DNA of 64,000 nt. Source: Candidatus Altimarinota bacterium (GTDB lineage Bacteria > Patescibacteriota > Gracilibacteria > CAIRYL01). The position numbers and the translations under genes were made by a program. The stretch is taken from positions 800,001 through 864,000 of the forward strand of contig OZ252287.1 of assembly GCA_965250085.1 (NCBI GenBank). Direction: 5' to 3'. The notes under the pieces are model-generated. The model was given only the letters and a program-made list of their open reading frames with translations, had not been told where the DNA came from and did no database searches. Of the stretch, positions 1 to 64,000 are shown piece by piece (positions within the stretch are counted from its first letter, which is position 1; each line of letters begins with the position of its first letter).

Positions 1-933
1 GAATATCATGCTTTTAATTTAGAAGCCTTTGGTAGAATAGCAATCGGTATAGGAGAAGTCCCAGAATATCGCAAGGCAGAAGAAGTGGTAATAACTGCAA
101 TGGAAAAGAAAAAAATACAAATAGAGAGACAAGGAAAAGTGGAGACTGAAGCAGAATCAGCAGGAGAGGCAAAAGAAAGAATAAAAAAAATAGATTTACA
201 AAAAGATGCAGACTTTATCCGTAATCAAGAGTTTATTGAGACAAATAACATATCTGTGCGACGGGAATCTGTATCAATAGAAGGAAAACCGGTCTACATT
301 CATGTCTTTGAAAAGTCAGGTCATAATAACAAGCGAAATTTTATTGTAGTACACGATACAGAAAATACGGCCTTTGATACTGCACTTCAAGCCATCAACG
401 ATGGAGGGAAAGTTATTGCTCTTGAGTCAAATGAAGGAAGACATATTATTGGCACTAATATAGAACCTAATAGAGTATTTCTCGATGGTGGCAAATATGC
501 CGCACTTGGGGAAAAAATGACCGAACTCTTGGGAACAAAAGGTCGCATTATTGCTCTCCACAATAACTATGATGGTGTTAATGGACAAGAAAAAGAAGGA
601 AAGGGGAATTGGGATATTGAACAACTTAAAAATAATGGATATAAAAATATAAAAATTTTCCGAATCCCAGGTGAAGATACGGATAATGCTGTTTGGATGT
701 CATCCTCTGTACCATATGAAGAAAGTGAAAAAGGGAGACGGGAAGTGCAATGGTTTTTAAAAAACCAAATGAATGTAGTATACGAATACGTACCAAAAAA
801 TAACCCGAATGACACATCTCTTGCCAATTGGGCCGCCATTAATGATCGAGAATACTATAATGTGGAGATCCAACATGGCAATGCTGAGGCGCAAAAGAGA
901 TATCTGGATGCAGTACTAGAAAAAGACTTGTAA
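1..933 (+). CDS. Hypothetical protein (5'-partial) with a C-terminal M14-like Zn-carboxypeptidase/deacylase-type domain
   Basis: Frame is open from base 1 to TAA at 933. Motifs HDTE (HxxE), PNR, ALHNN and NVE occur in the order typical of M14-fold enzymes. Confidence 0.5.
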   Translation, partial: EYHAFNLEAFGRIAIGIGEVPEYRKAEEVVITAMEKKKIQIERQGKVETEAESAGEAKERIKKIDLQKDADFIRNQEFIETNNISVRRESVSIEGKPVYIHVFEKSGHNNKRNFIVVHDTENTAFDTALQAINDGGKVIALESNEGRHIIGTNIEPNRVFLDGGKYAALGEKMTELLGTKGRIIALHNNYDGVNGQEKEGKGNWDIEQLKNNGYKNIKIFRIPGEDTDNAVWMSSSVPYEESEKGRREVQWFLKNQMNVVYEYVPKNNPNDTSLANWAAINDREYYNVEIQHGNAEAQKRYLDAVLEKDL

Positions 934-1004
934 GGACTGAAGGTATGATGCATTAAGCAGTTCTTTTGCTTCATATTTTTACCGCTTTGACAAGATGAGA
1001 GGTC

Positions 1005-1033
1005 TTGAGAAAAACCCTCTTTTTTGGTATAAT
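1005..1033 (+). promoter_or_regulatory. sigma70-type promoter
   Basis: TTGAGA-17 bp-TATAAT with extended TG, 40 bp upstream of the 1238-aa ORF. Confidence 0.6.
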
Positions 1034-1073
1034 GGTAGGATACATTTATACAAAATAAAAAAAAATATTTCAC

Positions 1074-4000
1074 GTGGAAGTTCTCCCATCTCTCCTTAGT
1101 CGGCATGCGTTTCAAAGATTCCCTATAAAAGAGGGGTATTTTGAGAATCGCAGAGTGTTTCAGGCTGCAGAAGCAAGTCCTGAAGCAGCTTCAGTTGACT
1201 TGCCATCAGATCCAAAAGAAATACAAACACCATCAGAAATGGCGGAGTATCTGGAGAATAAGATGGATGAACTTGGTACCTTGGAAGCAAGGAAAAAATA
1301 TTTTCAAGATCTTGCCGCTAGTGAAGTACAGCATGTTTCCAAAGTTTTAGGTCCGGATGAATTGAGGAACACATTTGTCATCGCAGGTCTCTCTGAGATC
1401 AAAATCGATAAAGATGAGATACACCAGCTTGTGTCTGAGCAATCCACCAAGAATGTAAGTATCATCAGGTCTTTGATTATGAACGAATCTGGAGGACATC
1501 TCTTTGCCGTATCTCCAAAAGAGGCATTAGGTCTTGCACAAATGATGCCATCAAATTATGCAGATAGATGGGAATTTAATCCTTTTGTTCCAGAAACAGC
1601 AGTCCAGTACGCGGTAGAATATTTGAAAGAAGCGGAGAAAGACTTTCTTGCTTCTGAACTCAATCAAGCAAATCATCTCTTGGCAACAATAGCATCATAT
1701 AATGCTGGAGTATCAAGGGTGAAAGAAGCAATTGAGAACGCCCAGAAGAAAGGCGATATAAGTGGCTTTCGAAAACATCTTTCAAAAGAAACTCAAGAGT
1801 TTATAAAGGGTGTGCTTACTTTTAGTGATGTGTCCCTAGAAAACATGGAATTATCCGAAGAGGAGAAGAATGTTATGCAAGATGCAAGAGGATACTCGGG
1901 AGATATGCTCGAAAAGATTAAGGCTTGGTGGAGAGGTCTTGAGGATATCCCCGTGCCGGCGTGGATGGATCCAGAAAATTACCATCAGCAATGGCCTCTC
2001 AGAGAAAATTCAAAAAAAACAAAAGAATATCTCAAAAAACGATCAGAGGCAGGGAAGCTTGAAAAATTAAAAAGTAAAATGGATGTAGAGGAAGTGAGAG
2101 GCGAAACCAAGTCAGAGCTTGAGCAGGCAAGGGAGGCATTTGAGCAGCAAGAAAAGGTAAAAAGCACGGTAGAAATGAGCTGGCACAATGCTTATATGAA
2201 CTACCGTGACTCTCTTTTACCAGAAAAAAGAAGTGAATGGGTGGGAGGGAAGGATCCGCATCCAGAATATTTCGCCGGTAATCCCGACGAGCAATCTGTC
2301 TGGTTTGATACAGATGGCAGCCTTAATCATGGAGTATTAACAAGTGTACTGGATGAAATTATTCCTCCAAAAGGATCTATAGTGATAGATCTAAACGGAA
2401 CAAAACAATTCATTCCAGGTACTGCACTTCTGAGAATGTTGTATTTGAGTAATGAGGAAGCAAAAGATGGAAAGATACTTGAAGCGGAAGGAATTCAAAA
2501 AGGCTTCACCCATGAGACCGCTCTGGGGTGGGTTGAGGGATTAGAAAAATATATTTACGATCAGGAAAAGAAAAATGGAATCCAGGCGAATACACGAAGT
2601 GCTATGGAGGAGGCTAATATTGATTTGAATAAACTCAGTAATGGACTTGGGGACTTTGGCTCAGGACTTGTAGAAAAACTCATAGATGGAGATGCAACCG
2701 ACAAAGCAGAAGTTGCTGTCTTTGCCTTTGCACTCTGGAAGCTTTATAAGTCTTCTGCCGATTCAGTAAAAAATCTTATGTGGGGAGGACTGGGACTGTA
2801 TGTATTTGACAAAGTGCAGGCCGAACATACCGATCTCTTTGGGGGGCAGAGAATACTCGATATGATTGCCGGAGGGCAGATTGCTGATATCCGCGAAACG
2901 CCACTGGCCGCATTCCTCCATTCGGAAAAGAAAACAAGTGATATGGAAAAAAAAGCAGGACTGGTAATGCTGGAAGTTCCCATTGACTGCCTCTTAGATT
3001 GGGCAGGAAATGTGGAAGCAGCACCAGAGCCAGATCTGTTTGCTGATAGTGAACGACCAAAAGCTTTGTACTATGACACGATGCCCGGTATGCTCAAAGC
3101 AAATTTTCACCAGCTGTTTCCAGAATACAAAACACAGAATGACTTCCAAGCGGCAGAAACCATGTGGCAAGTGTTTGAAGCATTCCTCCTGAGTTCTGCC
3201 AAAAAAGCAAATGCCTTTGATAACAACATCGAAGTCACTCGCGCGCAGGGTCTGGATTACCTGAGGGCAAAATATACGGGCGACAAGATCTCTGGAGAAT
3301 TTGAACAATACAGAGACCACATTGGCCGACTGCATACACAATATGCTACAAAATCACCAACGTTCTCTCGGGTACTCGAACATGAAATCACCAGACGCGA
3401 AATTCAGAAAACTATTGCTGAAAATCAGACACTATTAGAAAAAGTTATTTCTTTTGGAAAAGAGCAGTGGATCAACTGGGTTCCTCTTTTAGAAGGCACG
3501 TGGGATTGGTCACTCGAACAATTGGGACTCGCCATGACATGGCTTGAAGACACCGGATTCCCAAAATCAGAAGAGTTTATCCGCAAACTCGCGGCAACTG
3601 GATGGCGCATCAGTAAAGATGGCTATAATCGTGTAGAAGGAGCTGTGACTGGATTTTTTGGAAAGGAGGAAGTGCAAGTGACTCTTCAAAAAATTGGAAA
3701 AGGTGCAAAATGGGCGATTATTGCTCCGTTTAAACTAGGAGCATGGACCATAGAAACAGTACAAGAAAAAATTCCAGATGCTCTTGAAAAGGTAGGCCAT
3801 GTGACAGCTTGGGCAGGGGGGATGTTTGAAGGTGCATTTGACCTTGGAGAGAGAGGTAATGAACTTATTTCTATATCAAGTGGAGAAGATATCCTTGCAG
3901 TTTTGAGAGACTCCGGAATGGCCAATGATGTAATGGCTTCATTTGGTCTAATACGAGAAAACGATCTTAAAAATTTATGTGATGCTATTTTTGATCAAAA

Positions 4001-4790
4001 AGGATCATGGATGAAAAAGATTTTACAACAAAAAATTATTCGTGAATCCGCATTACAAAGAGATTGGCCACTTGCAGAAAATCCAGAAAAAACGGGGAAA
4101 ATTCAAATTGAAGATGCGAACAATATGAAGCTTCCCAGAAAATTAATACCCCAGTTTTTCTTTTTGAATATTCCTGGATTGGGAGCTTTGCAATGGACAG
4201 CAGACAAAGGAACTGCAGGAGTTCAAGGATTGTTTGATGGTTTAAAAATGGTTGGAAAAGTGGCTTCCTTAGGAAGGAATTTTGCAGAAGGTCCACTTTG
4301 GAGTGGCATAGAGGCTGTGTCTCCCGACACATCTCCAAATATACAATCTATAGAAGCCATGTCATATATTGAAAATCTCATTGACGAGAAATTTGATAGT
4401 GCTTCTGATGAAGATCCTATTAGTGTTTGGAGAGCAAAACATGTCAACCAGCTCTTGATTCAAGTCCTAGAACAATTCTCAGGTCCACAGAGTGAAACAT
4501 CTACAGTTCAAGAACAATTCACGGCAAGACTTGTTCGTGAGAAGCCTTCGTGGGTTTTAAATGGACTTGGTAAAAGTCCATCAAAACAGAAGGTAAAAAA
4601 CAAAATACAAGACGCTCTACAAGAGATAGACAGTGATGATATTCTTGGACGTGATGAAGACCTCTCTGACAAATTAGATGATCTGGGTCTAATGCCTAGT
4701 GGAGGTGAAGAAGATGAAAACGGAAGTGGGAGTAATGGTGGTGGACGTGGATGGCTTCGCAAAACTCTTGATTGGTTACGGCGTGGATAA
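1074..4790 (+). CDS. Large protein with an N-terminal lytic transglycosylase (SLT) domain and a long uncharacterised helical remainder
   Basis: SLT motifs IMNESGG, ALGLAQMMP and ASYNAG in aa ~135-215; 1238-aa ORF. Confidence 0.75.
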   Translation: MEVLPSLLSRHAFQRFPIKEGYFENRRVFQAAEASPEAASVDLPSDPKEIQTPSEMAEYLENKMDELGTLEARKKYFQDLAASEVQHVSKVLGPDELRNTFVIAGLSEIKIDKDEIHQLVSEQSTKNVSIIRSLIMNESGGHLFAVSPKEALGLAQMMPSNYADRWEFNPFVPETAVQYAVEYLKEAEKDFLASELNQANHLLATIASYNAGVSRVKEAIENAQKKGDISGFRKHLSKETQEFIKGVLTFSDVSLENMELSEEEKNVMQDARGYSGDMLEKIKAWWRGLEDIPVPAWMDPENYHQQWPLRENSKKTKEYLKKRSEAGKLEKLKSKMDVEEVRGETKSELEQAREAFEQQEKVKSTVEMSWHNAYMNYRDSLLPEKRSEWVGGKDPHPEYFAGNPDEQSVWFDTDGSLNHGVLTSVLDEIIPPKGSIVIDLNGTKQFIPGTALLRMLYLSNEEAKDGKILEAEGIQKGFTHETALGWVEGLEKYIYDQEKKNGIQANTRSAMEEANIDLNKLSNGLGDFGSGLVEKLIDGDATDKAEVAVFAFALWKLYKSSADSVKNLMWGGLGLYVFDKVQAEHTDLFGGQRILDMIAGGQIADIRETPLAAFLHSEKKTSDMEKKAGLVMLEVPIDCLLDWAGNVEAAPEPDLFADSERPKALYYDTMPGMLKANFHQLFPEYKTQNDFQAAETMWQVFEAFLLSSAKKANAFDNNIEVTRAQGLDYLRAKYTGDKISGEFEQYRDHIGRLHTQYATKSPTFSRVLEHEITRREIQKTIAENQTLLEKVISFGKEQWINWVPLLEGTWDWSLEQLGLAMTWLEDTGFPKSEEFIRKLAATGWRISKDGYNRVEGAVTGFFGKEEVQVTLQKIGKGAKWAIIAPFKLGAWTIETVQEKIPDALEKVGHVTAWAGGMFEGAFDLGERGNELISISSGEDILAVLRDSGMANDVMASFGLIRENDLKNLCDAIFDQKGSWMKKILQQKIIRESALQRDWPLAENPEKTGKIQIEDANNMKLPRKLIPQFFFLNIPGLGALQWTADKGTAGVQGLFDGLKMVGKVASLGRNFAEGPLWSGIEAVSPDTSPNIQSIEAMSYIENLIDEKFDSASDEDPISVWRAKHVNQLLIQVLEQFSGPQSETSTVQEQFTARLVREKPSWVLNGLGKSPSKQKVKNKIQDALQEIDSDDILGRDEDLSDKLDDLGLMPSGGEEDENGSGSNGGGRGWLRKTLDWLRRG

Positions 4791-4825
4791 AGAACCTATT
4801 TTAAACCTCTTCCTAAAATATTTTT

Positions 4826-6232
4826 ATGACTGAAGACTGGAGAAATGACCAAGGCTTATGGGGAGAAAATACTCCTATATCGTCTGATGAAATTCTTGAC
4901 GAAGATACTTCTGAAGATCTCTCAGAGACATTCCTCAAGACCTCTTTCGGTGATCCTGATTATCCAAATCCAGATACCCCCCCTGTTCCAAGTGAGACCG
5001 CGGAAATTCCTGCTATGGATCCTGAAATTGAAGATATTTTAAACGATACCAGGCAAAAAATTTCGATTTTACAAGTAATAAAAAACTTTAAACCAGAGAT
5101 GTACGGAGCACTTACTTATTTGGGAGTAAATGCATTGGTTCCATTTGGAGGAGTTATTGCTGGTGTGCCACTTGGTCTCGCAGTATGGAACTATCAAAAG
5201 GCAAAAAAACGCGCGGAAGAAGCTGGAGACGACTCTGTTATGGGGATTCGAAAATTAACCAATACTCTTGTCTACAGTGCTATTGGGGCGGTAATTCCGG
5301 GAACAGATTGGATTTGGGGGGGGGCAGGAGGAGCAATACTGAGTACCGGCATTCAAGAGACAAAGCATCATTTGGGTTCTGCAAAGCATGAAAAAAATAT
5401 GCAAATAGTAAATGTGCAAAAAAGTTTTCCAAAAGCAATAAAGCATTTTACCAGCGACTCTGGCAGAACCGTGATCCAAATATTGGATGAATCCTTTCCT
5501 ATGCCTGATGGCATAGAGGAAAATGAAGAAATTGAGATTGTCTGGAGCCATATACTGCAACAAGCTGAAGGACAGGGTGTCTCCTCTCCTCATCTAGAAA
5601 AAAAACTACAAGAGATAGAAAAAAAATGTAAAAAGCTTGAACGATGGTGGACTACTATACCCCAAGAAAAACAATCAGAAATTGTCCATCCGCTCCTCCA
5701 AACGGACGAAGCAAAAGATTTTCTCTGGGAAAAACTCTCAGAAGAGAAAAAGAGGAGAATTATAGCCAGAGGACCTCGCATAGATAGTCCCGACAGTCTT
5801 GCGGTATGGAAAACTATTGCTTCTTCAAAAGGTACGAGTGATGCCCAAAAGCAAGAAGCTATGGGCGAACTACGAAAAATCTTAAATGGAGGAGGACGGA
5901 CAGAAGAAACAAGAGAAGTAACCGAAGGTGATTTTATGAGAAATTGCTCTGATGCAGTTGCACTCCAAACCTTTCAGAATAATCCAAGGTTAAAAGCTCT
6001 GTTCTTGACAGGGCAATTAGAAAATGTAATATTGGAAATCCATGATAACTCTGACAAGGAAGGTCTTAATAAAAATGGCTTCATGGATATTTTAAAACGA
6101 TATGGAATTAATATGGCAAGTGATGCTGTAAAGAATCCAGTGGGATTAAAAAACCCTATAACTTGGCTTATAAATCTAGGTGAAACTTTTTTGGAGGAGT
6201 GGCGAGATAAGGACAGTAGCAAAGGAGAATAA
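4826..6232 (+). CDS. Hypothetical protein with acidic N-terminus and Gly-rich hydrophobic helices
   Basis: 468-aa ORF, co-oriented and closely spaced with its neighbours. Confidence 0.7.
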   Translation: MTEDWRNDQGLWGENTPISSDEILDEDTSEDLSETFLKTSFGDPDYPNPDTPPVPSETAEIPAMDPEIEDILNDTRQKISILQVIKNFKPEMYGALTYLGVNALVPFGGVIAGVPLGLAVWNYQKAKKRAEEAGDDSVMGIRKLTNTLVYSAIGAVIPGTDWIWGGAGGAILSTGIQETKHHLGSAKHEKNMQIVNVQKSFPKAIKHFTSDSGRTVIQILDESFPMPDGIEENEEIEIVWSHILQQAEGQGVSSPHLEKKLQEIEKKCKKLERWWTTIPQEKQSEIVHPLLQTDEAKDFLWEKLSEEKKRRIIARGPRIDSPDSLAVWKTIASSKGTSDAQKQEAMGELRKILNGGGRTEETREVTEGDFMRNCSDAVALQTFQNNPRLKALFLTGQLENVILEIHDNSDKEGLNKNGFMDILKRYGINMASDAVKNPVGLKNPITWLINLGETFLEEWRDKDSSKGE

Positions 6233-6272
6233 TTTCTAATGATAAGTACCTTTTTCACATATAAAAAATACT

Positions 6273-7178
6273 ATGTCTTTCATTCAAAATTTTTCAATAA
6301 ATGGCTCTTCCCATCAAAAAATATTTCGAAACAGAAATAATATTCCTGCAGAAAATAATGTGCCACAGCCTACATCTTCAAATTTTCCTGACAGACTCCA
6401 CAACGTTTTTTCTGCTCCTCAGGGATTTTGGAGTACCGTCGCATGGCCGGTAGTAACTTCTTGGAAATTTTTGGGCTTCACAGCTGCAGAAGCTTTTGGG
6501 AAAATTCCATCCGCTGTTATGGGTACAGTTAATGCAACGCGTTGGAGCATTGGAAATATATTTGGCTCTCAAAAAACAGGGACGGAAGGGTTAGTGCCAA
6601 ATGTAGCCAAAAGAGGCTACAGGTTTATAAAGCGGGGCACGTGGGATGCCGCGGGAGCACCAGTAGTGAATGCTACAAGAGCAACAGCGTATAATGCTCT
6701 CAACTGGGCAGCACATGTCCCCGCAGATGTTCTGAAACTTCCCAAAGCCGCTTTTGGGGCGTTTGAGGGCATACGACTCAAGCTTATTCATATACTAGGT
6801 GATGTAGTTGAACCCGTATTTAAGGCGTTAAAAATGAATAAAATAATTGATTATACCGATCGAGTTGGGATACTCGCAAATGACTATGGCAAGGCTATTC
6901 TCGATCCATTTCGAAACACAGCATCCGCACTTGGAAGGGAGTATGACATTGCCTTCGACGCTGTACTTGATGCTCCTCGTGGGCTTACAACGGCATATAC
7001 AGGAGCTATACATGAACCCTGGACTTCAGGTGTCAATGACTCATTTAGAAAAGTCGCTAATGAGCCTGATATCTTTGCGGCAATGGGTGCCAGTAGAGAT
7101 ACAATGAATGGATGGCTGAAGACATTCCTTCGTCCAAAGCACCTCCGTGGAGGAGATATGGAAATGGCGGCAGTATAA
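6273..7178 (+). CDS. Hypothetical protein (amphipathic helical)
   Basis: 301-aa ORF, last of the co-oriented cluster. Confidence 0.7.
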   Translation: MSFIQNFSINGSSHQKIFRNRNNIPAENNVPQPTSSNFPDRLHNVFSAPQGFWSTVAWPVVTSWKFLGFTAAEAFGKIPSAVMGTVNATRWSIGNIFGSQKTGTEGLVPNVAKRGYRFIKRGTWDAAGAPVVNATRATAYNALNWAAHVPADVLKLPKAAFGAFEGIRLKLIHILGDVVEPVFKALKMNKIIDYTDRVGILANDYGKAILDPFRNTASALGREYDIAFDAVLDAPRGLTTAYTGAIHEPWTSGVNDSFRKVANEPDIFAAMGASRDTMNGWLKTFLRPKHLRGGDMEMAAV

Positions 7179-7188
7179 TGTATCATAG

Positions 7189-7352
7189 AAACCCACTCGG
7201 ACCTCCCTCCTGTCTGTTGACAGACATGGCTCAAGGGAGAAGCTTTTTTACTCAAATCGAACTATTGGCACAAAGTATAACCTTTAGCTCTTTTCTTTGC
7301 GTTTCTTTTAAGTTCTTTCACTCAAAACGGACTTTTTCCATATCTCATCACG
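7189..7352. repeat. Degenerate copy A of pheT 3' end plus downstream hairpin
   Basis: AAACCCAC..CCTCCCT..AAGGGA..TCAAATCGAAC..TTGGCAC..ATCTCATCACG is colinear with 8861-8995. Confidence 0.8.
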
Positions 7353-7503
7353 CCCCAAAGTGGCCCCTTTGGAGTTCTGCATCCGAGAAGGTTCTGTTTG
7401 GAGTAAAGAAATCATAAAAATAGAAATGGTACTTGCTTTCGCATCATTATTTATGATATGATTTTATCACACTATATTTTCATATTATTTTATAATATAT
7501 ACC

Positions 7504-7728
7504 ATGAGTACCCTCTCTGTCCCCCTCAATGCTGAATTGGAAGAAGCAATCGACATTCTTGTGAAGAATGGTGTAGGACCCAATAAAGCTGCTGTTGCCC
7601 GAAAGGCAATTCAAATTCTCGCAGAAGAGAACGCAATTGAAGCAGTGCTGCAGAGCGAAAGAGAAGTGCGGTCTGAAAAAATTCTCAAAGGAGACTTGAA
7701 GGAAATTTCCTGCGCTCTTTCTTCTTAA
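7504..7728 (+). CDS. Ribbon-helix-helix antitoxin
   Basis: 74 aa with RHH pattern STLSVPLNAELEEAIDILV..NKAAVARKAI; immediately upstream of the toxin. Confidence 0.75.
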   Translation: MSTLSVPLNAELEEAIDILVKNGVGPNKAAVARKAIQILAEENAIEAVLQSEREVRSEKILKGDLKEISCALSS

Positions 7729-7730
7729 AA

Positions 7731-7994
7731 ATGATTTCGATCTGCTATACACCCACATTTATACGACAGTATAAAAAATTGGAGCCTGCCTTACAGGACG
7801 AAGTGTATGAAAAGATTCAGGTCTTTCAAAATGACCCTGCTCATTCTTCTCTCAAAACACATAAACTCAAAGGAAGACTTAAAGGGCGATGGAGTTTTTC
7901 GGTAAATTATAAAACACGTATTGTGTTTATGTATTCTTTGAAAAAAACAGCTGTCTTGCTGGCTGTCGGAGACCATGATGTGTATAAGAAGTAG
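7731..7994 (+). CDS. RelE-superfamily (YafQ/HigB-like) mRNA interferase toxin
   Basis: 87 aa basic; YTPTFIRQYKKL, HKLKGRLKGRWSFSVNYKTRIVF, VGDHDVY. Confidence 0.85.
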   Translation: MISICYTPTFIRQYKKLEPALQDEVYEKIQVFQNDPAHSSLKTHKLKGRLKGRWSFSVNYKTRIVFMYSLKKTAVLLAVGDHDVYKK

Positions 7995-8009
7995 ATTTAC
8001 ATATCATAT

Positions 8010-8170
8010 AAACCCACCCAGCCTCCCTTTCCAAGGGATGAATTTTATTTTTCAAATCGAACGGTTGGCACAAAGTGCAACCACAAGGTGGGAACTTCTC
8101 GTCCCCTTTGGCTCTCCTCTATATTTTTTTGCTTTCTATTCAAAACGGACTTTTCCCCATATCTCATCAC
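8010..8170. repeat. Degenerate copy B of pheT 3' end plus downstream hairpin
   Basis: TTTTATTTTTTCAAATCGAACGGTTGGCAC vs pheT TTTTATTTCTCAAATCGAACGGTTGCAC; the minus strand still encodes TVRFEK-stop. Confidence 0.85.
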
Positions 8171-8292
8171 CAGAAAAAAAGGGGGTATACTTTTTCTATT
8201 ACTGCCATATACGCTTTGGAGCGATGCTGTATTGCAAATGATCAAATATTACAACCTGCAAAACTCAAACAGATCATGAGAGACACCTGCTA

Positions 8293-8562
8293 TTATTGAA
8301 AAAACACTTTGTATGCCCTTGAGCGATGTCTAATGCCGAAGATTTGAACTGTTCTTCCTTGAATTATATAGAGCACACGATAGTTCCCAACCCTTAAGCT
8401 TCTTGCGCCCGAAAGAGTATACTTAAGGGGCTTCCCAAATACTTTTGGATTTCTAGTAAGCTTTTTATCAATAACGGCTAGTATTATTTTTGCATTTGTT
8501 TTCGAAAGCCTTGGGATATCAGTTTTTCCTACAGCTCTTGCGTATTTAATTTTATATTTCAT
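8293..8562 (-). CDS. RelE/ParE-family toxin
   Basis: GKPLKYTLSGARSLRVGNYRVLY..IRHRSRAY; ATGA overlap with the antitoxin stop. Confidence 0.85.
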   Translation of the reverse strand: MKYKIKYARAVGKTDIPRLSKTNAKIILAVIDKKLTRNPKVFGKPLKYTLSGARSLRVGNYRVLYIIQGRTVQIFGIRHRSRAYKVFFQ

Positions 8563-8780
8563 GACCAAGCTTCTTCATGAGAGATAAACCCTTTGTTGTT
8601 TGCTATTCTTTCATCAACCAACTGGCTAAAATATATATCCTCTTGCAGTTCAATAGCTTCTTTGAGCAGCTCCACAGCTTTTGTAGAGAGAGGCATCTCA
8701 TCTTTTTTTGCGAGCTGGATAAGAGCTTCTTCCATCCATTTTGGAAGACTGAGATTTAGACGTTTTTTAGTAGTAGGCAT
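8559..8780 (-). CDS. Antitoxin (RHH-type, acidic C-terminus)
   Basis: MPTTKKRLNLSL... ending FISHEEAWS; translationally coupled to the toxin. Confidence 0.8.
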   Translation of the reverse strand: MPTTKKRLNLSLPKWMEEALIQLAKKDEMPLSTKAVELLKEAIELQEDIYFSQLVDERIANNKGFISHEEAWS

Positions 8781-8796
8781 AGAAACTTAATAAAAG

Positions 8797-8835
8797 TGTA
8801 ACACCATTGTAACACCTTTTCCCAGGAAATATCAA
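8797..8835 (-). promoter_or_regulatory. TA promoter with direct-repeat operator
   Basis: Minus strand TTGATA-18 bp-TACAAT; TGTAACACC repeated at 8797 and 8808, overlapping the -10. Confidence 0.5.
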
Positions 8836-8923
8836 GATATTTTTGTGCAATCCACCACACAAACCCACCTCGCCTTCGGATTCGTCTGAGCTCATCGTCG
8901 AAGACCTTTTTAAGGGAAAGATT

Positions 8924-11320
8924 TTATTTCTCAAATCGAACGGTTGCACCTCGTTTTTTCAGTTCCTTCAGAATTTTTGTCCAGATCTCATCACGTTCTG
9001 TATCAGTGAGAGTTCTATCAGAAGCACGAAACTCAAAGGAAAGAGTGACGGATTTTTGCCCTTCAGGAATTCCCTCGCCCTCCCAGACTTCCATAACTTC
9101 TGAGTGTGCAATACGATCGTCAAGCTTTGTAAGTCCTTGCACAAGATTCTGTACCAGCATTTTTCGATCACAGAGAACAGATCGATCGAATGGAATTTCT
9201 TGGAATCGAGGCAGTGCCTTCATTTTTTGTGCCTTGTGCTTCATCACAGCAAGTGGTGAGAGCTGTAAGGAAAGAAATGATGTTTCTGTCGGAAGATCAA
9301 ATTCTTTGGAAACGCTTGGATGAAGCTGAGAAATGCTGATTCCACTTTTTCCAACCTTAAGAACGGCACTTTTTCCCGGATGTTCAAAGGAAAGTGGGAC
9401 TTGTGCTTCTTCGACTCGCGCTTTCCATCCATGAGCCGCACAGAGGACTTGGGCAAGTGATTTGGCAGCAAGAAATCCTTCTCCGACAAGAAGAGCCGTG
9501 ATGCGATGGTCTTCTTTTTTTTTGTTATTTCCAAAATAAAACACATTCCCGCTTTCAAAAATTCTGAAATTCTCCCGATACCTTCTGTTCTTTTCTGCCG
9601 TTTCCAGAAGGCGAGGAAGAAGGGCGGGTCTCATAAGACTCAGGTCTTCGGAAATTGGATTCTGAAGCGTGACAAAAGGAGCAAAGAGGTCACACTGTGA
9701 TCTTTTGAGCAGTTCTCCTCCCAAGAAATTCAGAGTGACAATTTCATGGCATTCATTACGAGTGAGCACTTGGGAAATACTTTTTTCCAGTTGTCTCTGG
9801 CGCTCAGGAGAAAACATCCGCACTTCTATCGCTGGAGATGTTTCTGGAATAGTGTTCAGTCCATAAATACGCATGACCTCTTCCACAACATCTTCTGGAA
9901 TACAAATATCTTTCTGTCTCCATTCGGGAATAGTGACGGCATAAGAATTTTTTTTGACTTCTACTCCAAATCCAAGATTGGTAAGAATTTTTTTGATTTC
10001 GGCATCTTTAATTTTTACACCGGCGATGCGATCTATGAGTTCAATAGGGACAGCGACTATTCGTTTTTTTTCTTGTATGTTCTTCTGATCCATAATTTCT
10101 GATGCGATCTGAGCATCAGGGAAAATATCAAGAAAAAGTTCAAGTGCTCTCATGAGTCCTTGTTCGGCCATAACAGGTGGAACAGATTTTTCATAGATAC
10201 CAGAGGCATCAGTACGAGGTCCTACATTCAGAGCAGTTCGGCGAATTCGTACCGGATCATAAACAGGAAAATGGAGAAGCAGATTTGTAGTCTCCTTTTG
10301 TACTGCAGAACTTTCTCCTCCCATTACTCCACACAGATCAAAAATACCGCTTTTTTCATCTTCAAACACTATTGTCTCTGGAGTGAGTTTGCGTGTTTCA
10401 CCATCGAGTGTCTTCATCGTCTCTCCTTTTTTGGCAAGCCTCATCTTCCACTGTTTCCCCACAAGACCTGCATCAAAGGCATGATTGGGGGCGCCATATT
10501 CCAGCATGACATAATTGGTAATATCGACAATGGCGGAAATAGGGCGGATATCACACGCATTGAGGCGTTTTTGCATCCATTCTGGAGAAGAAGCGTTGCC
10601 GTCTACTCCAGTAAGATATACCGCCAGGTAGCGGGGGCAAATGTCTGCATCTTTGGGAATGGTGATCTGAATGGGAAGTTTTGTTTTCGGAATTTTCTTT
10701 TGTAGTGGCACAAAATTTTGTGCCCCTTTTGTTTTTCTGAGTTTTCCCAATCCACATGCCGCTACCTCCCTTGCAAAACCAATATAGGAAAACAAATCCG
10801 GACGATTGGTAATAGTCGTGTTTTCAATATCGAGTACTGTATCTCCTCCAAATTGGTAGTCAAAAAAGCTTTTCCCGACAGGAGCATCTGTTCCGAGCAA
10901 ATAAATCTCTTTATTCTCAGAAGCTCCCATGTGCAGCTCATCAGGAGAGCAGATCATACCGTCGGATTCTTCTCCGCGAATTTTTATTTTCTTAATTTTG
11001 ATCTCACCCCAGAGATTAGCCCCTGGAAGAGCTACGGGGACACATTCTCCTTCTTTGAGATTGCTTCCTCCACACACAATATGGTGTATTTTGCCATTTC
11101 CCACATCCACTTGGGCACACCAGAGCGTGTCGGCATTTGAATGTTTAGCGACTTTCATAATTTTTCCTACTACGACATTTTGCAATGCTTCCTTCTCCTC
11201 ATTCTTCATTATGATTTCATCAACTTCCGCCGCACGCTCGGTAAGAACTTCTGCAATGTGGCTCGGGTCCGACTCGGTAAAATCTACAAAGTCCGAAATC
11301 CATTCAAGTGATATTTTCAT
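8924..11320 (-). CDS. pheT: Phenylalanine--tRNA ligase beta subunit
   Basis: MKISLEWI start after GGAGGA; IVCGGSN, GMICS, TNRPDL, VDITNYVMLEYG, PEDVVEEVMRIYG and C-terminal FDX-ACB domain. Confidence 0.97.
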   Translation of the reverse strand: MKISLEWISDFVDFTESDPSHIAEVLTERAAEVDEIIMKNEEKEALQNVVVGKIMKVAKHSNADTLWCAQVDVGNGKIHHIVCGGSNLKEGECVPVALPGANLWGEIKIKKIKIRGEESDGMICSPDELHMGASENKEIYLLGTDAPVGKSFFDYQFGGDTVLDIENTTITNRPDLFSYIGFAREVAACGLGKLRKTKGAQNFVPLQKKIPKTKLPIQITIPKDADICPRYLAVYLTGVDGNASSPEWMQKRLNACDIRPISAIVDITNYVMLEYGAPNHAFDAGLVGKQWKMRLAKKGETMKTLDGETRKLTPETIVFEDEKSGIFDLCGVMGGESSAVQKETTNLLLHFPVYDPVRIRRTALNVGPRTDASGIYEKSVPPVMAEQGLMRALELFLDIFPDAQIASEIMDQKNIQEKKRIVAVPIELIDRIAGVKIKDAEIKKILTNLGFGVEVKKNSYAVTIPEWRQKDICIPEDVVEEVMRIYGLNTIPETSPAIEVRMFSPERQRQLEKSISQVLTRNECHEIVTLNFLGGELLKRSQCDLFAPFVTLQNPISEDLSLMRPALLPRLLETAEKNRRYRENFRIFESGNVFYFGNNKKKEDHRITALLVGEGFLAAKSLAQVLCAAHGWKARVEEAQVPLSFEHPGKSAVLKVGKSGISISQLHPSVSKEFDLPTETSFLSLQLSPLAVMKHKAQKMKALPRFQEIPFDRSVLCDRKMLVQNLVQGLTKLDDRIAHSEVMEVWEGEGIPEGQKSVTLSFEFRASDRTLTDTERDEIWTKILKELKKRGATVRFEK

Positions 11321-11444
11321 TCCTCCAAAAGAAAAATTCCTGCAAATTATAGAGGGAAAGAGCAAAACTCCCAAGAGAATACGGGAATGTTGAATGATAT
11401 CGTTGGCGATATTGTGTATCATTGTATCAGTGATCTTGAGATAC

Positions 11445-11535
11445 GAATTTTTAATTTTAAAATAATTTTTAATTTTTAAGATTTAAAAATTAGTTTTTAT
11501 TTAGAAATTAGAAGTTATGAATTAGAAATTTTTAA
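11445..11535. repeat. AT-rich ~7-bp-periodic low-complexity repeat
   Basis: AATTTTT/ATTAGAA units in the intergenic region. Confidence 0.5.
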
Positions 11536-11575
11536 AAATGTGCCCCTTCATAATATCTACTCTACAGCTCGATAC

Positions 11576-11603
11576 TTGACACATATCTATGGTTATGTAT
11601 AAT
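11576..11603 (+). promoter_or_regulatory. sigma70 promoter
   Basis: Perfect TTGACA-16 bp-TATAAT upstream of ATG 11625. Confidence 0.7.
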
Positions 11604-11624
11604 AATCTACTTTTTGTTTCCGGC

Positions 11625-12467
11625 ATGAAAAATCTCTTTCTCCTTGTTTCCAGCACTCTCCTTCTGATTGCATTTGTCCATGTTTCTTCTGCAAACGTAG
11701 GCAGGACCAATAGATCTGGATGCCATGTATGCACTCACAATTGTGAAGCATTACGACTTGCCGAGGGAGAGTTGCATTGTCATTTAAAAATCACCTCTAA
11801 ATTTTTAACTGTTTCTTCTCCTTTTTGCCCAGAAAAATCTTCATATAATCGATCTCATGGAAGGTGTCAGTGTTTTCAAGGGCACTTTGCCAAAGGAGAC
11901 AAATGTGTGCCATATATTCCTCTCTCTGAAAGGTGTGCTTTTCCGGAGAAAGACCGAAGATACTTCAATCGTCCATGGTGCACTCAAGAGCCTTCAAAGC
12001 AAGCAATGTGCCTAAGAGAATTTGGGAAGCATGCGGTTTATACATCTCAGGCAAAATCGTGTACATGTGCAGATGGATATACCATGACTGCTCAGGGAAC
12101 GTGTAAAGTTTTTGCTCCCTCTAAAAATACACAAAGTATTTCTGAAACATCTCACTACCAAGCGTTCACGAGAGAGCCTGTCTCTCTCGGAAAATGGATT
12201 TTTACTTCTCAAAAATTAAAAAGAGGACGGTCTCTTTTTGGAGAACTTTCTTGGAGTTTTTCTGATAATACGCTTACTACTCAGGTCAGAAAATATCGCA
12301 TACAGGTAGGAGATAGGACTCTCGGTAAGTGGGTGGAAGAAAAATATGTCTCCTCTTCAGTTCATAAAATACAATTTCCATACTCAGAAGATCATTCTTA
12401 TAAAGTATTCCTAAAGGCATTTGATGCAGACTGGAAAACGATTCAGGAAATTATGATTGAACTCTAA
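11625..12467 (+). CDS. Secreted Cys-rich protein: YHYH-like N-terminal domain, EGF-like repeats, beta-sandwich C-terminus
   Basis: Signal peptide; GRTNRSGCHVCTHNC..ELHCH; CQCFQGH..C and CTCADGY..C. Confidence 0.6.
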   Translation: MKNLFLLVSSTLLLIAFVHVSSANVGRTNRSGCHVCTHNCEALRLAEGELHCHLKITSKFLTVSSPFCPEKSSYNRSHGRCQCFQGHFAKGDKCVPYIPLSERCAFPEKDRRYFNRPWCTQEPSKQAMCLREFGKHAVYTSQAKSCTCADGYTMTAQGTCKVFAPSKNTQSISETSHYQAFTREPVSLGKWIFTSQKLKRGRSLFGELSWSFSDNTLTTQVRKYRIQVGDRTLGKWVEEKYVSSSVHKIQFPYSEDHSYKVFLKAFDADWKTIQEIMIEL

Positions 12468-12532
12468 AAATCGAGTGAAAAAAAGAAGATGACCATAGAG
12501 ATTGGCTTTATCTTTTTGTTTCTTACGACCCA

Positions 12533-13402
12533 TTACATCTTGCTTCCCACGTTCCAGAGTTCTTTTGCCGCTTGCTCTGCCGCATTTTTTGCGCATTCTA
12601 TAAAAAGATCTTCTGGGGCATTTTTTTGTCGATAGGCAAAAAGAATTCCTCGTGAAGAGTTTATGATAGCTCCTTTTGCTCCAGCATAAAATGCTGGCTG
12701 CACATCTTCTGCTCCTCCTCCTTGAGTGCCATAGCCAGGCACAAGGAATATCTGCTGAGGCATGTCTTGTCTCAGAAGTTTTATTTCATCTGGGTATGTG
12801 GCTCCTACTACAGCTCCAACAGAAGAGAGTTTACTTTCCCCTACAAAATTTTCTCCCCAAAGAGCAACTTTTCTCGCTACGTGTTCATGAAAAAGTTCAT
12901 CTCCTACTGCGAGATCTTGAAATTCACCGCTACTTGGATTTGAAGTTTTTACGAGAACAAAAATTCCTTTCTCATTTTGAACACATTTTTCAAGAAAAGG
13001 AGTAATGCCATCGATTCCCAAAAATGGTGTTACCGTCAGTGCATCGTATGGTTTTTGTGCTCCCAAGTATGCCTCTGCATAAGCTTTTGCAGTGGATCCG
13101 ATGTCATTTTTCTTTCCATCGGCAAGAACAAGAAGGCCTCTTTTTTGTGCAAAAGTACAAATCTGTTCCAACGCGTCTATGCCTTCTGCTCCAAAGATTT
13201 CAAAAAAGGCGAGTTGTACCTTTACAATCGCAGTGTACTCAGAGACAGATTCTATAATCTCTGAACAAAATGTTATGAGTGCCTCTTTTGGACGTTGTTT
13301 TTGAAATTTTTTTGGTAACAGATCCCAATGTGGATCAATCCCCACACATAATGGAGATTGCTTTTTTTGAACTTGCTCGGAAAGTTTGTCTGCAAAATGC
13401 AC
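12533..13402 (-). CDS. pyrF: Orotidine-5'-phosphate decarboxylase (type 2)
   Basis: LCVGIDP, DGKKNDIGST, VKTSNP, GAVVGAT, LVPGYGTQGG, NSSRGI. Confidence 0.95.
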   Translation of the reverse strand: MHFADKLSEQVQKKQSPLCVGIDPHWDLLPKKFQKQRPKEALITFCSEIIESVSEYTAIVKVQLAFFEIFGAEGIDALEQICTFAQKRGLLVLADGKKNDIGSTAKAYAEAYLGAQKPYDALTVTPFLGIDGITPFLEKCVQNEKGIFVLVKTSNPSSGEFQDLAVGDELFHEHVARKVALWGENFVGESKLSSVGAVVGATYPDEIKLLRQDMPQQIFLVPGYGTQGGGAEDVQPAFYAGAKGAIINSSRGILFAYRQKNAPEDLFIECAKNAAEQAAKELWNVGSKM

Positions 13403-13443
13403 TTCTTAAAATAATTTAAATTTTAAAATTCAACATTTAGAAT

Positions 13444-13821
13444 CTATGCAAATTCCCTTCTTTCCTGAGAGCCTTTTTGAATACGCTTTTGAAGCCTTCT
13501 TAAATAGCGGACCTTGCGATAGACAAAATAAAGAACACAAACACTCAGCACAGCAAACCAGATTCTCATAGAAAGAACTGGGAGAGATTCAAGTTGCGCC
13601 CAGAGCAAAAGAAGATACAAAATTCCTAAAAACTTGAGCCCAAAAGAGGATTTCTTAAATGTTTTGTGTAGTGCTTTTGATGAATTCTTTGAAAATATAA
13701 TTTTTCCAAAAACTCCCAGAAGAACGAGTGCTGATCCCCAGCAAAGAATAACCGCTAAAATCCAAAGAGGCTCTGTTTCTCCTCCTTGCTTGCTTGTGAA
13801 AAAAATCTCTACGATATCCAT
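13444..13821 (-). CDS. Small membrane protein
   Basis: Three hydrophobic segments and a basic C-terminus. Confidence 0.65.
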   Translation of the reverse strand: MDIVEIFFTSKQGGETEPLWILAVILCWGSALVLLGVFGKIIFSKNSSKALHKTFKKSSFGLKFLGILYLLLLWAQLESLPVLSMRIWFAVLSVCVLYFVYRKVRYLRRLQKRIQKGSQERREFA

Positions 13822-13900
13822 GTGTTTCAAAAAAATATTCGCTGACATACTGTATCATGTCTCTTTAGGGGAAAAAACTACTTTTCCCTCTCATGATAAA

Positions 13901-14773
13901 CTACTTTGATACAGTATCTTTTTCCCCTTGAGGCATTCTTCTCTGGTTGTGATGGGGCAAAATTTCTGGATGTGTAAAGATTAAGAGGAAAAATCCAGAT
14001 CCAAGCATACAGAAAAAGCTTAGAACTTGAGATATTCTCAAGTCTTCAAAAAACCAAAACGAAAAAGTTGGAACAGAGTCCCCTCTAAAAAATTCCAACA
14101 TTGTATTTCCAAAAAATACAAGGAATACAAGTGCTGCAAAGAAGGTGCCATGCTTTTGAAATTTATCACTTCTCCACCATCTGAGTCCTACATAAAATAA
14201 AAATCCGTAGTAGAGGGCTGTATACAGTTGTACTGGGTGGAGTGGTACCGCATATCGGACTTCTTGTACTGCATACGTTATGCCCAAAAAAAATCCATCT
14301 GAAACCGGCTTCCCGTATCCCCAGCCGGAAAAAAATGATCCAATGCTCCAAAAAATAAGGAGGAGGATTGTGGGAAGAACGAAGGCATCAAGCCATTTCC
14401 ACAAATCTTCTTTTTGACGATATGCAACAAGAAAAAAAACTGCTAAAAATCCAAGGGCGGTCCAAAAGGGATCAAGCCCTCCATGCCAAAAAAAGAAAAA
14501 TTTTTCCAAAAAGAGAGAGGTCTTTTCAAAGAAATGCATGTTGTTGGATTCACTTTGAAAGTGTGACCAAAATTTAAAAATTTCTCCAAGTCTGCCTGCT
14601 ACAAACGCTACTCCCGCAAAAAGAAACAGGTTTTTATAAAGAAACATAAGTGAAAGTTCCTTTTCATGGACCGTGCGTGTTAGGACCCAAGTAGCAGAAA
14701 TAACCCCAAAAAGGAATATCGTTCCCCCTGTGGAAAATGAAAAAGGTCCGATTGGAAAAAGTGCAAGATTCAT
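13901..14773 (-). CDS. lgt: Prolipoprotein diacylglyceryl transferase family protein (divergent)
   Basis: IGPFSF, AGRLG, WHGGL, LDAFVLP, LHPVQLY, EFFRGD, RISQVLS. Confidence 0.75.
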   Translation of the reverse strand: MNLALFPIGPFSFSTGGTIFLFGVISATWVLTRTVHEKELSLMFLYKNLFLFAGVAFVAGRLGEIFKFWSHFQSESNNMHFFEKTSLFLEKFFFFWHGGLDPFWTALGFLAVFFLVAYRQKEDLWKWLDAFVLPTILLLIFWSIGSFFSGWGYGKPVSDGFFLGITYAVQEVRYAVPLHPVQLYTALYYGFLFYVGLRWWRSDKFQKHGTFFAALVFLVFFGNTMLEFFRGDSVPTFSFWFFEDLRISQVLSFFCMLGSGFFLLIFTHPEILPHHNQRRMPQGEKDTVSK

Positions 14774-14795
14774 AAAGCAATTAATGAAATATTTC

Positions 14796-16217
14796 TCAAA
14801 AATTTACGACATACAGTACATAAAGTACAAAGCTGCCAAGAGAGCTCAGTGTAAAAAGAACATGCCTCCCTTTTAAAAAATAGTGCCAAATACTAATATT
14901 AGCAGAGGCAAATAAAAGGAATGCGGTGAAAAAGAAAAGAAATGGTGTGGAAAAAAGGCTTTGGAAAAATGGAGTTAAAAATGAATTTCCCTTGAGAAAG
15001 GAATATCCGGCTATGAAGAAAAAAAGCACATAAAACGAGAGGAGCCATCCGAGAAAAAGACGTAATTCACTTAAGATGATGTGAAGTGTCCTCGAGGAAT
15101 TAAATCGTGAAAAAGTTCCTATCACAGAAGAGTTTTCTTGTTCTTCTTGTCTTTTTTTAGAAATCTCTCTGATATGTGCCCATTTTTGCTTTCGATCCTC
15201 AGAACGAAGTGTCAAAAGAGCATCTGTAATAAGCTTTGCTCGTGTAAATGCATAATGCATTCCTGATTGTAATTCAGGAGAGGTTTTTGCCTCTGGAAAA
15301 AGGTTATTTGAGCTTTTTTTTGCTATTTTGGATAGATGCCCTGAGATAGATTTGAGTTGACCCAATGTCATCGTATTTTTTGCTGATTTTTTATGAGTCG
15401 CGCCCTGCATTATCTCTTGAAACTTCTCCTCCAAATCATCTTCTCCTGTGTGTTTTTTGTGACGAGGTGATGCAGTAGTGTCATACCCTGTATCGGCAAC
15501 TGCAGGCGATTGATTCTGAGCGATGACTTGCTGAATACTCGTTAAAAGCTCTTCTGCAAGTTGTTGCATATATGAAATATTGTTTGAAAGGCGAAGTCTC
15601 ATCAGAGTGTCTACATTATTTTTGATATTTCGAAATTGTTCTCCACTCATATGTTTTTTATGTTTTTCCAATATCTCCTCTCCTTTTTTTGTAACAATCT
15701 CCATTTCCTCCAGAATTGCCTTTCTTTGTTGTTCAAAATTTGCATCAACAACAACGGTATTAGCCTCTTCCGTGCTTTCTGGTTTCGCAAATTCTATGCC
15801 CAGTTCTTGCTCAATTTGTTTTTGAAGTTCTGATAACCCCTTTTTTCCTTCTTCTTCACGATTCTCCTCTGGAAGAGTGGCATTGCATACAGAAAGTACT
15901 TGAAATCGATATTCTGACACGAGTCTTCTGTATGCTGTTCCGCGATTCTCTGCATCTATTGTTCCGGTTGTTTTTTTCCCATTTTCATCAAGAACAAGAA
16001 ACCAAAAACTTTTTGCTGTATTTGCTGTTTTCTCCTTCTTGCTTATCTCTTCAGCGTCTTCAGTCTGAATGTTTTGATCTTGCTCTTCTTCAGAAACTTC
16101 TAAAACAGAGAGTCCCATTTTATGGAGTTCTTCTTTTGCGCTTTTTGCATCCTGGACATCTATAGTCCCTGTTACTTTTTGATATTTGCTATTGAGAGCT
16201 ACATAGAGAAACTGCAT
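14796..16217 (-). CDS. Membrane protein with two tandem PilC/GspF-N-terminal-like domains
   Basis: FLYVALNSKYQKVTGTIDVQD..AKEELHKMGLSVLEV and FWFLVLDENGKKTTGTIDAEN..AYRRL; three C-terminal TM segments. Confidence 0.6.
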   Translation of the reverse strand: MQFLYVALNSKYQKVTGTIDVQDAKSAKEELHKMGLSVLEVSEEEQDQNIQTEDAEEISKKEKTANTAKSFWFLVLDENGKKTTGTIDAENRGTAYRRLVSEYRFQVLSVCNATLPEENREEEGKKGLSELQKQIEQELGIEFAKPESTEEANTVVVDANFEQQRKAILEEMEIVTKKGEEILEKHKKHMSGEQFRNIKNNVDTLMRLRLSNNISYMQQLAEELLTSIQQVIAQNQSPAVADTGYDTTASPRHKKHTGEDDLEEKFQEIMQGATHKKSAKNTMTLGQLKSISGHLSKIAKKSSNNLFPEAKTSPELQSGMHYAFTRAKLITDALLTLRSEDRKQKWAHIREISKKRQEEQENSSVIGTFSRFNSSRTLHIILSELRLFLGWLLSFYVLFFFIAGYSFLKGNSFLTPFFQSLFSTPFLFFFTAFLLFASANISIWHYFLKGRHVLFTLSSLGSFVLYVLYVVNF

Positions 16218-16333
16218 GTATTTTCACAATAAAAAATCATCCATAAGTATACCAAATTTACATGACATAAGAACAATCTTGTCAGTTCTGTATATTTTTG
16301 TGACAATCATAAAGTATCAAAAAGAACCAAACT

Positions 16334-17803
16334 ATGAATCGTTTTTTGTTTTCATTCCTTGCAATCTCGCTTGCAATCTTCTGTATTGGAGCGCTTCGAT
16401 TTTTTTATCCAGAGTTATTTTCAGAAAACCTTATCCCTTTCGTTCAGAATATTATTTCATCTGACAAAGACACTGTTCCTTCTGAAGACTTAAAAAATGG
16501 CGAAGTCGAGAATAAGGATATCCAGGATTACCTTTCTGATACCATTGCCGAAAAGACACCAGAAGATGAGCATGCTCTTTTTGAGCGCGCTCAAAAGTTT
16601 TTTTTGCACAATGCCCTTCTCTTTGCAGAACGAGACCTTCTTGTCCTCATAGAAAAAAATTCTGAATATAAAGAAGCTCGTTTGCTTTTGATAAAACTCT
16701 ATATTCGCAAGCGTGATTTTGAAACAGCTGAAAAAATAGCAAAGGAATCCCTTCAATTATTCCCCAACGATCAGAAGTTTTTAGTGCCTTTAGGCGATTT
16801 ATTTTTGCAACAGGGGCATATTGAAGAAGCAAAAACTACATTTTCTGCATTGTTGGAAACTGCTGCTGAAAGAAATTTTTTTCTGGGTATCATTGCTTTA
16901 GTAGAAAAAAACTATACCGAAGGAAAGTTGCTATTGGAGGCAGCAAGTGAAAATGAAATTTTTCGTACAAGAAGCAATCTGCTCTTGGCAGCATTTAAAG
17001 AGTATGATCTCTTCCCAGACGGGAGCCCCTTACACTTGGAAACGTTGCTTGCAAAAGTGTTAAATGATATTGAATTTTTTGAGCTTTCGCTGCTTCTTTC
17101 AAAAAATGTTCTTTTAGAAAACACAGAATATAGAGATGCATGGCTCATAAATGGGTACTCACACCTGAGTATGGGGAAATATGAATTTGCACAGAATGCA
17201 TTCCAAAGAGCTTTTGAAATAGATCCTGTCAATCCGGTAACAGCATATTATGTCGGAATAACTCTCAAAAGATTGCAAGACTTTGATACGGCTCTTAATT
17301 TTTTCCAACGCGCTCAAAAAAACGGATTCTCTCCTGAATCAGAGATTCTTCGTGAAATGGCAGACACCTATTATTTGCAAGAAAACTACACTCTTTCTCT
17401 GGAGACGCTAGAGCAGTCACTTACTCTTTCTGTACAAGATGTCAGTGAGTTTATACGACCAATACATGTCGCTCTCAATTTTTTAAAAAATCCAGAACTT
17501 GGTATAAAATTTGGAAATTCTGCGGTAGAAAAATATCCTGATGTCGCTATGGCGTACAATCTCAGAGGATGGGCCTATTTGGAGAATAATGATCTTGTGA
17601 GTGCAGAAAATGACCTCCAAACAGCACTGCAAAAAGACAATCAGCTTTCTGCCGCGTATCTGAATCTTGGAAAACTGAGAGAAGTTCAGAAACGCTGGGA
17701 AGAGGCTCTTGATTTATATGAAAAAGTATATGAACTTGATCCTTTTAGCGATATTGGTCGATCTGCTGTACAGCGCTATAATGCACTTGTTGATCTCTCA
17801 TAA
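16334..17803 (+). CDS. Membrane-anchored TPR protein
   Basis: N-terminal TM plus many TPR motifs (AYNLRGWAY, AYLNLGKL..A...YEKVYELDP). Confidence 0.85.
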   Translation: MNRFLFSFLAISLAIFCIGALRFFYPELFSENLIPFVQNIISSDKDTVPSEDLKNGEVENKDIQDYLSDTIAEKTPEDEHALFERAQKFFLHNALLFAERDLLVLIEKNSEYKEARLLLIKLYIRKRDFETAEKIAKESLQLFPNDQKFLVPLGDLFLQQGHIEEAKTTFSALLETAAERNFFLGIIALVEKNYTEGKLLLEAASENEIFRTRSNLLLAAFKEYDLFPDGSPLHLETLLAKVLNDIEFFELSLLLSKNVLLENTEYRDAWLINGYSHLSMGKYEFAQNAFQRAFEIDPVNPVTAYYVGITLKRLQDFDTALNFFQRAQKNGFSPESEILREMADTYYLQENYTLSLETLEQSLTLSVQDVSEFIRPIHVALNFLKNPELGIKFGNSAVEKYPDVAMAYNLRGWAYLENNDLVSAENDLQTALQKDNQLSAAYLNLGKLREVQKRWEEALDLYEKVYELDPFSDIGRSAVQRYNALVDLS

Positions 17804-17903
17804 ACTTCTTTCTGCTTTGTCGCAAAGCAAGAAAGTATTTTTTTCCTTCTCGAAGAAACAGGGTTCTTAGGATGCCTCCAGAATAAGAAATGCAATGGGG
17901 CTT

Positions 17904-19577
17904 TTAATAAACGTGCTCTAAATAACACTCCTCACAATATATTTTCTCAGGTCTTTCGGGAGAATAGGTGGTTTGTATTGATTTGCTGCATTTGTCACAG
18001 GCCCTCTTATACAGCTTCCTCGTATTCCTCAGTGCCATCCTCTTCTGGTGTCTTACGTCTGGATGATAATGTGGTATCGGAAGATGTTGTTTTCTATAAA
18101 ACTCAAGCTCTACCTTCTGGATCTTGAACAGCTTCTTCGTCTCTTCACACTCTATTGCCCAAGAAAGAATATCGTCAGGAATGTCTTCTATGTTCGGAGG
18201 AAGTTTCTTGGCTGCTATCTTCTTCGAAATATCTTCAAGTTCTGACCTCTCTTCTTCTTTCCACTTCCAGCCTTTCTCGAGGACTTCTTCTTTGGTGAGT
18301 GGATAGTATTCTTGTGCTACTGTTTCGTTATAACAGAAGGGACTCAGTTCCACAGGAAAAAACTCTCCCCACTCTCCTGTCTCTCTCATATGTCCTATGA
18401 TCTTCGGTACTAGCTCTTCATATTCTTCCTTGCTGTATTGCTTGTTCAGGATGCAGTACTTCTTCTGTCGAAGACTTACACTTCCAAAACAATTTTGACA
18501 TGAAAGGCATAAATAACAGTAATAGAGATCAGAAATTCCACCCCATGAGTATAGGCTCCATAGTATATTCATAGCTCCCTCTCCAACCCCGCAGCACTCA
18601 TAGCAGAACTCTGCTGAGTTCCCCCATCGAGTAATGTCATAACAGTTTTTTCCTCCTCCCTTCATATTGGTGCAATATTTAGAGTCCTCCATATGACTAC
18701 AGTCAAAACACCATTTCGAGTTCTTACAATTATACAAATAATCACCTGAAGAGTTCTCAGTATTCTCTCCAGTGAAAGACTTTCTTGGATGTTCAAGCAG
18801 TATACTTTGTCTGTCCTTTTGAGACATATTTTTAAAAACTTGGGAAAGTTTTTGTTCGTATTCCTTTAAAGGAAATTGTTGGTTATATAAGCAATATTTC
18901 TTATTTTGTAGTCCCACACATCCGAAACAATGAGTGCAATTTCGACAATCATACAAAGAAGAAGAATCTGAACACTCTGAACAATTTTGAGAAAATTGTA
19001 AATTATAGCAACTATTACAATCTATACATTCATAACAAAGTTCTAAGCCATAGCTATGAACAGAATCAAGTGTATTTTTACAATTGAGGAGATCTTGAGA
19101 ATAGAGACAGTCTTCACTATGATCGGTGCAGAAGCAAAGATAGCAGTTTTTATCCCAGCCTGCGTAGTTTACATATTCAGAATTTTTATTGTCAGCAACC
19201 ACAAGGGCCATGGTGGGGACTTTGTGAAATAATTCTTGAAATTGAGAAAAAAAGGGGCGTGTAAAATCGAAATCTCTTCCATAGGAAAGAGGATCCCATT
19301 TGTCGCTCCACCAATACGGATTTTCACAGACAGTTGCAAGACTCTTTGAAGAATATATAGAAAGCACTTTCCTTCCTGTCATGTCACATTTTCTCCAGTA
19401 GAGATTCCGTATGTTGACGATAGCATTCCTCTTTTGAAGACGACATTCCATACATAGTCCTGGTGATGGAATGTTATATTTTTCACCTCGGAATATTGGA
19501 GAAATTTTGTCATAAAATTCCAAATCTGTATCCACGATCTCAAACTCAGCCACGCAGTGAGAGCAGATTCTATTCAT
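17904..19577 (-). CDS. Cys-rich zinc-ribbon/repeat protein, paralog 1
   Basis: N-terminal CxxC pairs, WWSDKWDP, two Cys-rich repeat blocks ending CxGxxxL..KKYC, C-terminal CDKC..YCEECY. Confidence 0.85.
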   Translation of the reverse strand: MNRICSHCVAEFEIVDTDLEFYDKISPIFRGEKYNIPSPGLCMECRLQKRNAIVNIRNLYWRKCDMTGRKVLSIYSSKSLATVCENPYWWSDKWDPLSYGRDFDFTRPFFSQFQELFHKVPTMALVVADNKNSEYVNYAGWDKNCYLCFCTDHSEDCLYSQDLLNCKNTLDSVHSYGLELCYECIDCNSCYNLQFSQNCSECSDSSSLYDCRNCTHCFGCVGLQNKKYCLYNQQFPLKEYEQKLSQVFKNMSQKDRQSILLEHPRKSFTGENTENSSGDYLYNCKNSKWCFDCSHMEDSKYCTNMKGGGKNCYDITRWGNSAEFCYECCGVGEGAMNILWSLYSWGGISDLYYCYLCLSCQNCFGSVSLRQKKYCILNKQYSKEEYEELVPKIIGHMRETGEWGEFFPVELSPFCYNETVAQEYYPLTKEEVLEKGWKWKEEERSELEDISKKIAAKKLPPNIEDIPDDILSWAIECEETKKLFKIQKVELEFYRKQHLPIPHYHPDVRHQKRMALRNTRKLYKRACDKCSKSIQTTYSPERPEKIYCEECYLEHVY

Positions 19578-19666
19578 ATAAAAAGAATACTCTCTCTTCA
19601 TTCTCTTTTTCAAGGGAGGCTTCTTTTAAAATACTGAGATCGAAGTTCTTTACTCCACTTTTTCTC

Positions 19667-19702
19667 TTGACCTTTTTCTCTATAACCTCTACCATAGGTT
19701 AT
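19667..19702 (+). promoter_or_regulatory. Promoter with probable CsoR operator
   Basis: TTGACC-17 bp-TACCAT; inverted repeat ATAACCT-N7-AGGTTAT straddles the -10. Confidence 0.6.
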
Positions 19703-19718
19703 GGTTTTATAGTTTAAA

Positions 19719-19997
19719 ATGAAATTTGATCATAAGCAAAATATTCAGTTGGCACTCAAAAAAGCACTCGGAACTCTTAAAAAAGTGTCGCACATGGTGG
19801 AAAAAGATGAATACTGCATAGATGTCATGCAACAAATAAATGCGGTTATGGGGCTTTTAAGAAATACCAATGCTCGTATTGTCAAAAATCACTTGGAAAC
19901 ATGTGGGTATCAAAAAATGAGTTCCCAACGAAAAAAGACTCGAGATGAGTTTGCCAACGAACTTCTCAAAGCTCTCGATCTTTCTTTACGAAAATAA
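19719..19997 (+). CDS. csoR: CsoR/RcnR-family metal-sensing repressor
   Basis: MVEKDEYCIDVMQQINAV...NHLETC (C-H-C ligand set). Confidence 0.85.
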   Translation: MKFDHKQNIQLALKKALGTLKKVSHMVEKDEYCIDVMQQINAVMGLLRNTNARIVKNHLETCGYQKMSSQRKKTRDEFANELLKALDLSLRK

Positions 19998-19998
19998 A

Positions 19999-20610
19999 AT
20001 GATCATGAATACATTTGAATATTGGCTTATGAATAATCCTCTTAGGTCGTTTCTTCAAGACAAACTGGAGATGAAGATAATTCGGAAACATGTTTCACTT
20101 CAAGATCCAGAAAAAATTTTGGAGATTGGTTGTGGGCAAAGCGTAGGTACAAAACTGATAAAAAAATATTTTAACCCGAAAAAAATATGTGGCATAGATC
20201 TTGACATGCGAATGCTCCATAGAGCTCGGAATCAAAATTCCGATCCGTTGATTGAATTTATGCAAGCTGATGCCACAAAACTTCCTTTTGCCGATGACGC
20301 ATTTGATGCGGTATTTGACTTTGGAATTATTCATCATATATCCAATTGGAAAGATTGTTTGTTGGAAATAAAAAGGGTCGTGAAGCCAGGAGGAGTCTTG
20401 GTTCTTGAAGATGCTTCCCTGGAAACATTTCAAGGTAGATTTTGGGGGAGTTTGCTAAGGAAAATGACAGATCATCCCTATTTATCAATGTATACATATC
20501 AGAAATTTTCTAATTTTTTAAAAGACATAAATCTCAATATAGAATTCCAGGAAAAATACTCTCCATTAAGTATTTCTTATTTTCTTATTATAGCGCGTAA
20601 ATATGGTTGA
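19999..20610 (+). CDS. Class I SAM-dependent methyltransferase
   Basis: ILEIGCG, GIDLD, ADATKLPFADDAFDAV, RVVKPGG. Confidence 0.9.
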   Translation: MIMNTFEYWLMNNPLRSFLQDKLEMKIIRKHVSLQDPEKILEIGCGQSVGTKLIKKYFNPKKICGIDLDMRMLHRARNQNSDPLIEFMQADATKLPFADDAFDAVFDFGIIHHISNWKDCLLEIKRVVKPGGVLVLEDASLETFQGRFWGSLLRKMTDHPYLSMYTYQKFSNFLKDINLNIEFQEKYSPLSISYFLIIARKYG

Positions 20611-21646
20611 ATCCTGCCATCATCATATGCAGAAAAAAAAACCGGACATTCTCCTGTGGGGATCTCTCTTTGTGATTGTTGTTGCGTATTTTTTGCATCT
20701 TTTTGGTCCTGCTCTCGGAGAAATTTCTCCTCTTCTGAGTGAATTTTTTAAAGCTGTATTTGAGTTGATGAATCAAATGTGGTGGGGGCTTGTCCTCGCT
20801 ATTGTCTTTGTTGGAGTTTTAGAATATATCCCTCAGAATCTGATCTCTGGAGTCTTGGGAAAAGGGGGTACATTTTCGGGGCTTGTAAGAGCCGCTGGGG
20901 CAGGGGTGCTGCTTGATCTTTGTTCTCATGGCATTTTGTTGGTAGGAATGAAGCTGTATAAAAAAGGAGCTTCGCTCGGCCAAGTGATTGCTTTCCTTGT
21001 GGCGAGTCCCTGGAATTCTCTTTCTCTTACGGTTATTCTTTGGTCACTTGTTGGGCTCAGGTGGACATTAGTTTTTTTGCTTCTTTCGCTTGCGATAGCA
21101 TTGATATCTGGAGGTGTTTTTGAATACTTAGTACAAAAAAACATACTGCCAGAGAATCCCTTTCAAGAGAACACATCAAAAGAATTTGAGTTTCGCAGAG
21201 AATTTTTTCACTGGATAAAAAATATCACCTGGAAACCAAAAAGTTTTTTTGTGCTGCTTTCTCATGGAATTCGAGGTTCACGAATGATTTTACGATGGAT
21301 ATTTTTTGGAGTAGTTTTGGCAGCACTCTTAAGAATTGCACTCTCTCCAGAAAGTTTTGCTTTATTTTTTGGACCCACCCTCAGAGGATTGGGGCTCACT
21401 CTTGTGGGCGCTACAATATTAGAAGTATGTTCTGAAGGCTCCACTCCTCTTGCTGCAGAGCTGCTCACTCGCGCAAAAGCTCCTGGCAATGCCTTTAGCT
21501 TTCTTATGGCTGGGGTTTCCACCGACTATACAGAAATTATGGCTCTTAAAGAGACAACTCTTTCATGGAAAATCGCACTTTTTTTGCCCTTGATAACGCT
21601 CCCCCAAATCATTTTTCTGGGGATAATTCTTAACTCTGGTCTTTGA
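20603..21646 (+). CDS. DUF318/ArsP-family permease
   Basis: DLCSHG, FLVASP, EVCSEGSTP, FLMAG; multi-TM; in the CsoR operon. Confidence 0.85.
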   Translation: MVESCHHHMQKKKPDILLWGSLFVIVVAYFLHLFGPALGEISPLLSEFFKAVFELMNQMWWGLVLAIVFVGVLEYIPQNLISGVLGKGGTFSGLVRAAGAGVLLDLCSHGILLVGMKLYKKGASLGQVIAFLVASPWNSLSLTVILWSLVGLRWTLVFLLLSLAIALISGGVFEYLVQKNILPENPFQENTSKEFEFRREFFHWIKNITWKPKSFFVLLSHGIRGSRMILRWIFFGVVLAALLRIALSPESFALFFGPTLRGLGLTLVGATILEVCSEGSTPLAAELLTRAKAPGNAFSFLMAGVSTDYTEIMALKETTLSWKIALFLPLITLPQIIFLGIILNSGL

Positions 21647-21968
21647 TATGAAAATACCTTTGGATCCCCAGTTCTGTTCCTAAGTATATACTTCCTGCAC
21701 CACATTCGGCACAACTGAATTGTAGTTTTTTTCCTTTTATTTTTTTTGTCGCCCTGACACTTTCGCATTCTTTACAATAAAAGATGATATTCTGGGATTT
21801 TGCTTCTTCATCTCCTTCTGGTATTTGCTCTTGCACAGTAATATTCAGAAGCTTGGTATAATTAATATCTCCTTGTTTTTCTTCTGATACATCACGTTCT
21901 ACAAACTCATATGGAGTATTATCTGACGAAACATTTTTTGCTGATGACGTATTCTTTTTTTTATTCAT
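21630..21968 (-). CDS. Small zinc-ribbon protein
   Basis: FYCKEC...CAECG. Confidence 0.65.
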   Translation of the reverse strand: MNKKKNTSSAKNVSSDNTPYEFVERDVSEEKQGDINYTKLLNITVQEQIPEGDEEAKSQNIIFYCKECESVRATKKIKGKKLQFSCAECGAGSIYLGTELGIQRYFHIKDQS

Positions 21969-22578
21969 AATCACCGAGTGACATTTGGTTTTCAATTGGT
22001 GGTTCTGCTTCCAAGTGTACTGATGAAGCATCAATGTTATGTGGACGAGAGAGTGAATCCTTCACATATGCCCTTTGCTCATCTTGTCTTCCTACCCATC
22101 CTCCAGAAAATAAAACACACTGAGCAAAAAGAGAAAGAAATACTCCTATCCGTACAGAAGATTCACTGTCAGCATTCTTCATAGCATATGAGCTCAGAAC
22201 GAAGAGCGCGATGATAATCGTATATGCTCCTATTCCTCCCAGAAAGAGCCACCAGTATGAATGTGATATTCCTTTATAGTCTTTTTTCTTTCGGAACATC
22301 TCTCTTCCTAAAAAAATAAGAGTAACTATCATTAAAAGAAATAATATCCATCCAAAAACAGGAAATAGACCAAATGCATGGAAATTTTCAGTAGCAAAAT
22401 CCAGAGTATTTTCATCAACGATGAGCTCCCCTGTTTGCGTATCTCTTGCCAATTTATGTCCCCATGGGAGAAAAAGAAAGAGTACTCCCAAAAAACCTCC
22501 CGTTAAAACCAGTTTTCGAGAGAATGAAAGATACTTAATTTCCTTTTGAAGTGTTTTTAGATTCACAAAAAGTTTCAA
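21961..22578 (-). CDS. Hypothetical membrane protein
   Basis: Four TM segments; LFLPW motif. Confidence 0.7.
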   Translation of the reverse strand: MKLFVNLKTLQKEIKYLSFSRKLVLTGGFLGVLFLFLPWGHKLARDTQTGELIVDENTLDFATENFHAFGLFPVFGWILFLLMIVTLIFLGREMFRKKKDYKGISHSYWWLFLGGIGAYTIIIALFVLSSYAMKNADSESSVRIGVFLSLFAQCVLFSGGWVGRQDEQRAYVKDSLSRPHNIDASSVHLEAEPPIENQMSLGDYE

Positions 22579-22634
22579 AATACTGAGTAAATGTAGTCAA
22601 GACACTCCAAAAATGCAAAGCGTTTTTCTTATAT

Positions 22635-23684
22635 TTATTTTGAAAGAAGAATTTGGGCTATGTGTTTTGCAGAATTAAGAGGGGTGAGGAGAGCGATATT
22701 TTTGGCGAGCATCTTTTTACGATTTTGATTTTGTAGGAGCTTTAGAATTGTTTCTTGAAATTTTGCGGAGGTAAGATCTTCTTCTAAAAGGATTTTCGCA
22801 GCTCCGCATTGTTTAAAAAATTCAGCATTTTTGACTTGATGGTTATTGGCCGCAGAAGGAAGTGGAATAATTATTACTGGTTTCTGCGCAGCGGCAATTT
22901 CAAAAAGAGAATTGGCTCCAGCTCGGGATATCACAATGTCAGATGCCCAAAGCACATCGCCAAATTCTTCTCCTAAGTATGAAAAGTGACGATATGCAGG
23001 TGTGGGGCTTTCAACAGACTTCCCTTTTCCTGAAATATGGACTACATTCGCATGATTTCTTAGAAATGCGAGTGAGTGTATCACCAATTGATTTATGGTT
23101 TCTGCTCCTTGACTCCCTCCCATAATAAGTATGATTGGCTTGTGGGTAGAGAATTTGAGAAATCTTCTTCCTCGTTCAGTCTCTCCAGAAAGAATATTTT
23201 TACGGATTGGAGTCCCTACATGTAAGGCATTGGGCGTTGGAAATGTAGAAAGTGTACGAGCTGCTAGTCTGTGCAGTATTCGATTTGCCAACCCCGAGAC
23301 ACTATCACTTTCGTGAATAGTGAAGGATATATTCTGAAGTCTCGCAGCTATTCCCACTGGAAGCGAAACGTATCCCCCTTTTAAAAAAATCATATCCGGT
23401 TCCTCTTTTCGAAGAAGAATATATGCATCAAGTATTCCCTTTAGAAAGCGAAAAAAATCTCCAATATTCTGAAGAGAGAAGTACCGACGGAGTTTTCCTG
23501 TGGAAATTGATATACGCTTGTATGTGTATGGATGCGCCGAAAAAATATCATTATCCAGCTTGCTGTGAGAGCTAATAAATACAATCTTGCAAGTAGTGTC
23601 TTGTTTTCGCACTTCATCAGCAATAGCGAGGACTGGTGTGATGTGGCCCCCAGAGCCGCCAGCAACAAATAAAAGTTTTTTCAT
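22635..23684 (-). CDS. murG: UDP-GlcNAc:lipid I GlcNAc transferase
   Basis: GGGSGGH, KGGYVS, HESD, GGSQGA, SRAG, HQVKNA. Confidence 0.95.
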   Translation of the reverse strand: MKKLLFVAGGSGGHITPVLAIADEVRKQDTTCKIVFISSHSKLDNDIFSAHPYTYKRISISTGKLRRYFSLQNIGDFFRFLKGILDAYILLRKEEPDMIFLKGGYVSLPVGIAARLQNISFTIHESDSVSGLANRILHRLAARTLSTFPTPNALHVGTPIRKNILSGETERGRRFLKFSTHKPIILIMGGSQGAETINQLVIHSLAFLRNHANVVHISGKGKSVESPTPAYRHFSYLGEEFGDVLWASDIVISRAGANSLFEIAAAQKPVIIIPLPSAANNHQVKNAEFFKQCGAAKILLEEDLTSAKFQETILKLLQNQNRKKMLAKNIALLTPLNSAKHIAQILLSK

Positions 23685-24931
23685 GAAGTATGAAATTTTC
23701 TGAGTAAAGAATTTTTGGAAAAAGATTCACGTGGAGAAAGCGTAGAAATATGAAGCAATACTCCAAGTGCAAAAAGAGTCATTGCCAGCGACGATCCTCC
23801 ATATGAAAGAAATGGCAATGTGAGGCCTGTGAGAGGGAAAACTCCAAGTGCTACCAAAATATTGATCAACGCTTGAAATACGATCCAAGCAGTAATACCG
23901 ATGGCTACAAGTGATGAGAATCTGTCAGGTGCATTTTGAGCAATAAAAAATCCTTTGATTCCGATATAGAAAAAAAGTGAAATAAAAATTAATATTCGAA
24001 TAAATCCCATTTCCTCAGCAATGCCAGCAAAAACAAAGTCCCCTTGAATTTCTGGAAGCCATCCGAACTTTTGGGTACTGTTTCCAAGTCCTACCCCAAA
24101 CCATTCACCACTCCCTACGCCCATGAGTGATTGTTCTATTTGGTATTTATCACTCTCATTGGTCAACTCTGGAAAGAAGAGTGCTTGGAATCGAAGGCGA
24201 ATATATGCATGTGAAAGTATGATAGGCCATGCCAGCAGAGACGCAGTGAGCCCTCCTGCAAAAATTTGAAATATATTTCCTCCGGCAACAAAAAACATAG
24301 ATGCTGCAATAAATCCGAGTACGAGCACGGCCCCAAAGTCTGGTTGAAATGCAACCGGAAGAACCATAAGAGAAACGAGTATAACAAATGGAAGGAACCC
24401 TCCTTGGAATGTTTGAATATCATTTTGTTTCTTGCTCATCCAAATAGCAAAATAGAAAATAATTGCTACTTTGGCGACTTCTACAGGCTGCAGTGAATTA
24501 AGAAGAGGGATAGAGAGCCAGCTTTGAGCAGCTCCATAACTTGTTCCCAATGGTGAAAATACAAGCAGTAACAAAATGAGAGCTCCTAAAAAAATAAGAG
24601 GTGCTAATGTCTGCCATACTGCCATGGGAACCATGTATCCGACAAAGGCAAAAATAAGTCCTATTGCTGCACTTTTTACTTGGCGTTTAAAATATAGATC
24701 ATTGCAATTATTATTTTGAGGCTGACAATATTCAGCCGCTTTCTCTCTTCCTTCTCCAAATCGACAGTCTTCAATTTCTGGATGATCCTGACAGTATTCG
24801 ACAATAAAACTACTCGATTCCTTAATGTATGAATTATGAACGCTTAGTGAACTCAGCATCATGAGTCCAAATGCCACCAAAAAAAGTGCTGCGGTGAGGA
24901 GGCCGTAATCTGGGGAATACTTTTTAAGCAT
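23681..24931 (-). CDS. ftsW: Peptidoglycan polymerase FtsW (SEDS)
   Basis: QPVEVAK, QPDFG, YQIEQS, LPEIQGDFVF, PLTGLTLPFLSYGGSS; adjacent to murG. Confidence 0.93.
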   Translation of the reverse strand: MLKKYSPDYGLLTAALFLVAFGLMMLSSLSVHNSYIKESSSFIVEYCQDHPEIEDCRFGEGREKAAEYCQPQNNNCNDLYFKRQVKSAAIGLIFAFVGYMVPMAVWQTLAPLIFLGALILLLLVFSPLGTSYGAAQSWLSIPLLNSLQPVEVAKVAIIFYFAIWMSKKQNDIQTFQGGFLPFVILVSLMVLPVAFQPDFGAVLVLGFIAASMFFVAGGNIFQIFAGGLTASLLAWPIILSHAYIRLRFQALFFPELTNESDKYQIEQSLMGVGSGEWFGVGLGNSTQKFGWLPEIQGDFVFAGIAEEMGFIRILIFISLFFYIGIKGFFIAQNAPDRFSSLVAIGITAWIVFQALINILVALGVFPLTGLTLPFLSYGGSSLAMTLFALGVLLHISTLSPRESFSKNSLLRKFHTS

Positions 24932-25051
24932 CCTAGCGATTGTGACAAAAAAAGGAGTAAAAAACAATTTTTAAGACTTGCTTTTTAGGACTATTCTCTC
25001 TTGCAAAACACCTCCCTTTTTATAAGAATCTTTGAGACTGAAGAAAAAAAT

Positions 25052-25777
25052 ATGATCACAATAAAAAATCTCACAAAGATCTATCCTGGTTCAAAAATTC
25101 CAGCTGTGAATGATATTTCCCTACATATTGCCAAAGGAGATGTTTTTGGCTTTTTAGGACCCAATGGCGCCGGAAAGACAACGACTGTTAAAATATTGGT
25201 GGGGCTCATGAAACCAACAAAAGGGTCTCTCATGCTGCTGCATTCTTCTCCACAGGATTTTGAAGCAAAGAAAAAAATTGGATTTTTGCCGGAACATCCC
25301 TATTTTTACCAATATTTAACGGGAAGAGAATTTTTACAAATGTGTACAGAGATTTTTGGAATGTCTGCAGAAAAGGGGCGTGTGTGTATTGAAAAAAATT
25401 TGCATATGGTATCCCTTTCTCCTGATGCATGGGATCGAAAAATTGGTGGATACTCTAAGGGGATGCAACAGCGCCTCGGTGTTGCCCAGGCCCTTGTTAA
25501 TGATCCAGAATTGGTAATACTGGATGAACCTATGAGTGGTCTGGATCCTATTGGAAGAAAACAGATGAAAGATTTAATTTTAACTCTTAAGAAAGAAGGA
25601 AAGACTGTGTTTTTCTGCTCTCATATCTTAAGTGACGTAGAAGATCTCTGTAACCGCATTGCAATTATCCATAATGGACACATCGTTCTTTCTGGCAATG
25701 TGGATGAAGTGACAAAAAATTATTCCATTCCTCTAGAAAATATCTTTGTAGACACTCTTTCAGCCTTAAAAACATGA
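25052..25777 (+). CDS. ABC transporter ATP-binding protein
   Basis: GPNGAGKTT, YSKGMQQR, LDEP, SH. Confidence 0.95.
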   Translation: MITIKNLTKIYPGSKIPAVNDISLHIAKGDVFGFLGPNGAGKTTTVKILVGLMKPTKGSLMLLHSSPQDFEAKKKIGFLPEHPYFYQYLTGREFLQMCTEIFGMSAEKGRVCIEKNLHMVSLSPDAWDRKIGGYSKGMQQRLGVAQALVNDPELVILDEPMSGLDPIGRKQMKDLILTLKKEGKTVFFCSHILSDVEDLCNRIAIIHNGHIVLSGNVDEVTKNYSIPLENIFVDTLSALKT

Positions 25778-26517
25778 AGCTTCTTTTTTCTCTTGCTAAA
25801 AATACATTTCGCGAAGCGGTGCGAGACAAAATCTTTTATACCATTTTCTTTTTTGGATTTGTGTTTCTTCTGTCATCACCTCTTATGGAAAGTATTTCAT
25901 TCGGTCAAGAGGGTCGTATTATGATCAATTTTGGTATTACTATGATCCATATTTTTGGATTGTTTATTACTATTTTTTTAGGAAGTCGTTTAATTTTTCA
26001 GGAAATAGAACAAAAGACTATTTTTCTTTTGATTCCCAAGCCTGTTCGGAGGAGTTCTATTATTTTGAGTAAATTTCTGGGACTGGGAGCGGTATTATTT
26101 TGTACGACTCTCCTCATGAGCATTGTATATTTTTTGATCGTTCCGTTTTCTTGGGGACTGCTGCTCACCATTGCATTTCTGTATCTTTCATTTCTTTTGC
26201 TACTAGCAATTGTATTGTTTTTTTCTGCTTTTATGTCGCCACTTATGGCATCTATTGCAGGAGCGCTTATGTTTGTAATTGGCAATATTACTGCGTCAGC
26301 AAAGCTTTTTGTGAAAGGTGAAATGTTGAAAAAAATTGTAGAGATTGTGTACCACCTCTTTCCCAACTTTACCAATCTTAATCTCAAAAACTATGTTGTC
26401 TATGGTATTGAATATGCCGCAAGCGATGTTCTTCGCATTCTCCTGGTGACAGGATTATTTATTGCTCTCTTTCTCTTTTGTGGCATTCAGATTTTTAGTA
26501 GAAAAGAATTTTCTTAA
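25774..26517 (+). CDS. ABC-2 type permease (PilI-like)
   Basis: AKNTFREAVRDK, EIEQKTI..LIPKPVRR..IILSKF; six TM. Confidence 0.85.
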   Translation: MKLLFSLAKNTFREAVRDKIFYTIFFFGFVFLLSSPLMESISFGQEGRIMINFGITMIHIFGLFITIFLGSRLIFQEIEQKTIFLLIPKPVRRSSIILSKFLGLGAVLFCTTLLMSIVYFLIVPFSWGLLLTIAFLYLSFLLLLAIVLFFSAFMSPLMASIAGALMFVIGNITASAKLFVKGEMLKKIVEIVYHLFPNFTNLNLKNYVVYGIEYAASDVLRILLVTGLFIALFLFCGIQIFSRKEFS

Positions 26518-26528
26518 TCTTTTATCTC

Positions 26529-27425
26529 ATGAGATTCGAAAAACAATTCGGAATTTTCATCCTGGTGTGTTTTTCCTTCTTTGCAATTTGGAAAAATCAT
26601 TCTGCACTTTTTCCGCATTTCACCAATAAATATTTTTCAAAAGTTGCTCAAAAATCTGTTTTACAAAATGGTGAAAAAATAAAACCGTTTTTACTGGGAT
26701 TCGATGCATTCATCGCAGATATATATTGGCTCAGAGCAATTCAATATATAGGAGGTAATGCTGCTGCTGGTACATTTCCTGTACTCGAAGGATATGCCAA
26801 CACTATTACTGATTTTGATCCTCAATTTAGATATGTATATCATTTTGGAGGACTTTTTCTGCCAACTCTTGGAAAATATGAATCAGCGCGAAAGCTATTG
26901 GAAAAAGGAGAAAGGAACGTACCAGATGACTGGCAGATTTCATATGACCTCGGATTCGTTCATTTTTATTATCGAGATGATTATGAGAGTGCTATCAAGG
27001 CATATCAGCGATGTCTCCAGAAAGAAGGATGCCTTCCTTCTTCCCATACACTTATTAATACACTCGAAGCAAAAAGAGGAAAAGTGGAAATTGCCTTTTT
27101 TAATATGCTTGAGCAGTATAAAAATTCTTCTAAAGAAGATCAGGAATTTTATGCCAAAAAAATAGAGGAACTTGGGAAGCTCTTTGTTCTCCAGCATGCT
27201 GCGCAATACGCTTCTCCTACAGAAGACATTCAGGAACTCTTGGGAGTGCAACTGGAGATGACTAAAAAAGTACAAAGTGCAATACAAGTGCTAGAATCTC
27301 TTACAGGGAAGGATCTTCTCGATGAACGAGGGGCGATACAGGAGGAACTTTTAAGAAATCCTTTCGAATTTAATCCTTTCTTTTGGGATAAGGAAAAGCA
27401 AGTAGTACGTCCAATTCAATGGTAA
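26529..27425 (+). CDS. Membrane-anchored TPR protein (PilG/XapA-like)
   Basis: ADIYWLRAIQY, TDFDPQF..Y, LLEKG..PDDWQ..YDLGF. Confidence 0.7.
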   Translation: MRFEKQFGIFILVCFSFFAIWKNHSALFPHFTNKYFSKVAQKSVLQNGEKIKPFLLGFDAFIADIYWLRAIQYIGGNAAAGTFPVLEGYANTITDFDPQFRYVYHFGGLFLPTLGKYESARKLLEKGERNVPDDWQISYDLGFVHFYYRDDYESAIKAYQRCLQKEGCLPSSHTLINTLEAKRGKVEIAFFNMLEQYKNSSKEDQEFYAKKIEELGKLFVLQHAAQYASPTEDIQELLGVQLEMTKKVQSAIQVLESLTGKDLLDERGAIQEELLRNPFEFNPFFWDKEKQVVRPIQW

Positions 27426-27500
27426 AAATGAGAAGAATGTGCCGCCTTGCATTTTTTAGACAATTTCCGTAGTGTTGATGCAAATATTTCCCTTTTCCCC

Positions 27501-28079
27501 ATGAAAAAGATACTTCCTCTCGGGCTTATAAGCATATTGCTTGCCTTTATAATCTTTCCTGTGTCTCCTGTATTTGCCGAGTGCGCTGATAATGATGGAG
27601 ATCGATACTATAGCTGTGATAATATTGATGATGAGCTTCCTCCCTTTGCAAAAGGCAGTGAAGAGCTTCGTTGTGACCAAGCAACGATTGATGAAAATTC
27701 TGATGATTATGATTTGGTCATTTCTCCAGAAATTACTTCAATAGCTGGAAATAAGGTGCACCCTGGTGCTATAGAACCTCCCAATAGTCAGGTAGATCTC
27801 AACTGTGATGGAAAAATTACTGGATATCTTCCTGAAGGTCGCGAGGGCGGTACTGACTTTTTTGAACTAATGGAAAAGGTCATTGTGCTTATTGGGCAGG
27901 TCGCAGTGTTTATTTCAGTAGGAGCTTTGGTCTATGGAGGGATAATGTTTGCTACCGCCTCTGGTGAAGAACGCAAGCTTCAAAAAGCAAAAAAAACTAT
28001 CGTCGGAGCAGTGGTGGGACTTATTATTGGTCTCATTGCATGGAATATTGTTGGATTTGTAACTGGAATATTTGGATAG
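27501..28079 (+). CDS. CPR-type pilin (TrbC/VirB2-like C-terminus) with MopE-related metal-binding motif
   Basis: Signal peptide; CADNDGDRY..VHPGAIE..DLNCDG; YGGIMFATASGEERKLQKAKKTIVGAVVGLII. Confidence 0.7.
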   Translation: MKKILPLGLISILLAFIIFPVSPVFAECADNDGDRYYSCDNIDDELPPFAKGSEELRCDQATIDENSDDYDLVISPEITSIAGNKVHPGAIEPPNSQVDLNCDGKITGYLPEGREGGTDFFELMEKVIVLIGQVAVFISVGALVYGGIMFATASGEERKLQKAKKTIVGAVVGLIIGLIAWNIVGFVTGIFG

Positions 28080-28099
28080 TTTTATAGAATGTAAAAAAG

Positions 28100-28128
28100 A
28101 AAAGCGAGAAGATTTTTCTCGCTTTTTT
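28100..28128 (+). terminator. Intrinsic terminator
   Basis: AAAAGCGAGAA/TTCTCGCTTTT stem plus T run after the pilin gene. Confidence 0.7.
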
Positions 28129-28162
28129 ATGTACTACTTATGTTCTCTCTTTAAAACAACAC

Positions 28163-28573
28163 ATGCTCTCTGCTCTTCAGGAAATCATAGAAGAACTCCA
28201 AGAAATCGAAGAATCGAATGAGAAACTCAAGTTTATACTCTCTCTCGCAGATGAACTTCCTGAGTTTTCGGAAAAGGAAAAAACTCCGGAGAACAAAATT
28301 TCTGGATGTGCATCAAATGCCTATATCGTTTCAGAATACAAAGATGGAAAAATATGCTTCCGTGGTGACAGTGATGCACAAATCCCTAAAGGGATATTGG
28401 CACTCTTTATTCTCGGCTGTGAAGGCGTGTCTCCTGAAGAAATTGTGAAACTCGAGCCAGAATTTTTGGAACATACAGGATTGAAGAATATTCTCTCCCC
28501 GTCTCGCGTGAATGGATCATATCAGATCTATAAACGCATACAGGAAGAAGCGAGAAAGTACGTTGCTGAATGA
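28163..28573 (+). CDS. sufE: SufE family Fe-S assembly sulfur acceptor
   Basis: NKISGCAS, GDSDAQIPKG, LSPSRVNG. Confidence 0.9.
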   Translation: MLSALQEIIEELQEIEESNEKLKFILSLADELPEFSEKEKTPENKISGCASNAYIVSEYKDGKICFRGDSDAQIPKGILALFILGCEGVSPEEIVKLEPEFLEHTGLKNILSPSRVNGSYQIYKRIQEEARKYVAE

Positions 28574-28628
28574 TATTTTTCTTGAAAATTAAAACTTCTT
28601 TTTACATTTTGAATTTTGCATTATGAAT

Positions 28629-29639
28629 TCAGAAGAGCTCCATTTGCGAATCTGATTTCTCAGAAGATACTTTGGAAGTACTCGAGAGAGGTGTTTTTTT
28701 GGCTTCCTCCAATTCCTGCCAGAGAGCATCCTCTTCTTTTTCTTCATCCGTCATATCCGCAGGAGAAAACGTTTTTTTAAGTCGATTGATAAGTGAGTGA
28801 AATTGAAATTTTCGGAAAAATGACTCGAGTTCTTCTGGAACAATGTTGGAGATATGCCCCCCTTCAAGGGTATATCCATCTAAGTTCAGATCTCTATGCA
28901 GGGTTGTCATCTCTTTGGTGAGGAGTGCAATCTTTGTTTCTTTTTGAATCCTTTCTCCCATCGCACCAGGAATCTCATGGGCATGATGGCAAATACTTTC
29001 CAAAGTGCCATATTGTTGGAGCAACTTTGAAGCCGTTTTTGCCCCCACTCCTGGGACACCTTTCAAATTATCAGAAGTATCCCCCACCATTCCTTTATAA
29101 TCCGGAATTTGTTCTGGATACACCCCCAGTTTCTGAAATACATCTTCTCTCTTGAGATGCAAAGGGGGATGTCCACCACTTTGAGGAAGTCCGAGAACAA
29201 CATTCTCTCCCACAAGTTGAAAAATATCATGATCACCGCTCACGATTTCTATATCAAAATCTTTGTTTCCTCGATACATTTCTGAAATCGTAGCAAGGAT
29301 GTCGTCTGCCTCCAATCCTTCGTGGGAAAAGAGGGGGATATGAAACGCATCAAAAATATTGAATATTTTTGGGAGTTGTGAAACCAACTCTGGAGGCATT
29401 TCTGGACGATGCCCCTTGTAATCTGGAAATACTTCATGACGTCTGGTTTTTCCCTTTTCATCCTTTGCTCCAAAAATATAATCCGGCTTCTCTGATCCAA
29501 TAAGGGAAAGTAAAATCGAACTTACCCCAAAAATAGCATTAATAGCATTGCCATCCGCATCCGTCATAGTTTTTGGAAGTGCAAAAAATGCTCGAAAAAA
29601 CAGATGTGAGACATCTAAAAGTAGGATTTTTTGAGACAC
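28629..29639 (-). CDS. Stand-alone 5'-3' exonuclease (Pol I N-terminal/ExoIX-like)
   Basis: LLLD..LFFRAFFA, YKGHR, EADD, SGDHD, GDTSDNLKGVPGVGAKTA; no polymerase domain. Confidence 0.9.
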   Translation of the reverse strand: MSQKILLLDVSHLFFRAFFALPKTMTDADGNAINAIFGVSSILLSLIGSEKPDYIFGAKDEKGKTRRHEVFPDYKGHRPEMPPELVSQLPKIFNIFDAFHIPLFSHEGLEADDILATISEMYRGNKDFDIEIVSGDHDIFQLVGENVVLGLPQSGGHPPLHLKREDVFQKLGVYPEQIPDYKGMVGDTSDNLKGVPGVGAKTASKLLQQYGTLESICHHAHEIPGAMGERIQKETKIALLTKEMTTLHRDLNLDGYTLEGGHISNIVPEELESFFRKFQFHSLINRLKKTFSPADMTDEEKEEDALWQELEEAKKTPLSSTSKVSSEKSDSQMELF

Positions 29640-29742
29640 GTTGAGAAATATGAAAAGAACAAAAAAATTTTGCCACATCCCCCCTCTTTCTGAAAGAGCA
29701 ATAGTGTATAATTGTCGCATCTGTTTTGGCATGGTTCCTTCG

Positions 29743-30135
29743 ATGAATTTCCTTATCCTACGTATCCTTTGCATATTGGGCTTTTTACTCTCTCTCTATG
29801 CTCTTCATATAAAAAGATGTCTGGAAAAAGACATCCATCATCGTTCTGTATGCGATATAAATGACAGAATTTCTTGTACCAAAGCTATAAAAAGCGGCCA
29901 TGGCGATCTGTTTCTCATCCCAAATTCTGTATGGGGCATGCTTTTTTATGTGACCATGTTTATGACCTCATATCTGACTCCTCAATTTCTTTTCCCTCTT
30001 GCCATAACCTCTGCAATTGCATCTGTGTACTTAGCCTTTGTACTGTACACAAAAATAAAAAGTGTGTGCCTGGTGTGCACGAGTATTTATATTATAAATA
30101 TTTTTCTGCTCGTCATCAGCTGGCCAGTGAGTTGA
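29743..30135 (+). CDS. Vitamin K epoxide reductase (VKOR) family protein
   Basis: CDINDRISC, PNSVWG, CLVC. Confidence 0.9.
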   Translation: MNFLILRILCILGFLLSLYALHIKRCLEKDIHHRSVCDINDRISCTKAIKSGHGDLFLIPNSVWGMLFYVTMFMTSYLTPQFLFPLAITSAIASVYLAFVLYTKIKSVCLVCTSIYIINIFLLVISWPVS

Positions 30136-31111
30136 GTGCTTCACTCATAACAAAACTCTCATCACGCAAAATCTTATGAGAGATATCGACTCCAGAAATA
30201 AATGTGTTTTTGCCGATGACTGCATTTTGTATAGAACAATTGTCTAGTGTGACCCCTTCTAAAATAAGAGAATTTTCGAGAGAAACATTTTCTCTGACCA
30301 TAACATTGTCTCCCAAAAAAACGGATCCTCGAAGAGATGTGTTTGGGGCAATTGAAGTGTTTTTCCCCTGTACTATTTTCCCTTCCAGCAAGTGCAGATT
30401 GGCAGCGAGATATGCAGAGAATGAGCCAATATCAAACCACTCCTCCTGAAAAGAGAAGTACCGTACTACGTGTTTTTCTTCCAAAAGATATTCAAATATT
30501 TTTCCAAGATCATCTCTGTTTTTTTCAGAAAAAGAAATAAGATCTTTTATATTTTTTTGAGGAAGGACAAAACATCCGGTCGCTACAAGTGTCGATTTTG
30601 GATGTTCTGGTTTTTCTTGAAAACTTTGTATAACTCCTTTTGCACTCTTGTGTGGCACCACAACCCCAAAGAAGCTTGCCTTTTGTGCATCTTCGATATC
30701 ATACACTGCCAAGAGCACATCTTCTGCAAAGGATTGAAACTCAACAAAAAACTGATCAAAAGAAAATCCAAAATAATTATCCCCTGCTATTACTAAAATA
30801 TCTTCTTGAATTTTTTTTTCTTGTATCACTAGAGAAGTTGCGTACAGAGCTCCTTTTTTTCTTTTTTCGCTCTTACTATCTTCAATAAATATTTCTATTT
30901 TTCTTTTGGGAAAATATTTCTTTTTCCATTCTTGAAAATCGTTTGCAAATACTGCATTGGTAGAAACAAATATTTCAAGATTTTCTGGAAGAGATTCTAT
31001 AATCCAGGAGATCAGTGGCTTTCCTGCAAGCGGTACCAAGGGCTTTGCTGTTTTTTCGGTAAGGGGCCAAAGGCGTGTCGCAAATCCTCCTGCTAAGATA
31101 ATCACTTTCAT
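30116..31111 (-). CDS. Sugar-phosphate nucleotidyltransferase with LbH C-terminus
   Basis: ILAGGFATRLWPLT..KPL, AGDN, FQEKP, WFDIG. Confidence 0.9.
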   Translation of the reverse strand: MKVIILAGGFATRLWPLTEKTAKPLVPLAGKPLISWIIESLPENLEIFVSTNAVFANDFQEWKKKYFPKRKIEIFIEDSKSEKRKKGALYATSLVIQEKKIQEDILVIAGDNYFGFSFDQFFVEFQSFAEDVLLAVYDIEDAQKASFFGVVVPHKSAKGVIQSFQEKPEHPKSTLVATGCFVLPQKNIKDLISFSEKNRDDLGKIFEYLLEEKHVVRYFSFQEEWFDIGSFSAYLAANLHLLEGKIVQGKNTSIAPNTSLRGSVFLGDNVMVRENVSLENSLILEGVTLDNCSIQNAVIGKNTFISGVDISHKILRDESFVMSEALNSLAS

Positions 31112-32388
31112 TCTTGATGCTTTTTAAAAAAGTAGAAAACATAATTCCACATACTCCATATGATTATTTTGATATCTTGCCAAATGCTCCAGGTATGGAT
31201 ATAGGTAAGATCGGTTTTGAACATAACTTCTCTGTCATCTCTTTGTCCCTGTATTTTCTTCAGCTGCCATGGCCCCAACATGCCCGGACGAAGTACCATC
31301 CTCCTTTTAAAATGTGCTGGAAGATTCTTCCATTCTTCTGGAAGTTCTGGTCGAGGCCCTACAAAACTCATCTCACCCTTGAATACATTTAAAATATTTG
31401 GAATATCTCGAACAAACTCTCTTTTACTGTGATATCGAAAAAGATCGAACGATTTTCCTCCAGCGCCGATTCGTCTTTCTGTTCGAAAAAGTTTTTTTTG
31501 CCCTTGGAAAATTTTTTGAATACAAAAGACAGGAAAAAGAAGAACCAGGAGCGTCACTGCACATAACAAGTCGCTTCCTCTCTTCCAAAATTGTCCCCAT
31601 CCAAAGAGGGGTGAATGTGAAAGTGTCAGAAAAGTTTTTCCAGAGATTGATTCTGGGAAAATATTTTCCCGAAAAACTCCAAGAATTTCTGGTGCAATAC
31701 GAAGCCCTAAAAACCTTCCTTCTGCAAAGAGAAGAAGATTCATCATCTGTTCTTCTGCATCACAAAGCAATATTTCATGAATATCATATTCTTCACTTAT
31801 TTTTTCGAGTGCATCTAATTTTCCACATATGGGGACATTATGAATGTGCTTTTGTGTGGCTCCAAAGGGAGCAAGTATTGCCACGGGTTGGTGTCGGGAT
31901 TTATTTTTTTTGAGCAAAGAAATACTTTTTTCAGCAGCTTTATTTGCCCCAATAACAAGTACTCTTACAATATCTCGTCCTTCATTTGCTTTTTTTCTTT
32001 CCCAGTATTGTTCCAATTTCCAAGAAAAGAGAAGGAACCCCGTTCCCAGCGTGAAGATGAGGAGAACGATTGCTCGTGAGAAAAATATTTCTCTACGAAA
32101 AAAGAAAAGGAGAACAAAAAGCATTGTGCCCCCAAGAGATGAAAGAGAGGCACTCCGCAATATGTCTCCCCAATTTTTTTCCCGTAAAGAGTATTTGCCT
32201 CCCCATACCAAAAGGAATATCCATACGGGTGTGATCCATAAAGCATTTTCGAGATACGACCTAAAAGGAAAGTCTGGACGATCAAAACTTCCGAGGCGCA
32301 AGTAAAACGCTCCTATAAATGCTGCAAGTATCAGAAAAATATCGAGAGCAAAGAAAAAGAGCTTTTGTTTGAGAAGAGGTTTGTACAT
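31108..32388 (-). CDS. WbaP/WcaJ-family polyprenyl glycosylphosphotransferase (divergent)
   Basis: N-terminal TMs, CoA-binding-like domain, KRGSDL, NVFKGEMSFVGPRP, RPGMLGPWQ, WSIWQDIKI. Confidence 0.85.
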   Translation of the reverse strand: MYKPLLKQKLFFFALDIFLILAAFIGAFYLRLGSFDRPDFPFRSYLENALWITPVWIFLLVWGGKYSLREKNWGDILRSASLSSLGGTMLFVLLFFFRREIFFSRAIVLLIFTLGTGFLLFSWKLEQYWERKKANEGRDIVRVLVIGANKAAEKSISLLKKNKSRHQPVAILAPFGATQKHIHNVPICGKLDALEKISEEYDIHEILLCDAEEQMMNLLLFAEGRFLGLRIAPEILGVFRENIFPESISGKTFLTLSHSPLFGWGQFWKRGSDLLCAVTLLVLLFPVFCIQKIFQGQKKLFRTERRIGAGGKSFDLFRYHSKREFVRDIPNILNVFKGEMSFVGPRPELPEEWKNLPAHFKRRMVLRPGMLGPWQLKKIQGQRDDREVMFKTDLTYIHTWSIWQDIKIIIWSMWNYVFYFFKKHQE

Positions 32389-32399
32389 TCCAGAACTTT

Positions 32400-34109
32400 T
32401 TAAGAGACTTCTGCTAAGTAGCACTCTTCGCAGTATACCGTCTTTGATCTCGTAGGGGAACCTGTCCGCCGCAATCCCACAATTCGGGACGAAGGCGGGT
32501 ATGTGGTCTGTATCCCTTTCTGACACTTGTCACACGTCCCTGAGTAAAGCTTTCTAGAATTTCTGAGAACCATTCTTCTTTTATGTCGTGCGTCTGGATG
32601 TAAATGAGGAACTGGCAAGTTCATTTTTCTATAGAATTCTAATTCTGATTTTTGGATTTTAAAAAGCTTTCCTGTTTTTTCACATTCGATTGCCCAGTTC
32701 AAGATATTATCGGGGATATTGACTATACTCTCTGGAAGTTTTTGAGCAGGGATCTTTTGAGTGACATCTGAGAAATTTGTCTCTTCTTCCTCTTTCCATT
32801 TCCATCCTTTCTGGAGAACTTCTTCCTGGGTAAGAGGAAAATATTCATGAGCAGTCGTTTCATTGTATCCAAATGGTGAAAGATGCTGAGGAAAAAATTC
32901 TCCCCATTCCCTTGTTTGTTTCATATGTTCTATAATCTTCGGCACCAGCTTTTTATATTCTTCCTTCGTGTACTGTTTGTTCAGAATGCAGTGATCCTTA
33001 TGCCGCATACCAATACAACCGAAAAGATATGATGCACCTTGCGGGCAAATTTGAGAATAATAAATATCATGTGATTCCCACACATTTTCACAGAAAAAAG
33101 TACGATAAGCATTATACCCCCCCACAGAACACTCGTAAGATTCATCTATTCCCATTCCAAAATAGGTAACATCATAATTTCCAAAACTTACCTTATCGCC
33201 CTTTTTTAAATCAGAGCAATATCGGGAATTTTCCAAATATTCGCAGTCAAAACAAGAAAAGCAGTTTTTTGTTTGCACCAGATAATCACCCGTAGAATTT
33301 TCTGTGTTTTTTTCCTGCATCCATTTCATGAAGTGTTCTGAACGGAATTTTTGAAAGCCTTGCCAAATACCCTGAAGAGATTTCTCCTTTTTGATTTTCG
33401 AGACCTCCTCTCTATATTTTTCCGGAGAGAGTTTTTTGTTAAAGAAATGATGACTCTTGTTTCGCAAATTGACGCACCCAAAGCAATTTTTACAGCCAAT
33501 AAGATTTTCGGAAAAATGACATTCATCTGAATTATGAGAATCAACAAGAAACGTGCAAAAAGAACAATTCGTACAATTGAGACATTCATAGCATCCCTGA
33601 CAGTCATATATTTTAAATGAGTCCACTGAGTCAAAACACCTATTGACTCCTTTTCCATACAGGCATTGTTCAGATTCATCAGAATTTACAAGTAAATAAC
33701 AATTTTTAAGCCATCCGGCATGATTGCAATAGTCAGAATTTTCCATAGTGGAACTGAGCACTGCGAGAGAGAAATGAGGCACTTGGTTGCAAAGATCATT
33801 GAATTGATCAAAAAAAGAACGGGTAAAATCAAAATCTCTCCCATATTCAAGCGGATCCCATTTATCACTCCACCAGCAATCTGGGCAATACACTGGAAAC
33901 TGAACTTTTGCATCGTACATAGAAATTATTCTCTTTTTGCAAAGGTCACATGTTCGGTGATACATCTTCCTCTCATTTCGCCACACCATTCGCCGTTGCA
34001 TGCGACACGATGGACAATGAGTTGGCTCTGGAACGTTTGTTTTTCTATAAAACTCCTGATCTTCAGGAAAGATCTGAAAATCTTCTGAGCATTGGACACA
34101 CTTTTTCAT
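32400..34109 (-). CDS. Cys-rich zinc-ribbon/repeat protein, paralog 2
   Basis: Same architecture as 17904-19577. Confidence 0.85.
   Translation of the reverse strand: MKKCVQCSEDFQIFPEDQEFYRKTNVPEPTHCPSCRMQRRMVWRNERKMYHRTCDLCKKRIISMYDAKVQFPVYCPDCWWSDKWDPLEYGRDFDFTRSFFDQFNDLCNQVPHFSLAVLSSTMENSDYCNHAGWLKNCYLLVNSDESEQCLYGKGVNRCFDSVDSFKIYDCQGCYECLNCTNCSFCTFLVDSHNSDECHFSENLIGCKNCFGCVNLRNKSHHFFNKKLSPEKYREEVSKIKKEKSLQGIWQGFQKFRSEHFMKWMQEKNTENSTGDYLVQTKNCFSCFDCEYLENSRYCSDLKKGDKVSFGNYDVTYFGMGIDESYECSVGGYNAYRTFFCENVWESHDIYYSQICPQGASYLFGCIGMRHKDHCILNKQYTKEEYKKLVPKIIEHMKQTREWGEFFPQHLSPFGYNETTAHEYFPLTQEEVLQKGWKWKEEEETNFSDVTQKIPAQKLPESIVNIPDNILNWAIECEKTGKLFKIQKSELEFYRKMNLPVPHLHPDARHKRRMVLRNSRKLYSGTCDKCQKGIQTTYPPSSRIVGLRRTGSPTRSKTVYCEECYLAEVS
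32461..32499. repeat. 39-bp REP-like palindrome inserted in-frame in paralog 2
   Basis: CCTGTCCGCCGCAATCCCACAATTCGGGACGAAGGCGGG adds PPSSRIVGLRRTG between conserved TTY and SP. Confidence 0.8.
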
Positions 34110-34157
34110 ATGAGTACTGTACCTCTATTAATATACTTCTTTCAAATAACACTCTTC

Positions 34158-34182
34158 GTCCTTCGACTTCGCTCAGGATGAA
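34158..34182. repeat. REP-like element between paralogs
   Basis: GTCCTTCGACTTCGCTCAGGATGAA, related to the element at 34658-34705. Confidence 0.6.
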
Positions 34183-35913
34183 TCAGTATACCTCTGCAAG
34201 ATAACACTCTTCGCAGTATATCGTCTCAGGTCTTTCTGGGGAATAGGTGGTTTGTATCGATTTTTGACACTTATCACATTTTCTTTCCCAAATTTTTGCA
34301 GGATTTCTCAGAGCAAGTCTTTTGTGATGCCGTATATCTGGATGAAGATGCGGAATAGGGAGGTCCATTTTTCTATAAAATTCGAGTTCGCCTTTTTGAA
34401 TCTTAAAAAATCTTCCTGATTCTTCGCATTCTATCGCCCAGTTCAGAATATCATCTGGGATATCTGCTATACTCTCTGGAAGTTTTTGAGCGGGAATATT
34501 TTTAGTGACATCTGAGAAGCCTGGCTCTTCTTCCTCTTTCCATTTCCATCCTTTCTGGAGAACTTCTTCCTTGGTAAGAGGAAAATATTCATGGGCAATA
34601 GTTTCGTTATACGCAAACGGCGATATGGATATCGGGAAATACTCTCCCCATTCCCCTGCCTGCCCTGAGTTTGCTTGCAGTGAGCTTGTCGAACCTGTCG
34701 AATGGATCTCCTGCATATGCTTTGCTATTTTTGCAGCGAGTTGATGGTATTCTTCTTTGGAATATTGTTTATTCAGAATACAATATTTTTGATTTTTGAG
34801 TCCTACGCAGGCAAAAAGATCATGACTGTGATGACAGTCTCGAGAGTAATAGATATTGTGGCAATACCATGTAAAAAAACAAGCGATACAGTCTTCTAGT
34901 CCTACAGCCGAACACACATTATAGCAAAATTTATTTCCATCTGGAGCACAAAAATTACAATCGTAACTTCTTACTGTTCTGGGCACAAATCCCATATATT
35001 TCGAATCTTCACACTCATTACAATCAAAACATTCAAGGCAATTTTTTGAGTTATAAATGCTTTCGCCTGTACAATTTTCACTATTATAAATATGTGAGGA
35101 CACATGAGGTAATTCCGCTTTGAGCTCATTAAGTCCGTTTTTTAAAGAGAATATCTTCTTTTGAGTAAGATTCACATACTCTTGTGCAAATCGTTTATAG
35201 TCTTGTTTTGAATATTGGGTATTAAAAACACAGTATTGCTTATTTCTCAGTCCAAAGCAGCCAATACAATTTTTACATGCTGAACAATCCTCCACCATAA
35301 GACACTCGCTGCAATTGCGACAATTGGTAAAGAATTTGCATCCATGGCACTTTTCTGAAGAAACTCCTTCGTAACTGAGTTCCGAAGAATATACTGCTAA
35401 CCCATCAAATACATCCTTTGAATCGACGATAAATTTTCCGTTCATACAGTCTTCATTATTTCCCGCTCCGAATATGAGATAGCAGTTTTTTTGATTGAGG
35501 GCAAAATTGGTGTAATAGCTATTTTCTACATTCGTCGTATAGAGAGAGGCATGTGGCACGTCTGCATAGAGTTCTTGTATCTGCTGGGTTGTTGTTTTTG
35601 AAAAATCAAAATTACGACCATAATCAAGTCCGCTCCATTCATCTCCCCACCACACCTCTTGATCATATACTATATATGGAGTATCTGGAGAATAAATGGA
35701 AATGATTGATCTTCCTGTAGCATCACACTTTCGTTGATAAAGTTTCCGTTCATTGCGAAAGGCTATTCTGTTTTGATATCGACATTCGGGGCATTTTTTG
35801 GGTGATAAAATATTAAATTTTTGACCAGCAAACACCGGAGAGATCTTGTCATAAAACTTCAGATCTTCTTTCGTGACCTCAAAATCTGCTGAGCACTGTG
35901 TACAGGTTTTCAT
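34183..35913 (-). CDS. Cys-rich zinc-ribbon/repeat protein, paralog 3
   Basis: Same architecture as paralogs 1 and 2. Confidence 0.85.
   Translation of the reverse strand: MKTCTQCSADFEVTKEDLKFYDKISPVFAGQKFNILSPKKCPECRYQNRIAFRNERKLYQRKCDATGRSIISIYSPDTPYIVYDQEVWWGDEWSGLDYGRNFDFSKTTTQQIQELYADVPHASLYTTNVENSYYTNFALNQKNCYLIFGAGNNEDCMNGKFIVDSKDVFDGLAVYSSELSYEGVSSEKCHGCKFFTNCRNCSECLMVEDCSACKNCIGCFGLRNKQYCVFNTQYSKQDYKRFAQEYVNLTQKKIFSLKNGLNELKAELPHVSSHIYNSENCTGESIYNSKNCLECFDCNECEDSKYMGFVPRTVRSYDCNFCAPDGNKFCYNVCSAVGLEDCIACFFTWYCHNIYYSRDCHHSHDLFACVGLKNQKYCILNKQYSKEEYHQLAAKIAKHMQEIHSTGSTSSLQANSGQAGEWGEYFPISISPFAYNETIAHEYFPLTKEEVLQKGWKWKEEEEPGFSDVTKNIPAQKLPESIADIPDDILNWAIECEESGRFFKIQKGELEFYRKMDLPIPHLHPDIRHHKRLALRNPAKIWERKCDKCQKSIQTTYSPERPETIYCEECYLAEVY
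34658..34705. repeat. Nested 24+24-bp REP-like insertion, in-frame in paralog 3
   Basis: GCCTGCCCTGAG[TTTGCTTGCAGTGAGCTTGTCGAA]CCTGTCGAATGG adds 16 aa relative to the paralogs. Confidence 0.75.
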
Positions 35914-35930
35914 AGGATGAGAGTATCAAA

Positions 35931-36017
35931 GAAGCTCCTCCTTGAAAAGGAAGGTTGGGTGGGTTTATTTTTAAGAAAGGCCCAAAAAACCCTTAATCCC
36001 TCTTTGCCAGGGGGGAA
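35931..36017. repeat. Paired CCCT..AAGGG hairpin repeats
   Basis: CTCCTCCTTGAAAAGGAAGGTTGGGTGGGTTT and CCCTCTTTGCCAGGGGG; same family as 8010, 39589, 62752 and 63575. Confidence 0.65.
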
Positions 36018-36020
36018 AGA

Positions 36021-37673
36021 TTAATACACTTCTTTCAGATACGCTTCCTCAGAATATACCTTTTCCGGTCGCTTAGGAGAGTATGTGGTCCAAATCTCTT
36101 TCCCTGTTTTTGTGCACTTTCGTTGCCAAAGCTTCCGTGGAGTTCTGAGTGCCATACGATGCTGATGCCGTATCTCTGGATGAAGATGTGGAATGGGAAG
36201 ATTCATTTTGCGATGAAATTCGAGTTCTTCTTTTTGAATCTTGAAGAGTCTTTGAGATTCTGAACATTCGAGTGCCCAATTTAAGATATCGTCAGGAATA
36301 TCTGAAATTTTATCGGGGAGTTTGGAGGCAGGAATACGTTTGGTAACATGAGAAAGTTCTTGCTCCGGAATATCTTTCCAAGTATATCCTTGCTCAGTAG
36401 CTTCTTTTTGAGAAATAGGAAAATACTCATGAGCAACTGTTTCATTATATCCCCAAGGGGAAAGTAATGCGGGGAAAAATTCTCCATATTCCTTTGTGTG
36501 CTTCATATACTCAATAATTTTTGGAAGAAGCTCTTCATATTCCTCTTTTGAATATTGTTTATTCAGAATGCAGTATTTTCCATGATTGAGACCAATGCAT
36601 CCAAATATATGATCAGAGTTGTTGCATTGATCTGAGTAGTAGGTTTCATGACAATAGTGGCTCGCCATACAAAATGCAGAAAATCGCATGTTGAGTGTAC
36701 TAATGAGCTCACATGCCATTTCTGGTTTGTAGAGGGAATAGTTGAGGTCATATGAGGTCTTGGCATCCAAAACATCATACAAATAACTGCAGTCTTCTGA
36801 ATTCGTAACATTGAATGCGTAATAACAATTTTTAGAATTCTGTATATTATTCCCCATACAGTTTTCTGAATTTAAGATATACATATCTCTATGGATTGCC
36901 TGTTGCATCTGCTCTTTCCAAATTTTGAGATATTTCTGAGTCTCAGAAAAAGATCCTGATTTCATCTCTTCTTGTCTTTTGTGATATTCCTCTTTTGAAT
37001 ACGGTTTATTCAAGATGTAATATTTCTTGTTTCTGAGATTTGTAGAAAAAAGACAGTCTTTGCATCCTTTGAGATCAAAACAAAACGAACAATCATTACA
37101 ATTTTCCATATGCATGCTGTACCGCACATTATAACAGGTATAACAGAGGAGGGATTCATAACACAGCTCCGAATGGTATGCAAATATGCAGTCTACACAG
37201 TTTTTAGAATACTTCGTAAACAGATTATAATAGCAGTCTTCATTTGCCTCTCCAGCAATATCGAGATAACAATTTTTATCATCTCCACAGTAATTGCAAT
37301 AATAACTGTTTTGACAATTGACAATATCAATCCCCAGACGGGGCACCTTCGTCATCAGATCTTTGAACTGCTCAAAGAAAGGACGGGAAAAATCAACGTC
37401 CTGTCCATAATCAAGTGGGTTCCACTTGTCTCCATACCATTCATCAGGATGGTACACCGGAAATACCGTGTGAGGTGGATATATAGATACAAAAGATTTT
37501 CCACTGAGGCTGCATTTTCGCTTAGAAAAACTGCGATCATTCCTCCATGCCATTCGTCTGCGTACGCGACATTCTGCGCAATGCGTTGGAGCAGAGATCT
37601 GCATTCGCTCGTAAAATTTCTGATCTTCAGAAGCAATATGAAACTCAGCCGAACACTGAACACAGGTTTTCAT
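36021..37673 (-). CDS. Cys-rich zinc-ribbon/repeat protein, paralog 4
   Basis: Same architecture; terminal zinc ligands partly lost (CTKTG..YSEEAY). Confidence 0.85.
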   Translation of the reverse strand: MKTCVQCSAEFHIASEDQKFYERMQISAPTHCAECRVRRRMAWRNDRSFSKRKCSLSGKSFVSIYPPHTVFPVYHPDEWYGDKWNPLDYGQDVDFSRPFFEQFKDLMTKVPRLGIDIVNCQNSYYCNYCGDDKNCYLDIAGEANEDCYYNLFTKYSKNCVDCIFAYHSELCYESLLCYTCYNVRYSMHMENCNDCSFCFDLKGCKDCLFSTNLRNKKYYILNKPYSKEEYHKRQEEMKSGSFSETQKYLKIWKEQMQQAIHRDMYILNSENCMGNNIQNSKNCYYAFNVTNSEDCSYLYDVLDAKTSYDLNYSLYKPEMACELISTLNMRFSAFCMASHYCHETYYSDQCNNSDHIFGCIGLNHGKYCILNKQYSKEEYEELLPKIIEYMKHTKEYGEFFPALLSPWGYNETVAHEYFPISQKEATEQGYTWKDIPEQELSHVTKRIPASKLPDKISDIPDDILNWALECSESQRLFKIQKEELEFHRKMNLPIPHLHPEIRHQHRMALRTPRKLWQRKCTKTGKEIWTTYSPKRPEKVYSEEAYLKEVY

Positions 37674-37739
37674 GATTGGTTGCTTATGAAGCAGAGTATC
37701 AAAAGGATGTCCTTTCTGTCACTACGACCCTGAACTTGT

Positions 37740-39488
37740 TTACGATGAATCTGTCCTTGAATCGTCCACCATTTGTACCTGTATCTCTTCCGGAAAAAAC
37801 GTTTTCAAATGATCAACTACAGCCGCTACCTGTTCTTCTACTTGTTTTGCTGCCTCTGCTCCTTGATTTTGATGCACTTCTTTCTGCAATTCCAGGATTA
37901 CCTTCCCTTTGTCGATAACAATCCTGCTCACTCTGAATATTATGCCATTGGGTGGCAAAATCGAGCTTGTAACATAGTATTCTAAGACATTGGCGAATAA
38001 CTCTTGAGTATGCTCATCGTCCCTAGCCGTCTCGTGATGAAGGATCCAGTGCATGACTTTCTGCACATACATTTTACTATCATCCCCTTTTAGATATGTT
38101 GCGTGAATATTTAGACCTTCTGGGACAACCTCATTCGCTGGAATAATTTCAACCAATTCTGCAAGAGCAAGAAATGCTCGTGCAGCAATTCCACAAGCAA
38201 CATAGTGCCTTCCAAAACTCTCTCTTTTCTGGAGTAAAAGCGCAATCGCTGTTTGTATTTCTACTATTGCTTTATCAGTGTCCGAACCCCATTTGAGGCT
38301 CTCGTGGAGAACTTCATTGCTTCTGTCCCGAAAAATTGCAGAAGGCAAGTTTACTACGACATCAGCAGTCCAATGTCTGATGTTTTCGGCGGTTCTGATT
38401 TCATGATTCACGGCGAATGGAGCAATCTCTTCAACGCTTTCTACCTCCCAGTCTTCGCCATATGTAACTATATTGTGTTCAAATCTAATAGTGCGAATAT
38501 TTAATGCCTTACAATCGTCTCTATCGAGAGTGGCTAATAACTCCTCCTGTTCTGCCTTTTGCAATCTACTTATAACAACACCAAAAACTCTATATGGGTC
38601 AGGATGTTTGAAACACTCTTCCAATAAAGTTTTTACAAGATTTTCTTTGCTTCTTAGGAGAGCTCGGACAGAGCCTTGTGCTCTGCCTGATATTGCACTC
38701 TCGCCTGGAAGGCCATTTCTTTTGGCAAACGTGGGTCGACCTGATTCATCATCAGCTCCCTGTACATAGATTTTCCCAAGAGAGAATCTGCTAAGTGAGT
38801 CAGCAAGGCTTTCTACCGTTATTTGTAAGCTTCCATCCCCTTTATATTGTTCTACTCTGACCACAGCTCCCTCTGTATTCACTGATACACTTTTTACTTG
38901 TTCTTCATCAGCTAGATAGCCTTCTAGGGTATCCTGAAAAAGTATTCTGATTTCTCCTGACTGTAGAAGGTATAAATTTTGCAACATGAGCTTCATTACT
39001 TGGTCTTTCTTGTCTTTCCAAATAGCTACTATCATTTCTTGGCGGGTTTGTGCTGAAACTTCTAACTCTGGAAGGAGGTCGAAAAGGCCTGAAAGTGCTA
39101 TTTTTCCTAAGTGTTCTTGAAAGAGATGTCTGTAATTGTTTATGTCTGACATATCACAATATTCGTGAACAGCCTTTATTGCGTTTCCTACATCGTCTCT
39201 ATGTTGATCAAGAATAGCTTGTATTGCTTCCCTCTCACTTGACGCTTGTTTGATTTTCTCTCGCATCTCTGTAATAGCTTCAGAAGGTATTCCTGTTCCA
39301 CCTTTTTCTAATCCATAAGTTCCCATATCTCCTTGTGATGTAATCGTAGCTTCTAATTTAGCTATTTCTTCTGGATAAATTTCTTCAGTTGATTTTCTTG
39401 ATTCAATAAGCCCGTTAAGCATTTCTTTCGCCTTTGACACGTATGACAAATTATTTATTGTCCTCTTTTGTGTGGCGGTTTCTGACAT
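37740..39488 (-). CDS. Hypothetical protein (~580 aa)
   Basis: Long ORF with N- and C-terminal coiled-coil-like segments; family not recognised. Confidence 0.75.
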   Translation of the reverse strand: MSETATQKRTINNLSYVSKAKEMLNGLIESRKSTEEIYPEEIAKLEATITSQGDMGTYGLEKGGTGIPSEAITEMREKIKQASSEREAIQAILDQHRDDVGNAIKAVHEYCDMSDINNYRHLFQEHLGKIALSGLFDLLPELEVSAQTRQEMIVAIWKDKKDQVMKLMLQNLYLLQSGEIRILFQDTLEGYLADEEQVKSVSVNTEGAVVRVEQYKGDGSLQITVESLADSLSRFSLGKIYVQGADDESGRPTFAKRNGLPGESAISGRAQGSVRALLRSKENLVKTLLEECFKHPDPYRVFGVVISRLQKAEQEELLATLDRDDCKALNIRTIRFEHNIVTYGEDWEVESVEEIAPFAVNHEIRTAENIRHWTADVVVNLPSAIFRDRSNEVLHESLKWGSDTDKAIVEIQTAIALLLQKRESFGRHYVACGIAARAFLALAELVEIIPANEVVPEGLNIHATYLKGDDSKMYVQKVMHWILHHETARDDEHTQELFANVLEYYVTSSILPPNGIIFRVSRIVIDKGKVILELQKEVHQNQGAEAAKQVEEQVAAVVDHLKTFFPEEIQVQMVDDSRTDSS

Positions 39489-39588
39489 GTAATGTGTGGA
39501 TGAAATTGACAAAAGTGCTGCGAATATATAATGTATATAGAGAGTGGCAAATACCACCATATGGTGATAATTACCACCACTTATTTGT

Positions 39589-39623
39589 CCCCCTCTTTTT
39601 CAAAGAGGGGTTAGGGGAGATTT
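39589..39623. repeat. Hairpin repeat
   Basis: CCCCCTCTTTTTCAAAGAGGGGTTAGGGGAGATTT. Confidence 0.7.
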
Positions 39624-39647
39624 CTTTGCTTTTGACTTTCAACTCTC

Positions 39648-40397
39648 GTGTATACTGAAATATTTCAACAAATCGGCTTGGCAAAAAATGAATCTCGTAT
39701 TTACGAGACCCTTCTCCGTGAGGGAGAGTCTTCTGTGGGTCATATTTCTACAAAATCAAAAGTGCATCGTCGCAATGTGTATGACTCCTTAAAAAGACTT
39801 ATAGAAAAAGGACTCGTGTTTGAAATCATTCAACGGAAAGAAAACCGCTATCAGGCGGTGGATCCTAATAAGCTTATGGAGCTTATTCAGGAAAAAGAAA
39901 TCAGGCTGGCAAAAGTAATGCCTCACTTGCAGGAATTGTATACAGGCACTCCCCATACAGAGGAGGTGTATATCTATCGGGGTCCTGAGGGATGGAAAAA
40001 CTATATGCGAGATATGCTCCGCATTGGCGAAGATGCATACTTTATTGGAGCCAAGGGAGGATGGTTGGACCACCGTGTGAAACATTTTTTTCCGCAGTTT
40101 ATCCGCCAGACCAAAAAGAAAAAAATGAAGTTCTATCACCTCTTTGATCATGAAGTAAAAACTCAGTGTCCAGAGATTATTCAGTATATCGGGAAGAACT
40201 ATAAATTCTTTCCTAAGGGATATTCAACTGGTGTAGCAGTCGATATCTTTGGCGATCATGTTAATATTATCTCCGAAATGAACTTGGGGGGCTTAGTCGA
40301 AGAGTTTTCTGTAACAGTTATTATAAACAAACATATTGCAGATGCATTTCGGACTTGGTTTCAGTTTATGTGGGATTTTTGCCCTGATATACAATAG
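39648..40397 (+). CDS. TrmB-family transcriptional regulator
   Basis: IGLAKNESRIYETLL..ISTKSKVHRRNVYDSLKRLIEKGLV..YQAVDP wHTH; EVYIYRGPEG and PLD-like effector domain. Confidence 0.88.
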   Translation: MYTEIFQQIGLAKNESRIYETLLREGESSVGHISTKSKVHRRNVYDSLKRLIEKGLVFEIIQRKENRYQAVDPNKLMELIQEKEIRLAKVMPHLQELYTGTPHTEEVYIYRGPEGWKNYMRDMLRIGEDAYFIGAKGGWLDHRVKHFFPQFIRQTKKKKMKFYHLFDHEVKTQCPEIIQYIGKNYKFFPKGYSTGVAVDIFGDHVNIISEMNLGGLVEEFSVTVIINKHIADAFRTWFQFMWDFCPDIQ

Positions 40398-40419
40398 TTT
40401 TATTGCTTTTTTCTCTTCA

Positions 40420-40719
40420 TTAAAATGGATATATAGCAGGGTTTGCTCCGAGTTTTAAAAAGAGTTGACCGAGTAGGGAGTTAAGAAGTGCCAAGAACAA
40501 ATATGCCAAAATAGGAGAAAGGTCGAGCATTCCCAATCGTGAAAACCTGAGTTTTTGAATAGGTCTTAAAATAGGATTTGTGACATCAGTAAGGAACTGA
40601 GTGAATCTTCCACGAGGAATCGGAAACCATGAAAGAATCACTCTTAAAAAAAGAAAGAGAATGAGGAAATCTATAATATATCGACTGAAGATGGCAAGAA
40701 AATCTATAGGATTTTGCAT
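40420..40719 (-). CDS. YggT family membrane protein
   Basis: RVILSWF, DVTNPILRPI, GMLDLSPI. Confidence 0.9.
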   Translation of the reverse strand: MQNPIDFLAIFSRYIIDFLILFLFLRVILSWFPIPRGRFTQFLTDVTNPILRPIQKLRFSRLGMLDLSPILAYLFLALLNSLLGQLFLKLGANPAIYPF

Positions 40720-40734
40720 GCCTGCAGTATAAAA

Positions 40735-42213
40735 CTATTTCAGTACTTGTGGAATCCGAATCAATGAATGCTTTGTTCCTACTGTAATAGTGACTCCATA
40801 TGGAGGGTCCGCATCCTTCTCTGTTTTTGGTACTGGAAGAGGAACCAGTTCCGAAAGAAAATATTTTCTCAGGAGTCTCGCCAGCTGACGATTGTCATGA
40901 GTGTCGACAAATTGTATTTCCGTTTGTTCCAATGTGACGTCACTATTGTTTACACGGGTAACAGGAATGCCAAATCGTTCCAAATAAACGGCTGTTTCTC
41001 CCGCGAGTCCGGTTATTTTGGTGCCATTAAAGATAGAAATTTTGAGATCTCTGGTGTGCCATCTTTTTCGAAAGATATTATCTGCAAATATACGAATACG
41101 TTCATATTTGTTGTTTGTGAGGTTTAAGAAAGGAACAAGAACAAATGCTCCTCCATAGAGCTCTCTATCAGGCGTTACCAAAAAACCTCCTGGTTTTGTT
41201 TCATCATTATTGAGCCCAAAAGAAATAACTTTTTCTGCTGAGAGAGTAGTTCCCAATTCTGCAAATGAGATCATTTCTCTAAGAGAAAAATCTGTTTTTA
41301 CATGTCCATCTACTAAAGAATACAGTTCTTTTATCTTTGAAGGTGATGTTAAAATTTCTCTGGAAAGTGCTTTGTTTTGAATAGCGGTAATAACCTTTCT
41401 CTGACGTTTGGATCGCTCGAAGTCAGAGCTCCCATGACGAGACCGTGCATATTTGAGTGCTGTTTCTCCATCAAGATGCTGAGCTCCTTCTTCGAGAAAA
41501 AAATGTTCATACCCCCAATCTTTATTTGGATAAAGCTCATCATCAATTGAGCTCTCCACAATAACATCTATTCCTCCAAGAGCGTCTACCCCTTTAGCAA
41601 AACCACTAAAGTCAACTTGTAGGTACCGATGAATATCAATATCAAATATCTCATTGAGCTCATCCTTTAACACTTGTACTCCTTCATTGTATCCCTCATC
41701 TTTTGCTTCTGCCTTGTAGGCCGTCATTACATCACGAATGACCTCGTTTATCCTGCCTTGTGTTACAGCCGTTTGTACATAGAAGTCACGTGGAATAGAA
41801 AGGAGGACCGCATTTTTTTGTTTCTGATCAACACTCGCAATCATAATGGTGTCTGTGAGTGTTCCACCGGAATGCTCGTCTCCTCCAACTCCCAGCAATA
41901 ATATGTTGGTGTGTCCATATTGATCTTCGGGTAAGTCACTGCCTACTAATCCCAGAAGGTCTGAGGTTTCAAAATGAGTAAAAAATTGAAAAGCACGAAT
42001 ACTTACTTCTCCTATCAAAATGAGAGCAAATATGATCCCTGCAATACTTAGCAATGCTCGTATTCTTCCTCTTCTCTGGCGTCGTTTTGCAAAAAATTGA
42101 AACGGCGCGGAAATGCTTTGCTTACACTTTTGAAAAAAAGAAAGACTCAAACGAGAAAATGCCTTTTTCCTCTGAGATGCTCGAATATTTCTCTTCTGAA
42201 ATGTCATGTCCAT
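40735..42213 (-). CDS. LytR-CpsA-Psr (LCP) family protein with LytR C-terminal domain
   Basis: NILLLG, TDTIMI, LSIPRD, VDALGG, ALKYARSRH..SDFERSKRQ, IFNGT..GLA. Confidence 0.92.
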   Translation of the reverse strand: MDMTFQKRNIRASQRKKAFSRLSLSFFQKCKQSISAPFQFFAKRRQRRGRIRALLSIAGIIFALILIGEVSIRAFQFFTHFETSDLLGLVGSDLPEDQYGHTNILLLGVGGDEHSGGTLTDTIMIASVDQKQKNAVLLSIPRDFYVQTAVTQGRINEVIRDVMTAYKAEAKDEGYNEGVQVLKDELNEIFDIDIHRYLQVDFSGFAKGVDALGGIDVIVESSIDDELYPNKDWGYEHFFLEEGAQHLDGETALKYARSRHGSSDFERSKRQRKVITAIQNKALSREILTSPSKIKELYSLVDGHVKTDFSLREMISFAELGTTLSAEKVISFGLNNDETKPGGFLVTPDRELYGGAFVLVPFLNLTNNKYERIRIFADNIFRKRWHTRDLKISIFNGTKITGLAGETAVYLERFGIPVTRVNNSDVTLEQTEIQFVDTHDNRQLARLLRKYFLSELVPLPVPKTEKDADPPYGVTITVGTKHSLIRIPQVLK

Positions 42214-42350
42214 CAGAAAATCTTTCCAAGAGTAACACATGAAAATTAATTTTCAATTTCCAATTTCTAATTTTCACATGAATTCAAATTTTTCTGAAAT
42301 ATTGAACTCTTGCTTGTTTTCCAGTACCATTTTCCAGCTCTTTTATCTTC

Positions 42351-42427
42351 GCCACGGTAGCTCAGTTGGTAAGAGCGCAGGATTCATAACCCTGAGGTCG
42401 GCAGTTCAAATCTGCCCCGTGGCACCA
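42351..42427 (+). tRNA. tRNA-Met (CAT), probably elongator
   Basis: Cloverleaf with GCCACGG/CCGTGGC acceptor stem, GCTC/GAGC D-stem, TTCATAA loop, GGCAG-TTCAAAT-CTGCC T-arm and encoded CCA; paired 1:72 argues against initiator. Confidence 0.95.
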
Positions 42428-42458
42428 AAAAAACTATTTTTCTTTTTCTTCAAATTTT

Positions 42459-43718
42459 ATGAAGTATGTTCTTTTCATCTTCTGTGCATTTATTTTTTTG
42501 AGTGCATGTTCTCATAGCAATACTCAGACCCCGAATGAAGACCAGAATGATCGAGAGAAAAATATCACCATGAAAGATGTAATGTATATGGAAGGAGAAA
42601 ACAGCGCCATGGGATATTTGGCAAAACCTGAGGGAGAAGGTCCATTCCCAGCAGTGCTTCTGATCCATGAATGGTGGGGGCTCAATGAAAATATTCGCCA
42701 AAACGCAGAGCGTTTTGCTGAAGAAGGTTATGCAGCTCTTGCCGTTGACTTGTATAATGGTTCATCTGCCACAGATCCTGATGATGCACGGAAATTGGCA
42801 ACGTCTGTCAGAGAGGATATGGACAGCGCATTTGAGAATCTTACAAGTGCCATCGCTTACCTTCAAGACCTTCCGTCTGTTGACGCAAACAGAATGGCAT
42901 CAGTAGGGTGGTGTTTTGGGGGAGGATGGTCATATGAAATTGCCAAAAATAATCTGGGGGTTCAGAGCTCTGTGATCTATTATGGACAGTTTAATCCCGA
43001 AGATGATTTGTCTCAGATGCGAGCTAAAATATTGGGGCATTTTGGAGAAGAAGACGCTTCTATCCAAGTAGATACGGTGAAGGAATTTCAAGCAACGCTT
43101 CAGACGCTCTCTGGTTACCATGAGGTCTATATTTATCCAAATTCCGGACATGCGTTTGCCAACCAGGACAATGATAATTACAACGAGCAGTCTGCAAATA
43201 CCGCTTGGGAGCGGACACTCAATTTTTTAAATCTCCATGTAAAAGCCAAAACACTTACTGTTGAAGCAGATAATACTTGGTATGGCTCGGTGCTGGTGAG
43301 AGGGTATCCAGAAGTGGTACAGATTATTGATCCTCAGTGCACAGAAGATTGTGAGAAAGAGGAAGTGCAATTTCACTTGCTCCAAACGAGTCGCCCTGAT
43401 TTTAAAGAAGTCTTGGAAACACATTCTGAACTTTTTGCTCAACCCAACACTCTTCGTCTTGGATGCGTATCCGAAGGCAAAATAAAATACTCTAACTTTT
43501 CAGACGACGGAGAAGGTGTGCCCATTTTGGAATCTGCACAAGACAGCCCTGTAGAGATAGTACAGGGCTTCTTTTTAAATAGTGAAACTTCTTCAGCAAT
43601 TTTGGATGCAACTCAGGAGAGTCCTATTGCCCTTAAACTCAAAAGACTTCGCCTTTCTGAAGAACCAGAGGAATATCCTGTCTGCTACTCGCATTTCACT
43701 ACAATGGGAGTGCTTTAG
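42459..43718 (+). CDS. Lipoprotein dienelactone hydrolase family protein with C-terminal extension
   Basis: LSAC lipobox; HEWWGLN, GWCFGG, HFGEED, GHAF. Confidence 0.88.
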   Translation: MKYVLFIFCAFIFLSACSHSNTQTPNEDQNDREKNITMKDVMYMEGENSAMGYLAKPEGEGPFPAVLLIHEWWGLNENIRQNAERFAEEGYAALAVDLYNGSSATDPDDARKLATSVREDMDSAFENLTSAIAYLQDLPSVDANRMASVGWCFGGGWSYEIAKNNLGVQSSVIYYGQFNPEDDLSQMRAKILGHFGEEDASIQVDTVKEFQATLQTLSGYHEVYIYPNSGHAFANQDNDNYNEQSANTAWERTLNFLNLHVKAKTLTVEADNTWYGSVLVRGYPEVVQIIDPQCTEDCEKEEVQFHLLQTSRPDFKEVLETHSELFAQPNTLRLGCVSEGKIKYSNFSDDGEGVPILESAQDSPVEIVQGFFLNSETSSAILDATQESPIALKLKRLRLSEEPEEYPVCYSHFTTMGVL

Positions 43719-44116
43719 CGGGGAAAAGAAGTGATTATGATCGCCATCACAATAATGCGAATGAGATCATATCCCATGTCAATCAGATATACTCTGAGGG
43801 ATTTTTTCGGCCAAATGAAATATGGAATACTTCCTATAATCATAAATCCCAGCCATATCCAGAAAGCAACTATAAGTGCATCAGGAATGACCGTCATATG
43901 AGCATAGTCCATCATGTATACCAAGATAAAAGCTACTACTAGAGCAGAGCAGAAGGAAATAAGGAGCCACCACCAAAAACTCGTAAGATCTTCTTCTTTT
44001 TTTCCAGTAAGTTGCATCCATGACTGCCCAAAAAGTGGTCCATACCAAGCCGACCCGAGTATAACGTCTGCCACTGCCGCAACAAAGAGGGCTAAAAAAG
44101 GGGGTTGAAAATCCAT
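43715..44116 (-). CDS. DUF1761-like membrane protein
   Basis: LGSAWYGPLFGQSWM, FWIWLGF, LIDMGY. Confidence 0.75.
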   Translation of the reverse strand: MDFQPPFLALFVAAVADVILGSAWYGPLFGQSWMQLTGKKEEDLTSFWWWLLISFCSALVVAFILVYMMDYAHMTVIPDALIVAFWIWLGFMIIGSIPYFIWPKKSLRVYLIDMGYDLIRIIVMAIIITSFPR

Positions 44117-44243
44117 ATTTTTGTCAGAAAGGAAACAAAAACATGATACTTATTTTTCTCTGTTCTATAAAGCACTCCGAAAGAAATGCTCTCCTTTAGT
44201 TCTCTATTTTTCTCGAGTACAATACACTCATTGTCTTCTGAAT

Positions 44244-44993
44244 ATGACCCTGCAAAAAGAAAAGATTCGCCACGTAAAGCATATTCTGAAGATATCTCTT
44301 CTTGTTTTTTGGATGCTGTGTTTTGTGGCGGGTATTGTCGGAACTATTTATTTTTTACGAATCCATACTCCTGAAGAAGCTATTGTTCTTATGGAGGGGT
44401 TTATTCGTCAAAATACTCTTGGGATTATTTTTGGAGCATTCGTACTTTATTTTGTGCGTTCAATTATCTTTGTTCCGGTTTCTGTATTGGGAGCGGCACT
44501 TGGAATTGTGCTAAGTGACAACCCAATACTTGCCATCAGTATTGCAGGTATCGGAGCATTCTTATCGGCAATTCTTTCTTTTGGTATTGCAAGAGCTCTC
44601 GGACGAGAATGGGTTGCAGAGCACGAATCCGATCGATTGAGATATTTTGACGAAAAAGTAAAAAAACGTGGATTCTTTACTATTCTTATTCTCAGGCTTC
44701 TTCTGTTTATTCCGTTTGACCTTATTAATATTCTGAGTGGAGTCTCTGGCATTCGACTTGTCAGTTATGCTGCCGCAACATTTATTGGCATCTGGCCAGA
44801 AGTTGCCGTACAGGTGCTTATTGGCAGTGCCGTGCTCAATCCAAAAAACATTATATTTCTCATTGCCATAGCTCTCGCCATACTCGCTTTAACCTACTTT
44901 CTCAAAACTCATTCCCATTTTCGCGATATTTTGAATCCTAAAAAGCAATACAAAAAACTCAAAGAGAAAAGACAACAGAAAAAGTCTTTATAA
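44244..44993 (+). CDS. TVP38/DedA (VTT domain) membrane protein
   Basis: FGIARALGR, LRLLLFIPFDLIN, ATFIGIWP. Confidence 0.88.
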   Translation: MTLQKEKIRHVKHILKISLLVFWMLCFVAGIVGTIYFLRIHTPEEAIVLMEGFIRQNTLGIIFGAFVLYFVRSIIFVPVSVLGAALGIVLSDNPILAISIAGIGAFLSAILSFGIARALGREWVAEHESDRLRYFDEKVKKRGFFTILILRLLLFIPFDLINILSGVSGIRLVSYAAATFIGIWPEVAVQVLIGSAVLNPKNIIFLIAIALAILALTYFLKTHSHFRDILNPKKQYKKLKEKRQQKKSL

Positions 44994-45033
44994 CAAGTCT
45001 TCTCGTTCTGTCTCTGTTGAGCTTTGTCTTTTA

Positions 45034-45759
45034 TTAGTAGTACGCTTCCATAAAAATATGTTTTTTTGTAAAATTTTTCTCCTCTGTCAGAACACGGGTT
45101 ACGTCTTTTACCATGGGAGGAGATCCGCAAAGATATATATCTTTGCTCTGCAAATATTCTGCGGATTTTTGAGCAATATATTCAGTGACCATTCCTTTTT
45201 TTGCAACTACTTTTTTGAGATCTTCTTTTTCTGGATCAGAGAGGTAAAAAACATAATCAAAATTGGGGACCGTGTTTTTAAATTCAGAAATTTCATTCAT
45301 ATATGCAATATGGTCAGCCGTGTAGTTCCCAAATATCAATATATTTTCCCCAGAAGATGTTTCTTTTTTCAATTCTTCCAAAAATGCTTTTATAGGAGCT
45401 ATTCCACTTCCAGTTGCCATAAAAATTTTATCCCGCTTCGCATCCTGTAAGGCAAAGTGTCCAAATGGACCCCGAAACGTTATCACATCATCAACTTTCA
45501 GATTATCCAGATACGTGCTCCCTACTCCTTCTGGAATAATTTTGGCACAGATTTCAAAACAAGGGAGTGTCTTTGGCGAAGTCGCGAATGAATACGCTCG
45601 AAATACTTTTTCTTCAATTTTGAGAGAAAGAAATTGTCCAGCTTGAAAGTGAAATTTATGATCTTTATGAAGCTTCACTTCAAATTGAAATACTTTCATT
45701 TCTTTTGCTTCATTGCGCACATCCTGTAAAACCGCCTGAAATTCGGGAATAGAAATCAT
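45034..45759 (-). CDS. FAD/NAD-binding oxidoreductase (FNR-like)
   Basis: FQAGQF, RAYSF, GVGSTYL, GPFG, ATGSGIAP, YLCGSPPMV. Confidence 0.9.
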   Translation of the reverse strand: MISIPEFQAVLQDVRNEAKEMKVFQFEVKLHKDHKFHFQAGQFLSLKIEEKVFRAYSFATSPKTLPCFEICAKIIPEGVGSTYLDNLKVDDVITFRGPFGHFALQDAKRDKIFMATGSGIAPIKAFLEELKKETSSGENILIFGNYTADHIAYMNEISEFKNTVPNFDYVFYLSDPEKEDLKKVVAKKGMVTEYIAQKSAEYLQSKDIYLCGSPPMVKDVTRVLTEEKNFTKKHIFMEAYY

Positions 45760-45880
45760 GATGTGAATGGAATGAAAAGTTGAAGGATTCGCGTTGTGCT
45801 CCTCCTCTCTTTAGAAAAAGAGAAACTGAGGAGAATCTTATCCTGAGAATTAGAGCGTGTACACCATAAGTTATTCTCTT

Positions 45881-46894
45881 TCATTCTTTCGCCTGCCATG
45901 ACAGCACAAAAACAAAAAGTCCTACAAAACTGAGAAATAGGAGTTTTCCTAACGTTTGTAAATACAGACCTGAAAGCCCTAATAAAGTAGAAATAAGAAG
46001 AAAAAGAAGGAGTGTTTGCCTTTCGGAAAACCCCCGCTTTTTGAGCTGGTCATGTAAATGTCTTCTGTCGCCTCCTTTGAAAGGCGATTGACCAGATTTC
46101 AAGCGATGAAAAATAACACAAAAGGCATCAAATACAGGAATTGCTAGAACTAAAAAAGCTGTTGCTATTTTTCCTCCGGAAAAAATAGAAAGTACTGCTA
46201 TTAAAAACCCTGAAAACATCGCTCCAGTATCACCATTCAGAATTTTCGGAGGAGCGATATTAAAAAATGTGAAGCCAAAATTTGCCGCAGCAAACGCAAA
46301 ACACATCGTCGCCAGAACTGGCTGATCTACAACTGGACTCAGAGACAAGGCGCCCAAAAATATTCCTGCCAGCACAGAGGTTCCTGAGGCTGCTCCGGGC
46401 ACTCCATCTAGCCAATTCACCGTATTCATGAGTCCTACACACCACAGTACGGTCGCAACTGCTGCAATCAATGGTGAAAGTTCAAATGCCATCTCTCCAA
46501 ATGGATTGGAGATATAGATTATTTCAGTTCCGGTTGAAACAAGAAGTATTCCCAATAGTATCTGTAATCCCAAACGAAAAACGGGGTGTACTCCTTTACG
46601 GTCATCCCAAAATGAAACGATTGCTAATAGTATAATTCCCCAAATAACTCCCCATAATTGAAGATCAATTGGAAAAAATAGTACCAGAGAGAGAAGAAAG
46701 CTTAGAACGATCGCGACTCCTCCTGGGTATGGAATGGGGTTACGATTGTGTCCGTACTTTTCTGGAAAATCCAAAATATTCCATGTGGGGAACAATTTGT
46801 ATACTCCTAGGCTCAACACAATACTCAGCGCTAATGTGCTCAGTGGTATTAGAATGAGCATATTGCCAAATTCGGAAAAAATCTCAGAGAACAT
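45881..46894 (-). CDS. WecA/TagO-like undecaprenyl-phosphate GlcNAc-1-P transferase (GT4)
   Basis: PYPGGVA, WDD, NTVNWLDG, GDTGA, DRRHLH. Confidence 0.9.
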   Translation of the reverse strand: MFSEIFSEFGNMLILIPLSTLALSIVLSLGVYKLFPTWNILDFPEKYGHNRNPIPYPGGVAIVLSFLLSLVLFFPIDLQLWGVIWGIILLAIVSFWDDRKGVHPVFRLGLQILLGILLVSTGTEIIYISNPFGEMAFELSPLIAAVATVLWCVGLMNTVNWLDGVPGAASGTSVLAGIFLGALSLSPVVDQPVLATMCFAFAAANFGFTFFNIAPPKILNGDTGAMFSGFLIAVLSIFSGGKIATAFLVLAIPVFDAFCVIFHRLKSGQSPFKGGDRRHLHDQLKKRGFSERQTLLLFLLISTLLGLSGLYLQTLGKLLFLSFVGLFVFVLSWQAKE

Positions 46895-46931
46895 AATACT
46901 CCCAAAATCTTGCACAGATTTGTAGTTTTGT

Positions 46932-47585
46932 CTATGAAGACTCCTCGAGAATTCTGGATGCAAGCTCTGGATCTTGGTCTAAAAGAAGGGAAAGTGCTAA
47001 CTTGTTTCCTTCTATGGGCAATTTGAAAATAAGATTTTTTCTTAATTCTACTATTACGGATGTGATGCTTTCACTTTCTTCCACTGATCCACAAACTTTG
47101 CCGCCAAGAACCTTCTCTATGTCATCGACTTCATCAGGAAGTGTAATATCTGCTCTTACATAAAATATCTGCTCATTCGTTCCTCCTGGTGAAACATAAT
47201 TTTTTTCACCAGTATTTATTTCTCGCACTTGAGTAATCCATTCTCTTTGTATTGGAGTCTCCTCGCACAACTCATCTTTTGCCATCTCTAAGAGAGTTTT
47301 TTCTGGTTTCTCTAACGATCCAGCAGGAAATCCAAGGAACTCTTCTGCGGCACCAGAACGGTATTCATTTCCTAAAATGGTATAGATTTTTCCTCTGTGC
47401 TCGATAACAGGGATTATTATAACGCTATCTTGGCGAAGGAATAATAGTCGATCTCGTCCATTCGGAGCTTGCGTTACTACCACTTGCATGAGTAAATTAT
47501 CTCCTACTTTTACTTCCCTCAAGACTGTCGTAGGAAGTTTTTCTCCTTCTTTTCTTTGATACCATTCAGAGATTGCTTTCCTCAT
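46932..47585 (-). CDS. NUDIX hydrolase (ADP-ribose pyrophosphatase-like)
   Basis: EYR..FPAGSLE....AKDELCEET, YVSPGGTNE. Confidence 0.8.
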   Translation of the reverse strand: MRKAISEWYQRKEGEKLPTTVLREVKVGDNLLMQVVVTQAPNGRDRLLFLRQDSVIIIPVIEHRGKIYTILGNEYRSGAAEEFLGFPAGSLEKPEKTLLEMAKDELCEETPIQREWITQVREINTGEKNYVSPGGTNEQIFYVRADITLPDEVDDIEKVLGGKVCGSVEESESITSVIVELRKNLIFKLPIEGNKLALSLLLDQDPELASRILEESS

Positions 47586-47732
47586 TGCTCAAGTTTTTAA
47601 TTTAATCAAATTTTAACCAATAAATATATTTTGTCAATCGCTTCCGCATACTGTTGACTTCCCTGTATCTCCTTTGTAAACTGCTCTGGCTCTCATTTCA
47701 GGATGAGAATATTTTTTTGAAAGTACGTTCCC

Positions 47733-48050
47733 ATGTCACAATCTCTTACTCAGATTCAAGAAGCTGAAAAAAAGGCAGCAAAAATAAAAGCTGCTGCAGA
47801 AGAAAAAACACATAGAATCATTGTCGATGCAGAAGAAAAATCGCATCAAGACTCCAGAAAACACAAGGAATCTCTCCATGAAAAACAACGTGCATCATTG
47901 ATGAAACACAAAGAAATATGCGCCGAGAAACTCGAAAAAACAGAAAAGCAAATGACTGCCTCCTTGATGTCTTCCAAAAAGAAGTGGGAAGGAAATGTTC
48001 AGAAGGGAGCGGACTTTTTGGTGAAATCATTCGTAGAATACTTTTCATAA
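47733..48050 (+). CDS. A/V-type ATPase subunit H/G (peripheral stalk)
   Basis: IQEAEKKAAKI coiled coil; first gene of the operon. Confidence 0.75.
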   Translation: MSQSLTQIQEAEKKAAKIKAAAEEKTHRIIVDAEEKSHQDSRKHKESLHEKQRASLMKHKEICAEKLEKTEKQMTASLMSSKKKWEGNVQKGADFLVKSFVEYFS

Positions 48051-48075
48051 AATTTGTAATCTGTAATACCTCTTC

Positions 48076-50022
48076 TTGGCTACTCAAATTTCTACAAAAA
48101 TTCGGCTCCTTTCTCACTCCGCGCTTGCAAAGCGGTTGCTTGCGTTTTTGCAGGAAAAAGAGATATTTCATCTGAGTGCTCAAAGTCAAACTCGTGAAAC
48201 CGCAATACATAAAGGAACTCACACTTGGGGAGAAATTGAGTCTGCACTTCGGTTTCTTGCTCCATATGAAGAAAAAAAAGGAGGCATTACTCGCATATTT
48301 GTAGGGAGCAAAGTACTTTCTTCTGAAAAAGAAATTCTTTCTTTGCAGAAAAAATTTCCACTCAAAAAGGTTTTGATGGAGATTCAAAAAGCAGAACATT
48401 CAAAAAACAAACAATCATCGCTTCTTCTGAAGCAAGAAGAACAGGGGATATTTTGGGATGAATGGAAAGACGTTTCTCTTTCTGCTGCTTTCAAAAGCAA
48501 AGAGTACTCTGTTATGTTTTGCAAATTCCAACGAATCGCTGAAGAATCATTGCACGATGGTCTTTCTTCACTTCCTCGGTTGAGTCACCTTGAAATATTG
48601 GGAACTACAAAACTTTCTGTTTTGGGAATGATTATTTTTCATCACGAAGAAAAAAAACTGCTCCATGAGTTTTTGAGTGCTCACGATGGAAGCGAAGTGC
48701 AATTGGAAACGAATGGATCTTCTCCTCAAAAAGTATTTGCTCGTATTCAAAAAGAAAAACTATCCGCTGAAAAAAGCTTAGCTCAAGTAGAACAATCTAT
48801 CATAAAACTATCAGAGCATACTGATGATCTCAAGCTTCTTTCTGATTATTATCTCTGGGAAAAACAAAAAGAGAATATGTTGCAAAATACTGGTGAAGTA
48901 GGAACATCTGTGCTGAGTTTGGAAGGATGGATTCCTCAAGATGCGATTGATGATTTCGAAAAAGAATTAAATAAAAAATTTCCTGAGACACACTTGGAAA
49001 AAATTGAGCCAGAAAAAGGCGAAGTGGCTCCAGTGGAACTGAAAAATAAAAGTGTCTTCAAGCCGTTCGAGATTATTACACGTTTATTTGGACTTCCATC
49101 TCCAACTGAACTGGATCCTACCCCATACCTCACTCCGTTTTTTATTATATTTTTTGCATTTTGTCTTACTGATGCCGGGTATGGCATTTTAATAACCATT
49201 ATGACTTTTCTTGTATTGAAATTTTTTAAAATGGAAAGTGGTACTCGAGAAATGTTTCGCCTTTTATTTGTAGGAGGAATAGCAACAATCGTTATGGGCG
49301 CTATTTTTGGTGGATGGTTCGGTATTCCTGTAGAAAACCTGCCTCCATTTTTACAAAAACTTCAAATATTTGACCCCATCGACGATTTGGTTTCCAAGGT
49401 AGGTCCTCTTGCTCTGGGACTTGGAGTGTTACAACTCTGGTTTGGAGTATTGCTCTCTGGCATTACGAAGGTAAAAAATGGACACATTTCTGAGGCATGG
49501 CAAACATCATTTCCCCTTGCTCTTCTGGTGCTTGCATCAATTGCATGGCCAGTGGTAGGTTCACTGGGCTTTGTGGAAGCGGCAAAAATATTAAAATATG
49601 TCTTTCTTGGTCTTCTTCTCTTTATGGTATGGGGATTTGGATATGGAACAAAAAACATTTTGGTGAGACCCATAATGGGGGTTTTTGGAATTTTGAATGA
49701 AGTAATGGGATGGCTTTCAAATGTGCTCTCTTATTCCAGGCTGTTTGCTCTGGGACTTGCCACAGGAATCATTGCTCAGGTATTTAATGAAGTTGCCTTT
49801 ACTATTGGTGGCATTCTTCCTGTCGGGCTCAATGTCATTATGATCGTGTTTATTATTTTGTTTGGACACACCCTCAATATAGGGCTCAATACTTTGGGAT
49901 CATTTATTCATTCTGGTCGTTTGCAGTTTGTGGAATTTTTTGGAAAATTTATGGAAGGAGGAGGAAGCCAGTTTCGCCCCTTCAAAAAAGAACGCCAATA
50001 TTTATTCTTAGAGTCCAGCTAA
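48076..50022 (+). CDS. ntpI: A/V-type ATPase subunit I (a)
   Basis: LEGWIP, ELDPTP, DAGYG, LSYSRLFALGLA, HSGRLQFVEFF. Confidence 0.95.
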   Translation: MATQISTKIRLLSHSALAKRLLAFLQEKEIFHLSAQSQTRETAIHKGTHTWGEIESALRFLAPYEEKKGGITRIFVGSKVLSSEKEILSLQKKFPLKKVLMEIQKAEHSKNKQSSLLLKQEEQGIFWDEWKDVSLSAAFKSKEYSVMFCKFQRIAEESLHDGLSSLPRLSHLEILGTTKLSVLGMIIFHHEEKKLLHEFLSAHDGSEVQLETNGSSPQKVFARIQKEKLSAEKSLAQVEQSIIKLSEHTDDLKLLSDYYLWEKQKENMLQNTGEVGTSVLSLEGWIPQDAIDDFEKELNKKFPETHLEKIEPEKGEVAPVELKNKSVFKPFEIITRLFGLPSPTELDPTPYLTPFFIIFFAFCLTDAGYGILITIMTFLVLKFFKMESGTREMFRLLFVGGIATIVMGAIFGGWFGIPVENLPPFLQKLQIFDPIDDLVSKVGPLALGLGVLQLWFGVLLSGITKVKNGHISEAWQTSFPLALLVLASIAWPVVGSLGFVEAAKILKYVFLGLLLFMVWGFGYGTKNILVRPIMGVFGILNEVMGWLSNVLSYSRLFALGLATGIIAQVFNEVAFTIGGILPVGLNVIMIVFIILFGHTLNIGLNTLGSFIHSGRLQFVEFFGKFMEGGGSQFRPFKKERQYLFLESS

Positions 50023-50127
50023 GAACTTTGAGTGCTGAACTCTGAATATTATTACTTTCCTGATATTTAGAATTTAGAACTTAAAAAACTCATAACTTCC
50101 TTTTTCTATTCTTTTATTTTACTTTCT

Positions 50128-50622
50128 ATGGAAGAAACTATGGTTAATTTCGGGCCAGCACTGGCCATTATGGGCGCTGCGCTTGCTGCTGCTCTTGGGG
50201 GCATCGGTTCATGTTTTGGAGTCGGAGCTGTAGGACAAGCAGCTTCTGGCGTCACTGCTGAAAAACCCGAAGCTTTCGGAAAACTCCTCGTCCTTGGAGC
50301 TCTCCCTGGGTCACAGGGAATTTATGGTCTTGTTGGTGCCTTCTTGGTGCTCAACTTTTTTCCCAATATTGCAGAAATGGATATTGCAACTGGATGGAAA
50401 GTATTTGGTGCATGTCTTCCATTGGCCCTCACTGCTCTCTTCTCTGGAATTTTTCAGGGAAAAGTTGCTGCTGCTGGGACAAATATTATTGCTAAAAATC
50501 CAGCAGAAGGAGGAAAGGCTATTATTCTTGCAGCCATCGTAGAAACATTTGCGATCTTGGGTCTTCTGGCAACTTTCTTGCTTCTTAACAATGTGCGAGA
50601 GGCTATCGAGGTTGCTGCTTAG
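50128..50622 (+). CDS. ntpK: A/V-type ATPase subunit K (c)
   Basis: Four TM; LPGSQGIYG, SGIFQG, VETFA. Confidence 0.95.
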   Translation: MEETMVNFGPALAIMGAALAAALGGIGSCFGVGAVGQAASGVTAEKPEAFGKLLVLGALPGSQGIYGLVGAFLVLNFFPNIAEMDIATGWKVFGACLPLALTALFSGIFQGKVAAAGTNIIAKNPAEGGKAIILAAIVETFAILGLLATFLLLNNVREAIEVAA

Positions 50623-50672
50623 TTTTTTGAAGACTTTCATTTTTTTTATTTCATATTTTTAAGCTCTTTTTC

Positions 50673-51233
50673 ATGGCTCTCACTGACATCCTGCAAAAAA
50701 TTATCGAAGATGCAGAAGCTTCTGTTCAGGAATCTCTGAAAGATGCAAAAGCAAAGACAAAAGAAATTTCCAAAAAACATGATGTTCTTACTGCAGAAAT
50801 TACTGCAGAAATGCAAGCAGAGACACTTCGAAAAAAAGCTTCTATGGAGCAAAAAATTGACGCTCATTTGAATATGGAGTCTAAATCTGAAGAAGCTTTG
50901 TTGAAAACAAAAATATTGAAAGAAGTACAAAAAAAGGCGTTGCAGGAGCTCGTGGCCCTCTCTCCAGAGGAGCATCAAAAGATCCTTACGCATCTTTTGA
51001 TGTCAGTTTCTGAGGCAGGAACGGTGCATCCGGCGAAAGGCCAACGCTCTACTTTAGAAAGGGCAATGCAAAGCTCAGGTGTGTCTTATTCACTTGGGGA
51101 AGAAGCAGATATTTCTGGTGGATTTCTTTTTGTGGGAGACACTGTTGACGTCGATGGAAGTTATGAAACTCTTCTCATGAAAGAAGTATTGCCCAAAATA
51201 GAAACTGAGCTTTCAAAAATTCTTTTTCATTAA
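50673..51233 (+). CDS. ntpE: A/V-type ATPase subunit E
   Basis: MALTDILQKI coiled coil, ISGGF, operon position. Confidence 0.85.
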   Translation: MALTDILQKIIEDAEASVQESLKDAKAKTKEISKKHDVLTAEITAEMQAETLRKKASMEQKIDAHLNMESKSEEALLKTKILKEVQKKALQELVALSPEEHQKILTHLLMSVSEAGTVHPAKGQRSTLERAMQSSGVSYSLGEEADISGGFLFVGDTVDVDGSYETLLMKEVLPKIETELSKILFH

Positions 51234-51238
51234 TCTAT

Positions 51239-52225
51239 TTGACTGCACATAATTACTTAGCGGCTATTGGCAGTGTTCGTGTCTTTGAAACAAAGCTCTT
51301 TTCGGAAGCGGAAAAAGAGAAGATGCTGGGCGCCTCTTCTTTTGGAGAAGCTTTTGGAATGCTCAATGATTTAGATTTTGCTCCTTTTTTAAATGAAGCG
51401 GAGAAAACAGAAGACTTTGAAAGTGTATTACAAAGTGGTCTCCACTCAGCAAAACAAGAGCTCCAGAGACTTGCTCCTCATTCAAAAGAAATGGATGTCT
51501 TATGGCTGCAATATGACTTACACAACGCAAAAGTTCTTCTCAAATCCGATTTCCTAAAAGAAAATATTGAAGATTTTGATGAACTCTTGCTTCCATATGG
51601 CTCACAAAGCCCCGCAAAGATGAAATCACTCCATAGGGGTGAGACTTCGGAGGAAAAAGATACTTGGATTCGAATGGCGTTCGCAAAAGCTCTGCAAATA
51701 TATAAATCGTCTCAAAGCCCTCTTGAAGCTGAGCATGTATTGGATGTTGCATTTTTTGAAGCAGCATCACGTATTGCTCAGAAACAAAAAAATCGTTTCG
51801 TACTTGATTTTGTAACATCATGTATTGATCGGCAGAATATTTTGATTGCATTCCGCTTTTTGTTACGAGATAAAAGCGCAGAAAGTGTTCCATTTCTTCC
51901 TGGAGGCACCATTTCTCAACATGCTTTGAGTGATGACATGGAGCATTTTGGCACCCATCTTCCATTTGTTTGGAAAGAAGCAGTGCTTGCAGGAAAGCAG
52001 GACTTTGAAAAGACAGGAAATCTAGCGATACTGGAAAACAAACTTTCAGAGGTCATCATGGATCTTTTGGGGGTTGCTAAAGTTGTTATTGATGGTCCAG
52101 AGCCGCTGATTGCATTTTTTTGGAAAAAGCATCACAACTCTCAAATCTTACGCACATTACTTGTTGGCAAACGAGCTGGTATATCTGAAGAAAATATTCG
52201 ACATATTTTGCCAAAAGTATATTAG
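51239..52225 (+). CDS. ntpC: A/V-type ATPase subunit C
   Basis: VRVFETKL, YDLHNAKVLLK, IDRQN, GPEPLIAF. Confidence 0.9.
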   Translation: MTAHNYLAAIGSVRVFETKLFSEAEKEKMLGASSFGEAFGMLNDLDFAPFLNEAEKTEDFESVLQSGLHSAKQELQRLAPHSKEMDVLWLQYDLHNAKVLLKSDFLKENIEDFDELLLPYGSQSPAKMKSLHRGETSEEKDTWIRMAFAKALQIYKSSQSPLEAEHVLDVAFFEAASRIAQKQKNRFVLDFVTSCIDRQNILIAFRFLLRDKSAESVPFLPGGTISQHALSDDMEHFGTHLPFVWKEAVLAGKQDFEKTGNLAILENKLSEVIMDLLGVAKVVIDGPEPLIAFFWKKHHNSQILRTLLVGKRAGISEENIRHILPKVY

Positions 52226-52229
52226 GAAA

Positions 52230-52372
52230 AAATGTCCAATTTCTAATAACTAATTTCTAATCAAGTATCAATGACTAATGACCAAATCAGAAAACATAAA
52301 TTCTTAAGCATTTTGACATTTGTCATTATTTAGAAATTAGAGCAATTAGGCATTAGAAATTCATAACTCACT
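52230..52372. repeat. 7-bp-periodic inverted-arm repeat
   Basis: AATTTCT/AATAACT/AATGACT units on the left and TTAGAAA/TTAGAGC/TTAGGCA units on the right. Confidence 0.6.
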
Positions 52373-52408
52373 TTTATTCATAACTGACAACCCCACTAAA
52401 TTATCACT

Positions 52409-52750
52409 ATGAAATACCGCATTGCTATTGTCGGCCAAAAAGAGGAAATTCTCGGATTCAAAGGTCTTGGGCTAGAAGTACATGATGCGGAAACTCAGCA
52501 GGAAGTGGAAGATATTCTTTTTGATCTCAAAAAAATAACGAATTCTGAAGGTGCTTCTCGTAAATACGCTATTATTTATGTTTTAGAATCATTTATTGAA
52601 AACATGGAAAAAGAAAAATATGAGCGTCTCTCTGAAGGAGCGCTTCCGGCTATTATTCCTATTCCTGGGCACATGGGGTCCAGTGGATTTGGAGAAACAA
52701 AAATTCGACGAATTGTAGAAAAAGCTATTGGATCAGATATATTTGCCTGA
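52409..52750 (+). CDS. ntpF: A/V-type ATPase subunit F
   Basis: IAIVG..ILGFKGLG, PAIIPIP, IVEKAIGSDI. Confidence 0.92.
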   Translation: MKYRIAIVGQKEEILGFKGLGLEVHDAETQQEVEDILFDLKKITNSEGASRKYAIIYVLESFIENMEKEKYERLSEGALPAIIPIPGHMGSSGFGETKIRRIVEKAIGSDIFA

Positions 52751-52754
52751 TGAG

Positions 52755-52856
52755 CTCTTAGCACTTGGCTATTAGCCTTTAGAAAAAATTTCATTCTTGT
52801 TTCAAACTTTACTTATAACATCGCTAATTGCTAAAGACTAATCGCTAACTGCTACT
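52755..52856. repeat. 7-bp-periodic inverted-arm repeat
   Basis: TTAG every 7 nt on the left and CTAA every 7 nt on the right. Confidence 0.6.
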
Positions 52857-52900
52857 ACCAAAATTACTTTCTCACTTTATAAACTTTCTAACTTCTTCAT

Positions 52901-54667
52901 ATGACAGAACAAACAGGAACCATCATTAAAGTCTCCGGACCACTTGTGGTCGCAAGCGGTATGACCGGAGCAAAGATGTACGAAGTCGTACGGGTTTCTG
53001 AAGAGAAGCTTATGGGCGAAATTATTGAACTTTCCGGAGATGAGGCATCTATTCAGGTATACGAAGATACTACTGGTATCGGACCTGGGGAAAGCGTGCA
53101 TAGGACAGGAGAGACGATGTCAGTAGAACTGGCTCCTGGACTTTTGGAAAGCATCTACGATGGTGTCCAGCGTCCTCTTGATGCTATTGAAGAAGCGTCT
53201 GGATCTGCATTTATTGCTCGCGGTATTGATGTGCCAGGAGTAAGTCGAAAAAAAACATGGGAGTTTATCCCCGTTGCTGAAAAGGGATCAAAAGTCCAAG
53301 CAGGTGATGTTTTGGGAACAGTGCAGGAAACCACTTTGATTGAGCACAAAATAATGGTTCCTCCAGGAATGTCTGGAACGCTCTCTGCTCTCGAGAGTGG
53401 AAAAAAGAAGGTAGAAGAAGTGGTTGCTGTTATTGAGGATGCTCATGGGAAAAAACACAATATCACTATGCTCCAAAAATGGCCTATTAGAGTCCCAAGG
53501 CCTGTGCGAGGGAAAAAAGTACCGACTATTCCTCTTGTAACTGGTGGCCGATCTATCGATACATTTTTCCCAATGGTAAAAGGTGGTGCTGGATGTATTC
53601 CGGGTCCATTTGGAGCTGGAAAGACAGTAACACAGCAAGCTCTTGCAAAATTTTGTGACGCCGAAGTCATTGTCTATATTGGATGTGGAGAGCGTGGAAA
53701 TGAAATGACAGAAGTACTGACCGAATTTCCTCATCTGGAAGATCCCAACACAGGAGAGCCTCTCATGAAGCGAACTATTTTGATTGCCAATACTTCCAAT
53801 ATGCCAGTTGCTGCTCGTGAGGCGAGTATTTATACTGGAATTACTATTGCTGAATACTATCGCGATATGGGCTACTCAGTAGCACTCATGGCCGATTCGA
53901 CCAGTCGCTGGGCTGAAGCGATGCGTGAAATGTCTGGACGTCTGGAGGAAATGCCAGGAGAAGAAGGATACCCTGCTTATCTTGGTTCGAGAACTGCTCA
54001 GTTTTATGAACGCGCAGGATACGTAGATTGCCTCGGGTCAGACAATCGTGAAGGTGCTCTCACTGTAGTAGGAGCTGTTTCTCCTCCTGGAGGAGACCTT
54101 TCAGAACCCGTAACCCAAAATACACTTCGCGTGACCAAAACTTTCTGGGGTCTGGATTCTGCACTTGCCTATAAGCGTCACTTCCCAGCTATCAACTGGC
54201 TCACATCATATTCTCTCTATGTAGATAATATTGAAGACTATTGGAGAAAAAACATAGCAGAAGACTATCCAGATGTTCGAAGGAAGGCCCTGGGGGTACT
54301 CCAAGAAGAGGCTAAGCTCGAAGAGATTGTAAAGCTTGTGGGAATGGAATCGCTCTCGAGTAAGGAAAAGCTTACTCTCTTGGTAGCAAAGTCACTCAGA
54401 GAAGACTTTCTTTTTCAAAACGCATTTGATCGTGAAGATGCCTATACTCCACCAAAAAAACAATATGGTATTCTCAAGTCTATTATGACACTCTCCGAAT
54501 CTGGTATGGAGGTGGTAGAACAAGAAGATTTTGATTTTAGAGATCTGCAGGCTCTTCCAGTGATTGAGAAGCTCGCCAGTGCAAAAGATATTTCTGCCGA
54601 TGAGCTTGAAAAACTTGATGCTCTGCAAAAAGAAGTAGAAACTTCTGTTTTGGGCCTCAGAAAATAA
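52901..54667 (+). CDS. ntpA: A/V-type ATPase catalytic subunit A
   Basis: [40 protein letters not shown]. Confidence 0.98.
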
Positions 54668-54703
54668 TTTTTTCATTTGTATTCATAATTTTTTTTCATA
54701 AAC

Positions 54704-56077
54704 ATGCAAAAACAGTATAAAACCGTTACCGATGTCGCCGGACCGCTCCTAATTGTAGAGCTTCCAAAAGACGCCAGTGTAAAGTACGAAGAGCTGGTAG
54801 AAATCTCTCTCCCGAATGAAAAACGGGTAAGATTGGGAAAGGTCCTTGAGTCATCAGAAGGACGTGCTGTCGTACAGGTATTTGAGTCGACATCTGGCAT
54901 TCCTGTAGAAGGAACCAAGGTGCAGTTTCTCGGAGAATCTCTCAAGATAGGAGTATCTGATCAGATGCTCGGCAGAGTATTTAGTGGAATTGGACGACCT
55001 ATCGATGGAGGAGGAGATATCATTGCTGAGCAAAAAGTAGACATCAATGGGTCATCTATTAATCCAGCATCTCGTGAATTTCCAAATGACTTTATTCAGA
55101 CCGGTATTTCTTCACTTGATGCCATGAACACACTGGTACGTGGACAGAAGCTTCCGATCTTTTCTGGAGCAGGATTGCCTCACAATCGTTTGGCTACGCA
55201 AATCGCACGTCAGGCAAAAGTGCGTGATGGAAGCTCATTTGCCGTAGTGTTTGCTGCCATGGGAGTGACTTTTGAAGAAGCGCAGTATTTTCAAAAAGAA
55301 TTTGAAAAAACTGGTGCACTTGAAAACGCAGTGCTCTTTATCAACACTGCTGCTGACCCGGTAGTAGAACGTATTGCAACTCCTCGTATAGCCCTTTCCA
55401 CAGCTGAATATCTTGCTTTTGAAAAAGGAATGCACGTACTCGTAATTCTCACAGATCTCACCAACTATGCTGAAGCACTTCGTGAGGTATCTGCGGCGCG
55501 TAAAGAAGTCCCCGGTCGACGTGGATATCCAGGATATCTCTATACCGACCTTTCTACTCTCTATGAACGAGCAGGGCGAATCAAAGGAAAAGACGGATCT
55601 GTGACACAAATCCCTATTCTTACCATGCCAGAAGATGACATTACTCATCCTATTCCGGATTTGACGGGATATATCACCGAGGGGCAATTTGTAATCGATC
55701 GAGGATTGGCGAAGTCAGGACTGTTACCTCCTGTTGATGTGCTCAAATCTCTTTCCCGCCTTTGGTCTGCCGGAGTAGGAGAAGGGAAGACTCGTGAGGA
55801 TCATTCTGGAGTCAAAGACCAACTCTTTGCCAGCTATGCTCGTGGAAAAGATGTAAGAGAGTTGGCCGTAGTATTGGGAGAATCTGCACTGGATGAAAGC
55901 GACAAGGCTCATATGAAGTTTGCTGAGCAGTACGAAGAAAAATTCATCAACCAAGGAGAATATGAAGAACGAACCATCGAGGAAACACTCGAACTCGGTT
56001 GGGAACTCCTCAAAATGATCCCCAAGGCAGATATGAAACGGGTGAAGCCAGATATGGTGAAGAAGTATATGAAGTAG
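54704..56077 (+). CDS. ntpB: A/V-type ATPase subunit B
   Basis: [45 protein letters not shown]. Confidence 0.98.
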
Positions 56078-56117
56078 TTCGGAGTCTAGAGCTTGGACCG
56101 AGGAATAAGTCAGAATT

Positions 56118-56146
56118 GTAGGGACGTGCCACAACACGTCCTTTTT
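56118..56146 (+). terminator. GTAG-type REP hairpin acting as terminator after ntpB
   Basis: GTAG-GGACGTG-CCACAA-CACGTCC-TTTTT. Confidence 0.6.
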
Positions 56147-56223
56147 AGGATTATATTTTTTATGAGAATTTACTTGACAATAAGATTTTTATAAGTTTAA
56201 ATAATCTCCTTTTTAAATATACC

Positions 56224-57084
56224 GTGAGCTGCGAAAATAGGGTATTTACTACAATGGCAAATGTAAATAAATTCATTGTAAAAGAGCTTGGATCACCTGA
56301 GAGATTTAATGGTCATGAAACGGAGCTAATCCATGAATACCAAACCATGTCTCAGAGCTCTGAGTATGAGCTTCTTCTTTCCTCTTCTCAAGAAGCTATA
56401 TCTCAAATGCGATCAGGGGAATGGAGTGAGGTTTCTCTCACAGAATTTGGAGTAACTCTGACCCAAGTATTGAGAACATACTATTACGAACGTCATACTC
56501 AGGAGCAAATGCGCACACTTCAAAAAGAATTTGCTGAGAGGGCTATTGCAGCAAATAAATACTTTTTTGTACTTTGGGAACAACTTGCTAACAAAAAAAG
56601 AGCTCAACGAGAAAAGATACATGCTCTTTCAAAAGAAACTCGTGAAAAACTGGATCAAAATCCATACCTTCTCATAACTCTCAAAGCGGTGGTGGAAGAC
56701 TTAAAAAGTGAAGGTTTTGAGCTTTTAAATCCAGAAATATTAGAAATACCAGTATCACAGGTGCTCACAAAAGGGGTCCATGTTGTTGCTGAAAACACCG
56801 AAGGTGAACAAAGAGAAGTGTGGCTCTATCTTCCTGGAGGAAAGATAAAAACAGCAGTACATGCAGCTCCAGATAAAGACTATGAAATATGTAAAACCCT
56901 CGCAAGAACTTTTGCTGAAAGAGTCGCCGAAATAATCGGAGAAGGAAGTAGAAGCTTGGGAACGCCTTTCACGGTGAGCATTGGACCTGGTAATCCTATA
57001 GGTAAGAGTTTTCAAAGAAATGAAAAGTCTGTTGCAGTGCCTCAAGTGCCCCCAGATCCTTCTCCGTCTTCTTCATCTGTATAA
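56224..57084 (+). CDS. Hypothetical protein: coiled coil plus small alpha/beta C-terminal domain
   Basis: 286 aa; first gene of a tightly spaced four-gene unit; no similarity to ATPase subunit D visible. Confidence 0.7.
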   Translation: MSCENRVFTTMANVNKFIVKELGSPERFNGHETELIHEYQTMSQSSEYELLLSSSQEAISQMRSGEWSEVSLTEFGVTLTQVLRTYYYERHTQEQMRTLQKEFAERAIAANKYFFVLWEQLANKKRAQREKIHALSKETREKLDQNPYLLITLKAVVEDLKSEGFELLNPEILEIPVSQVLTKGVHVVAENTEGEQREVWLYLPGGKIKTAVHAAPDKDYEICKTLARTFAERVAEIIGEGSRSLGTPFTVSIGPGNPIGKSFQRNEKSVAVPQVPPDPSPSSSSV

Positions 57085-57087
57085 ATC

Positions 57088-57690
57088 ATGAAAGAACAAT
57101 TTTTGAATGTAGCGGCATTTGAACCATGCACCAAAGTGCATGGTCCTGGAACAAGATTTGCTCTTTGGCTGCAGGGATGTCCTTTGAGATGTACTGGCTG
57201 CACAAATCCTGAAATGCTTGATGTGGACAAAGAAGCTCAGAGGGTATCACCTCGAGAAGTGAATGTACTCATCAGGAAAGCGATGGAATGTGTGCTTCCT
57301 ATGGAAGGAATTACTGTTATGGGAGGGGAGCCAACATCTCAAGCCGAGGCTCTCTTTCCTGTTTTAAAATATGCACAACAAGCAGGGTTGAACTCGCTTG
57401 TTTTTAGTGGATTTACACTAGGGCAATTGCGGAACAGGAGAGATCCAGCCATAGAAGATCTCTTGGGCCTCACGGACACTCTTATTGATGGTCCGTATAT
57501 TGCAGCTCTTCAAGATCCAGAGCTTATTCGTGGATCAACTAATCAGCAAATTATTCACCTTACAGATGCCTTAGAAAGAAGAGATTTTTCTCGGAGAAAT
57601 GGAGAACATTCTATCCAGATGGGGATAGGTGGTGTGAGTGTCAGTCAAAGCGGATTTTTTCCCGGCGATCTTTCTCCATCTGCCACATGA
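57088..57690 (+). CDS. Radical SAM protein, NrdG-like activase family
   Basis: GPGTR..WLQGCPLRCTGCTNP, GITVMGGEP, FSGF, DTLIDGPY, RGSTNQ. Confidence 0.9.
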   Translation: MKEQFLNVAAFEPCTKVHGPGTRFALWLQGCPLRCTGCTNPEMLDVDKEAQRVSPREVNVLIRKAMECVLPMEGITVMGGEPTSQAEALFPVLKYAQQAGLNSLVFSGFTLGQLRNRRDPAIEDLLGLTDTLIDGPYIAALQDPELIRGSTNQQIIHLTDALERRDFSRRNGEHSIQMGIGGVSVSQSGFFPGDLSPSAT

Positions 57691-60600
57691 ACCAAGCAGA
57701 AGTAACTCGGCGAGATCAGTTTGTACCAGTTGTAATTGACACACTTACTGCGTTTGATCCTGCGCTCTGTATGCATGGCGATCTGGAAGATGGAATTTTT
57801 CATGGAAATGCGAGAAGTGATGTGCGCGATTCTCTTCTCAAAAACATTGTCCGTACAGAAAGTGATGAGGCAAAGAAGTATGACTATGTGCTCGTATATA
57901 ACGCTGCTACAAAGCGTATCGAGTTTGGTGATGAACTTTGTGATTTTGAGGATGTAGATCAATACATGAGAGAGGATTTTATGAAAGAAGAAATAGTTCT
58001 CAGTAATGGAAGTCAAGATGAGGTGGGAGTTATAAATCGTCTTATTGATCCAGATATTGTGTCTCCTAGTATGAGTTCTATTCCTGACAAATCGGTTCTT
58101 CGTATGGTGGAGATGCTTTTGAAAAAAGGAAAAACAATATGCCTGGTGATAGATGAAGCGAATGAATTTATCCCCCAAGAAAACAAACAGGTATCTGCTT
58201 CGGAAAGCGTCCATAACGAGGCTCTGGTAGTTGATTTGGTACGAAAACTCAAACAACATGAAAATGCCCACCTGATATTGCTCGACAGAGCCAACACTGT
58301 GAATGGAAGATTGCAACGTGAAATACCATTCCATGCAATGCCAGCAAGTACTCGAGCAGACGTAGAAGATATTTTGAGAGATCATATTTCACCAGGGAAC
58401 CTTTCCACAGCAATTGCACTCTCAACAAGAACTCGAATTTCTGATTTGGTGAGACTCGTGGATAGAAAAGGAGGAGATGAGGAAGAGCTCTTGGATTCAC
58501 TTATTTCATTTCGTGCTCAGCAAATTGTAAAGATGGGGGGCGGAATACTTGAATCTTCAGTATCAGGTGTCGCCGATAAAGAAATCGCAATACAACTTGA
58601 AGCGAGAGAGTATTGGGAACGACTTGGAGAATCTTTTTTAAAAAATCCAGACCTCATTCCCAATGGAGTGATTATCATAGGACCTCCAGGAACCGGAAAA
58701 AGTATCATTCCCAAATGGATTGCTTCTCGACTCAAGGTTCCGTATATCAAGCTCAAAGAAATAGGTACCGAAGGACTTGCTGGCAGAAAGCTTCAAAAGA
58801 TAAAGCAAGCGCTTGAAACAATACGATCCCAAAGACCATGTGTAGTGCACATAGATGAAATAGATAAAATGTTTCCAAAAAAACAAGACCTTCAAAGCAA
58901 CAATGATGATGAAGCACGAGCGTATTTGCAAGACAGAATTTCCGACGATGAATTTATGAGTGGGGTTATACTCATTGGAACGAGTAATGACCCTGACCAT
59001 ATGGATTTTCCCATGCTCAGAAGTGGTCGATTTGGAGATATGGTAGCCATGATGCCTCCCCAAACGCTGGAGGAGAAAATACTTCATTTTAAGGCAGTAT
59101 GGCATCAGCTTCCCTCTATTGAGAAAAATGAAATACTGCTCCCTGGTGATGAGTTTATTAGAGCTCTTGTGAGCCAAACTCCTGAACATGCTACTGGTGC
59201 AAATTTTAAAGCTTTCCTCCAAGAATGTCTCAGAGAGTTCCTTCAAGATAGTTCTGATTATGCTACCTTCAACGAAGTCCTTATAAGAAAAATCTCTCAT
59301 TTTGAAAATCGATTTCCAAGAGATCCACGATATAAAGATCAGTGTGAAAAAGCTTTGAGAATGCATAACGCATTTTCTTTTCGAGAAAATAGTGAAGATG
59401 ATGAAGTTAGTACAGAAACTTTACAAATGTTAGCACTCGAAGCTGCTCAAACAGGATTAACTGATGGAGCTGAAGAGCTTCAAACCTTACTTCAGAAAAC
59501 AGATAAAGTAAGAACAGATATTCTTACAGGTGCACCAGAGTTAGAAGCACTTATTGCAAAGAAGACCTGTCTTTTGGAAGAACAAGAAGTAGCTGTAGAT
59601 GTTGCCAAAAAAGAAGAAAGTAAGCTCAAAAAAATTGTGAGCAAACTTCAAGGATCGAAAAAACAATTAGAGAAAACTCTCGCAGGCCTTAACGATGAAA
59701 TTGCCAAAAGAGTAGAAGCAGATACCGCAGAAGCAAGATCAGCAATAGAAGAGCAAGTTCGTGAAAGGATTGCTGAAGAGATGGAAAAAGTGGAGTTTGC
59801 TGAAACAGAACTTTCTGCCCTCAGAGATGAAGTCCAGGAAAAAGAGTGTGATGTTCGAGAGCTTATAGCTGACCTGGAAGCGAGATCAAAGCAACTCCAA
59901 AGTGAAGCGCAAAGATTGCAGTCTCTGTTGTCCCAAAGCGCCTATCTAGGAGAAGAACCAGATGGACTTGCAGATATTTTGGACACTATTGAAAGACTAC
60001 TTGCCGACCAAGTCGCAGGTTTGCAGCAAGCGAGAGAGGTTCAAGCATCTCTCAGGAGTGATGAAGAACAAAGAGCAGCAGATTTTTTGCTCCGAGTAGT
60101 AGAAACTGGGCAATACCTTCAGCAATCTTCAGGTGCTATGCGGAAAATATTGGATAAGATTGCCGATATCAATACTGTACGAGATACCAAAGGTAAAAAC
60201 CTTCTTATGATTGCATTGGACAGAGAAAAAAGTGATGATGATAAGCAAATTTTAGAATTTGCAAATGTTCTTTGCGAGAGGGGGCTTGAAGTGGATACCA
60301 AAGACAACAACGGAAGAACAGTTCTGATGTTAGCAGCTCGAAATTTTTTGGAAGTTACAAATTATTTACTGCTTGATCAAAACGCTTCGATAGATGCACA
60401 GGACAAATTAGGGAATACTGCTCTTATGTACGCCTCCTTATCTATGAATGCGGAAACAATTAACTTTTTAAGAAGTCACAATGCTGATATAAATAAGATA
60501 CACACTTCTGGAGACACCGCTCTTATGATATTACTAAAAAGAAAAAACGATAAAAAATTATTAATTTGTATGGACGCCTTTTTTGCATCACATGAAACAA

Positions 60601-61130
60601 TAGATGTTCTTCGCAAAGCTTTAGGTACAAGTGATATAGCCTCCTATTATGATCACATATATCAAGAAGCATCCAAATTTGGCATCAATCTATACAGATA
60701 CTGTAACGAGATTACCAGCAGAAGATCCATAGAAGATCTTTCAAATGCAAAGGAGGATACACTCTTGCAACTTTGGGACAAGAGATTTCATGTGGAAGAA
60801 CTCCCTGTTTTGGATCTGAGTATAAGAGATGGCGACAATGAATCTTGCTTTACCATTGCTCTAAGAAAACTCTCTGGTAGTAAGAAGAATGCTTATGAAT
60901 CGCTATGGCGAAGGACAGTACATGATTTAATAGATCAAGGAGCTCTAGAATTTGTACAAGCTGACCTCAGGCAACTAGTGCAAAATAATGAGTTGACAGT
61001 GATTGAATGTCTAGATAAAGAGATGCCTATTGATAGCGATGTTATACTTTCTATTTCCTCTGATCCCGATCTTGAGGAACACCTGGATGATTCAATGATG
61101 ACCGCATTAGATAATATCACATTAGCATAA
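57687..61130 (+). CDS. AAA+ ATPase with degenerate N-terminal AAA domain, coiled coil and C-terminal ankyrin repeats
   Basis: GPPGTGKS, HIDEIDK, TSN..D.PMLRSGRF; heptad region aa ~600-800; ankyrin motifs GRTVLMLAA, GNTALMYA, GDTALM. Confidence 0.88.
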   Translation: MNQAEVTRRDQFVPVVIDTLTAFDPALCMHGDLEDGIFHGNARSDVRDSLLKNIVRTESDEAKKYDYVLVYNAATKRIEFGDELCDFEDVDQYMREDFMKEEIVLSNGSQDEVGVINRLIDPDIVSPSMSSIPDKSVLRMVEMLLKKGKTICLVIDEANEFIPQENKQVSASESVHNEALVVDLVRKLKQHENAHLILLDRANTVNGRLQREIPFHAMPASTRADVEDILRDHISPGNLSTAIALSTRTRISDLVRLVDRKGGDEEELLDSLISFRAQQIVKMGGGILESSVSGVADKEIAIQLEAREYWERLGESFLKNPDLIPNGVIIIGPPGTGKSIIPKWIASRLKVPYIKLKEIGTEGLAGRKLQKIKQALETIRSQRPCVVHIDEIDKMFPKKQDLQSNNDDEARAYLQDRISDDEFMSGVILIGTSNDPDHMDFPMLRSGRFGDMVAMMPPQTLEEKILHFKAVWHQLPSIEKNEILLPGDEFIRALVSQTPEHATGANFKAFLQECLREFLQDSSDYATFNEVLIRKISHFENRFPRDPRYKDQCEKALRMHNAFSFRENSEDDEVSTETLQMLALEAAQTGLTDGAEELQTLLQKTDKVRTDILTGAPELEALIAKKTCLLEEQEVAVDVAKKEESKLKKIVSKLQGSKKQLEKTLAGLNDEIAKRVEADTAEARSAIEEQVRERIAEEMEKVEFAETELSALRDEVQEKECDVRELIADLEARSKQLQSEAQRLQSLLSQSAYLGEEPDGLADILDTIERLLADQVAGLQQAREVQASLRSDEEQRAADFLLRVVETGQYLQQSSGAMRKILDKIADINTVRDTKGKNLLMIALDREKSDDDKQILEFANVLCERGLEVDTKDNNGRTVLMLAARNFLEVTNYLLLDQNASIDAQDKLGNTALMYASLSMNAETINFLRSHNADINKIHTSGDTALMILLKRKNDKKLLICMDAFFASHETIDVLRKALGTSDIASYYDHIYQEASKFGINLYRYCNEITSRRSIEDLSNAKEDTLLQLWDKRFHVEELPVLDLSIRDGDNESCFTIALRKLSGSKKNAYESLWRRTVHDLIDQGALEFVQADLRQLVQNNELTVIECLDKEMPIDSDVILSISSDPDLEEHLDDSMMTALDNITLA

Positions 61131-61149
61131 AACACTTTTTTAAACTCCC

Positions 61150-61608
61150 ATGACCACTGATACATACACTCCTGAAAGAACTAGAGACTTGCTTGAACCA
61201 GATGTACTTGCAGAAGTAACGAGGCCTCACCTGCCCGTAACAAAAATATCTCATCAGTCTATAATGGCTTTTCTGCAAAGCAAACTGGGAACAGAAGTGA
61301 GAGAATCTATTTCTGAGTTTTCATCTGCGCAACTACGAAAAAGCTCCTCATTTGAACCGGGGATAGAACTCGTTGCTCAAGATTCCACTCCCTTCGGTGA
61401 AATGATATTTTATGATGCCGGCACAACCGATGCTCCAGAATTACCTTTTTACACCCAGGTAATTGATATTCCCAGTGGGGAGGTAAATGCTGCAATAATA
61501 TTTTTGCTGTTGAGAGAAAAATTGGATGAATTTTTAGCATCTTCTCAAAATCCAGATATCGGTGATATTTCTTATCTCGTAAGAAAAGTTCGAGCGTTTT
61601 TGTCTTAA
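61150..61608 (+). CDS. Hypothetical protein
   Basis: 152-aa ORF 19 bp after the AAA gene. Confidence 0.6.
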   Translation: MTTDTYTPERTRDLLEPDVLAEVTRPHLPVTKISHQSIMAFLQSKLGTEVRESISEFSSAQLRKSSSFEPGIELVAQDSTPFGEMIFYDAGTTDAPELPFYTQVIDIPSGEVNAAIIFLLLREKLDEFLASSQNPDIGDISYLVRKVRAFLS

Positions 61609-61732
61609 TTATTTAGTAATTAAAAAAATTCTGTAATCCCAGAAGATTTAGTTAGAATTGATGTTTTTTTGTGTATTTCATTTATTTCTGCCGCATATTT
61701 TGGTATAATGAGGAGAATATAAATATACAAAT

Positions 61733-62749
61733 ATGTCACATAAACATAAAGATTGGACAAGATATGGGATCAAGCCCAAGTATGCGGATAAAAAATATCC
61801 CAAAGTTTTTGATACCATCATCATTGGTGCTGGGCCCGCTGGAATGACCTCTGCAGTGTACGCAGCACGGCGAAAAATGAAGATTTTGCTTATCTGCGGA
61901 GACAAGATAGGAGGACAAATGCAATGGTCATCTGATATTGAGAATTATACTGGAGTAAAAAAAATAACCGGTCCAGGACTTACGGATCGATTTTTTCATC
62001 ATGTGCATCATATAGAAAAAGATATAGAAAATTTTGATCTCTGGGTTCGAAAAAAGGAGCTCGTGACAGGTGTAAAGAAAAATTCAGACAATACTTTCAC
62101 CGTTACTACTTCTGCTGGAAAATCATTTGAGACAAAAACGCTCATTATCACAGCGGGAAAAGTGCCACGAACACTTGGAATTTCTGGAGAAGAAGTTGCC
62201 ATGCAGGGGAATGGACTTTCTTTTTGTGCCACATGTGATGCCCCACTGTATAAGGACAAAAAAATGGCAATCATTGGAGGGGGCAATTCTGCTATGGATG
62301 TCGCATTGCAACTCAATACTCTGACAGATGACATTACACTTTTTACAGATATCGGTCACTTAACGGGAGAGGAAGTTCTTGAAGAAAAACTGCTCAATAA
62401 TTCACATATAGATATAAAATATAATGTTGATGTCAAAGAGATATTGCTGGATGAAAAATATCAAGTGCGTGGTCTCCGATATTCTGAAAAAGGATCGAAA
62501 GAAAAAGAATTTGTGTGCGAAGGTATCTTTGAGGAGATCGGACAATTGCCTGCTACAAATTTTCTCAGCGAATTTATTGAGCTCAACAAAAAAGGAGAAA
62601 TTCCTATTGATAAAAAGTGTAAAACCTCTCTCTCAGGCGTATTTGCCGCAGGAGATGTCACCGATGAAATTCATAAGCAGATTGTCGTTGCAGCTGGACA
62701 AGGAGCCATCGCTGCGCTGGAGGCCCATGAGTATGTGTTGAAGTTGTAA
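61733..62749 (+). CDS. trxB: Thioredoxin reductase-like FAD-dependent disulfide oxidoreductase
   Basis: IIGAGPAG, IENY, SFCATCD, GGGNSA, FAAGDVT, KQIVVAAGQG. Confidence 0.9.
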   Translation: MSHKHKDWTRYGIKPKYADKKYPKVFDTIIIGAGPAGMTSAVYAARRKMKILLICGDKIGGQMQWSSDIENYTGVKKITGPGLTDRFFHHVHHIEKDIENFDLWVRKKELVTGVKKNSDNTFTVTTSAGKSFETKTLIITAGKVPRTLGISGEEVAMQGNGLSFCATCDAPLYKDKKMAIIGGGNSAMDVALQLNTLTDDITLFTDIGHLTGEEVLEEKLLNNSHIDIKYNVDVKEILLDEKYQVRGLRYSEKGSKEKEFVCEGIFEEIGQLPATNFLSEFIELNKKGEIPIDKKCKTSLSGVFAAGDVTDEIHKQIVVAAGQGAIAALEAHEYVLKL

Positions 62750-62751
62750 TT

Positions 62752-62825
62752 AAACCCACCTAACCTCCCTTGGTAAGGGAGGAATAAATAACTTCCCCCT
62801 TGAAAAGGGGGATTGAGGGGGTTTA
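62752..62825. repeat. Paired hairpin repeats between convergent genes
   Basis: AAACCCACCTAACCTCCCTTGGTAAGGGAGG..CCCCCTTGAAAAGGGGGATTGAGGGGGTTT. Confidence 0.7.
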
Positions 62826-62830
62826 TTTTT

Positions 62831-63541
62831 TTACACCTCAAATACATATCCTTCTCCCCGAAAAGTGTGAATGGCATCTTTTCCGAGTTTTTTCCGTATT
62901 TTTCCCAAGTATACGTCAAGTGTGTTGGGAGAAATATTTTTTTGTTCTTGACCCCACACCGCATCAAGAATTTCTTTGCGACTTACTTTTTTCCCTTCAT
63001 TCTCAAAAAAGAATTGTATGAGAAGAAATTCTTTTGGGGATAAAAACCACTTTTTATTTTTGATAACAAGTTTTTGTAATCGAGTATCAAGAGTACATTT
63101 TCCGCATTTTATTTCTTCCGTAAGATGATTTTTTTCTTCTTCCCTCTTTTTTATAAGGGCCTGAAGGAGAGAAAGAAACTCTTCCCTCTCAAATGGCTTG
63201 GCAAGATACGCATCTGCACCAGAGGGAATAGATAGCACCCTTGTGATTTCATCTCCACGACGAGGCAAGAGCAAAATGCCTCCTACAAACCCCTGTCTTC
63301 TCAGTTTTGCGCAACACTCAATTCCATCTATGTCACCAGTAATTCCCACACCAATAATAATCGTTTCAAATTTTCCTGTATTTAATGAAGTAAAGACTTC
63401 CTCTGCATTTTCTACATGAACAATGTGTAAATCATATGCGGCAAGTCCTTCTAAAATCACTTTTGCGGATTCAGTATCATTCTCTACGAGAAGAATGTGA
63501 TATGGCTTGGGAAATTCAAGAGGAATGGGAGAAATTTTCAA
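62831..63541 (-). CDS. OmpR/PhoB-family response regulator (atypical receiver)
   Basis: ILLVEND, GADAYLAKPF; wHTH LSPKEF..SRKEILDAVW..VYLGKIRKKL..HTFRGEGY. Confidence 0.88.
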   Translation of the reverse strand: MKISPIPLEFPKPYHILLVENDTESAKVILEGLAAYDLHIVHVENAEEVFTSLNTGKFETIIIGVGITGDIDGIECCAKLRRQGFVGGILLLPRRGDEITRVLSIPSGADAYLAKPFEREEFLSLLQALIKKREEEKNHLTEEIKCGKCTLDTRLQKLVIKNKKWFLSPKEFLLIQFFFENEGKKVSRKEILDAVWGQEQKNISPNTLDVYLGKIRKKLGKDAIHTFRGEGYVFEV

Positions 63542-63574
63542 TGCGATGCGGAAAGAAGGAAACTTCTTTTATTG

Positions 63575-63608
63575 CCACTCTTTAGCAAAGAGGGGAAAGG
63601 GGAGATTT
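63575..63608. repeat. Hairpin repeat downstream of pheS
   Basis: CCACTCTTTAGCAAAGAGGGGAAAGGGGAGATTT, matching 39589-39623. Confidence 0.65.
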
Positions 63609-63618
63609 ATAATTATTA

Positions 63619-64000
63619 CTAGAATTGTTCCAAAAATCTCAAATCATTTTCAAAAAAGAGTCTCAGGTCACTGATACCGTGCTTGAGCATAATTTGTCTC
63701 TCTATTCCCATGCCAAATGCAAATCCATTCCATTCGTTGGGATCAAGTCCTCCATTTGTAATAACATTTGGATGAACCATTCCCATTCCTGCCAGTTCCA
63801 ACCATCGCTCTTTTCCATCCACCTTGAGGAGTCCATCTACTTCTACAGACGGCTCAGTAAAGGGAAAAAATGAGATTCGATATCTGAGCTCTATGTTTGG
63901 AGCAATAAGCTCTCTGAGCGCTGAGGATACCACAAATTTTAAATGTGATAGTGAAATATGCCTGTCTACCATGAGTCCTTCGTATTGATGAAACATAGGA
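63619..64000 (-). CDS. pheS: Phenylalanine--tRNA ligase alpha subunit (C-terminal part; continues beyond the window)
   Basis: [40 protein letters not shown]. Confidence 0.97.

What the first reader, a model, noticed from the sequence alone, without database searches (positions are those of the whole stretch)
7189..8995. Integrase-free tandem cassette array: triplicated pheT 3' end with a toxin-antitoxin pair in each interval
The last ~70 nt of pheT plus its downstream AAACCCAC..AAGGGA hairpin (8861-8995) recur at 8010-8170 and 7189-7352, spaced about 850 and 820 bp. Copy B still encodes the PheT C-terminus TVRFEK-stop. Copy A, the farthest from pheT, matches less well at the TVRFEK end but still reads RDEIW. 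Each interval contains exactly one RelE-type TA operon, and the two operons are in opposite orientations. The copies share sequence absent from pheT (GGCACAAAGT.YAACC and TCAAAACGGACTTTT); in copy B this forms a hairpin GGTTGGCAC-AAA-GTGCAACC. This resembles successive site-specific capture of minimal cassettes that replace the 3' end of an essential gene, yet no recombinase is in the window.
Basis: partly seen in the sequence, partly recalled or inferred. Interest (0 to 1): 0.78.

Follow-up and report, generated by a model that had tools for sequence, protein, structure and literature searches.

The report
Toxin-antitoxin cassettes stacked behind pheT
Two small toxin-antitoxin gene pairs were inserted one after the other behind the essential gene pheT of a Peregrinibacteria-type bacterium, each leaving a decaying spare copy of the gene's end; this is a compact example of a known way that addiction genes enter genomes, not a new kind of machine.

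Summary
The last part of pheT occurs three times on the minus strand, at 8856-8995 (the real gene end), 8005-8171 and 7184-7352. One intact RelE/ParE-type toxin-antitoxin operon lies in each interval. The pheT-coding blocks and the spacer shared by copies A and B occur nowhere else in the 1.37 Mb genome. The AAACCCAC..AAGGGA hairpin, however, belongs to a genome-wide REP/terminator-like family with 58 relaxed hits. The closest relative has an empty site, with pheT stop and the convergent gene's stop 4 nt apart. A second genus (G004) has an AbiEi/AbiEii pair flanked by a pheT-end copy that differs from the live copy mainly by synonymous changes. None of 60 further class genomes shows this. No recombinase lies in the window. 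The genome has no integron integrase and the region has no attC-type cores. Public contigs bridge the array without variants. Best reading: a fossil array made by Campbell-type insertions of DNA that carried its own pheT end. It resembles accretion of integrase-less CIMEs, or the 'insertion with long target duplication' described for restriction-modification modules. The enzyme responsible is unknown. Interest is moderate: a new member of a known kind.

The parts
8924..11422 (-). pheT (phenylalanyl-tRNA synthetase beta chain), intact, 832 aa
   Evidence: ORF. Pfam B3_4, tRNA_synthFbeta, B5, tRNA_bind and FDX-ACB, all above cut-off.
8856..8995 (-). Copy C: the live pheT 3' end (RDEIW...TVRFEK-stop at 8924-8926) plus a degenerate REP-like hairpin ending in GTGGGTTT
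8806..8835 (-). Promoter-like site (TTGATA-18-TACAAT with TG) ahead of the cassette 2 antitoxin
   Evidence: This is a consensus match only.
8559..8780 (-). Cassette 2 antitoxin, 73 aa, RHH/RelB-like (weak matches)
   Evidence: Pfam RHH_5 E 0.0059. NCBIfam RelB-like E 0.001, below cut-off. Overlaps the toxin start by 10 nt.
8293..8568 (-). Cassette 2 toxin, 91 aa, ParE/RelE superfamily
   Evidence: Pfam ParE_toxin 31.8 bits against a 23-bit cut-off.
8005..8171 (-). Copy B: pseudo pheT end. RDEIW block, 94-nt spacer shared with A, TVRFEK-stop block, REP-like hairpin (8010-8038).
7731..7994 (+). Cassette 1 toxin, 87 aa, RelE/ParE-like
   Evidence: Pfam ParE-like_toxin 26.8 bits against 28. NCBIfam RelE_StbE 24.7 bits against 27.9. 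One paralogue in the genome, at 653670-653987.
7504..7728 (+). Cassette 1 antitoxin, 74 aa, weak ParD-like match
   Evidence: NCBIfam TIGR02606 E 0.006, below cut-off. Ends 2 nt before the toxin start.
7184..7352 (-). Copy A: the most decayed pseudo pheT end. RDEIW block, 75-nt spacer with a remnant of LKELKKR, ..VRFE-stop block, REP-like hairpin.
6273..7178 (+). Convergent 301-aa gene that marks the far side of the original site. In the closest relative its orthologue abuts pheT.
   Evidence: 30% identity, E 6e-31 to the 326-aa ORF of G001..

Best explanation
This is a fossil tandem array made by at least two Campbell-type insertions behind pheT.

Each incoming DNA carried one self-contained type II toxin-antitoxin operon and a stretch homologous to the pheT 3' end and terminator. 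One reciprocal crossover in that stretch put the cargo downstream of pheT. It left pheT whole and left a second, unselected copy of the gene end on the far side of the cargo. The second event used the already decayed distal copy, or a circle carrying one like it, which is why copies A and B share a non-pheT spacer that the live copy C lacks. The spare copies decay. The toxin-antitoxin pairs stay intact because losing them is penalised (addiction).

Shown: the triplication, the cargo, the empty site in a relative, the second case in another genus, and the absence of a recombinase in cis.

Inferred: the circular intermediate and the single crossover.

Open: whether the crossover was made by a site-specific integrase since lost or acting in trans, or by the host's homologous recombination. 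I put about equal weight on each.
For: 1. Three collinear copies with sharp common limits, starting at (C/G)GTGATGAG and ending after GTGGGTTT. The pheT-derived blocks are unique to this locus.
2. G001, the closest relative (58% PheT identity over the C-terminal query), has pheT stop and the stop of the orthologous convergent gene 4 nt apart.
3. G004, another genus, has pheT, then AbiEi-like plus AbiEii (PF08843, E 4.7e-24), then a second pheT end. Its changed codons against the live copy are 11 synonymous, 1 stop-to-stop and 6 non-synonymous, 3 of the 6 at block edges. That pattern fits two ends that each served as coding sequence, so one came in with the foreign DNA.
4. A and B share a spacer (58 of 94 aligned; local alignment score reached by 0 of 2000 shuffles). 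Each matches C's spacer poorly (32 of 75 and 32 of 94).
5. The cassettes are slightly AT-richer (GC 0.38 and 0.365) than pheT (0.43) and the 301-aa neighbour (0.44).
6. These two pairs account for two of the three RelE/ParE-type toxins found in the genome.
7. One 18,219-nt public contig in each of 4 runs, all from one sample, spans 6900-9300 with no difference.
Against: - No integrase, excisionase or circular form was found, and no closer relative or population variant could be obtained.
- The G000 copies are too diverged (about 65% overall, with indels) to locate a crossover. Blocks 1 and 2 are about equally alike in all three pairs, so I withdrew an earlier idea that B is a hybrid of A and C.
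- The displaced copies are interrupted by short unique inserts, in G000 and in G004 (80 and 105 nt, unique in that genome). The model does not predict these.
- G000 and G004 share no non-coding cassette sequence, so there is no evidence for one element family.
- Only 1 of 80 relatives examined shows the feature.
- The synonymous-change argument rests on about 36 codons in one genome.
Confidence: 0.55

Rival explanations
1. Insertion with long target duplication in the strict sense. The resident 140-170 nt were duplicated during a break-and-repair insertion of the addiction module. No homology was imported and no recombinase was involved, as proposed for restriction-modification modules.
For: The array meets the published operational criteria: a complete addiction module, an insert under 20 kb, a repeat over 30 bp, no mobility gene, and an empty site in another genome (criteria read in PMC2853133; data). 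If the second event hit the decayed distal copy, A and B would naturally be alike along their whole length.
Against: In G004 the two copies differ mainly at synonymous sites. That is not expected if one is a neutral decaying duplicate of the other. The published cases have repeats of 89-100% identity (Tables 2 and 3 as quoted), whereas here the copies are far more diverged. The empty-site comparison here is between genera, not within a species.
Confidence: 0.15
2. An active, integron-like capture site. The A/B-type unit, with its conserved blocks and the hairpin of copy B, is a recombination site recognised by a recombinase encoded elsewhere in the genome. Minimal toxin-antitoxin cassettes still move in and out.
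For: Two invariant cores are present in all three copies (GTGATGAGAT, GTTCGATTTGA). A and B share cassette-side sequence. The genome encodes 3 tyrosine and 8 serine recombinase hits elsewhere. The cargo type is typical of chromosomal integrons (recalled).
Against: - No integron integrase: best 87 bits against a 265-bit cut-off, on the Xer-like gene.
- No attC-type core pair in 7000-9100 and no Rfam hit.
- The hairpin of copy B is not kept in copy A (sequences).
- The A/B motifs occur nowhere else in the genome or in viral contigs.
- No variant or joint in public contigs.
- The cassettes face opposite ways, and cassette 2 has a promoter-like site of its own.
Confidence: 0.08
3. No horizontal insertion at all. 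The pattern comes from local rearrangement, gene conversion among REP-like terminators, or misassembly.
For: The hairpin part of each copy belongs to a dispersed REP-like family that often flanks single genes and can mimic 'cassettes'. Examples are G000 72388/73296 and the 96-nt repeat of G007, with 18 hits in that genome.
Against: The pheT-coding blocks are not part of the dispersed family and are unique to this locus. The two cargos are different operons in opposite orientation. An independent assembly of 4 runs bridges the whole array. A relative has an empty site.
Confidence: 0.05

Closest known systems
Tandem accretion of CIMEs (cis-mobilizable elements) at the 3' end of a target gene, ICESt1-type. 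Review PMC5704250; I read passages only.
   Same: [quoted passage not shown] Several units are stacked at one site. The target gene stays intact.
   Different: No related full-length element or integrase is known for this site. The units are only 0.82-0.85 kb and hold nothing but a toxin-antitoxin operon. The repeats are long (140-170 nt), diverged and interrupted.
Insertion with long target duplication of restriction-modification modules. Furuta, Abe and Kobayashi 2010, PMC2853133; I read passages and the Discussion. That paper cites Nobusato et al. 2000, Gene 259:99, which I did not read.
   Same: An addiction module is inserted with a long direct repeat of the target, without any mobility gene, next to or overlapping gene ends. 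The mechanism is unknown. The paper states a proposed cycle of entry, amplification and release through the repeats.
   Different: Described for restriction-modification systems. In the two papers I opened that hold both this term and 'toxin-antitoxin', the term appears only in the reference list. The repeats there are near-identical and the comparisons are within species. In G004 the synonymous pattern points to imported homology.
Integron cassette arrays, including arrays without a nearby integrase (CALIN). Recalled; no paper read for this.
   Same: A row of small single-operon units separated by similar repeats, with toxin-antitoxin cargo.
   Different: No IntI. No attC core pair. Opposite orientations, and a promoter-like site of its own ahead of cassette 2. 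The repeat is derived from the neighbouring essential gene.
e14 and phage 21 at icd of E. coli, where the element brings a substitute 3' end of the gene. Recalled; no paper read.
   Same: The gene's 3' end is duplicated, the gene stays functional, and the two ends differ mostly at synonymous sites (as in G004).
   Different: Those elements are prophages with an integrase. Here only a toxin-antitoxin pair remains.
Xer-dependent elements (IMEX) and pdif modules of Acinetobacter plasmids. Recalled; no paper read.
   Same: Small modules, often toxin-antitoxin pairs, that lack their own recombinase and can stack at one site.
   Different: No dif-like site was recognised in the copies. The locus is not at a GC-skew turning point. 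pdif modules are bounded by inverted sites, not by direct repeats of a gene end.

Membership tests
Integron / CALIN cassette array | Integron integrase (IntI) in the genome or nearby | tested here: not met
   TIGR02249 best 87 bits against a 265-bit cut-off, on the Xer-like gene at 73.4 kb. No tyrosine recombinase in the window.
Integron / CALIN cassette array | attC sites with an inverse-core and core pair (RYYYAAC ... GTTRRRY; consensus recalled) | tested here: not met
   No such pair 40-130 nt apart on either strand of 7000-9100. The dedicated attC covariance model was not available.
Integron / CALIN cassette array | Mostly promoterless cassettes in one orientation | tested here: not met
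   The two operons face opposite ways. A promoter-like site lies ahead of cassette 2.
CIME / site-specific accretion | [quoted passage not shown] | tested here: met
CIME / site-specific accretion | A related autonomous element with an integrase of the same site specificity | tested here: not met
   None next to pheT in 20 relatives' loci or in 60 further class genomes, which were screened for pheT-end repeats only. Nothing in viral contigs.
CIME / site-specific accretion | Excision or integration at a defined core | not testable with these tools
   Only contigs were available for the runs. No joints were seen, which is no evidence of absence.
Insertion with long target duplication (criteria of PMC2853133) | Complete addiction module inside, insert under 20 kb, repeat over 30 bp, no mobility gene | tested here: met
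   Two-gene operons. Units of 821 and 851 bp, repeats of about 140-170 nt. No mobility gene. The criteria were written for restriction-modification genes.
Insertion with long target duplication (criteria of PMC2853133) | Both repeats align with a single copy in an empty-site genome of the same species | tested here: inconclusive
   The empty site is known only in another genus (G001). No same-species genome was found.
Type II toxin-antitoxin (RelE/ParE superfamily) | Toxin matches a curated family. A small upstream DNA-binding antitoxin gene is tightly coupled to it. | tested here: met
   The cassette 2 toxin matches PF05016 above cut-off. The cassette 1 toxin falls just below cut-offs in Pfam and NCBIfam. 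The antitoxins give only weak RHH/ParD/RelB-like matches. The gene pairs overlap or abut. Activity was not tested.
IMEX / pdif module | Xer-binding dif-like sites at the borders | tested here: inconclusive
   The host dif is unknown. A loose look for dif-like words gave only weak AT-rich hits, none in the copies. GC skew gives no terminus near the locus.

The most novel reading that the evidence does not exclude
Classical toxin-antitoxin operons in these small-genome bacteria may spread as minimal, recombinase-free mobile units. The long direct repeats of the host gene end would let the unit loop out as a circle, and after DNA uptake let it re-enter the same conserved site in other cells by the host's own recombination. 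This would be the 'virus-like life cycle' proposed for restriction-modification modules, extended to toxin-antitoxin pairs and anchored on an essential gene.
Probability: 0.15. Interest if true: 0.65.

Novelty: new member of a known kind. Interest (0 to 1): 0.38.

Why it matters
Mobile elements of Peregrinibacteria and other small-genome uncultured bacteria are poorly known. This locus shows in very compact form how addiction modules settle next to an essential gene without breaking it, and how they outlast whatever carried them. If the repeats still mediate exit and re-entry, toxin-antitoxin pairs would themselves be minimal mobile elements. As it stands, the array is an old scar of a known kind of event. 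It is useful as an annotated example and as a caution that a genome-wide REP-like terminator family can mimic cassette borders.

Tried and rejected
- Closer relatives. The metagenome scan with the PheT C-terminus gave 13 loci, all weak partial matches covering at most 42 of the 258 query residues (12 at 38% identity, 1 at 54% over 24 residues). The genome-contig scan returned only the same family (10 loci). The order holds only 20 genomes.
- Cassettes elsewhere. Viral-contig scans with both toxins and with two A/B motifs found nothing. The word-index protein search with the cassette 2 toxin found only the protein itself (1 of 1 candidates). That search is limited to relatives sharing exact 5-residue words.
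- Reads. The 4 runs come from one sample and one study, probably the source. They are kept as contigs only and show no joints or variants, which is no evidence of absence.
- 'B is a hybrid of A and C'. Dropped after segment-wise identities.
- 'Single genes flanked by direct repeats are common insertion scars in this genome'. Rejected for 72388/73296, where the repeats are copies of the dispersed REP-like pair. The same applies to G007, where the repeat has 18 hits in the genome. The other candidates (120751, 192739, 1106832, 1192950) were not resolved.
- Other toxin-antitoxin loci. The third RelE/ParE locus of G000 (653362-653987) showed no obvious local duplication on reading the sequence. 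The three ParE-like loci of G004 gave no direct repeat in a self-BLAST of each locus.
- Inserts in the G004 pseudo-copy as small transposable elements. They are unique in that genome.
- Xer/dif idea. No usable dif candidate, and no GC-skew turning point near the locus.
- Rfam. Nothing near significance in 6800-9300.
- Literature. I found no paper that names pheT as an attachment site of such elements. 'pheT' with 'attB' as whole words gave 6 papers. One was relevant: a Streptococcus pyogenes prophage between pheT and the next gene (PMC8115907, one passage read). 'Peregrinibacteria' with 'toxin-antitoxin' gave 4 papers, none relevant by title or abstract start.

Full report
WHAT IS THERE. pheT lies on the minus strand at 8924-11422. 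It encodes 832 aa with all five expected Pfam domains and ends ...RDEIWTKILKELKKRGATVRFEK-stop. Read in the pheT sense, three collinear copies of its end follow each other: C (8995 down to 8856, the live end), B (8171 down to 8005) and A (7352 down to 7184). The repeat finder puts all three in register, with spacings of 819-851 bp for the two end families (D2, D3) and 800 and 879 bp for the middle family (D1). The alignment shows long invariant runs.

Each copy consists of four parts:
- block 1, (C/G)GTGATGAGAT(A/C)TGG, which encodes RDEIW;
- a spacer;
- block 2, GTTCGATTTGA plus the stop region, which encodes VRFE(K)-stop;
- a hairpin ending in GTGGGTTT.

NOT CHANCE, BUT NOT ALL LOCUS-SPECIFIC. 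The window is genome 800001-864000 of a single 1,368,807-bp contig with 40% GC. GTTCGATTTGA occurs 3 times in the genome, all three here and on one strand, against 0.96 expected. GATGAGATMTGG occurs 4 times, 3 of them here, against 0.32 expected. The two motifs shared only by A and B occur twice each, both here.

The hairpin part is different. The 33-mer of copy B has 10 other near-matches in the genome. A relaxed pattern finds 58 sites, mostly just after gene ends, often as inverted pairs with a sister motif. It is a genome-wide REP/terminator-like family. In copy B it scores as a terminator on the plus strand, just after cassette 1. That holds for this part only.

ANATOMY OF THE COPIES. Blocks 1 and 2 are about equally alike in all pairs: 13-14 of 15 and 20-21 of 24. 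The spacer is 39 nt in C, where it is native coding sequence, but 94 nt in B and 75 nt in A. A and B align with each other at 58 of 94, and none of 2000 shuffles reached their local alignment score. Each matches C's spacer poorly (32 of 75 and 32 of 94). So A and B share an origin that C does not.

A still holds a decayed LKELKKR stretch (local alignment, 41 of 2000 shuffles reached the score; it translates as VKELKR). From block 1, copy B reads GDEIWGKVRFE-stop and copy A reads RDEIWKKSVLSERT-stop. Neither copy could replace the live end, which has the long form seen in all relatives. The hairpin GGTTGCAC/GTGCCAACC of copy B (fold) is not kept in A.

CARGO. Interval C-B holds a 73-aa RHH/RelB-like antitoxin (8559-8780) and a 91-aa ParE-family toxin (8293-8568; PF05016, 31.8 bits against a 23-bit cut-off). 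Both run in the pheT direction, behind a promoter-like site. Interval B-A holds a 74-aa weakly ParD-like antitoxin (7504-7728) and an 87-aa RelE/ParE-like toxin (7731-7994). The toxin scores just under the curated cut-offs. This pair is on the other strand. All four genes are open. There is no room for another gene. GC is 0.38 and 0.365, against 0.43 for pheT. An in-genome jackhmmer found only one further toxin of this kind, at 653670-653987, and reading the sequence around it showed no obvious local duplication.

RELATIVES. Record titles place the family among Peregrinibacteria/Peribacteria-type genomes. PheT was found in 39 of 41 genomes, counting G000. I fetched the pheT-downstream stretch from 20 relatives; some are cut short by contig ends.
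- G001, the closest (58% identity), has pheT stop and the stop of the convergent gene 4 nt apart. That gene is the orthologue of window 6273-7178 (30% identity, E 6e-31). This is an empty site.
- G004, another genus, has pheT, a 191-aa AbiEi-like gene (NCBIfam E 1.5e-10, below cut-off) and a 256-aa AbiEii toxin (PF08843, E 4.7e-24). About 1.6-1.9 kb past the stop lies a second pheT end in three collinear pieces, split by inserts of 80 and 105 nt that are unique in that genome. Codon by codon, the changed codons are 11 synonymous, 1 stop-to-stop and 6 non-synonymous, 3 of those at block edges. That is the pattern of two sequences that both evolved as coding ends.
- G008 shows a mirror image. 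The 5' end of the next gene is present three times, with two inserted genes of unknown function between the copies. That gene's N-terminus matches an ABC-transporter gene of G003.
- G007 has a 96-nt repeat that is a dispersed family with 18 hits in its genome, so it does not count.
- In a wider sample PheT was found in 140 of 161 class genomes. I fetched 60 more downstream stretches of up to 3.5 kb. None has a second pheT coding end. One has a 68% repeat of mostly post-stop sequence.
- In total, 1 of 80 relatives shares the feature.
- G000 and G004 share no non-coding cassette sequence.

RECOMBINASES AND OTHER TESTS. The genome has 3 tyrosine-recombinase hits: one Xer-like at 73.4 kb, and two hits of equal score (75.8 bits) at 334 and 611 kb; the 334-kb copy is a 407-aa integrase with an arm DNA-binding domain. 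It has 8 serine-recombinase hits, the nearest at 785.8 and 781.3 kb, about 21-26 kb from the array. It has 3 weak Y1-transposase hits. None lies in the window, and a Pfam scan of the window's ORFs found no recombinase or transposase. No integron integrase is present. The region has no attC-type core pair and no Rfam match. GC skew gives no replication landmark near the locus. Four public runs from one sample and one study, probably the source, each hold an 18,219-nt contig that spans 6900-9300 without a difference. No alternative joint was reported, but contigs hide rare variants.

HOW IT MOST LIKELY AROSE. Four observations fit insertion by a single crossover between the chromosomal pheT end and a homologous stretch on incoming circular DNA, that is, Campbell-type integration:
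- the empty site in G001;
- the intact live gene end;
- distal copies that could once have coded;
- the mostly synonymous divergence in G004.

The fact that A and B share a derived spacer is most simply explained if the second event used the already decayed distal copy, or a circle that had looped out of such an array. Only toxin-antitoxin operons remain, and this fits their resistance to deletion in a streamlined genome (established property of addiction modules; inference here).

I cannot tell whether the crossover was made by a site-specific integrase, since lost or acting in trans, or by host homologous recombination. Two invariant 10-11-nt cores and sharp borders favour an integrase. The lack of any integrase at this site in 80 relatives favours host recombination, as does the match of each pseudo-end to its own host's pheT. 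The short unique inserts inside the displaced copies of both genomes are unexplained.

COMPARISON WITH WHAT IS KNOWN. Two described phenomena are closest. The first is accretion of integrase-less CIMEs at the att site that includes the end of a target gene (PMC5704250, passages read). The second is 'insertion with long target duplication' of restriction-modification modules. These carry no other mobile genes, have repeats of tens to hundreds of bp, occur mostly in naturally competent species, and have no known mechanism (PMC2853133, passages and Discussion read). Seven papers hold both that term and 'toxin-antitoxin'. In the two I opened it appears only in the reference list, so I found no description of it for classical toxin-antitoxin pairs. 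My search covers open-access texts only. Integron arrays, e14/icd and Xer-dependent modules are resemblances recalled from memory. The integron tests failed.

VERDICT. The reading as an integron-like capture system is not supported. The locus is a compact, old example of a known kind of event at a target, pheT, for which I found no earlier report of this kind of insertion, in a little-studied lineage.

LIMITS. The crossover point and the enzyme remain inferred.

Noticed in passing
window 8010-8038 and 62752-62824; genome-wide in G000 (for example 72393-72421, 374251-374326, 753872-753982): A dispersed REP/terminator-like family (AAACCCACCYAGCC + TCCCTT-loop-AAGGGA). It is often paired in inverted orientation with a sister motif (AAACCCCCTCAATCCCCCTT..AAGGGGG), like REP doublets. 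A relaxed pattern finds 58 hits, mostly just after gene ends. Only weak Y1-transposase hits exist in the genome.
   Followed up: partly
L050 (G008), about +43 to +2371 nt past the pheT stop: The 5' end of the next gene is present three times (76-85% identity over 109-241 nt). Its N-terminus matches an ABC-transporter gene of G003. Two inserted genes without Pfam matches (319 and 224 aa) lie between the copies. This mirrors the pheT array.
   Followed up: partly
L043 (G004), about +1586 to +1886 nt past the pheT stop (original coordinates about 3750-4090): The displaced pheT end is split by two inserts of 80 and 105 nt, both unique in that genome. The 105-nt insert keeps the reading frame open (35 codons, by my reading of the sequence). 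The 80-nt insert is flanked by a repeated ACGGATG. Unexplained.
   Followed up: partly
G000 334476-334967 and 610869-611360 (L002, L003), outside the window: Two tyrosine-integrase genes with identical scores lie on opposite strands, 276 kb apart. The L002 copy (407 aa) carries an arm DNA-binding domain. Their islands and attachment sites were not examined.
   Followed up: no
G000 113545-114195, 472061-472711, 520694-521344, outside the window: A 216-aa ORF with the same first 50 residues occurs at three places. It is probably an insertion-sequence transposase. The family was not tested.
   Followed up: no
window 32400-39560: Four neighbouring ORFs of 550-606 aa on the minus strand have no Pfam match. 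DNA-level repeats of 72-78% between three of them point to a tandem paralogue family (genome 832503-836574).
   Followed up: no
window 1074-7178: Three genes sit beside the array: a 1238-aa protein with a lytic transglycosylase (SLT) domain, followed by 468-aa and 301-aa proteins without Pfam matches. The 301-aa gene has an orthologue at the same place in G001. The upstream ORFs there (865 and at least 504 aa) look like counterparts but were not compared. A type IV secretion pilin-like ORF lies at 27447-28079.
   Followed up: no
G000 922867-931436 (L068), outside the window: A 9-kb stretch is dense in 40-540-nt direct repeats (78-100% identity) between small ORFs. The best, still weak, Y1-transposase hit of the genome lies at 928532-928753. 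This may be another repeat-bounded gene array.
   Followed up: no

Follow-up and report, generated by a model that had tools for sequence, protein, structure and literature searches.

Textbooks present glycyl-radical activases as the partners of a small number of metabolic enzymes, which raises the question of what such a protein does when it is encoded in quite different company. The case considered here lies in a 64,000-nucleotide stretch of DNA from a Candidatus Altimarinota bacterium (the window), where the gene for a radical SAM protein (rSAM) is placed between the genes for a protein of a novel family (p286) and a large AAA+ protein, with a small ORF (p152) at the end of the row (Table 1). 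All four ORFs are intact and are joined by a 3-bp gap, an ATGA overlap and a 19-bp gap, confirming the layout and tight coupling described in the original prediction. The GTG start of p286 is supported by its homologues, all of which begin with MS (alignment A3).

Table 1. Coordinates of the genes, protein regions and putative signals in the window
Feature	Position	Strand	Description
Terminator-like hairpin and U-run after ntpB	56121..56146	+	Divides the module from the V-ATPase operon
Promoter-like site	56174..56202	+	TTGACA, 17-nt spacer, TTAAAT; 22 bp upstream of the p286 start
p286	56224..57084	+	286 aa, GTG start; novel family
rSAM	57088..57690	+	200 aa; glycyl-radical-enzyme-activase-like (PflA/NrdG-type) radical SAM protein
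AAA protein	57687..61130	+	1147 aa
Degenerate D1-like AAA domain without Walker A	57687..58586	+	Residues 1-300
Active classical AAA module	58644..59366	+	Residues ~320-560; Pfam AAA 5.7e-26
Charged helical stalk, putative coiled coil	59397..60116	+	Residues ~571-810
Ankyrin repeats	60135..60536	+	Residues 817-950; Ank_2 4.9e-13, Ank 3.6e-11
Acidic C-terminal region	60537..61130	+	Residues 951-1147; pI 4.47; no Pfam match
p152	61150..61608	+	152 aa; acidic orphan ORF

The module is flanked by V-ATPase genes and a thioredoxin-reductase-like gene. The hairpin after ntpB (stem GGACGUG/CACGUCC, 6-nt loop, UUUUU) has a folding energy of -14.1 kcal/mol with a z of -3.0 against shuffles, and is absent from the list of a consensus terminator/promoter scan. 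The candidate promoter, which was read by inspection of the sequence, was missed by the consensus scan because its -10 element has no A at position 2. It had been proposed that the genes form an island inserted in the position expected for ntpD. Indeed, ntpD does not follow ntpB here and is located ~112 kb away in the same genome, but it is likewise not the next gene after ntpB in any of the four relatives inspected, and flanking repeats were not found around the module. No mobile-element hallmarks were found at the module either, and a search of phage and plasmid collections with p286 returned no match. The locus 3' of ntpB is different in every relative inspected.

The rSAM is the sole Fer4_12 gene of the genome, matching the family at 3e-27 with 96 bits against a cut-off of 22. 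It contains the motifs GPGxR (residues 19-23), CxxxCxGC (C31xxxC35xxC38) and GGEP (residues 79-82), of which the three cysteines and G79-G80-E81 do not vary among 23 sequences. Among solved structures, the nearest relative is PFL-AE (3c8f), which matches the rSAM family profile at E 1.5e-18 and in which the GPGxR motif contacts the peptide substrate. The protein thus shares its fold family and its CxxxCxGC, GPGxR and GGE motifs with PflA and NrdG, but it scores below the equivalog cut-offs of both (88.1 bits against 126.1 for the NrdG model TIGR02491) and no glycyl-radical enzyme was found in its genome. Neither NrdD (PF13597) nor Gly_radical (PF01228) was found in the single-contig genome of 1,368,807 bp, which is 97.14% complete, while positive controls for the NrdD search matched in six genomes; the absence of a partner noted for the neighborhood therefore holds genome-wide. 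In a quick IQ-TREE tree with SH-aLRT support, a 9-row clade including two NrdGs adjacent to NrdD genes (L111 and L114; Pfam NRDD 1e-128 and 1e-107, respectively) is split from 102 rows including the window rSAM with 98% support. NrdD-linked NrdGs therefore form a clade apart, and one half of the case that had been named against the prediction, a protein clustering with true NrdG and serving an nrdD elsewhere, is not borne out. A 79-row fvmX clade (98% support) also excludes the window protein. The rSAM is a PflA/NrdG-type activase relative without a glycyl-radical enzyme partner in its genome, and its clade comprises 452 relatives in species-representative genomes.

The adjoining gene on the upstream side encodes p286, which matches no Pfam, NCBIfam, PADLOC or PHROG family and whose own family amounts to 26 representatives, itself included, among 1.84 billion. 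In the AF2 model (pLDDT 88.4), the N-terminal part is helical, including a long helix at residues 93-144, and is followed by a C-terminal alpha/beta domain (residues 147-244), the last beta-hairpin and helix of which are DUF2997-like. Residues A55, L72, G76, F114, G164, G184 and C223 are near-invariant (alignment A3). The DUF2997-type C-terminus that had been suspected received moderate support: residues 194-239 align with 11 planctomycete DUF2997 sequences at an hhalign probability of 57.6% (P 1e-4) with the conserved cysteine in register, but the Pfam DUF2997 model (PF11211) does not match p286, not even in a genome search run at E 10, and touches only one of the 26 family members (E 0.078). 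Against DUF1257 (PF06868), the hhalign probability is 1.5% and the top alignment only pairs the N-terminal 'MS...LG' motifs. Inspection of p286 by eye revealed no RVxG[YFW] motif of the glycyl-radical-enzyme type, and neither p286 nor p152 resembles fvmX3-analog, X5, X6 or X7 (hhalign probability 2.7% or lower).

The AAA+ protein carries two AAA-like domains, one of which lacks a Walker A motif. A single P-loop (GPPGTGKS, residues 332-339) is present in all five family members and none is found in the N-terminal domain; the Pfam AAA match spans residues 328-451. The P-loop, D390/E391, N434 and R445/R448 are invariant in the five sequences (alignment A4), and we take them to be Walker A, Walker B, the sensor-1 asparagine and the arginines of the second region of homology, respectively. 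In the AF2 model of residues 1-600 (pLDDT 76), residues 1-300 comprise an alpha/beta core and, C-terminal to it, a helical lid, and the model aligns over ~515-670 columns to tandem AAA proteins such as Rix7, p97/Cdc48 and NVL (E 2e-18); residues 1-300 therefore represent an AAA-like fold without Walker A. The P-loop, Pfam and AF2 evidence agree with the predicted pair of one Walker-A-less and one intact AAA domain, and with the ankyrin repeats. The ~200-aa coiled coil of the same prediction is retained as putative: the stalk is composed of 63% E/K/R/Q/A/L, the long helix of the model begins at residue 575, and matches to SMC/ASRP are weak. Helical stalks of different lengths occur in the homologues too, whereas the C-termini beyond the stalk differ in all five. 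Ankyrin repeats are absent from the homologues P0109, P0110, L092 and L094, and Ank_2 matches nothing else in the window's genome. The active module aligns with FtsH of the FtsH ternary systems at an hhalign probability of 98.9%, and the protein aligns with Ycf46-like AAA at 97.3% over 368 columns (residues 122-518), reaching into the N-domain; the N-domain alone gives non-significant values of 0.9% and 0.6% against Ycf46-like AAA and ternary-system FtsH, respectively.

Are these genes conserved together? The order p286-rSAM-AAA recurs in the metagenome loci L092 and L094, and L093 has p286 and rSAM before the locus ends, so that p286 is syntenic with rSAM in all three metagenome loci whose rSAM belongs to the window's clade. 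The lengths of the longest contigs coincide for P0231 and P0002 (8535), P0256 and P0003 (61530), and P0236 and P0109 (8965), which hints at three further linked loci. Of 401 genomes sampled from the phylum, only the one that carries the window matched p286 clearly, with one marginal match at E 7.7e-4, and no close rSAM homologue was found in 40 relatives. The trio of p286, rSAM and tandem AAA protein with putative coiled coil is a co-conserved, sporadic and self-contained module. Given its sporadic occurrence, and since no relative inspected has the same locus after ntpB, the module is likely an accessory, acquired one. The fourth gene had been expected to be conserved as well, and here the expectation failed. 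p152 is small and acidic as described (pI 4.56), but it has no family in Pfam, NCBIfam, PADLOC or PHROG and no homologue among 5.8 billion clusters, and tblastn did not find it in L092-L094. Like the ankyrin tip, it was found in the window's version only; its membership of the module is uncertain, and it is possibly a lineage-specific fourth gene.

Beyond the trio, rSAM genes are repeatedly linked to AAA genes. Counted with three home-made AAA profiles, which give a lower bound, the linkage is 3/3 for p286-type loci, 8/10 for DUF2997-type loci (the two misses being contigs of at most 2.1 kb) and at least 38/59 for fvmX-type loci. These profiles found no AAA gene in 52 of 101 rSAM loci, including 10 'other' loci of ~16.5 kb; in the sister clade L095-L097, Pfam additionally places AAA genes beside rSAM. 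DUF2997 adjoins rSAM in 8 of 32 metagenome loci as well as in L140 and L141, and lies upstream of it, in the same position as p286. Some clusters of Ycf46-like AAA, DUF1257 and DUF2997 also carry an rSAM of this clade, and Ycf46-like AAA and DUF2997 were seen together with rSAM in L140, L141, L099, L098, L101, L104 and L107, bearing out the suggested co-occurrence of Ycf46-like AAA modules with NrdG-like proteins; our literature search returned no paper that ties these three families to an rSAM. Their rSAM, beside DUF2997, is of the same broad clade as that of the window, the AAA architecture is probably common to both, and the C-terminus of p286 resembles their DUF2997 at profile level. In contrast, their gene order is different, the window AAA protein has a 550-aa extension, and a single 286-aa p286 that misses both Pfam models stands in place of their separate small DUF1257 and DUF2997 proteins. 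The rSAM genes of distant relatives have extra neighbor genes that are missing from the window.

The same rSAM clade is also found in planctomycete and myxobacterial FtsH ternary systems, which were predicted to act in conflicts, with the rSAM modifying the product of a separate gene (Kaur, Burroughs, Iyer and Aravind, eLife 2020, PMC7159879). The rSAM-bearing 'simple' type has an rSAM of the same family (40-45% identity) and a classical AAA partner whose N-terminal domain is inactive and whose C-terminal domain is active. Unlike these systems, the window proteins have no fvmX domain or Peptidase_M41, and no MoxR-type or vWA family was found by Pfam in any of the four, so the ternary core pair is absent there; p286 and the AAA protein with its stalk and ankyrin repeats take the place of the ternary-system parts. 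PADLOC 2.0 gave no whole-system match, only generic AAA (IetA), ankyrin (PDC-M72A) and weak pVip (0.0048) matches. The likeness to IetA of the IetAS anti-phage system is a weak one of the AAA core (PADLOC 1.4e-11, 42 bits; NCBIfam 33 bits against a cut-off of 510) and extends to the generic AAA module only, with no IetS protease partner. For the proposed conflict reading, the shared rSAM clade speaks in favor and the missing system match does not. By analogy, a conflict role is plausible, and we infer that its form could be an anti-phage or host-interaction function. Overall, the module is a variant of a kind known computationally, with p286 as its novel family.

As to what rSAM acts on and by which chemistry, what the AAA+ motor does and what the module is for, we favor a model, at somewhat less than an even chance, in which rSAM would modify another protein, with p286 the leading candidate, and this partner would be remodeled or targeted by the AAA+ motor. 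The rSAM would be a relative of glycyl-radical-enzyme activases that has lost its classical partner. It would hold a 4Fe-4S cluster at C31/C35/C38, cleave SAM to give a 5'-deoxyadenosyl radical and, as PflA and NrdG do, take a hydrogen from a protein rather than a small molecule. The product of the immediately upstream gene, p286, is the most likely candidate substrate, and the site may be the DUF2997-like C-terminal module with the near-invariant C223 and G184, or the hairpin with G76. The predicted AAA+ ring, its D1-like tier inactive and its D2 tier active, would use ATP to unfold, load or remodel the partner or a client, and the helical stalk with its exchangeable C-terminal head (here ankyrin repeats) may select the client or the site of action. 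The output would most likely be a conflict or stress response and not core metabolism, in analogy to the rSAM-bearing FtsH ternary systems.

Other roles of the module were weighed against this model. It may serve housekeeping or stress proteostasis like Ycf46, Ycf35 (DUF1257) and DUF2997, in the upkeep or regulation of a redox or Fe-S-linked complex and with no conflict involved. The window AAA protein does align best, and deepest into the N-domain, with Ycf46-like AAA; in two planctomycete genomes the AAA protein ends in a fused DUF1257, and the module sits between V-ATPase and thioredoxin-reductase-like genes. Cyanobacterial DUF2997 and DUF1257 are described in conserved clusters with a ferredoxin, fed7 (PMC4284462), which points the same way. 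We nevertheless consider such a role unlikely, since it predicts vertical conservation, yet p286 is clear only in its own genome among the 401 sampled and a close rSAM homologue occurs in none of the 40 relatives; the C-terminal heads vary in all five AAA homologues, and the related L099 cluster abuts an AbiEii-type AAA_21/AAA_15 ATPase.

Alternatively, rSAM could act on a nucleotide or RNA, yielding a modified nucleotide or an altered RNA end, with the AAA+ protein as sensor or regulator and p286 as adaptor. QueE and viperins are small radical SAM enzymes of related folds that act on nucleotides, and the window rSAM matches both weakly; an RtcA-like RNA 3'-phosphate cyclase (PF01137, 3.5e-71) is encoded directly upstream of rSAM in 30 of 80 genome loci. 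However, PflA and NrdG are matched more strongly than QueE and viperins by orders of magnitude, GPGxR is retained and the window module has no RtcA gene, making this activity quite improbable in our judgment. The genes could also be what is left of an acquired element that is decaying and no longer functions, as the sporadic occurrence of the module, the orphan p152 and the missing rSAM-side genes of distant relatives would suggest, but four intact, tightly coupled frames and intact catalytic motifs (the cysteine triad, Walker A and B, and the arginines) make decay very unlikely. The reading of rSAM as an ordinary NrdG for an anaerobic ribonucleotide reductase encoded elsewhere is almost certainly wrong. 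It accords with the automatic annotation of many family members as 'anaerobic ribonucleoside-triphosphate reductase activating protein' and with a match to PHROG 626 (3.7e-24), but the sub-cut-off score, the separate clade and the absence of NrdD and Gly_radical refute it, save for the case that the ~3% of the genome missing from the assembly encodes an NrdD.

Modification of p286 by rSAM remains our preferred reading. A broader and more speculative idea, which we think unlikely, is that an entire lineage of relatives of glycyl-radical-enzyme activases was recruited onto small DUF2997-type domains in place of metabolic glycyl-radical enzymes; on these domains rSAM would place a radical or a radical-derived modification, and a dedicated AAA+ unfoldase would load, reset or deploy them. 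A single biochemical principle would then underlie the CPR-type trio, the FtsH ternary systems of planctomycetes and myxobacteria, and the cyanobacterial and plastid Ycf46/Ycf35/DUF2997 genes.

The finding reveals a large clade of glycyl-radical-enzyme activases without a glycyl-radical enzyme partner that is repeatedly linked to AAA+ motors and small uncharacterized proteins. Of the forms found, that in the window is the most compact, consisting of three genes with just one partner protein, and is therefore a handy minimal system for reconstitution. If rSAM does modify p286 or DUF2997-type proteins, this would represent a new radical-based pathway of protein modification, provide the first biochemical handle on the Ycf46/Ycf35/DUF2997 genes, and offer a testable mechanism for an effector arm of the FtsH ternary systems with their predicted conflict role.

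The four co-directional ORFs lie downstream of the V-type ATPase genes ntpI-K-E-C-F-A-B, and their GC content (0.38–0.43) is similar to that of the flanks. The first two are 3 bp apart, the second and third overlap at ATGA, and the last two are 19 bp apart. A hairpin with a U-run separates the ntpB stop codon from p286, and downstream of it, before p286, the hexamers TTGACA and TTAAAT were read from the sequence with a 17-nt spacer between them. On the strength of these two features the module probably has its own promoter. In a consensus promoter/terminator scan the number of sites was not above that in shuffled sequences, and neither this hairpin nor the promoter-like site was listed. Beyond the module, an extended −10-like element (TGGTATAAT) lies ~25 bp upstream of a thioredoxin-reductase-like gene, which suggests that this gene is transcribed on its own. 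Before the ATPase operon lies a 217-aa ORF with a putative Nudix box (GFPAGSLE...EETP), recognised by eye.

Coordinates of features in the window and in the compared genomes, and gene orders at three further loci
Feature	Position	Strand	Basis or gene order
217-aa ORF, putative Nudix box	46932-47585	-	
V-type ATPase operon, without ntpD	48076-56077		ntpI,K,E,C,F,A,B
Hairpin + U-run between ntpB stop and p286	56121-56146		fold -14.1 kcal/mol, z -3.0
p286	56224-57084	+	table-11 ORF listing
rSAM, 200 aa	57088-57690	+	table-11 ORF listing
AAA protein, 1147 aa	57687-61130	+	table-11 ORF listing
p152	61150-61608	+	table-11 ORF listing
Extended -10-like element	61690-61713		
Thioredoxin-reductase-like gene	61733-62749		
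ntpD of the same genome	G000:C1:968215-968784		
585-aa protein after ntpB in a relative (G003)	L166:1571-3328		
845-aa AAA_21/AAA_15 ATPase	L099:10933-13470		
AAA-DUF1257 fusion (G066)	L142:189-1985		
RtcA-like cyclase, example	L033:2271-3317		
Locus L140			AAA (526 aa), SF1-helicase-like protein, 565 aa, 691 aa, DUF2997, DUF1257, rSAM
Locus L141			AAA, 621 aa, 253 aa, DUF2997, rSAM
Locus L099			Ycf46-like AAA, 536 aa, 264 aa, DUF2997, rSAM, then AbiEii-type AAA_21/AAA_15 ATPase

The radical SAM protein (rSAM) matched Pfam Fer4_12 (3e-27), with Radical_SAM slightly below its cut-off. No equivalog level was reached among the NCBIfam models, of which NrdG came top (88.1 bits against a cut-off of 126.1), ahead of PflA (68.2 bits against 231.75). 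With a profile of 23 family members the closest solved protein was the PFL-activating enzyme (E 1.5e-18), and C31, C35, C38, GPGxR and GGEP are invariant in the family alignment. The genome is a single contig of 1,368,807 bp (97.14% complete) in which no NrdD or Gly_radical domain was found and rSAM is the sole Fer4_12 gene. In a quick IQ-TREE phylogeny of 111 rows, a branch with 98% support separates a 9-row clade from the remaining 102 rows, the window rSAM among them; that clade holds loci L111 and L114, where the genes upstream encode true NrdD (Pfam 1e-128 and 1e-107). The lack of NrdD in the genome and the separation from this clade therefore argue against a true NrdG with its nrdD elsewhere, a reading to which we attach almost no credence; the outcome originally named as refuting the proposal, grouping with true NrdG as the partner of a distant nrdD, is thus not seen. 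In the same tree the rSAMs linked to p286 group together (84% support), and their sisters, at loci L095-L097, also neighbour AAA proteins. A distinct clade of 79 rows (98% support) comprises the rSAMs linked to fvmX domains, which belong to the FtsH ternary systems discussed below. In another genome of the class (G030), rSAM-like matches contain two to three in-frame TGA codons; these matches may be pseudogenes, or some members of the class may use an alternative genetic code. The window reads well with table 11.

The AAA protein has one P-loop, GPPGTGKS at residues 332–339, and D390/E391, N434 and R445/R448 are invariant in all five homologues. Residues 1–300 have no Walker A motif and are modelled by AF2 (pLDDT 76) as an alpha/beta core with a helical lid. 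The 600-residue model matches the tandem AAA proteins Rix7, p97/Cdc48 and NVL over ~515–670 columns (E about 2e-18). Next in the protein come a charged helical stalk (~571–810; 63% E/K/R/Q/A/L, with weak SMC-like matches), ankyrin repeats (817–950, Ank_2 4.9e-13) and an acidic tail comprising the C-terminal ~200 residues, which matches no family. Ank_2 was matched nowhere else in the genome, and the idea that the repeats mark an ankyrin-rich intracellular symbiont was therefore dropped.

Its upstream partner p286 could be assigned to no family of Pfam, NCBIfam, PADLOC or PHROGs, and an exhaustive phmmer search of 1.84 billion representatives delimited a family of 26 proteins including itself (244–349 aa). 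All members start with MS, and A55, L72, G76, F114, G164, G184 and C223 are nearly invariant in their alignment. In the AF2 model built from that alignment (pLDDT 88.4) the N-terminal part is helical and includes one long helix (93–144), and the C-terminal domain (147–244) is alpha/beta. Foldseek found no PDB match at E 0.001 or better, and the wide VIA search returned nothing specific (best Z 7.3, generic alpha+beta domains). The C-terminus had been likened to DUF2997. In a single planned hhalign comparison, residues 194–239 (a beta-hairpin, the conserved Cys and a helix) aligned with 11 DUF2997 sequences at 57.6% probability (P 1e-4), whereas the Pfam DUF2997 model did not match p286 and touched one of the 26 family members (E 0.078); the likeness thus stands between profiles and not at the level of the Pfam model. 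The hhalign comparison of p286 with DUF1257 was not significant. The fourth protein, p152, a possible member of the module, is acidic (pI 4.56) and matched no family; a search of 5.8 billion clusters yielded no homologue of it. Neither it nor p286 had an ESM Atlas match reaching 0.9.

Co-conservation of the genes was judged from 32 metagenome loci, retrieved with the closest rSAM sequences as seeds. Loci L092 (rSAM 48% identical) and L094 (43%) retain the order p286 homologue, rSAM, AAA homologue, and a 2-kb contig (L093) carries p286 then rSAM before it ends. The AAA homologues of L092 and L094 (889 and 729 aa) have in common with the window protein the first ~580–700 residues and the helical stalk, and no ankyrin repeats were found in them. 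When 5.8 billion clusters were searched by word index, the only further full-length relatives were P0109 (865 aa, 46%) and P0110 (1527 aa, 42%), each with its own C-terminal region. Three times, the longest contigs of p286-family and of rSAM or AAA proteins are equal in size (8535, 61530 and 8965 bp), a coincidence of lengths that hints at three further linked loci and is no proof of them. The conserved unit is thus the trio of p286, rSAM and AAA protein, to which the fourth gene and the ankyrin head are lineage-specific additions. Of the four-gene operon first proposed, the co-conservation of the trio is upheld, whereas p152 and the ankyrin extension fall outside it.

Close to home the module is rare. 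No close rSAM homologue was found in 40 relatives (best non-self matches 29–39% identical and of partial length), and in a sample of 401 genomes from the phylum, spanning >140 families (relatives' genomes 0.6–2.0 Mb), p286 was found only in its own genome, plus a marginal match (E 7.7e-4). The L092 proteins carry the label 'Candidatus Gracilibacteria', which, with the small size of all the relatives' genomes and the number of families sampled, suggests a CPR-type host. In viral contigs, an alignment search with rSAM found one weak relative (29% identity). An insertion in place of ntpD, as originally suggested, is not what the comparison shows: ntpD, which lies ~112 kb from the operon, is not directly after ntpB in any of the four relatives inspected, only short chance-like repeat matches flank the module, and p286 had no tblastn match in phage and plasmid collections. 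The gene or genes after ntpB differ in all three relatives with listed ORFs, so the post-ntpB locus looks variable; the module reads as an accessory module in this locus rather than a recent displacement of ntpD. In one of the three (L166) ntpB is directly followed by the gene for a protein of 585 aa, perhaps akin to OLD/AAA_15-type ATPases, which has 'GGNNSGKSRLLRS' as its P-loop. NtpB itself is 79–81% identical to that of a sister family and 68% to that of one genus of its own family, and four other genera of the family gave matches of only 26–30%, which look like F-type subunits; the V-ATPase thus seems patchy in the lineage and perhaps transferred.

The original statement that Ycf46-like AAA proteins co-occur with NrdG-like proteins proved correct, as seen in the clusters at L140, L141 and L099. 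Of 81 planctomycete genomes, 11 have DUF2997 matches, at 16 sites in all; seven of these sites have an AAA gene, and two an rSAM homologue, within 1.5 kb. DUF2997 adjoins rSAM in 8 of the 32 metagenome loci, L099 among them, and in six of those DUF1257 is present as well. In two genomes DUF1257 is fused to the AAA C-terminus (L142 and, in G075, L144; frames of 655–660 aa) and DUF2997 comes next, which supports a physical link between these families. The 253-aa (L141) and 264-aa (L099) proteins showed no significant hhalign similarity to p286, DUF1257 or DUF2997. At L099, the DUF2997-rSAM-Ycf46-like cluster is followed by an ATPase of a type typical of defence neighbourhoods. Three home-made AAA profiles detected an AAA gene at 49 of 101 non-NrdG rSAM loci, many of them short: 3/3 of p286 type, 8/10 with DUF2997, 38/59 with fvmX and 0/29 others, in three of which Pfam detects AAA genes. 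The link is strong but not universal.

Among 452 rSAM relatives in species-representative genomes, the best 80 are mostly from Planctomycetota and Myxococcota. Clustering of neighbouring ORFs revealed a recurrent array: RtcA-like cyclase, rSAM, ~360 aa, ~190 aa, AAA+M41 FtsH (~735 aa), ~90 aa and ~1100 aa. Pfam identified fvmX6, fvmX5, AAA+Peptidase_M41, fvmX3-analog and fvmX7, the domains of the FtsH ternary systems, predicted conflict systems whose rSAM arm is a published prediction and whose FtsH component has two AAA domains, the N-terminal one inactive (Kaur et al. 2020, PMC7159879). The rSAM family and the logic are common to these systems and the window. However, the window AAA protein resembles the ternary-system FtsH only in the live AAA module, and hhalign found no similarity of p286 or p152 to fvmX3-analog, X5, X6 or X7; the window is therefore, as judged from its sequence, not an FtsH ternary system. 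An RtcA-like cyclase (PF01137, 3.5e-71) is directly upstream of rSAM in 30 of 80 FtsH-ternary-type loci (L012-L091, planctomycete and myxobacterial), which may point to an RNA-end link for these systems. The main text of PMC7159879 mentions neither RtcA, phosphate cyclase, Ycf46 nor DUF2997.

Four points are established here: the rSAM is of GRE-activase type and intact, although no GRE accompanies it; the tandem AAA+ protein is likewise intact and has a single live ring; the upstream partner, p286, is conserved and has an apparently DUF2997-like C-terminus; and the rSAM clade is recurrently linked to AAA+ and DUF2997 genes. That the module is a decaying remnant is accordingly very improbable in our judgement. 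A housekeeping role of the Ycf46 type, which we consider unlikely, would fit the hhalign match between the window AAA family and Ycf46-like AAAs (97.3%, 368 columns, reaching 200 residues into the N-domain); the N-domain alone gave no significant match. The RtcA linkage hints that rSAM might act on RNA or a nucleotide, which we regard as improbable.

We tentatively favour protein modification coupled to an unfoldase, short of confidence in it. The rSAM would abstract hydrogen from a protein, most likely p286, where C223, G184 and the hairpin bearing G76 are candidate sites; the AAA+ protein would unfold, load or deploy p286 or a client, and the stalk and exchangeable head (ankyrin repeats in the window) would set specificity. 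In the literature searched, no paper with both 'Ycf46' and 'radical SAM' was found, nor anything relevant on orphan GRE activases with AAA+; a passage on DUF2997 deals with a ferredoxin gene cluster and not with an rSAM (PMC4284462). The family of p286, the architecture of the trio and the wider pattern of a GRE-activase clade with AAA+ and a DUF2997-type partner appear undescribed. A role specifically in defence is rather doubtful; because the module occurs sporadically, carries variable heads and is akin to predicted conflict systems, it would more likely serve conflict or stress than core metabolism.
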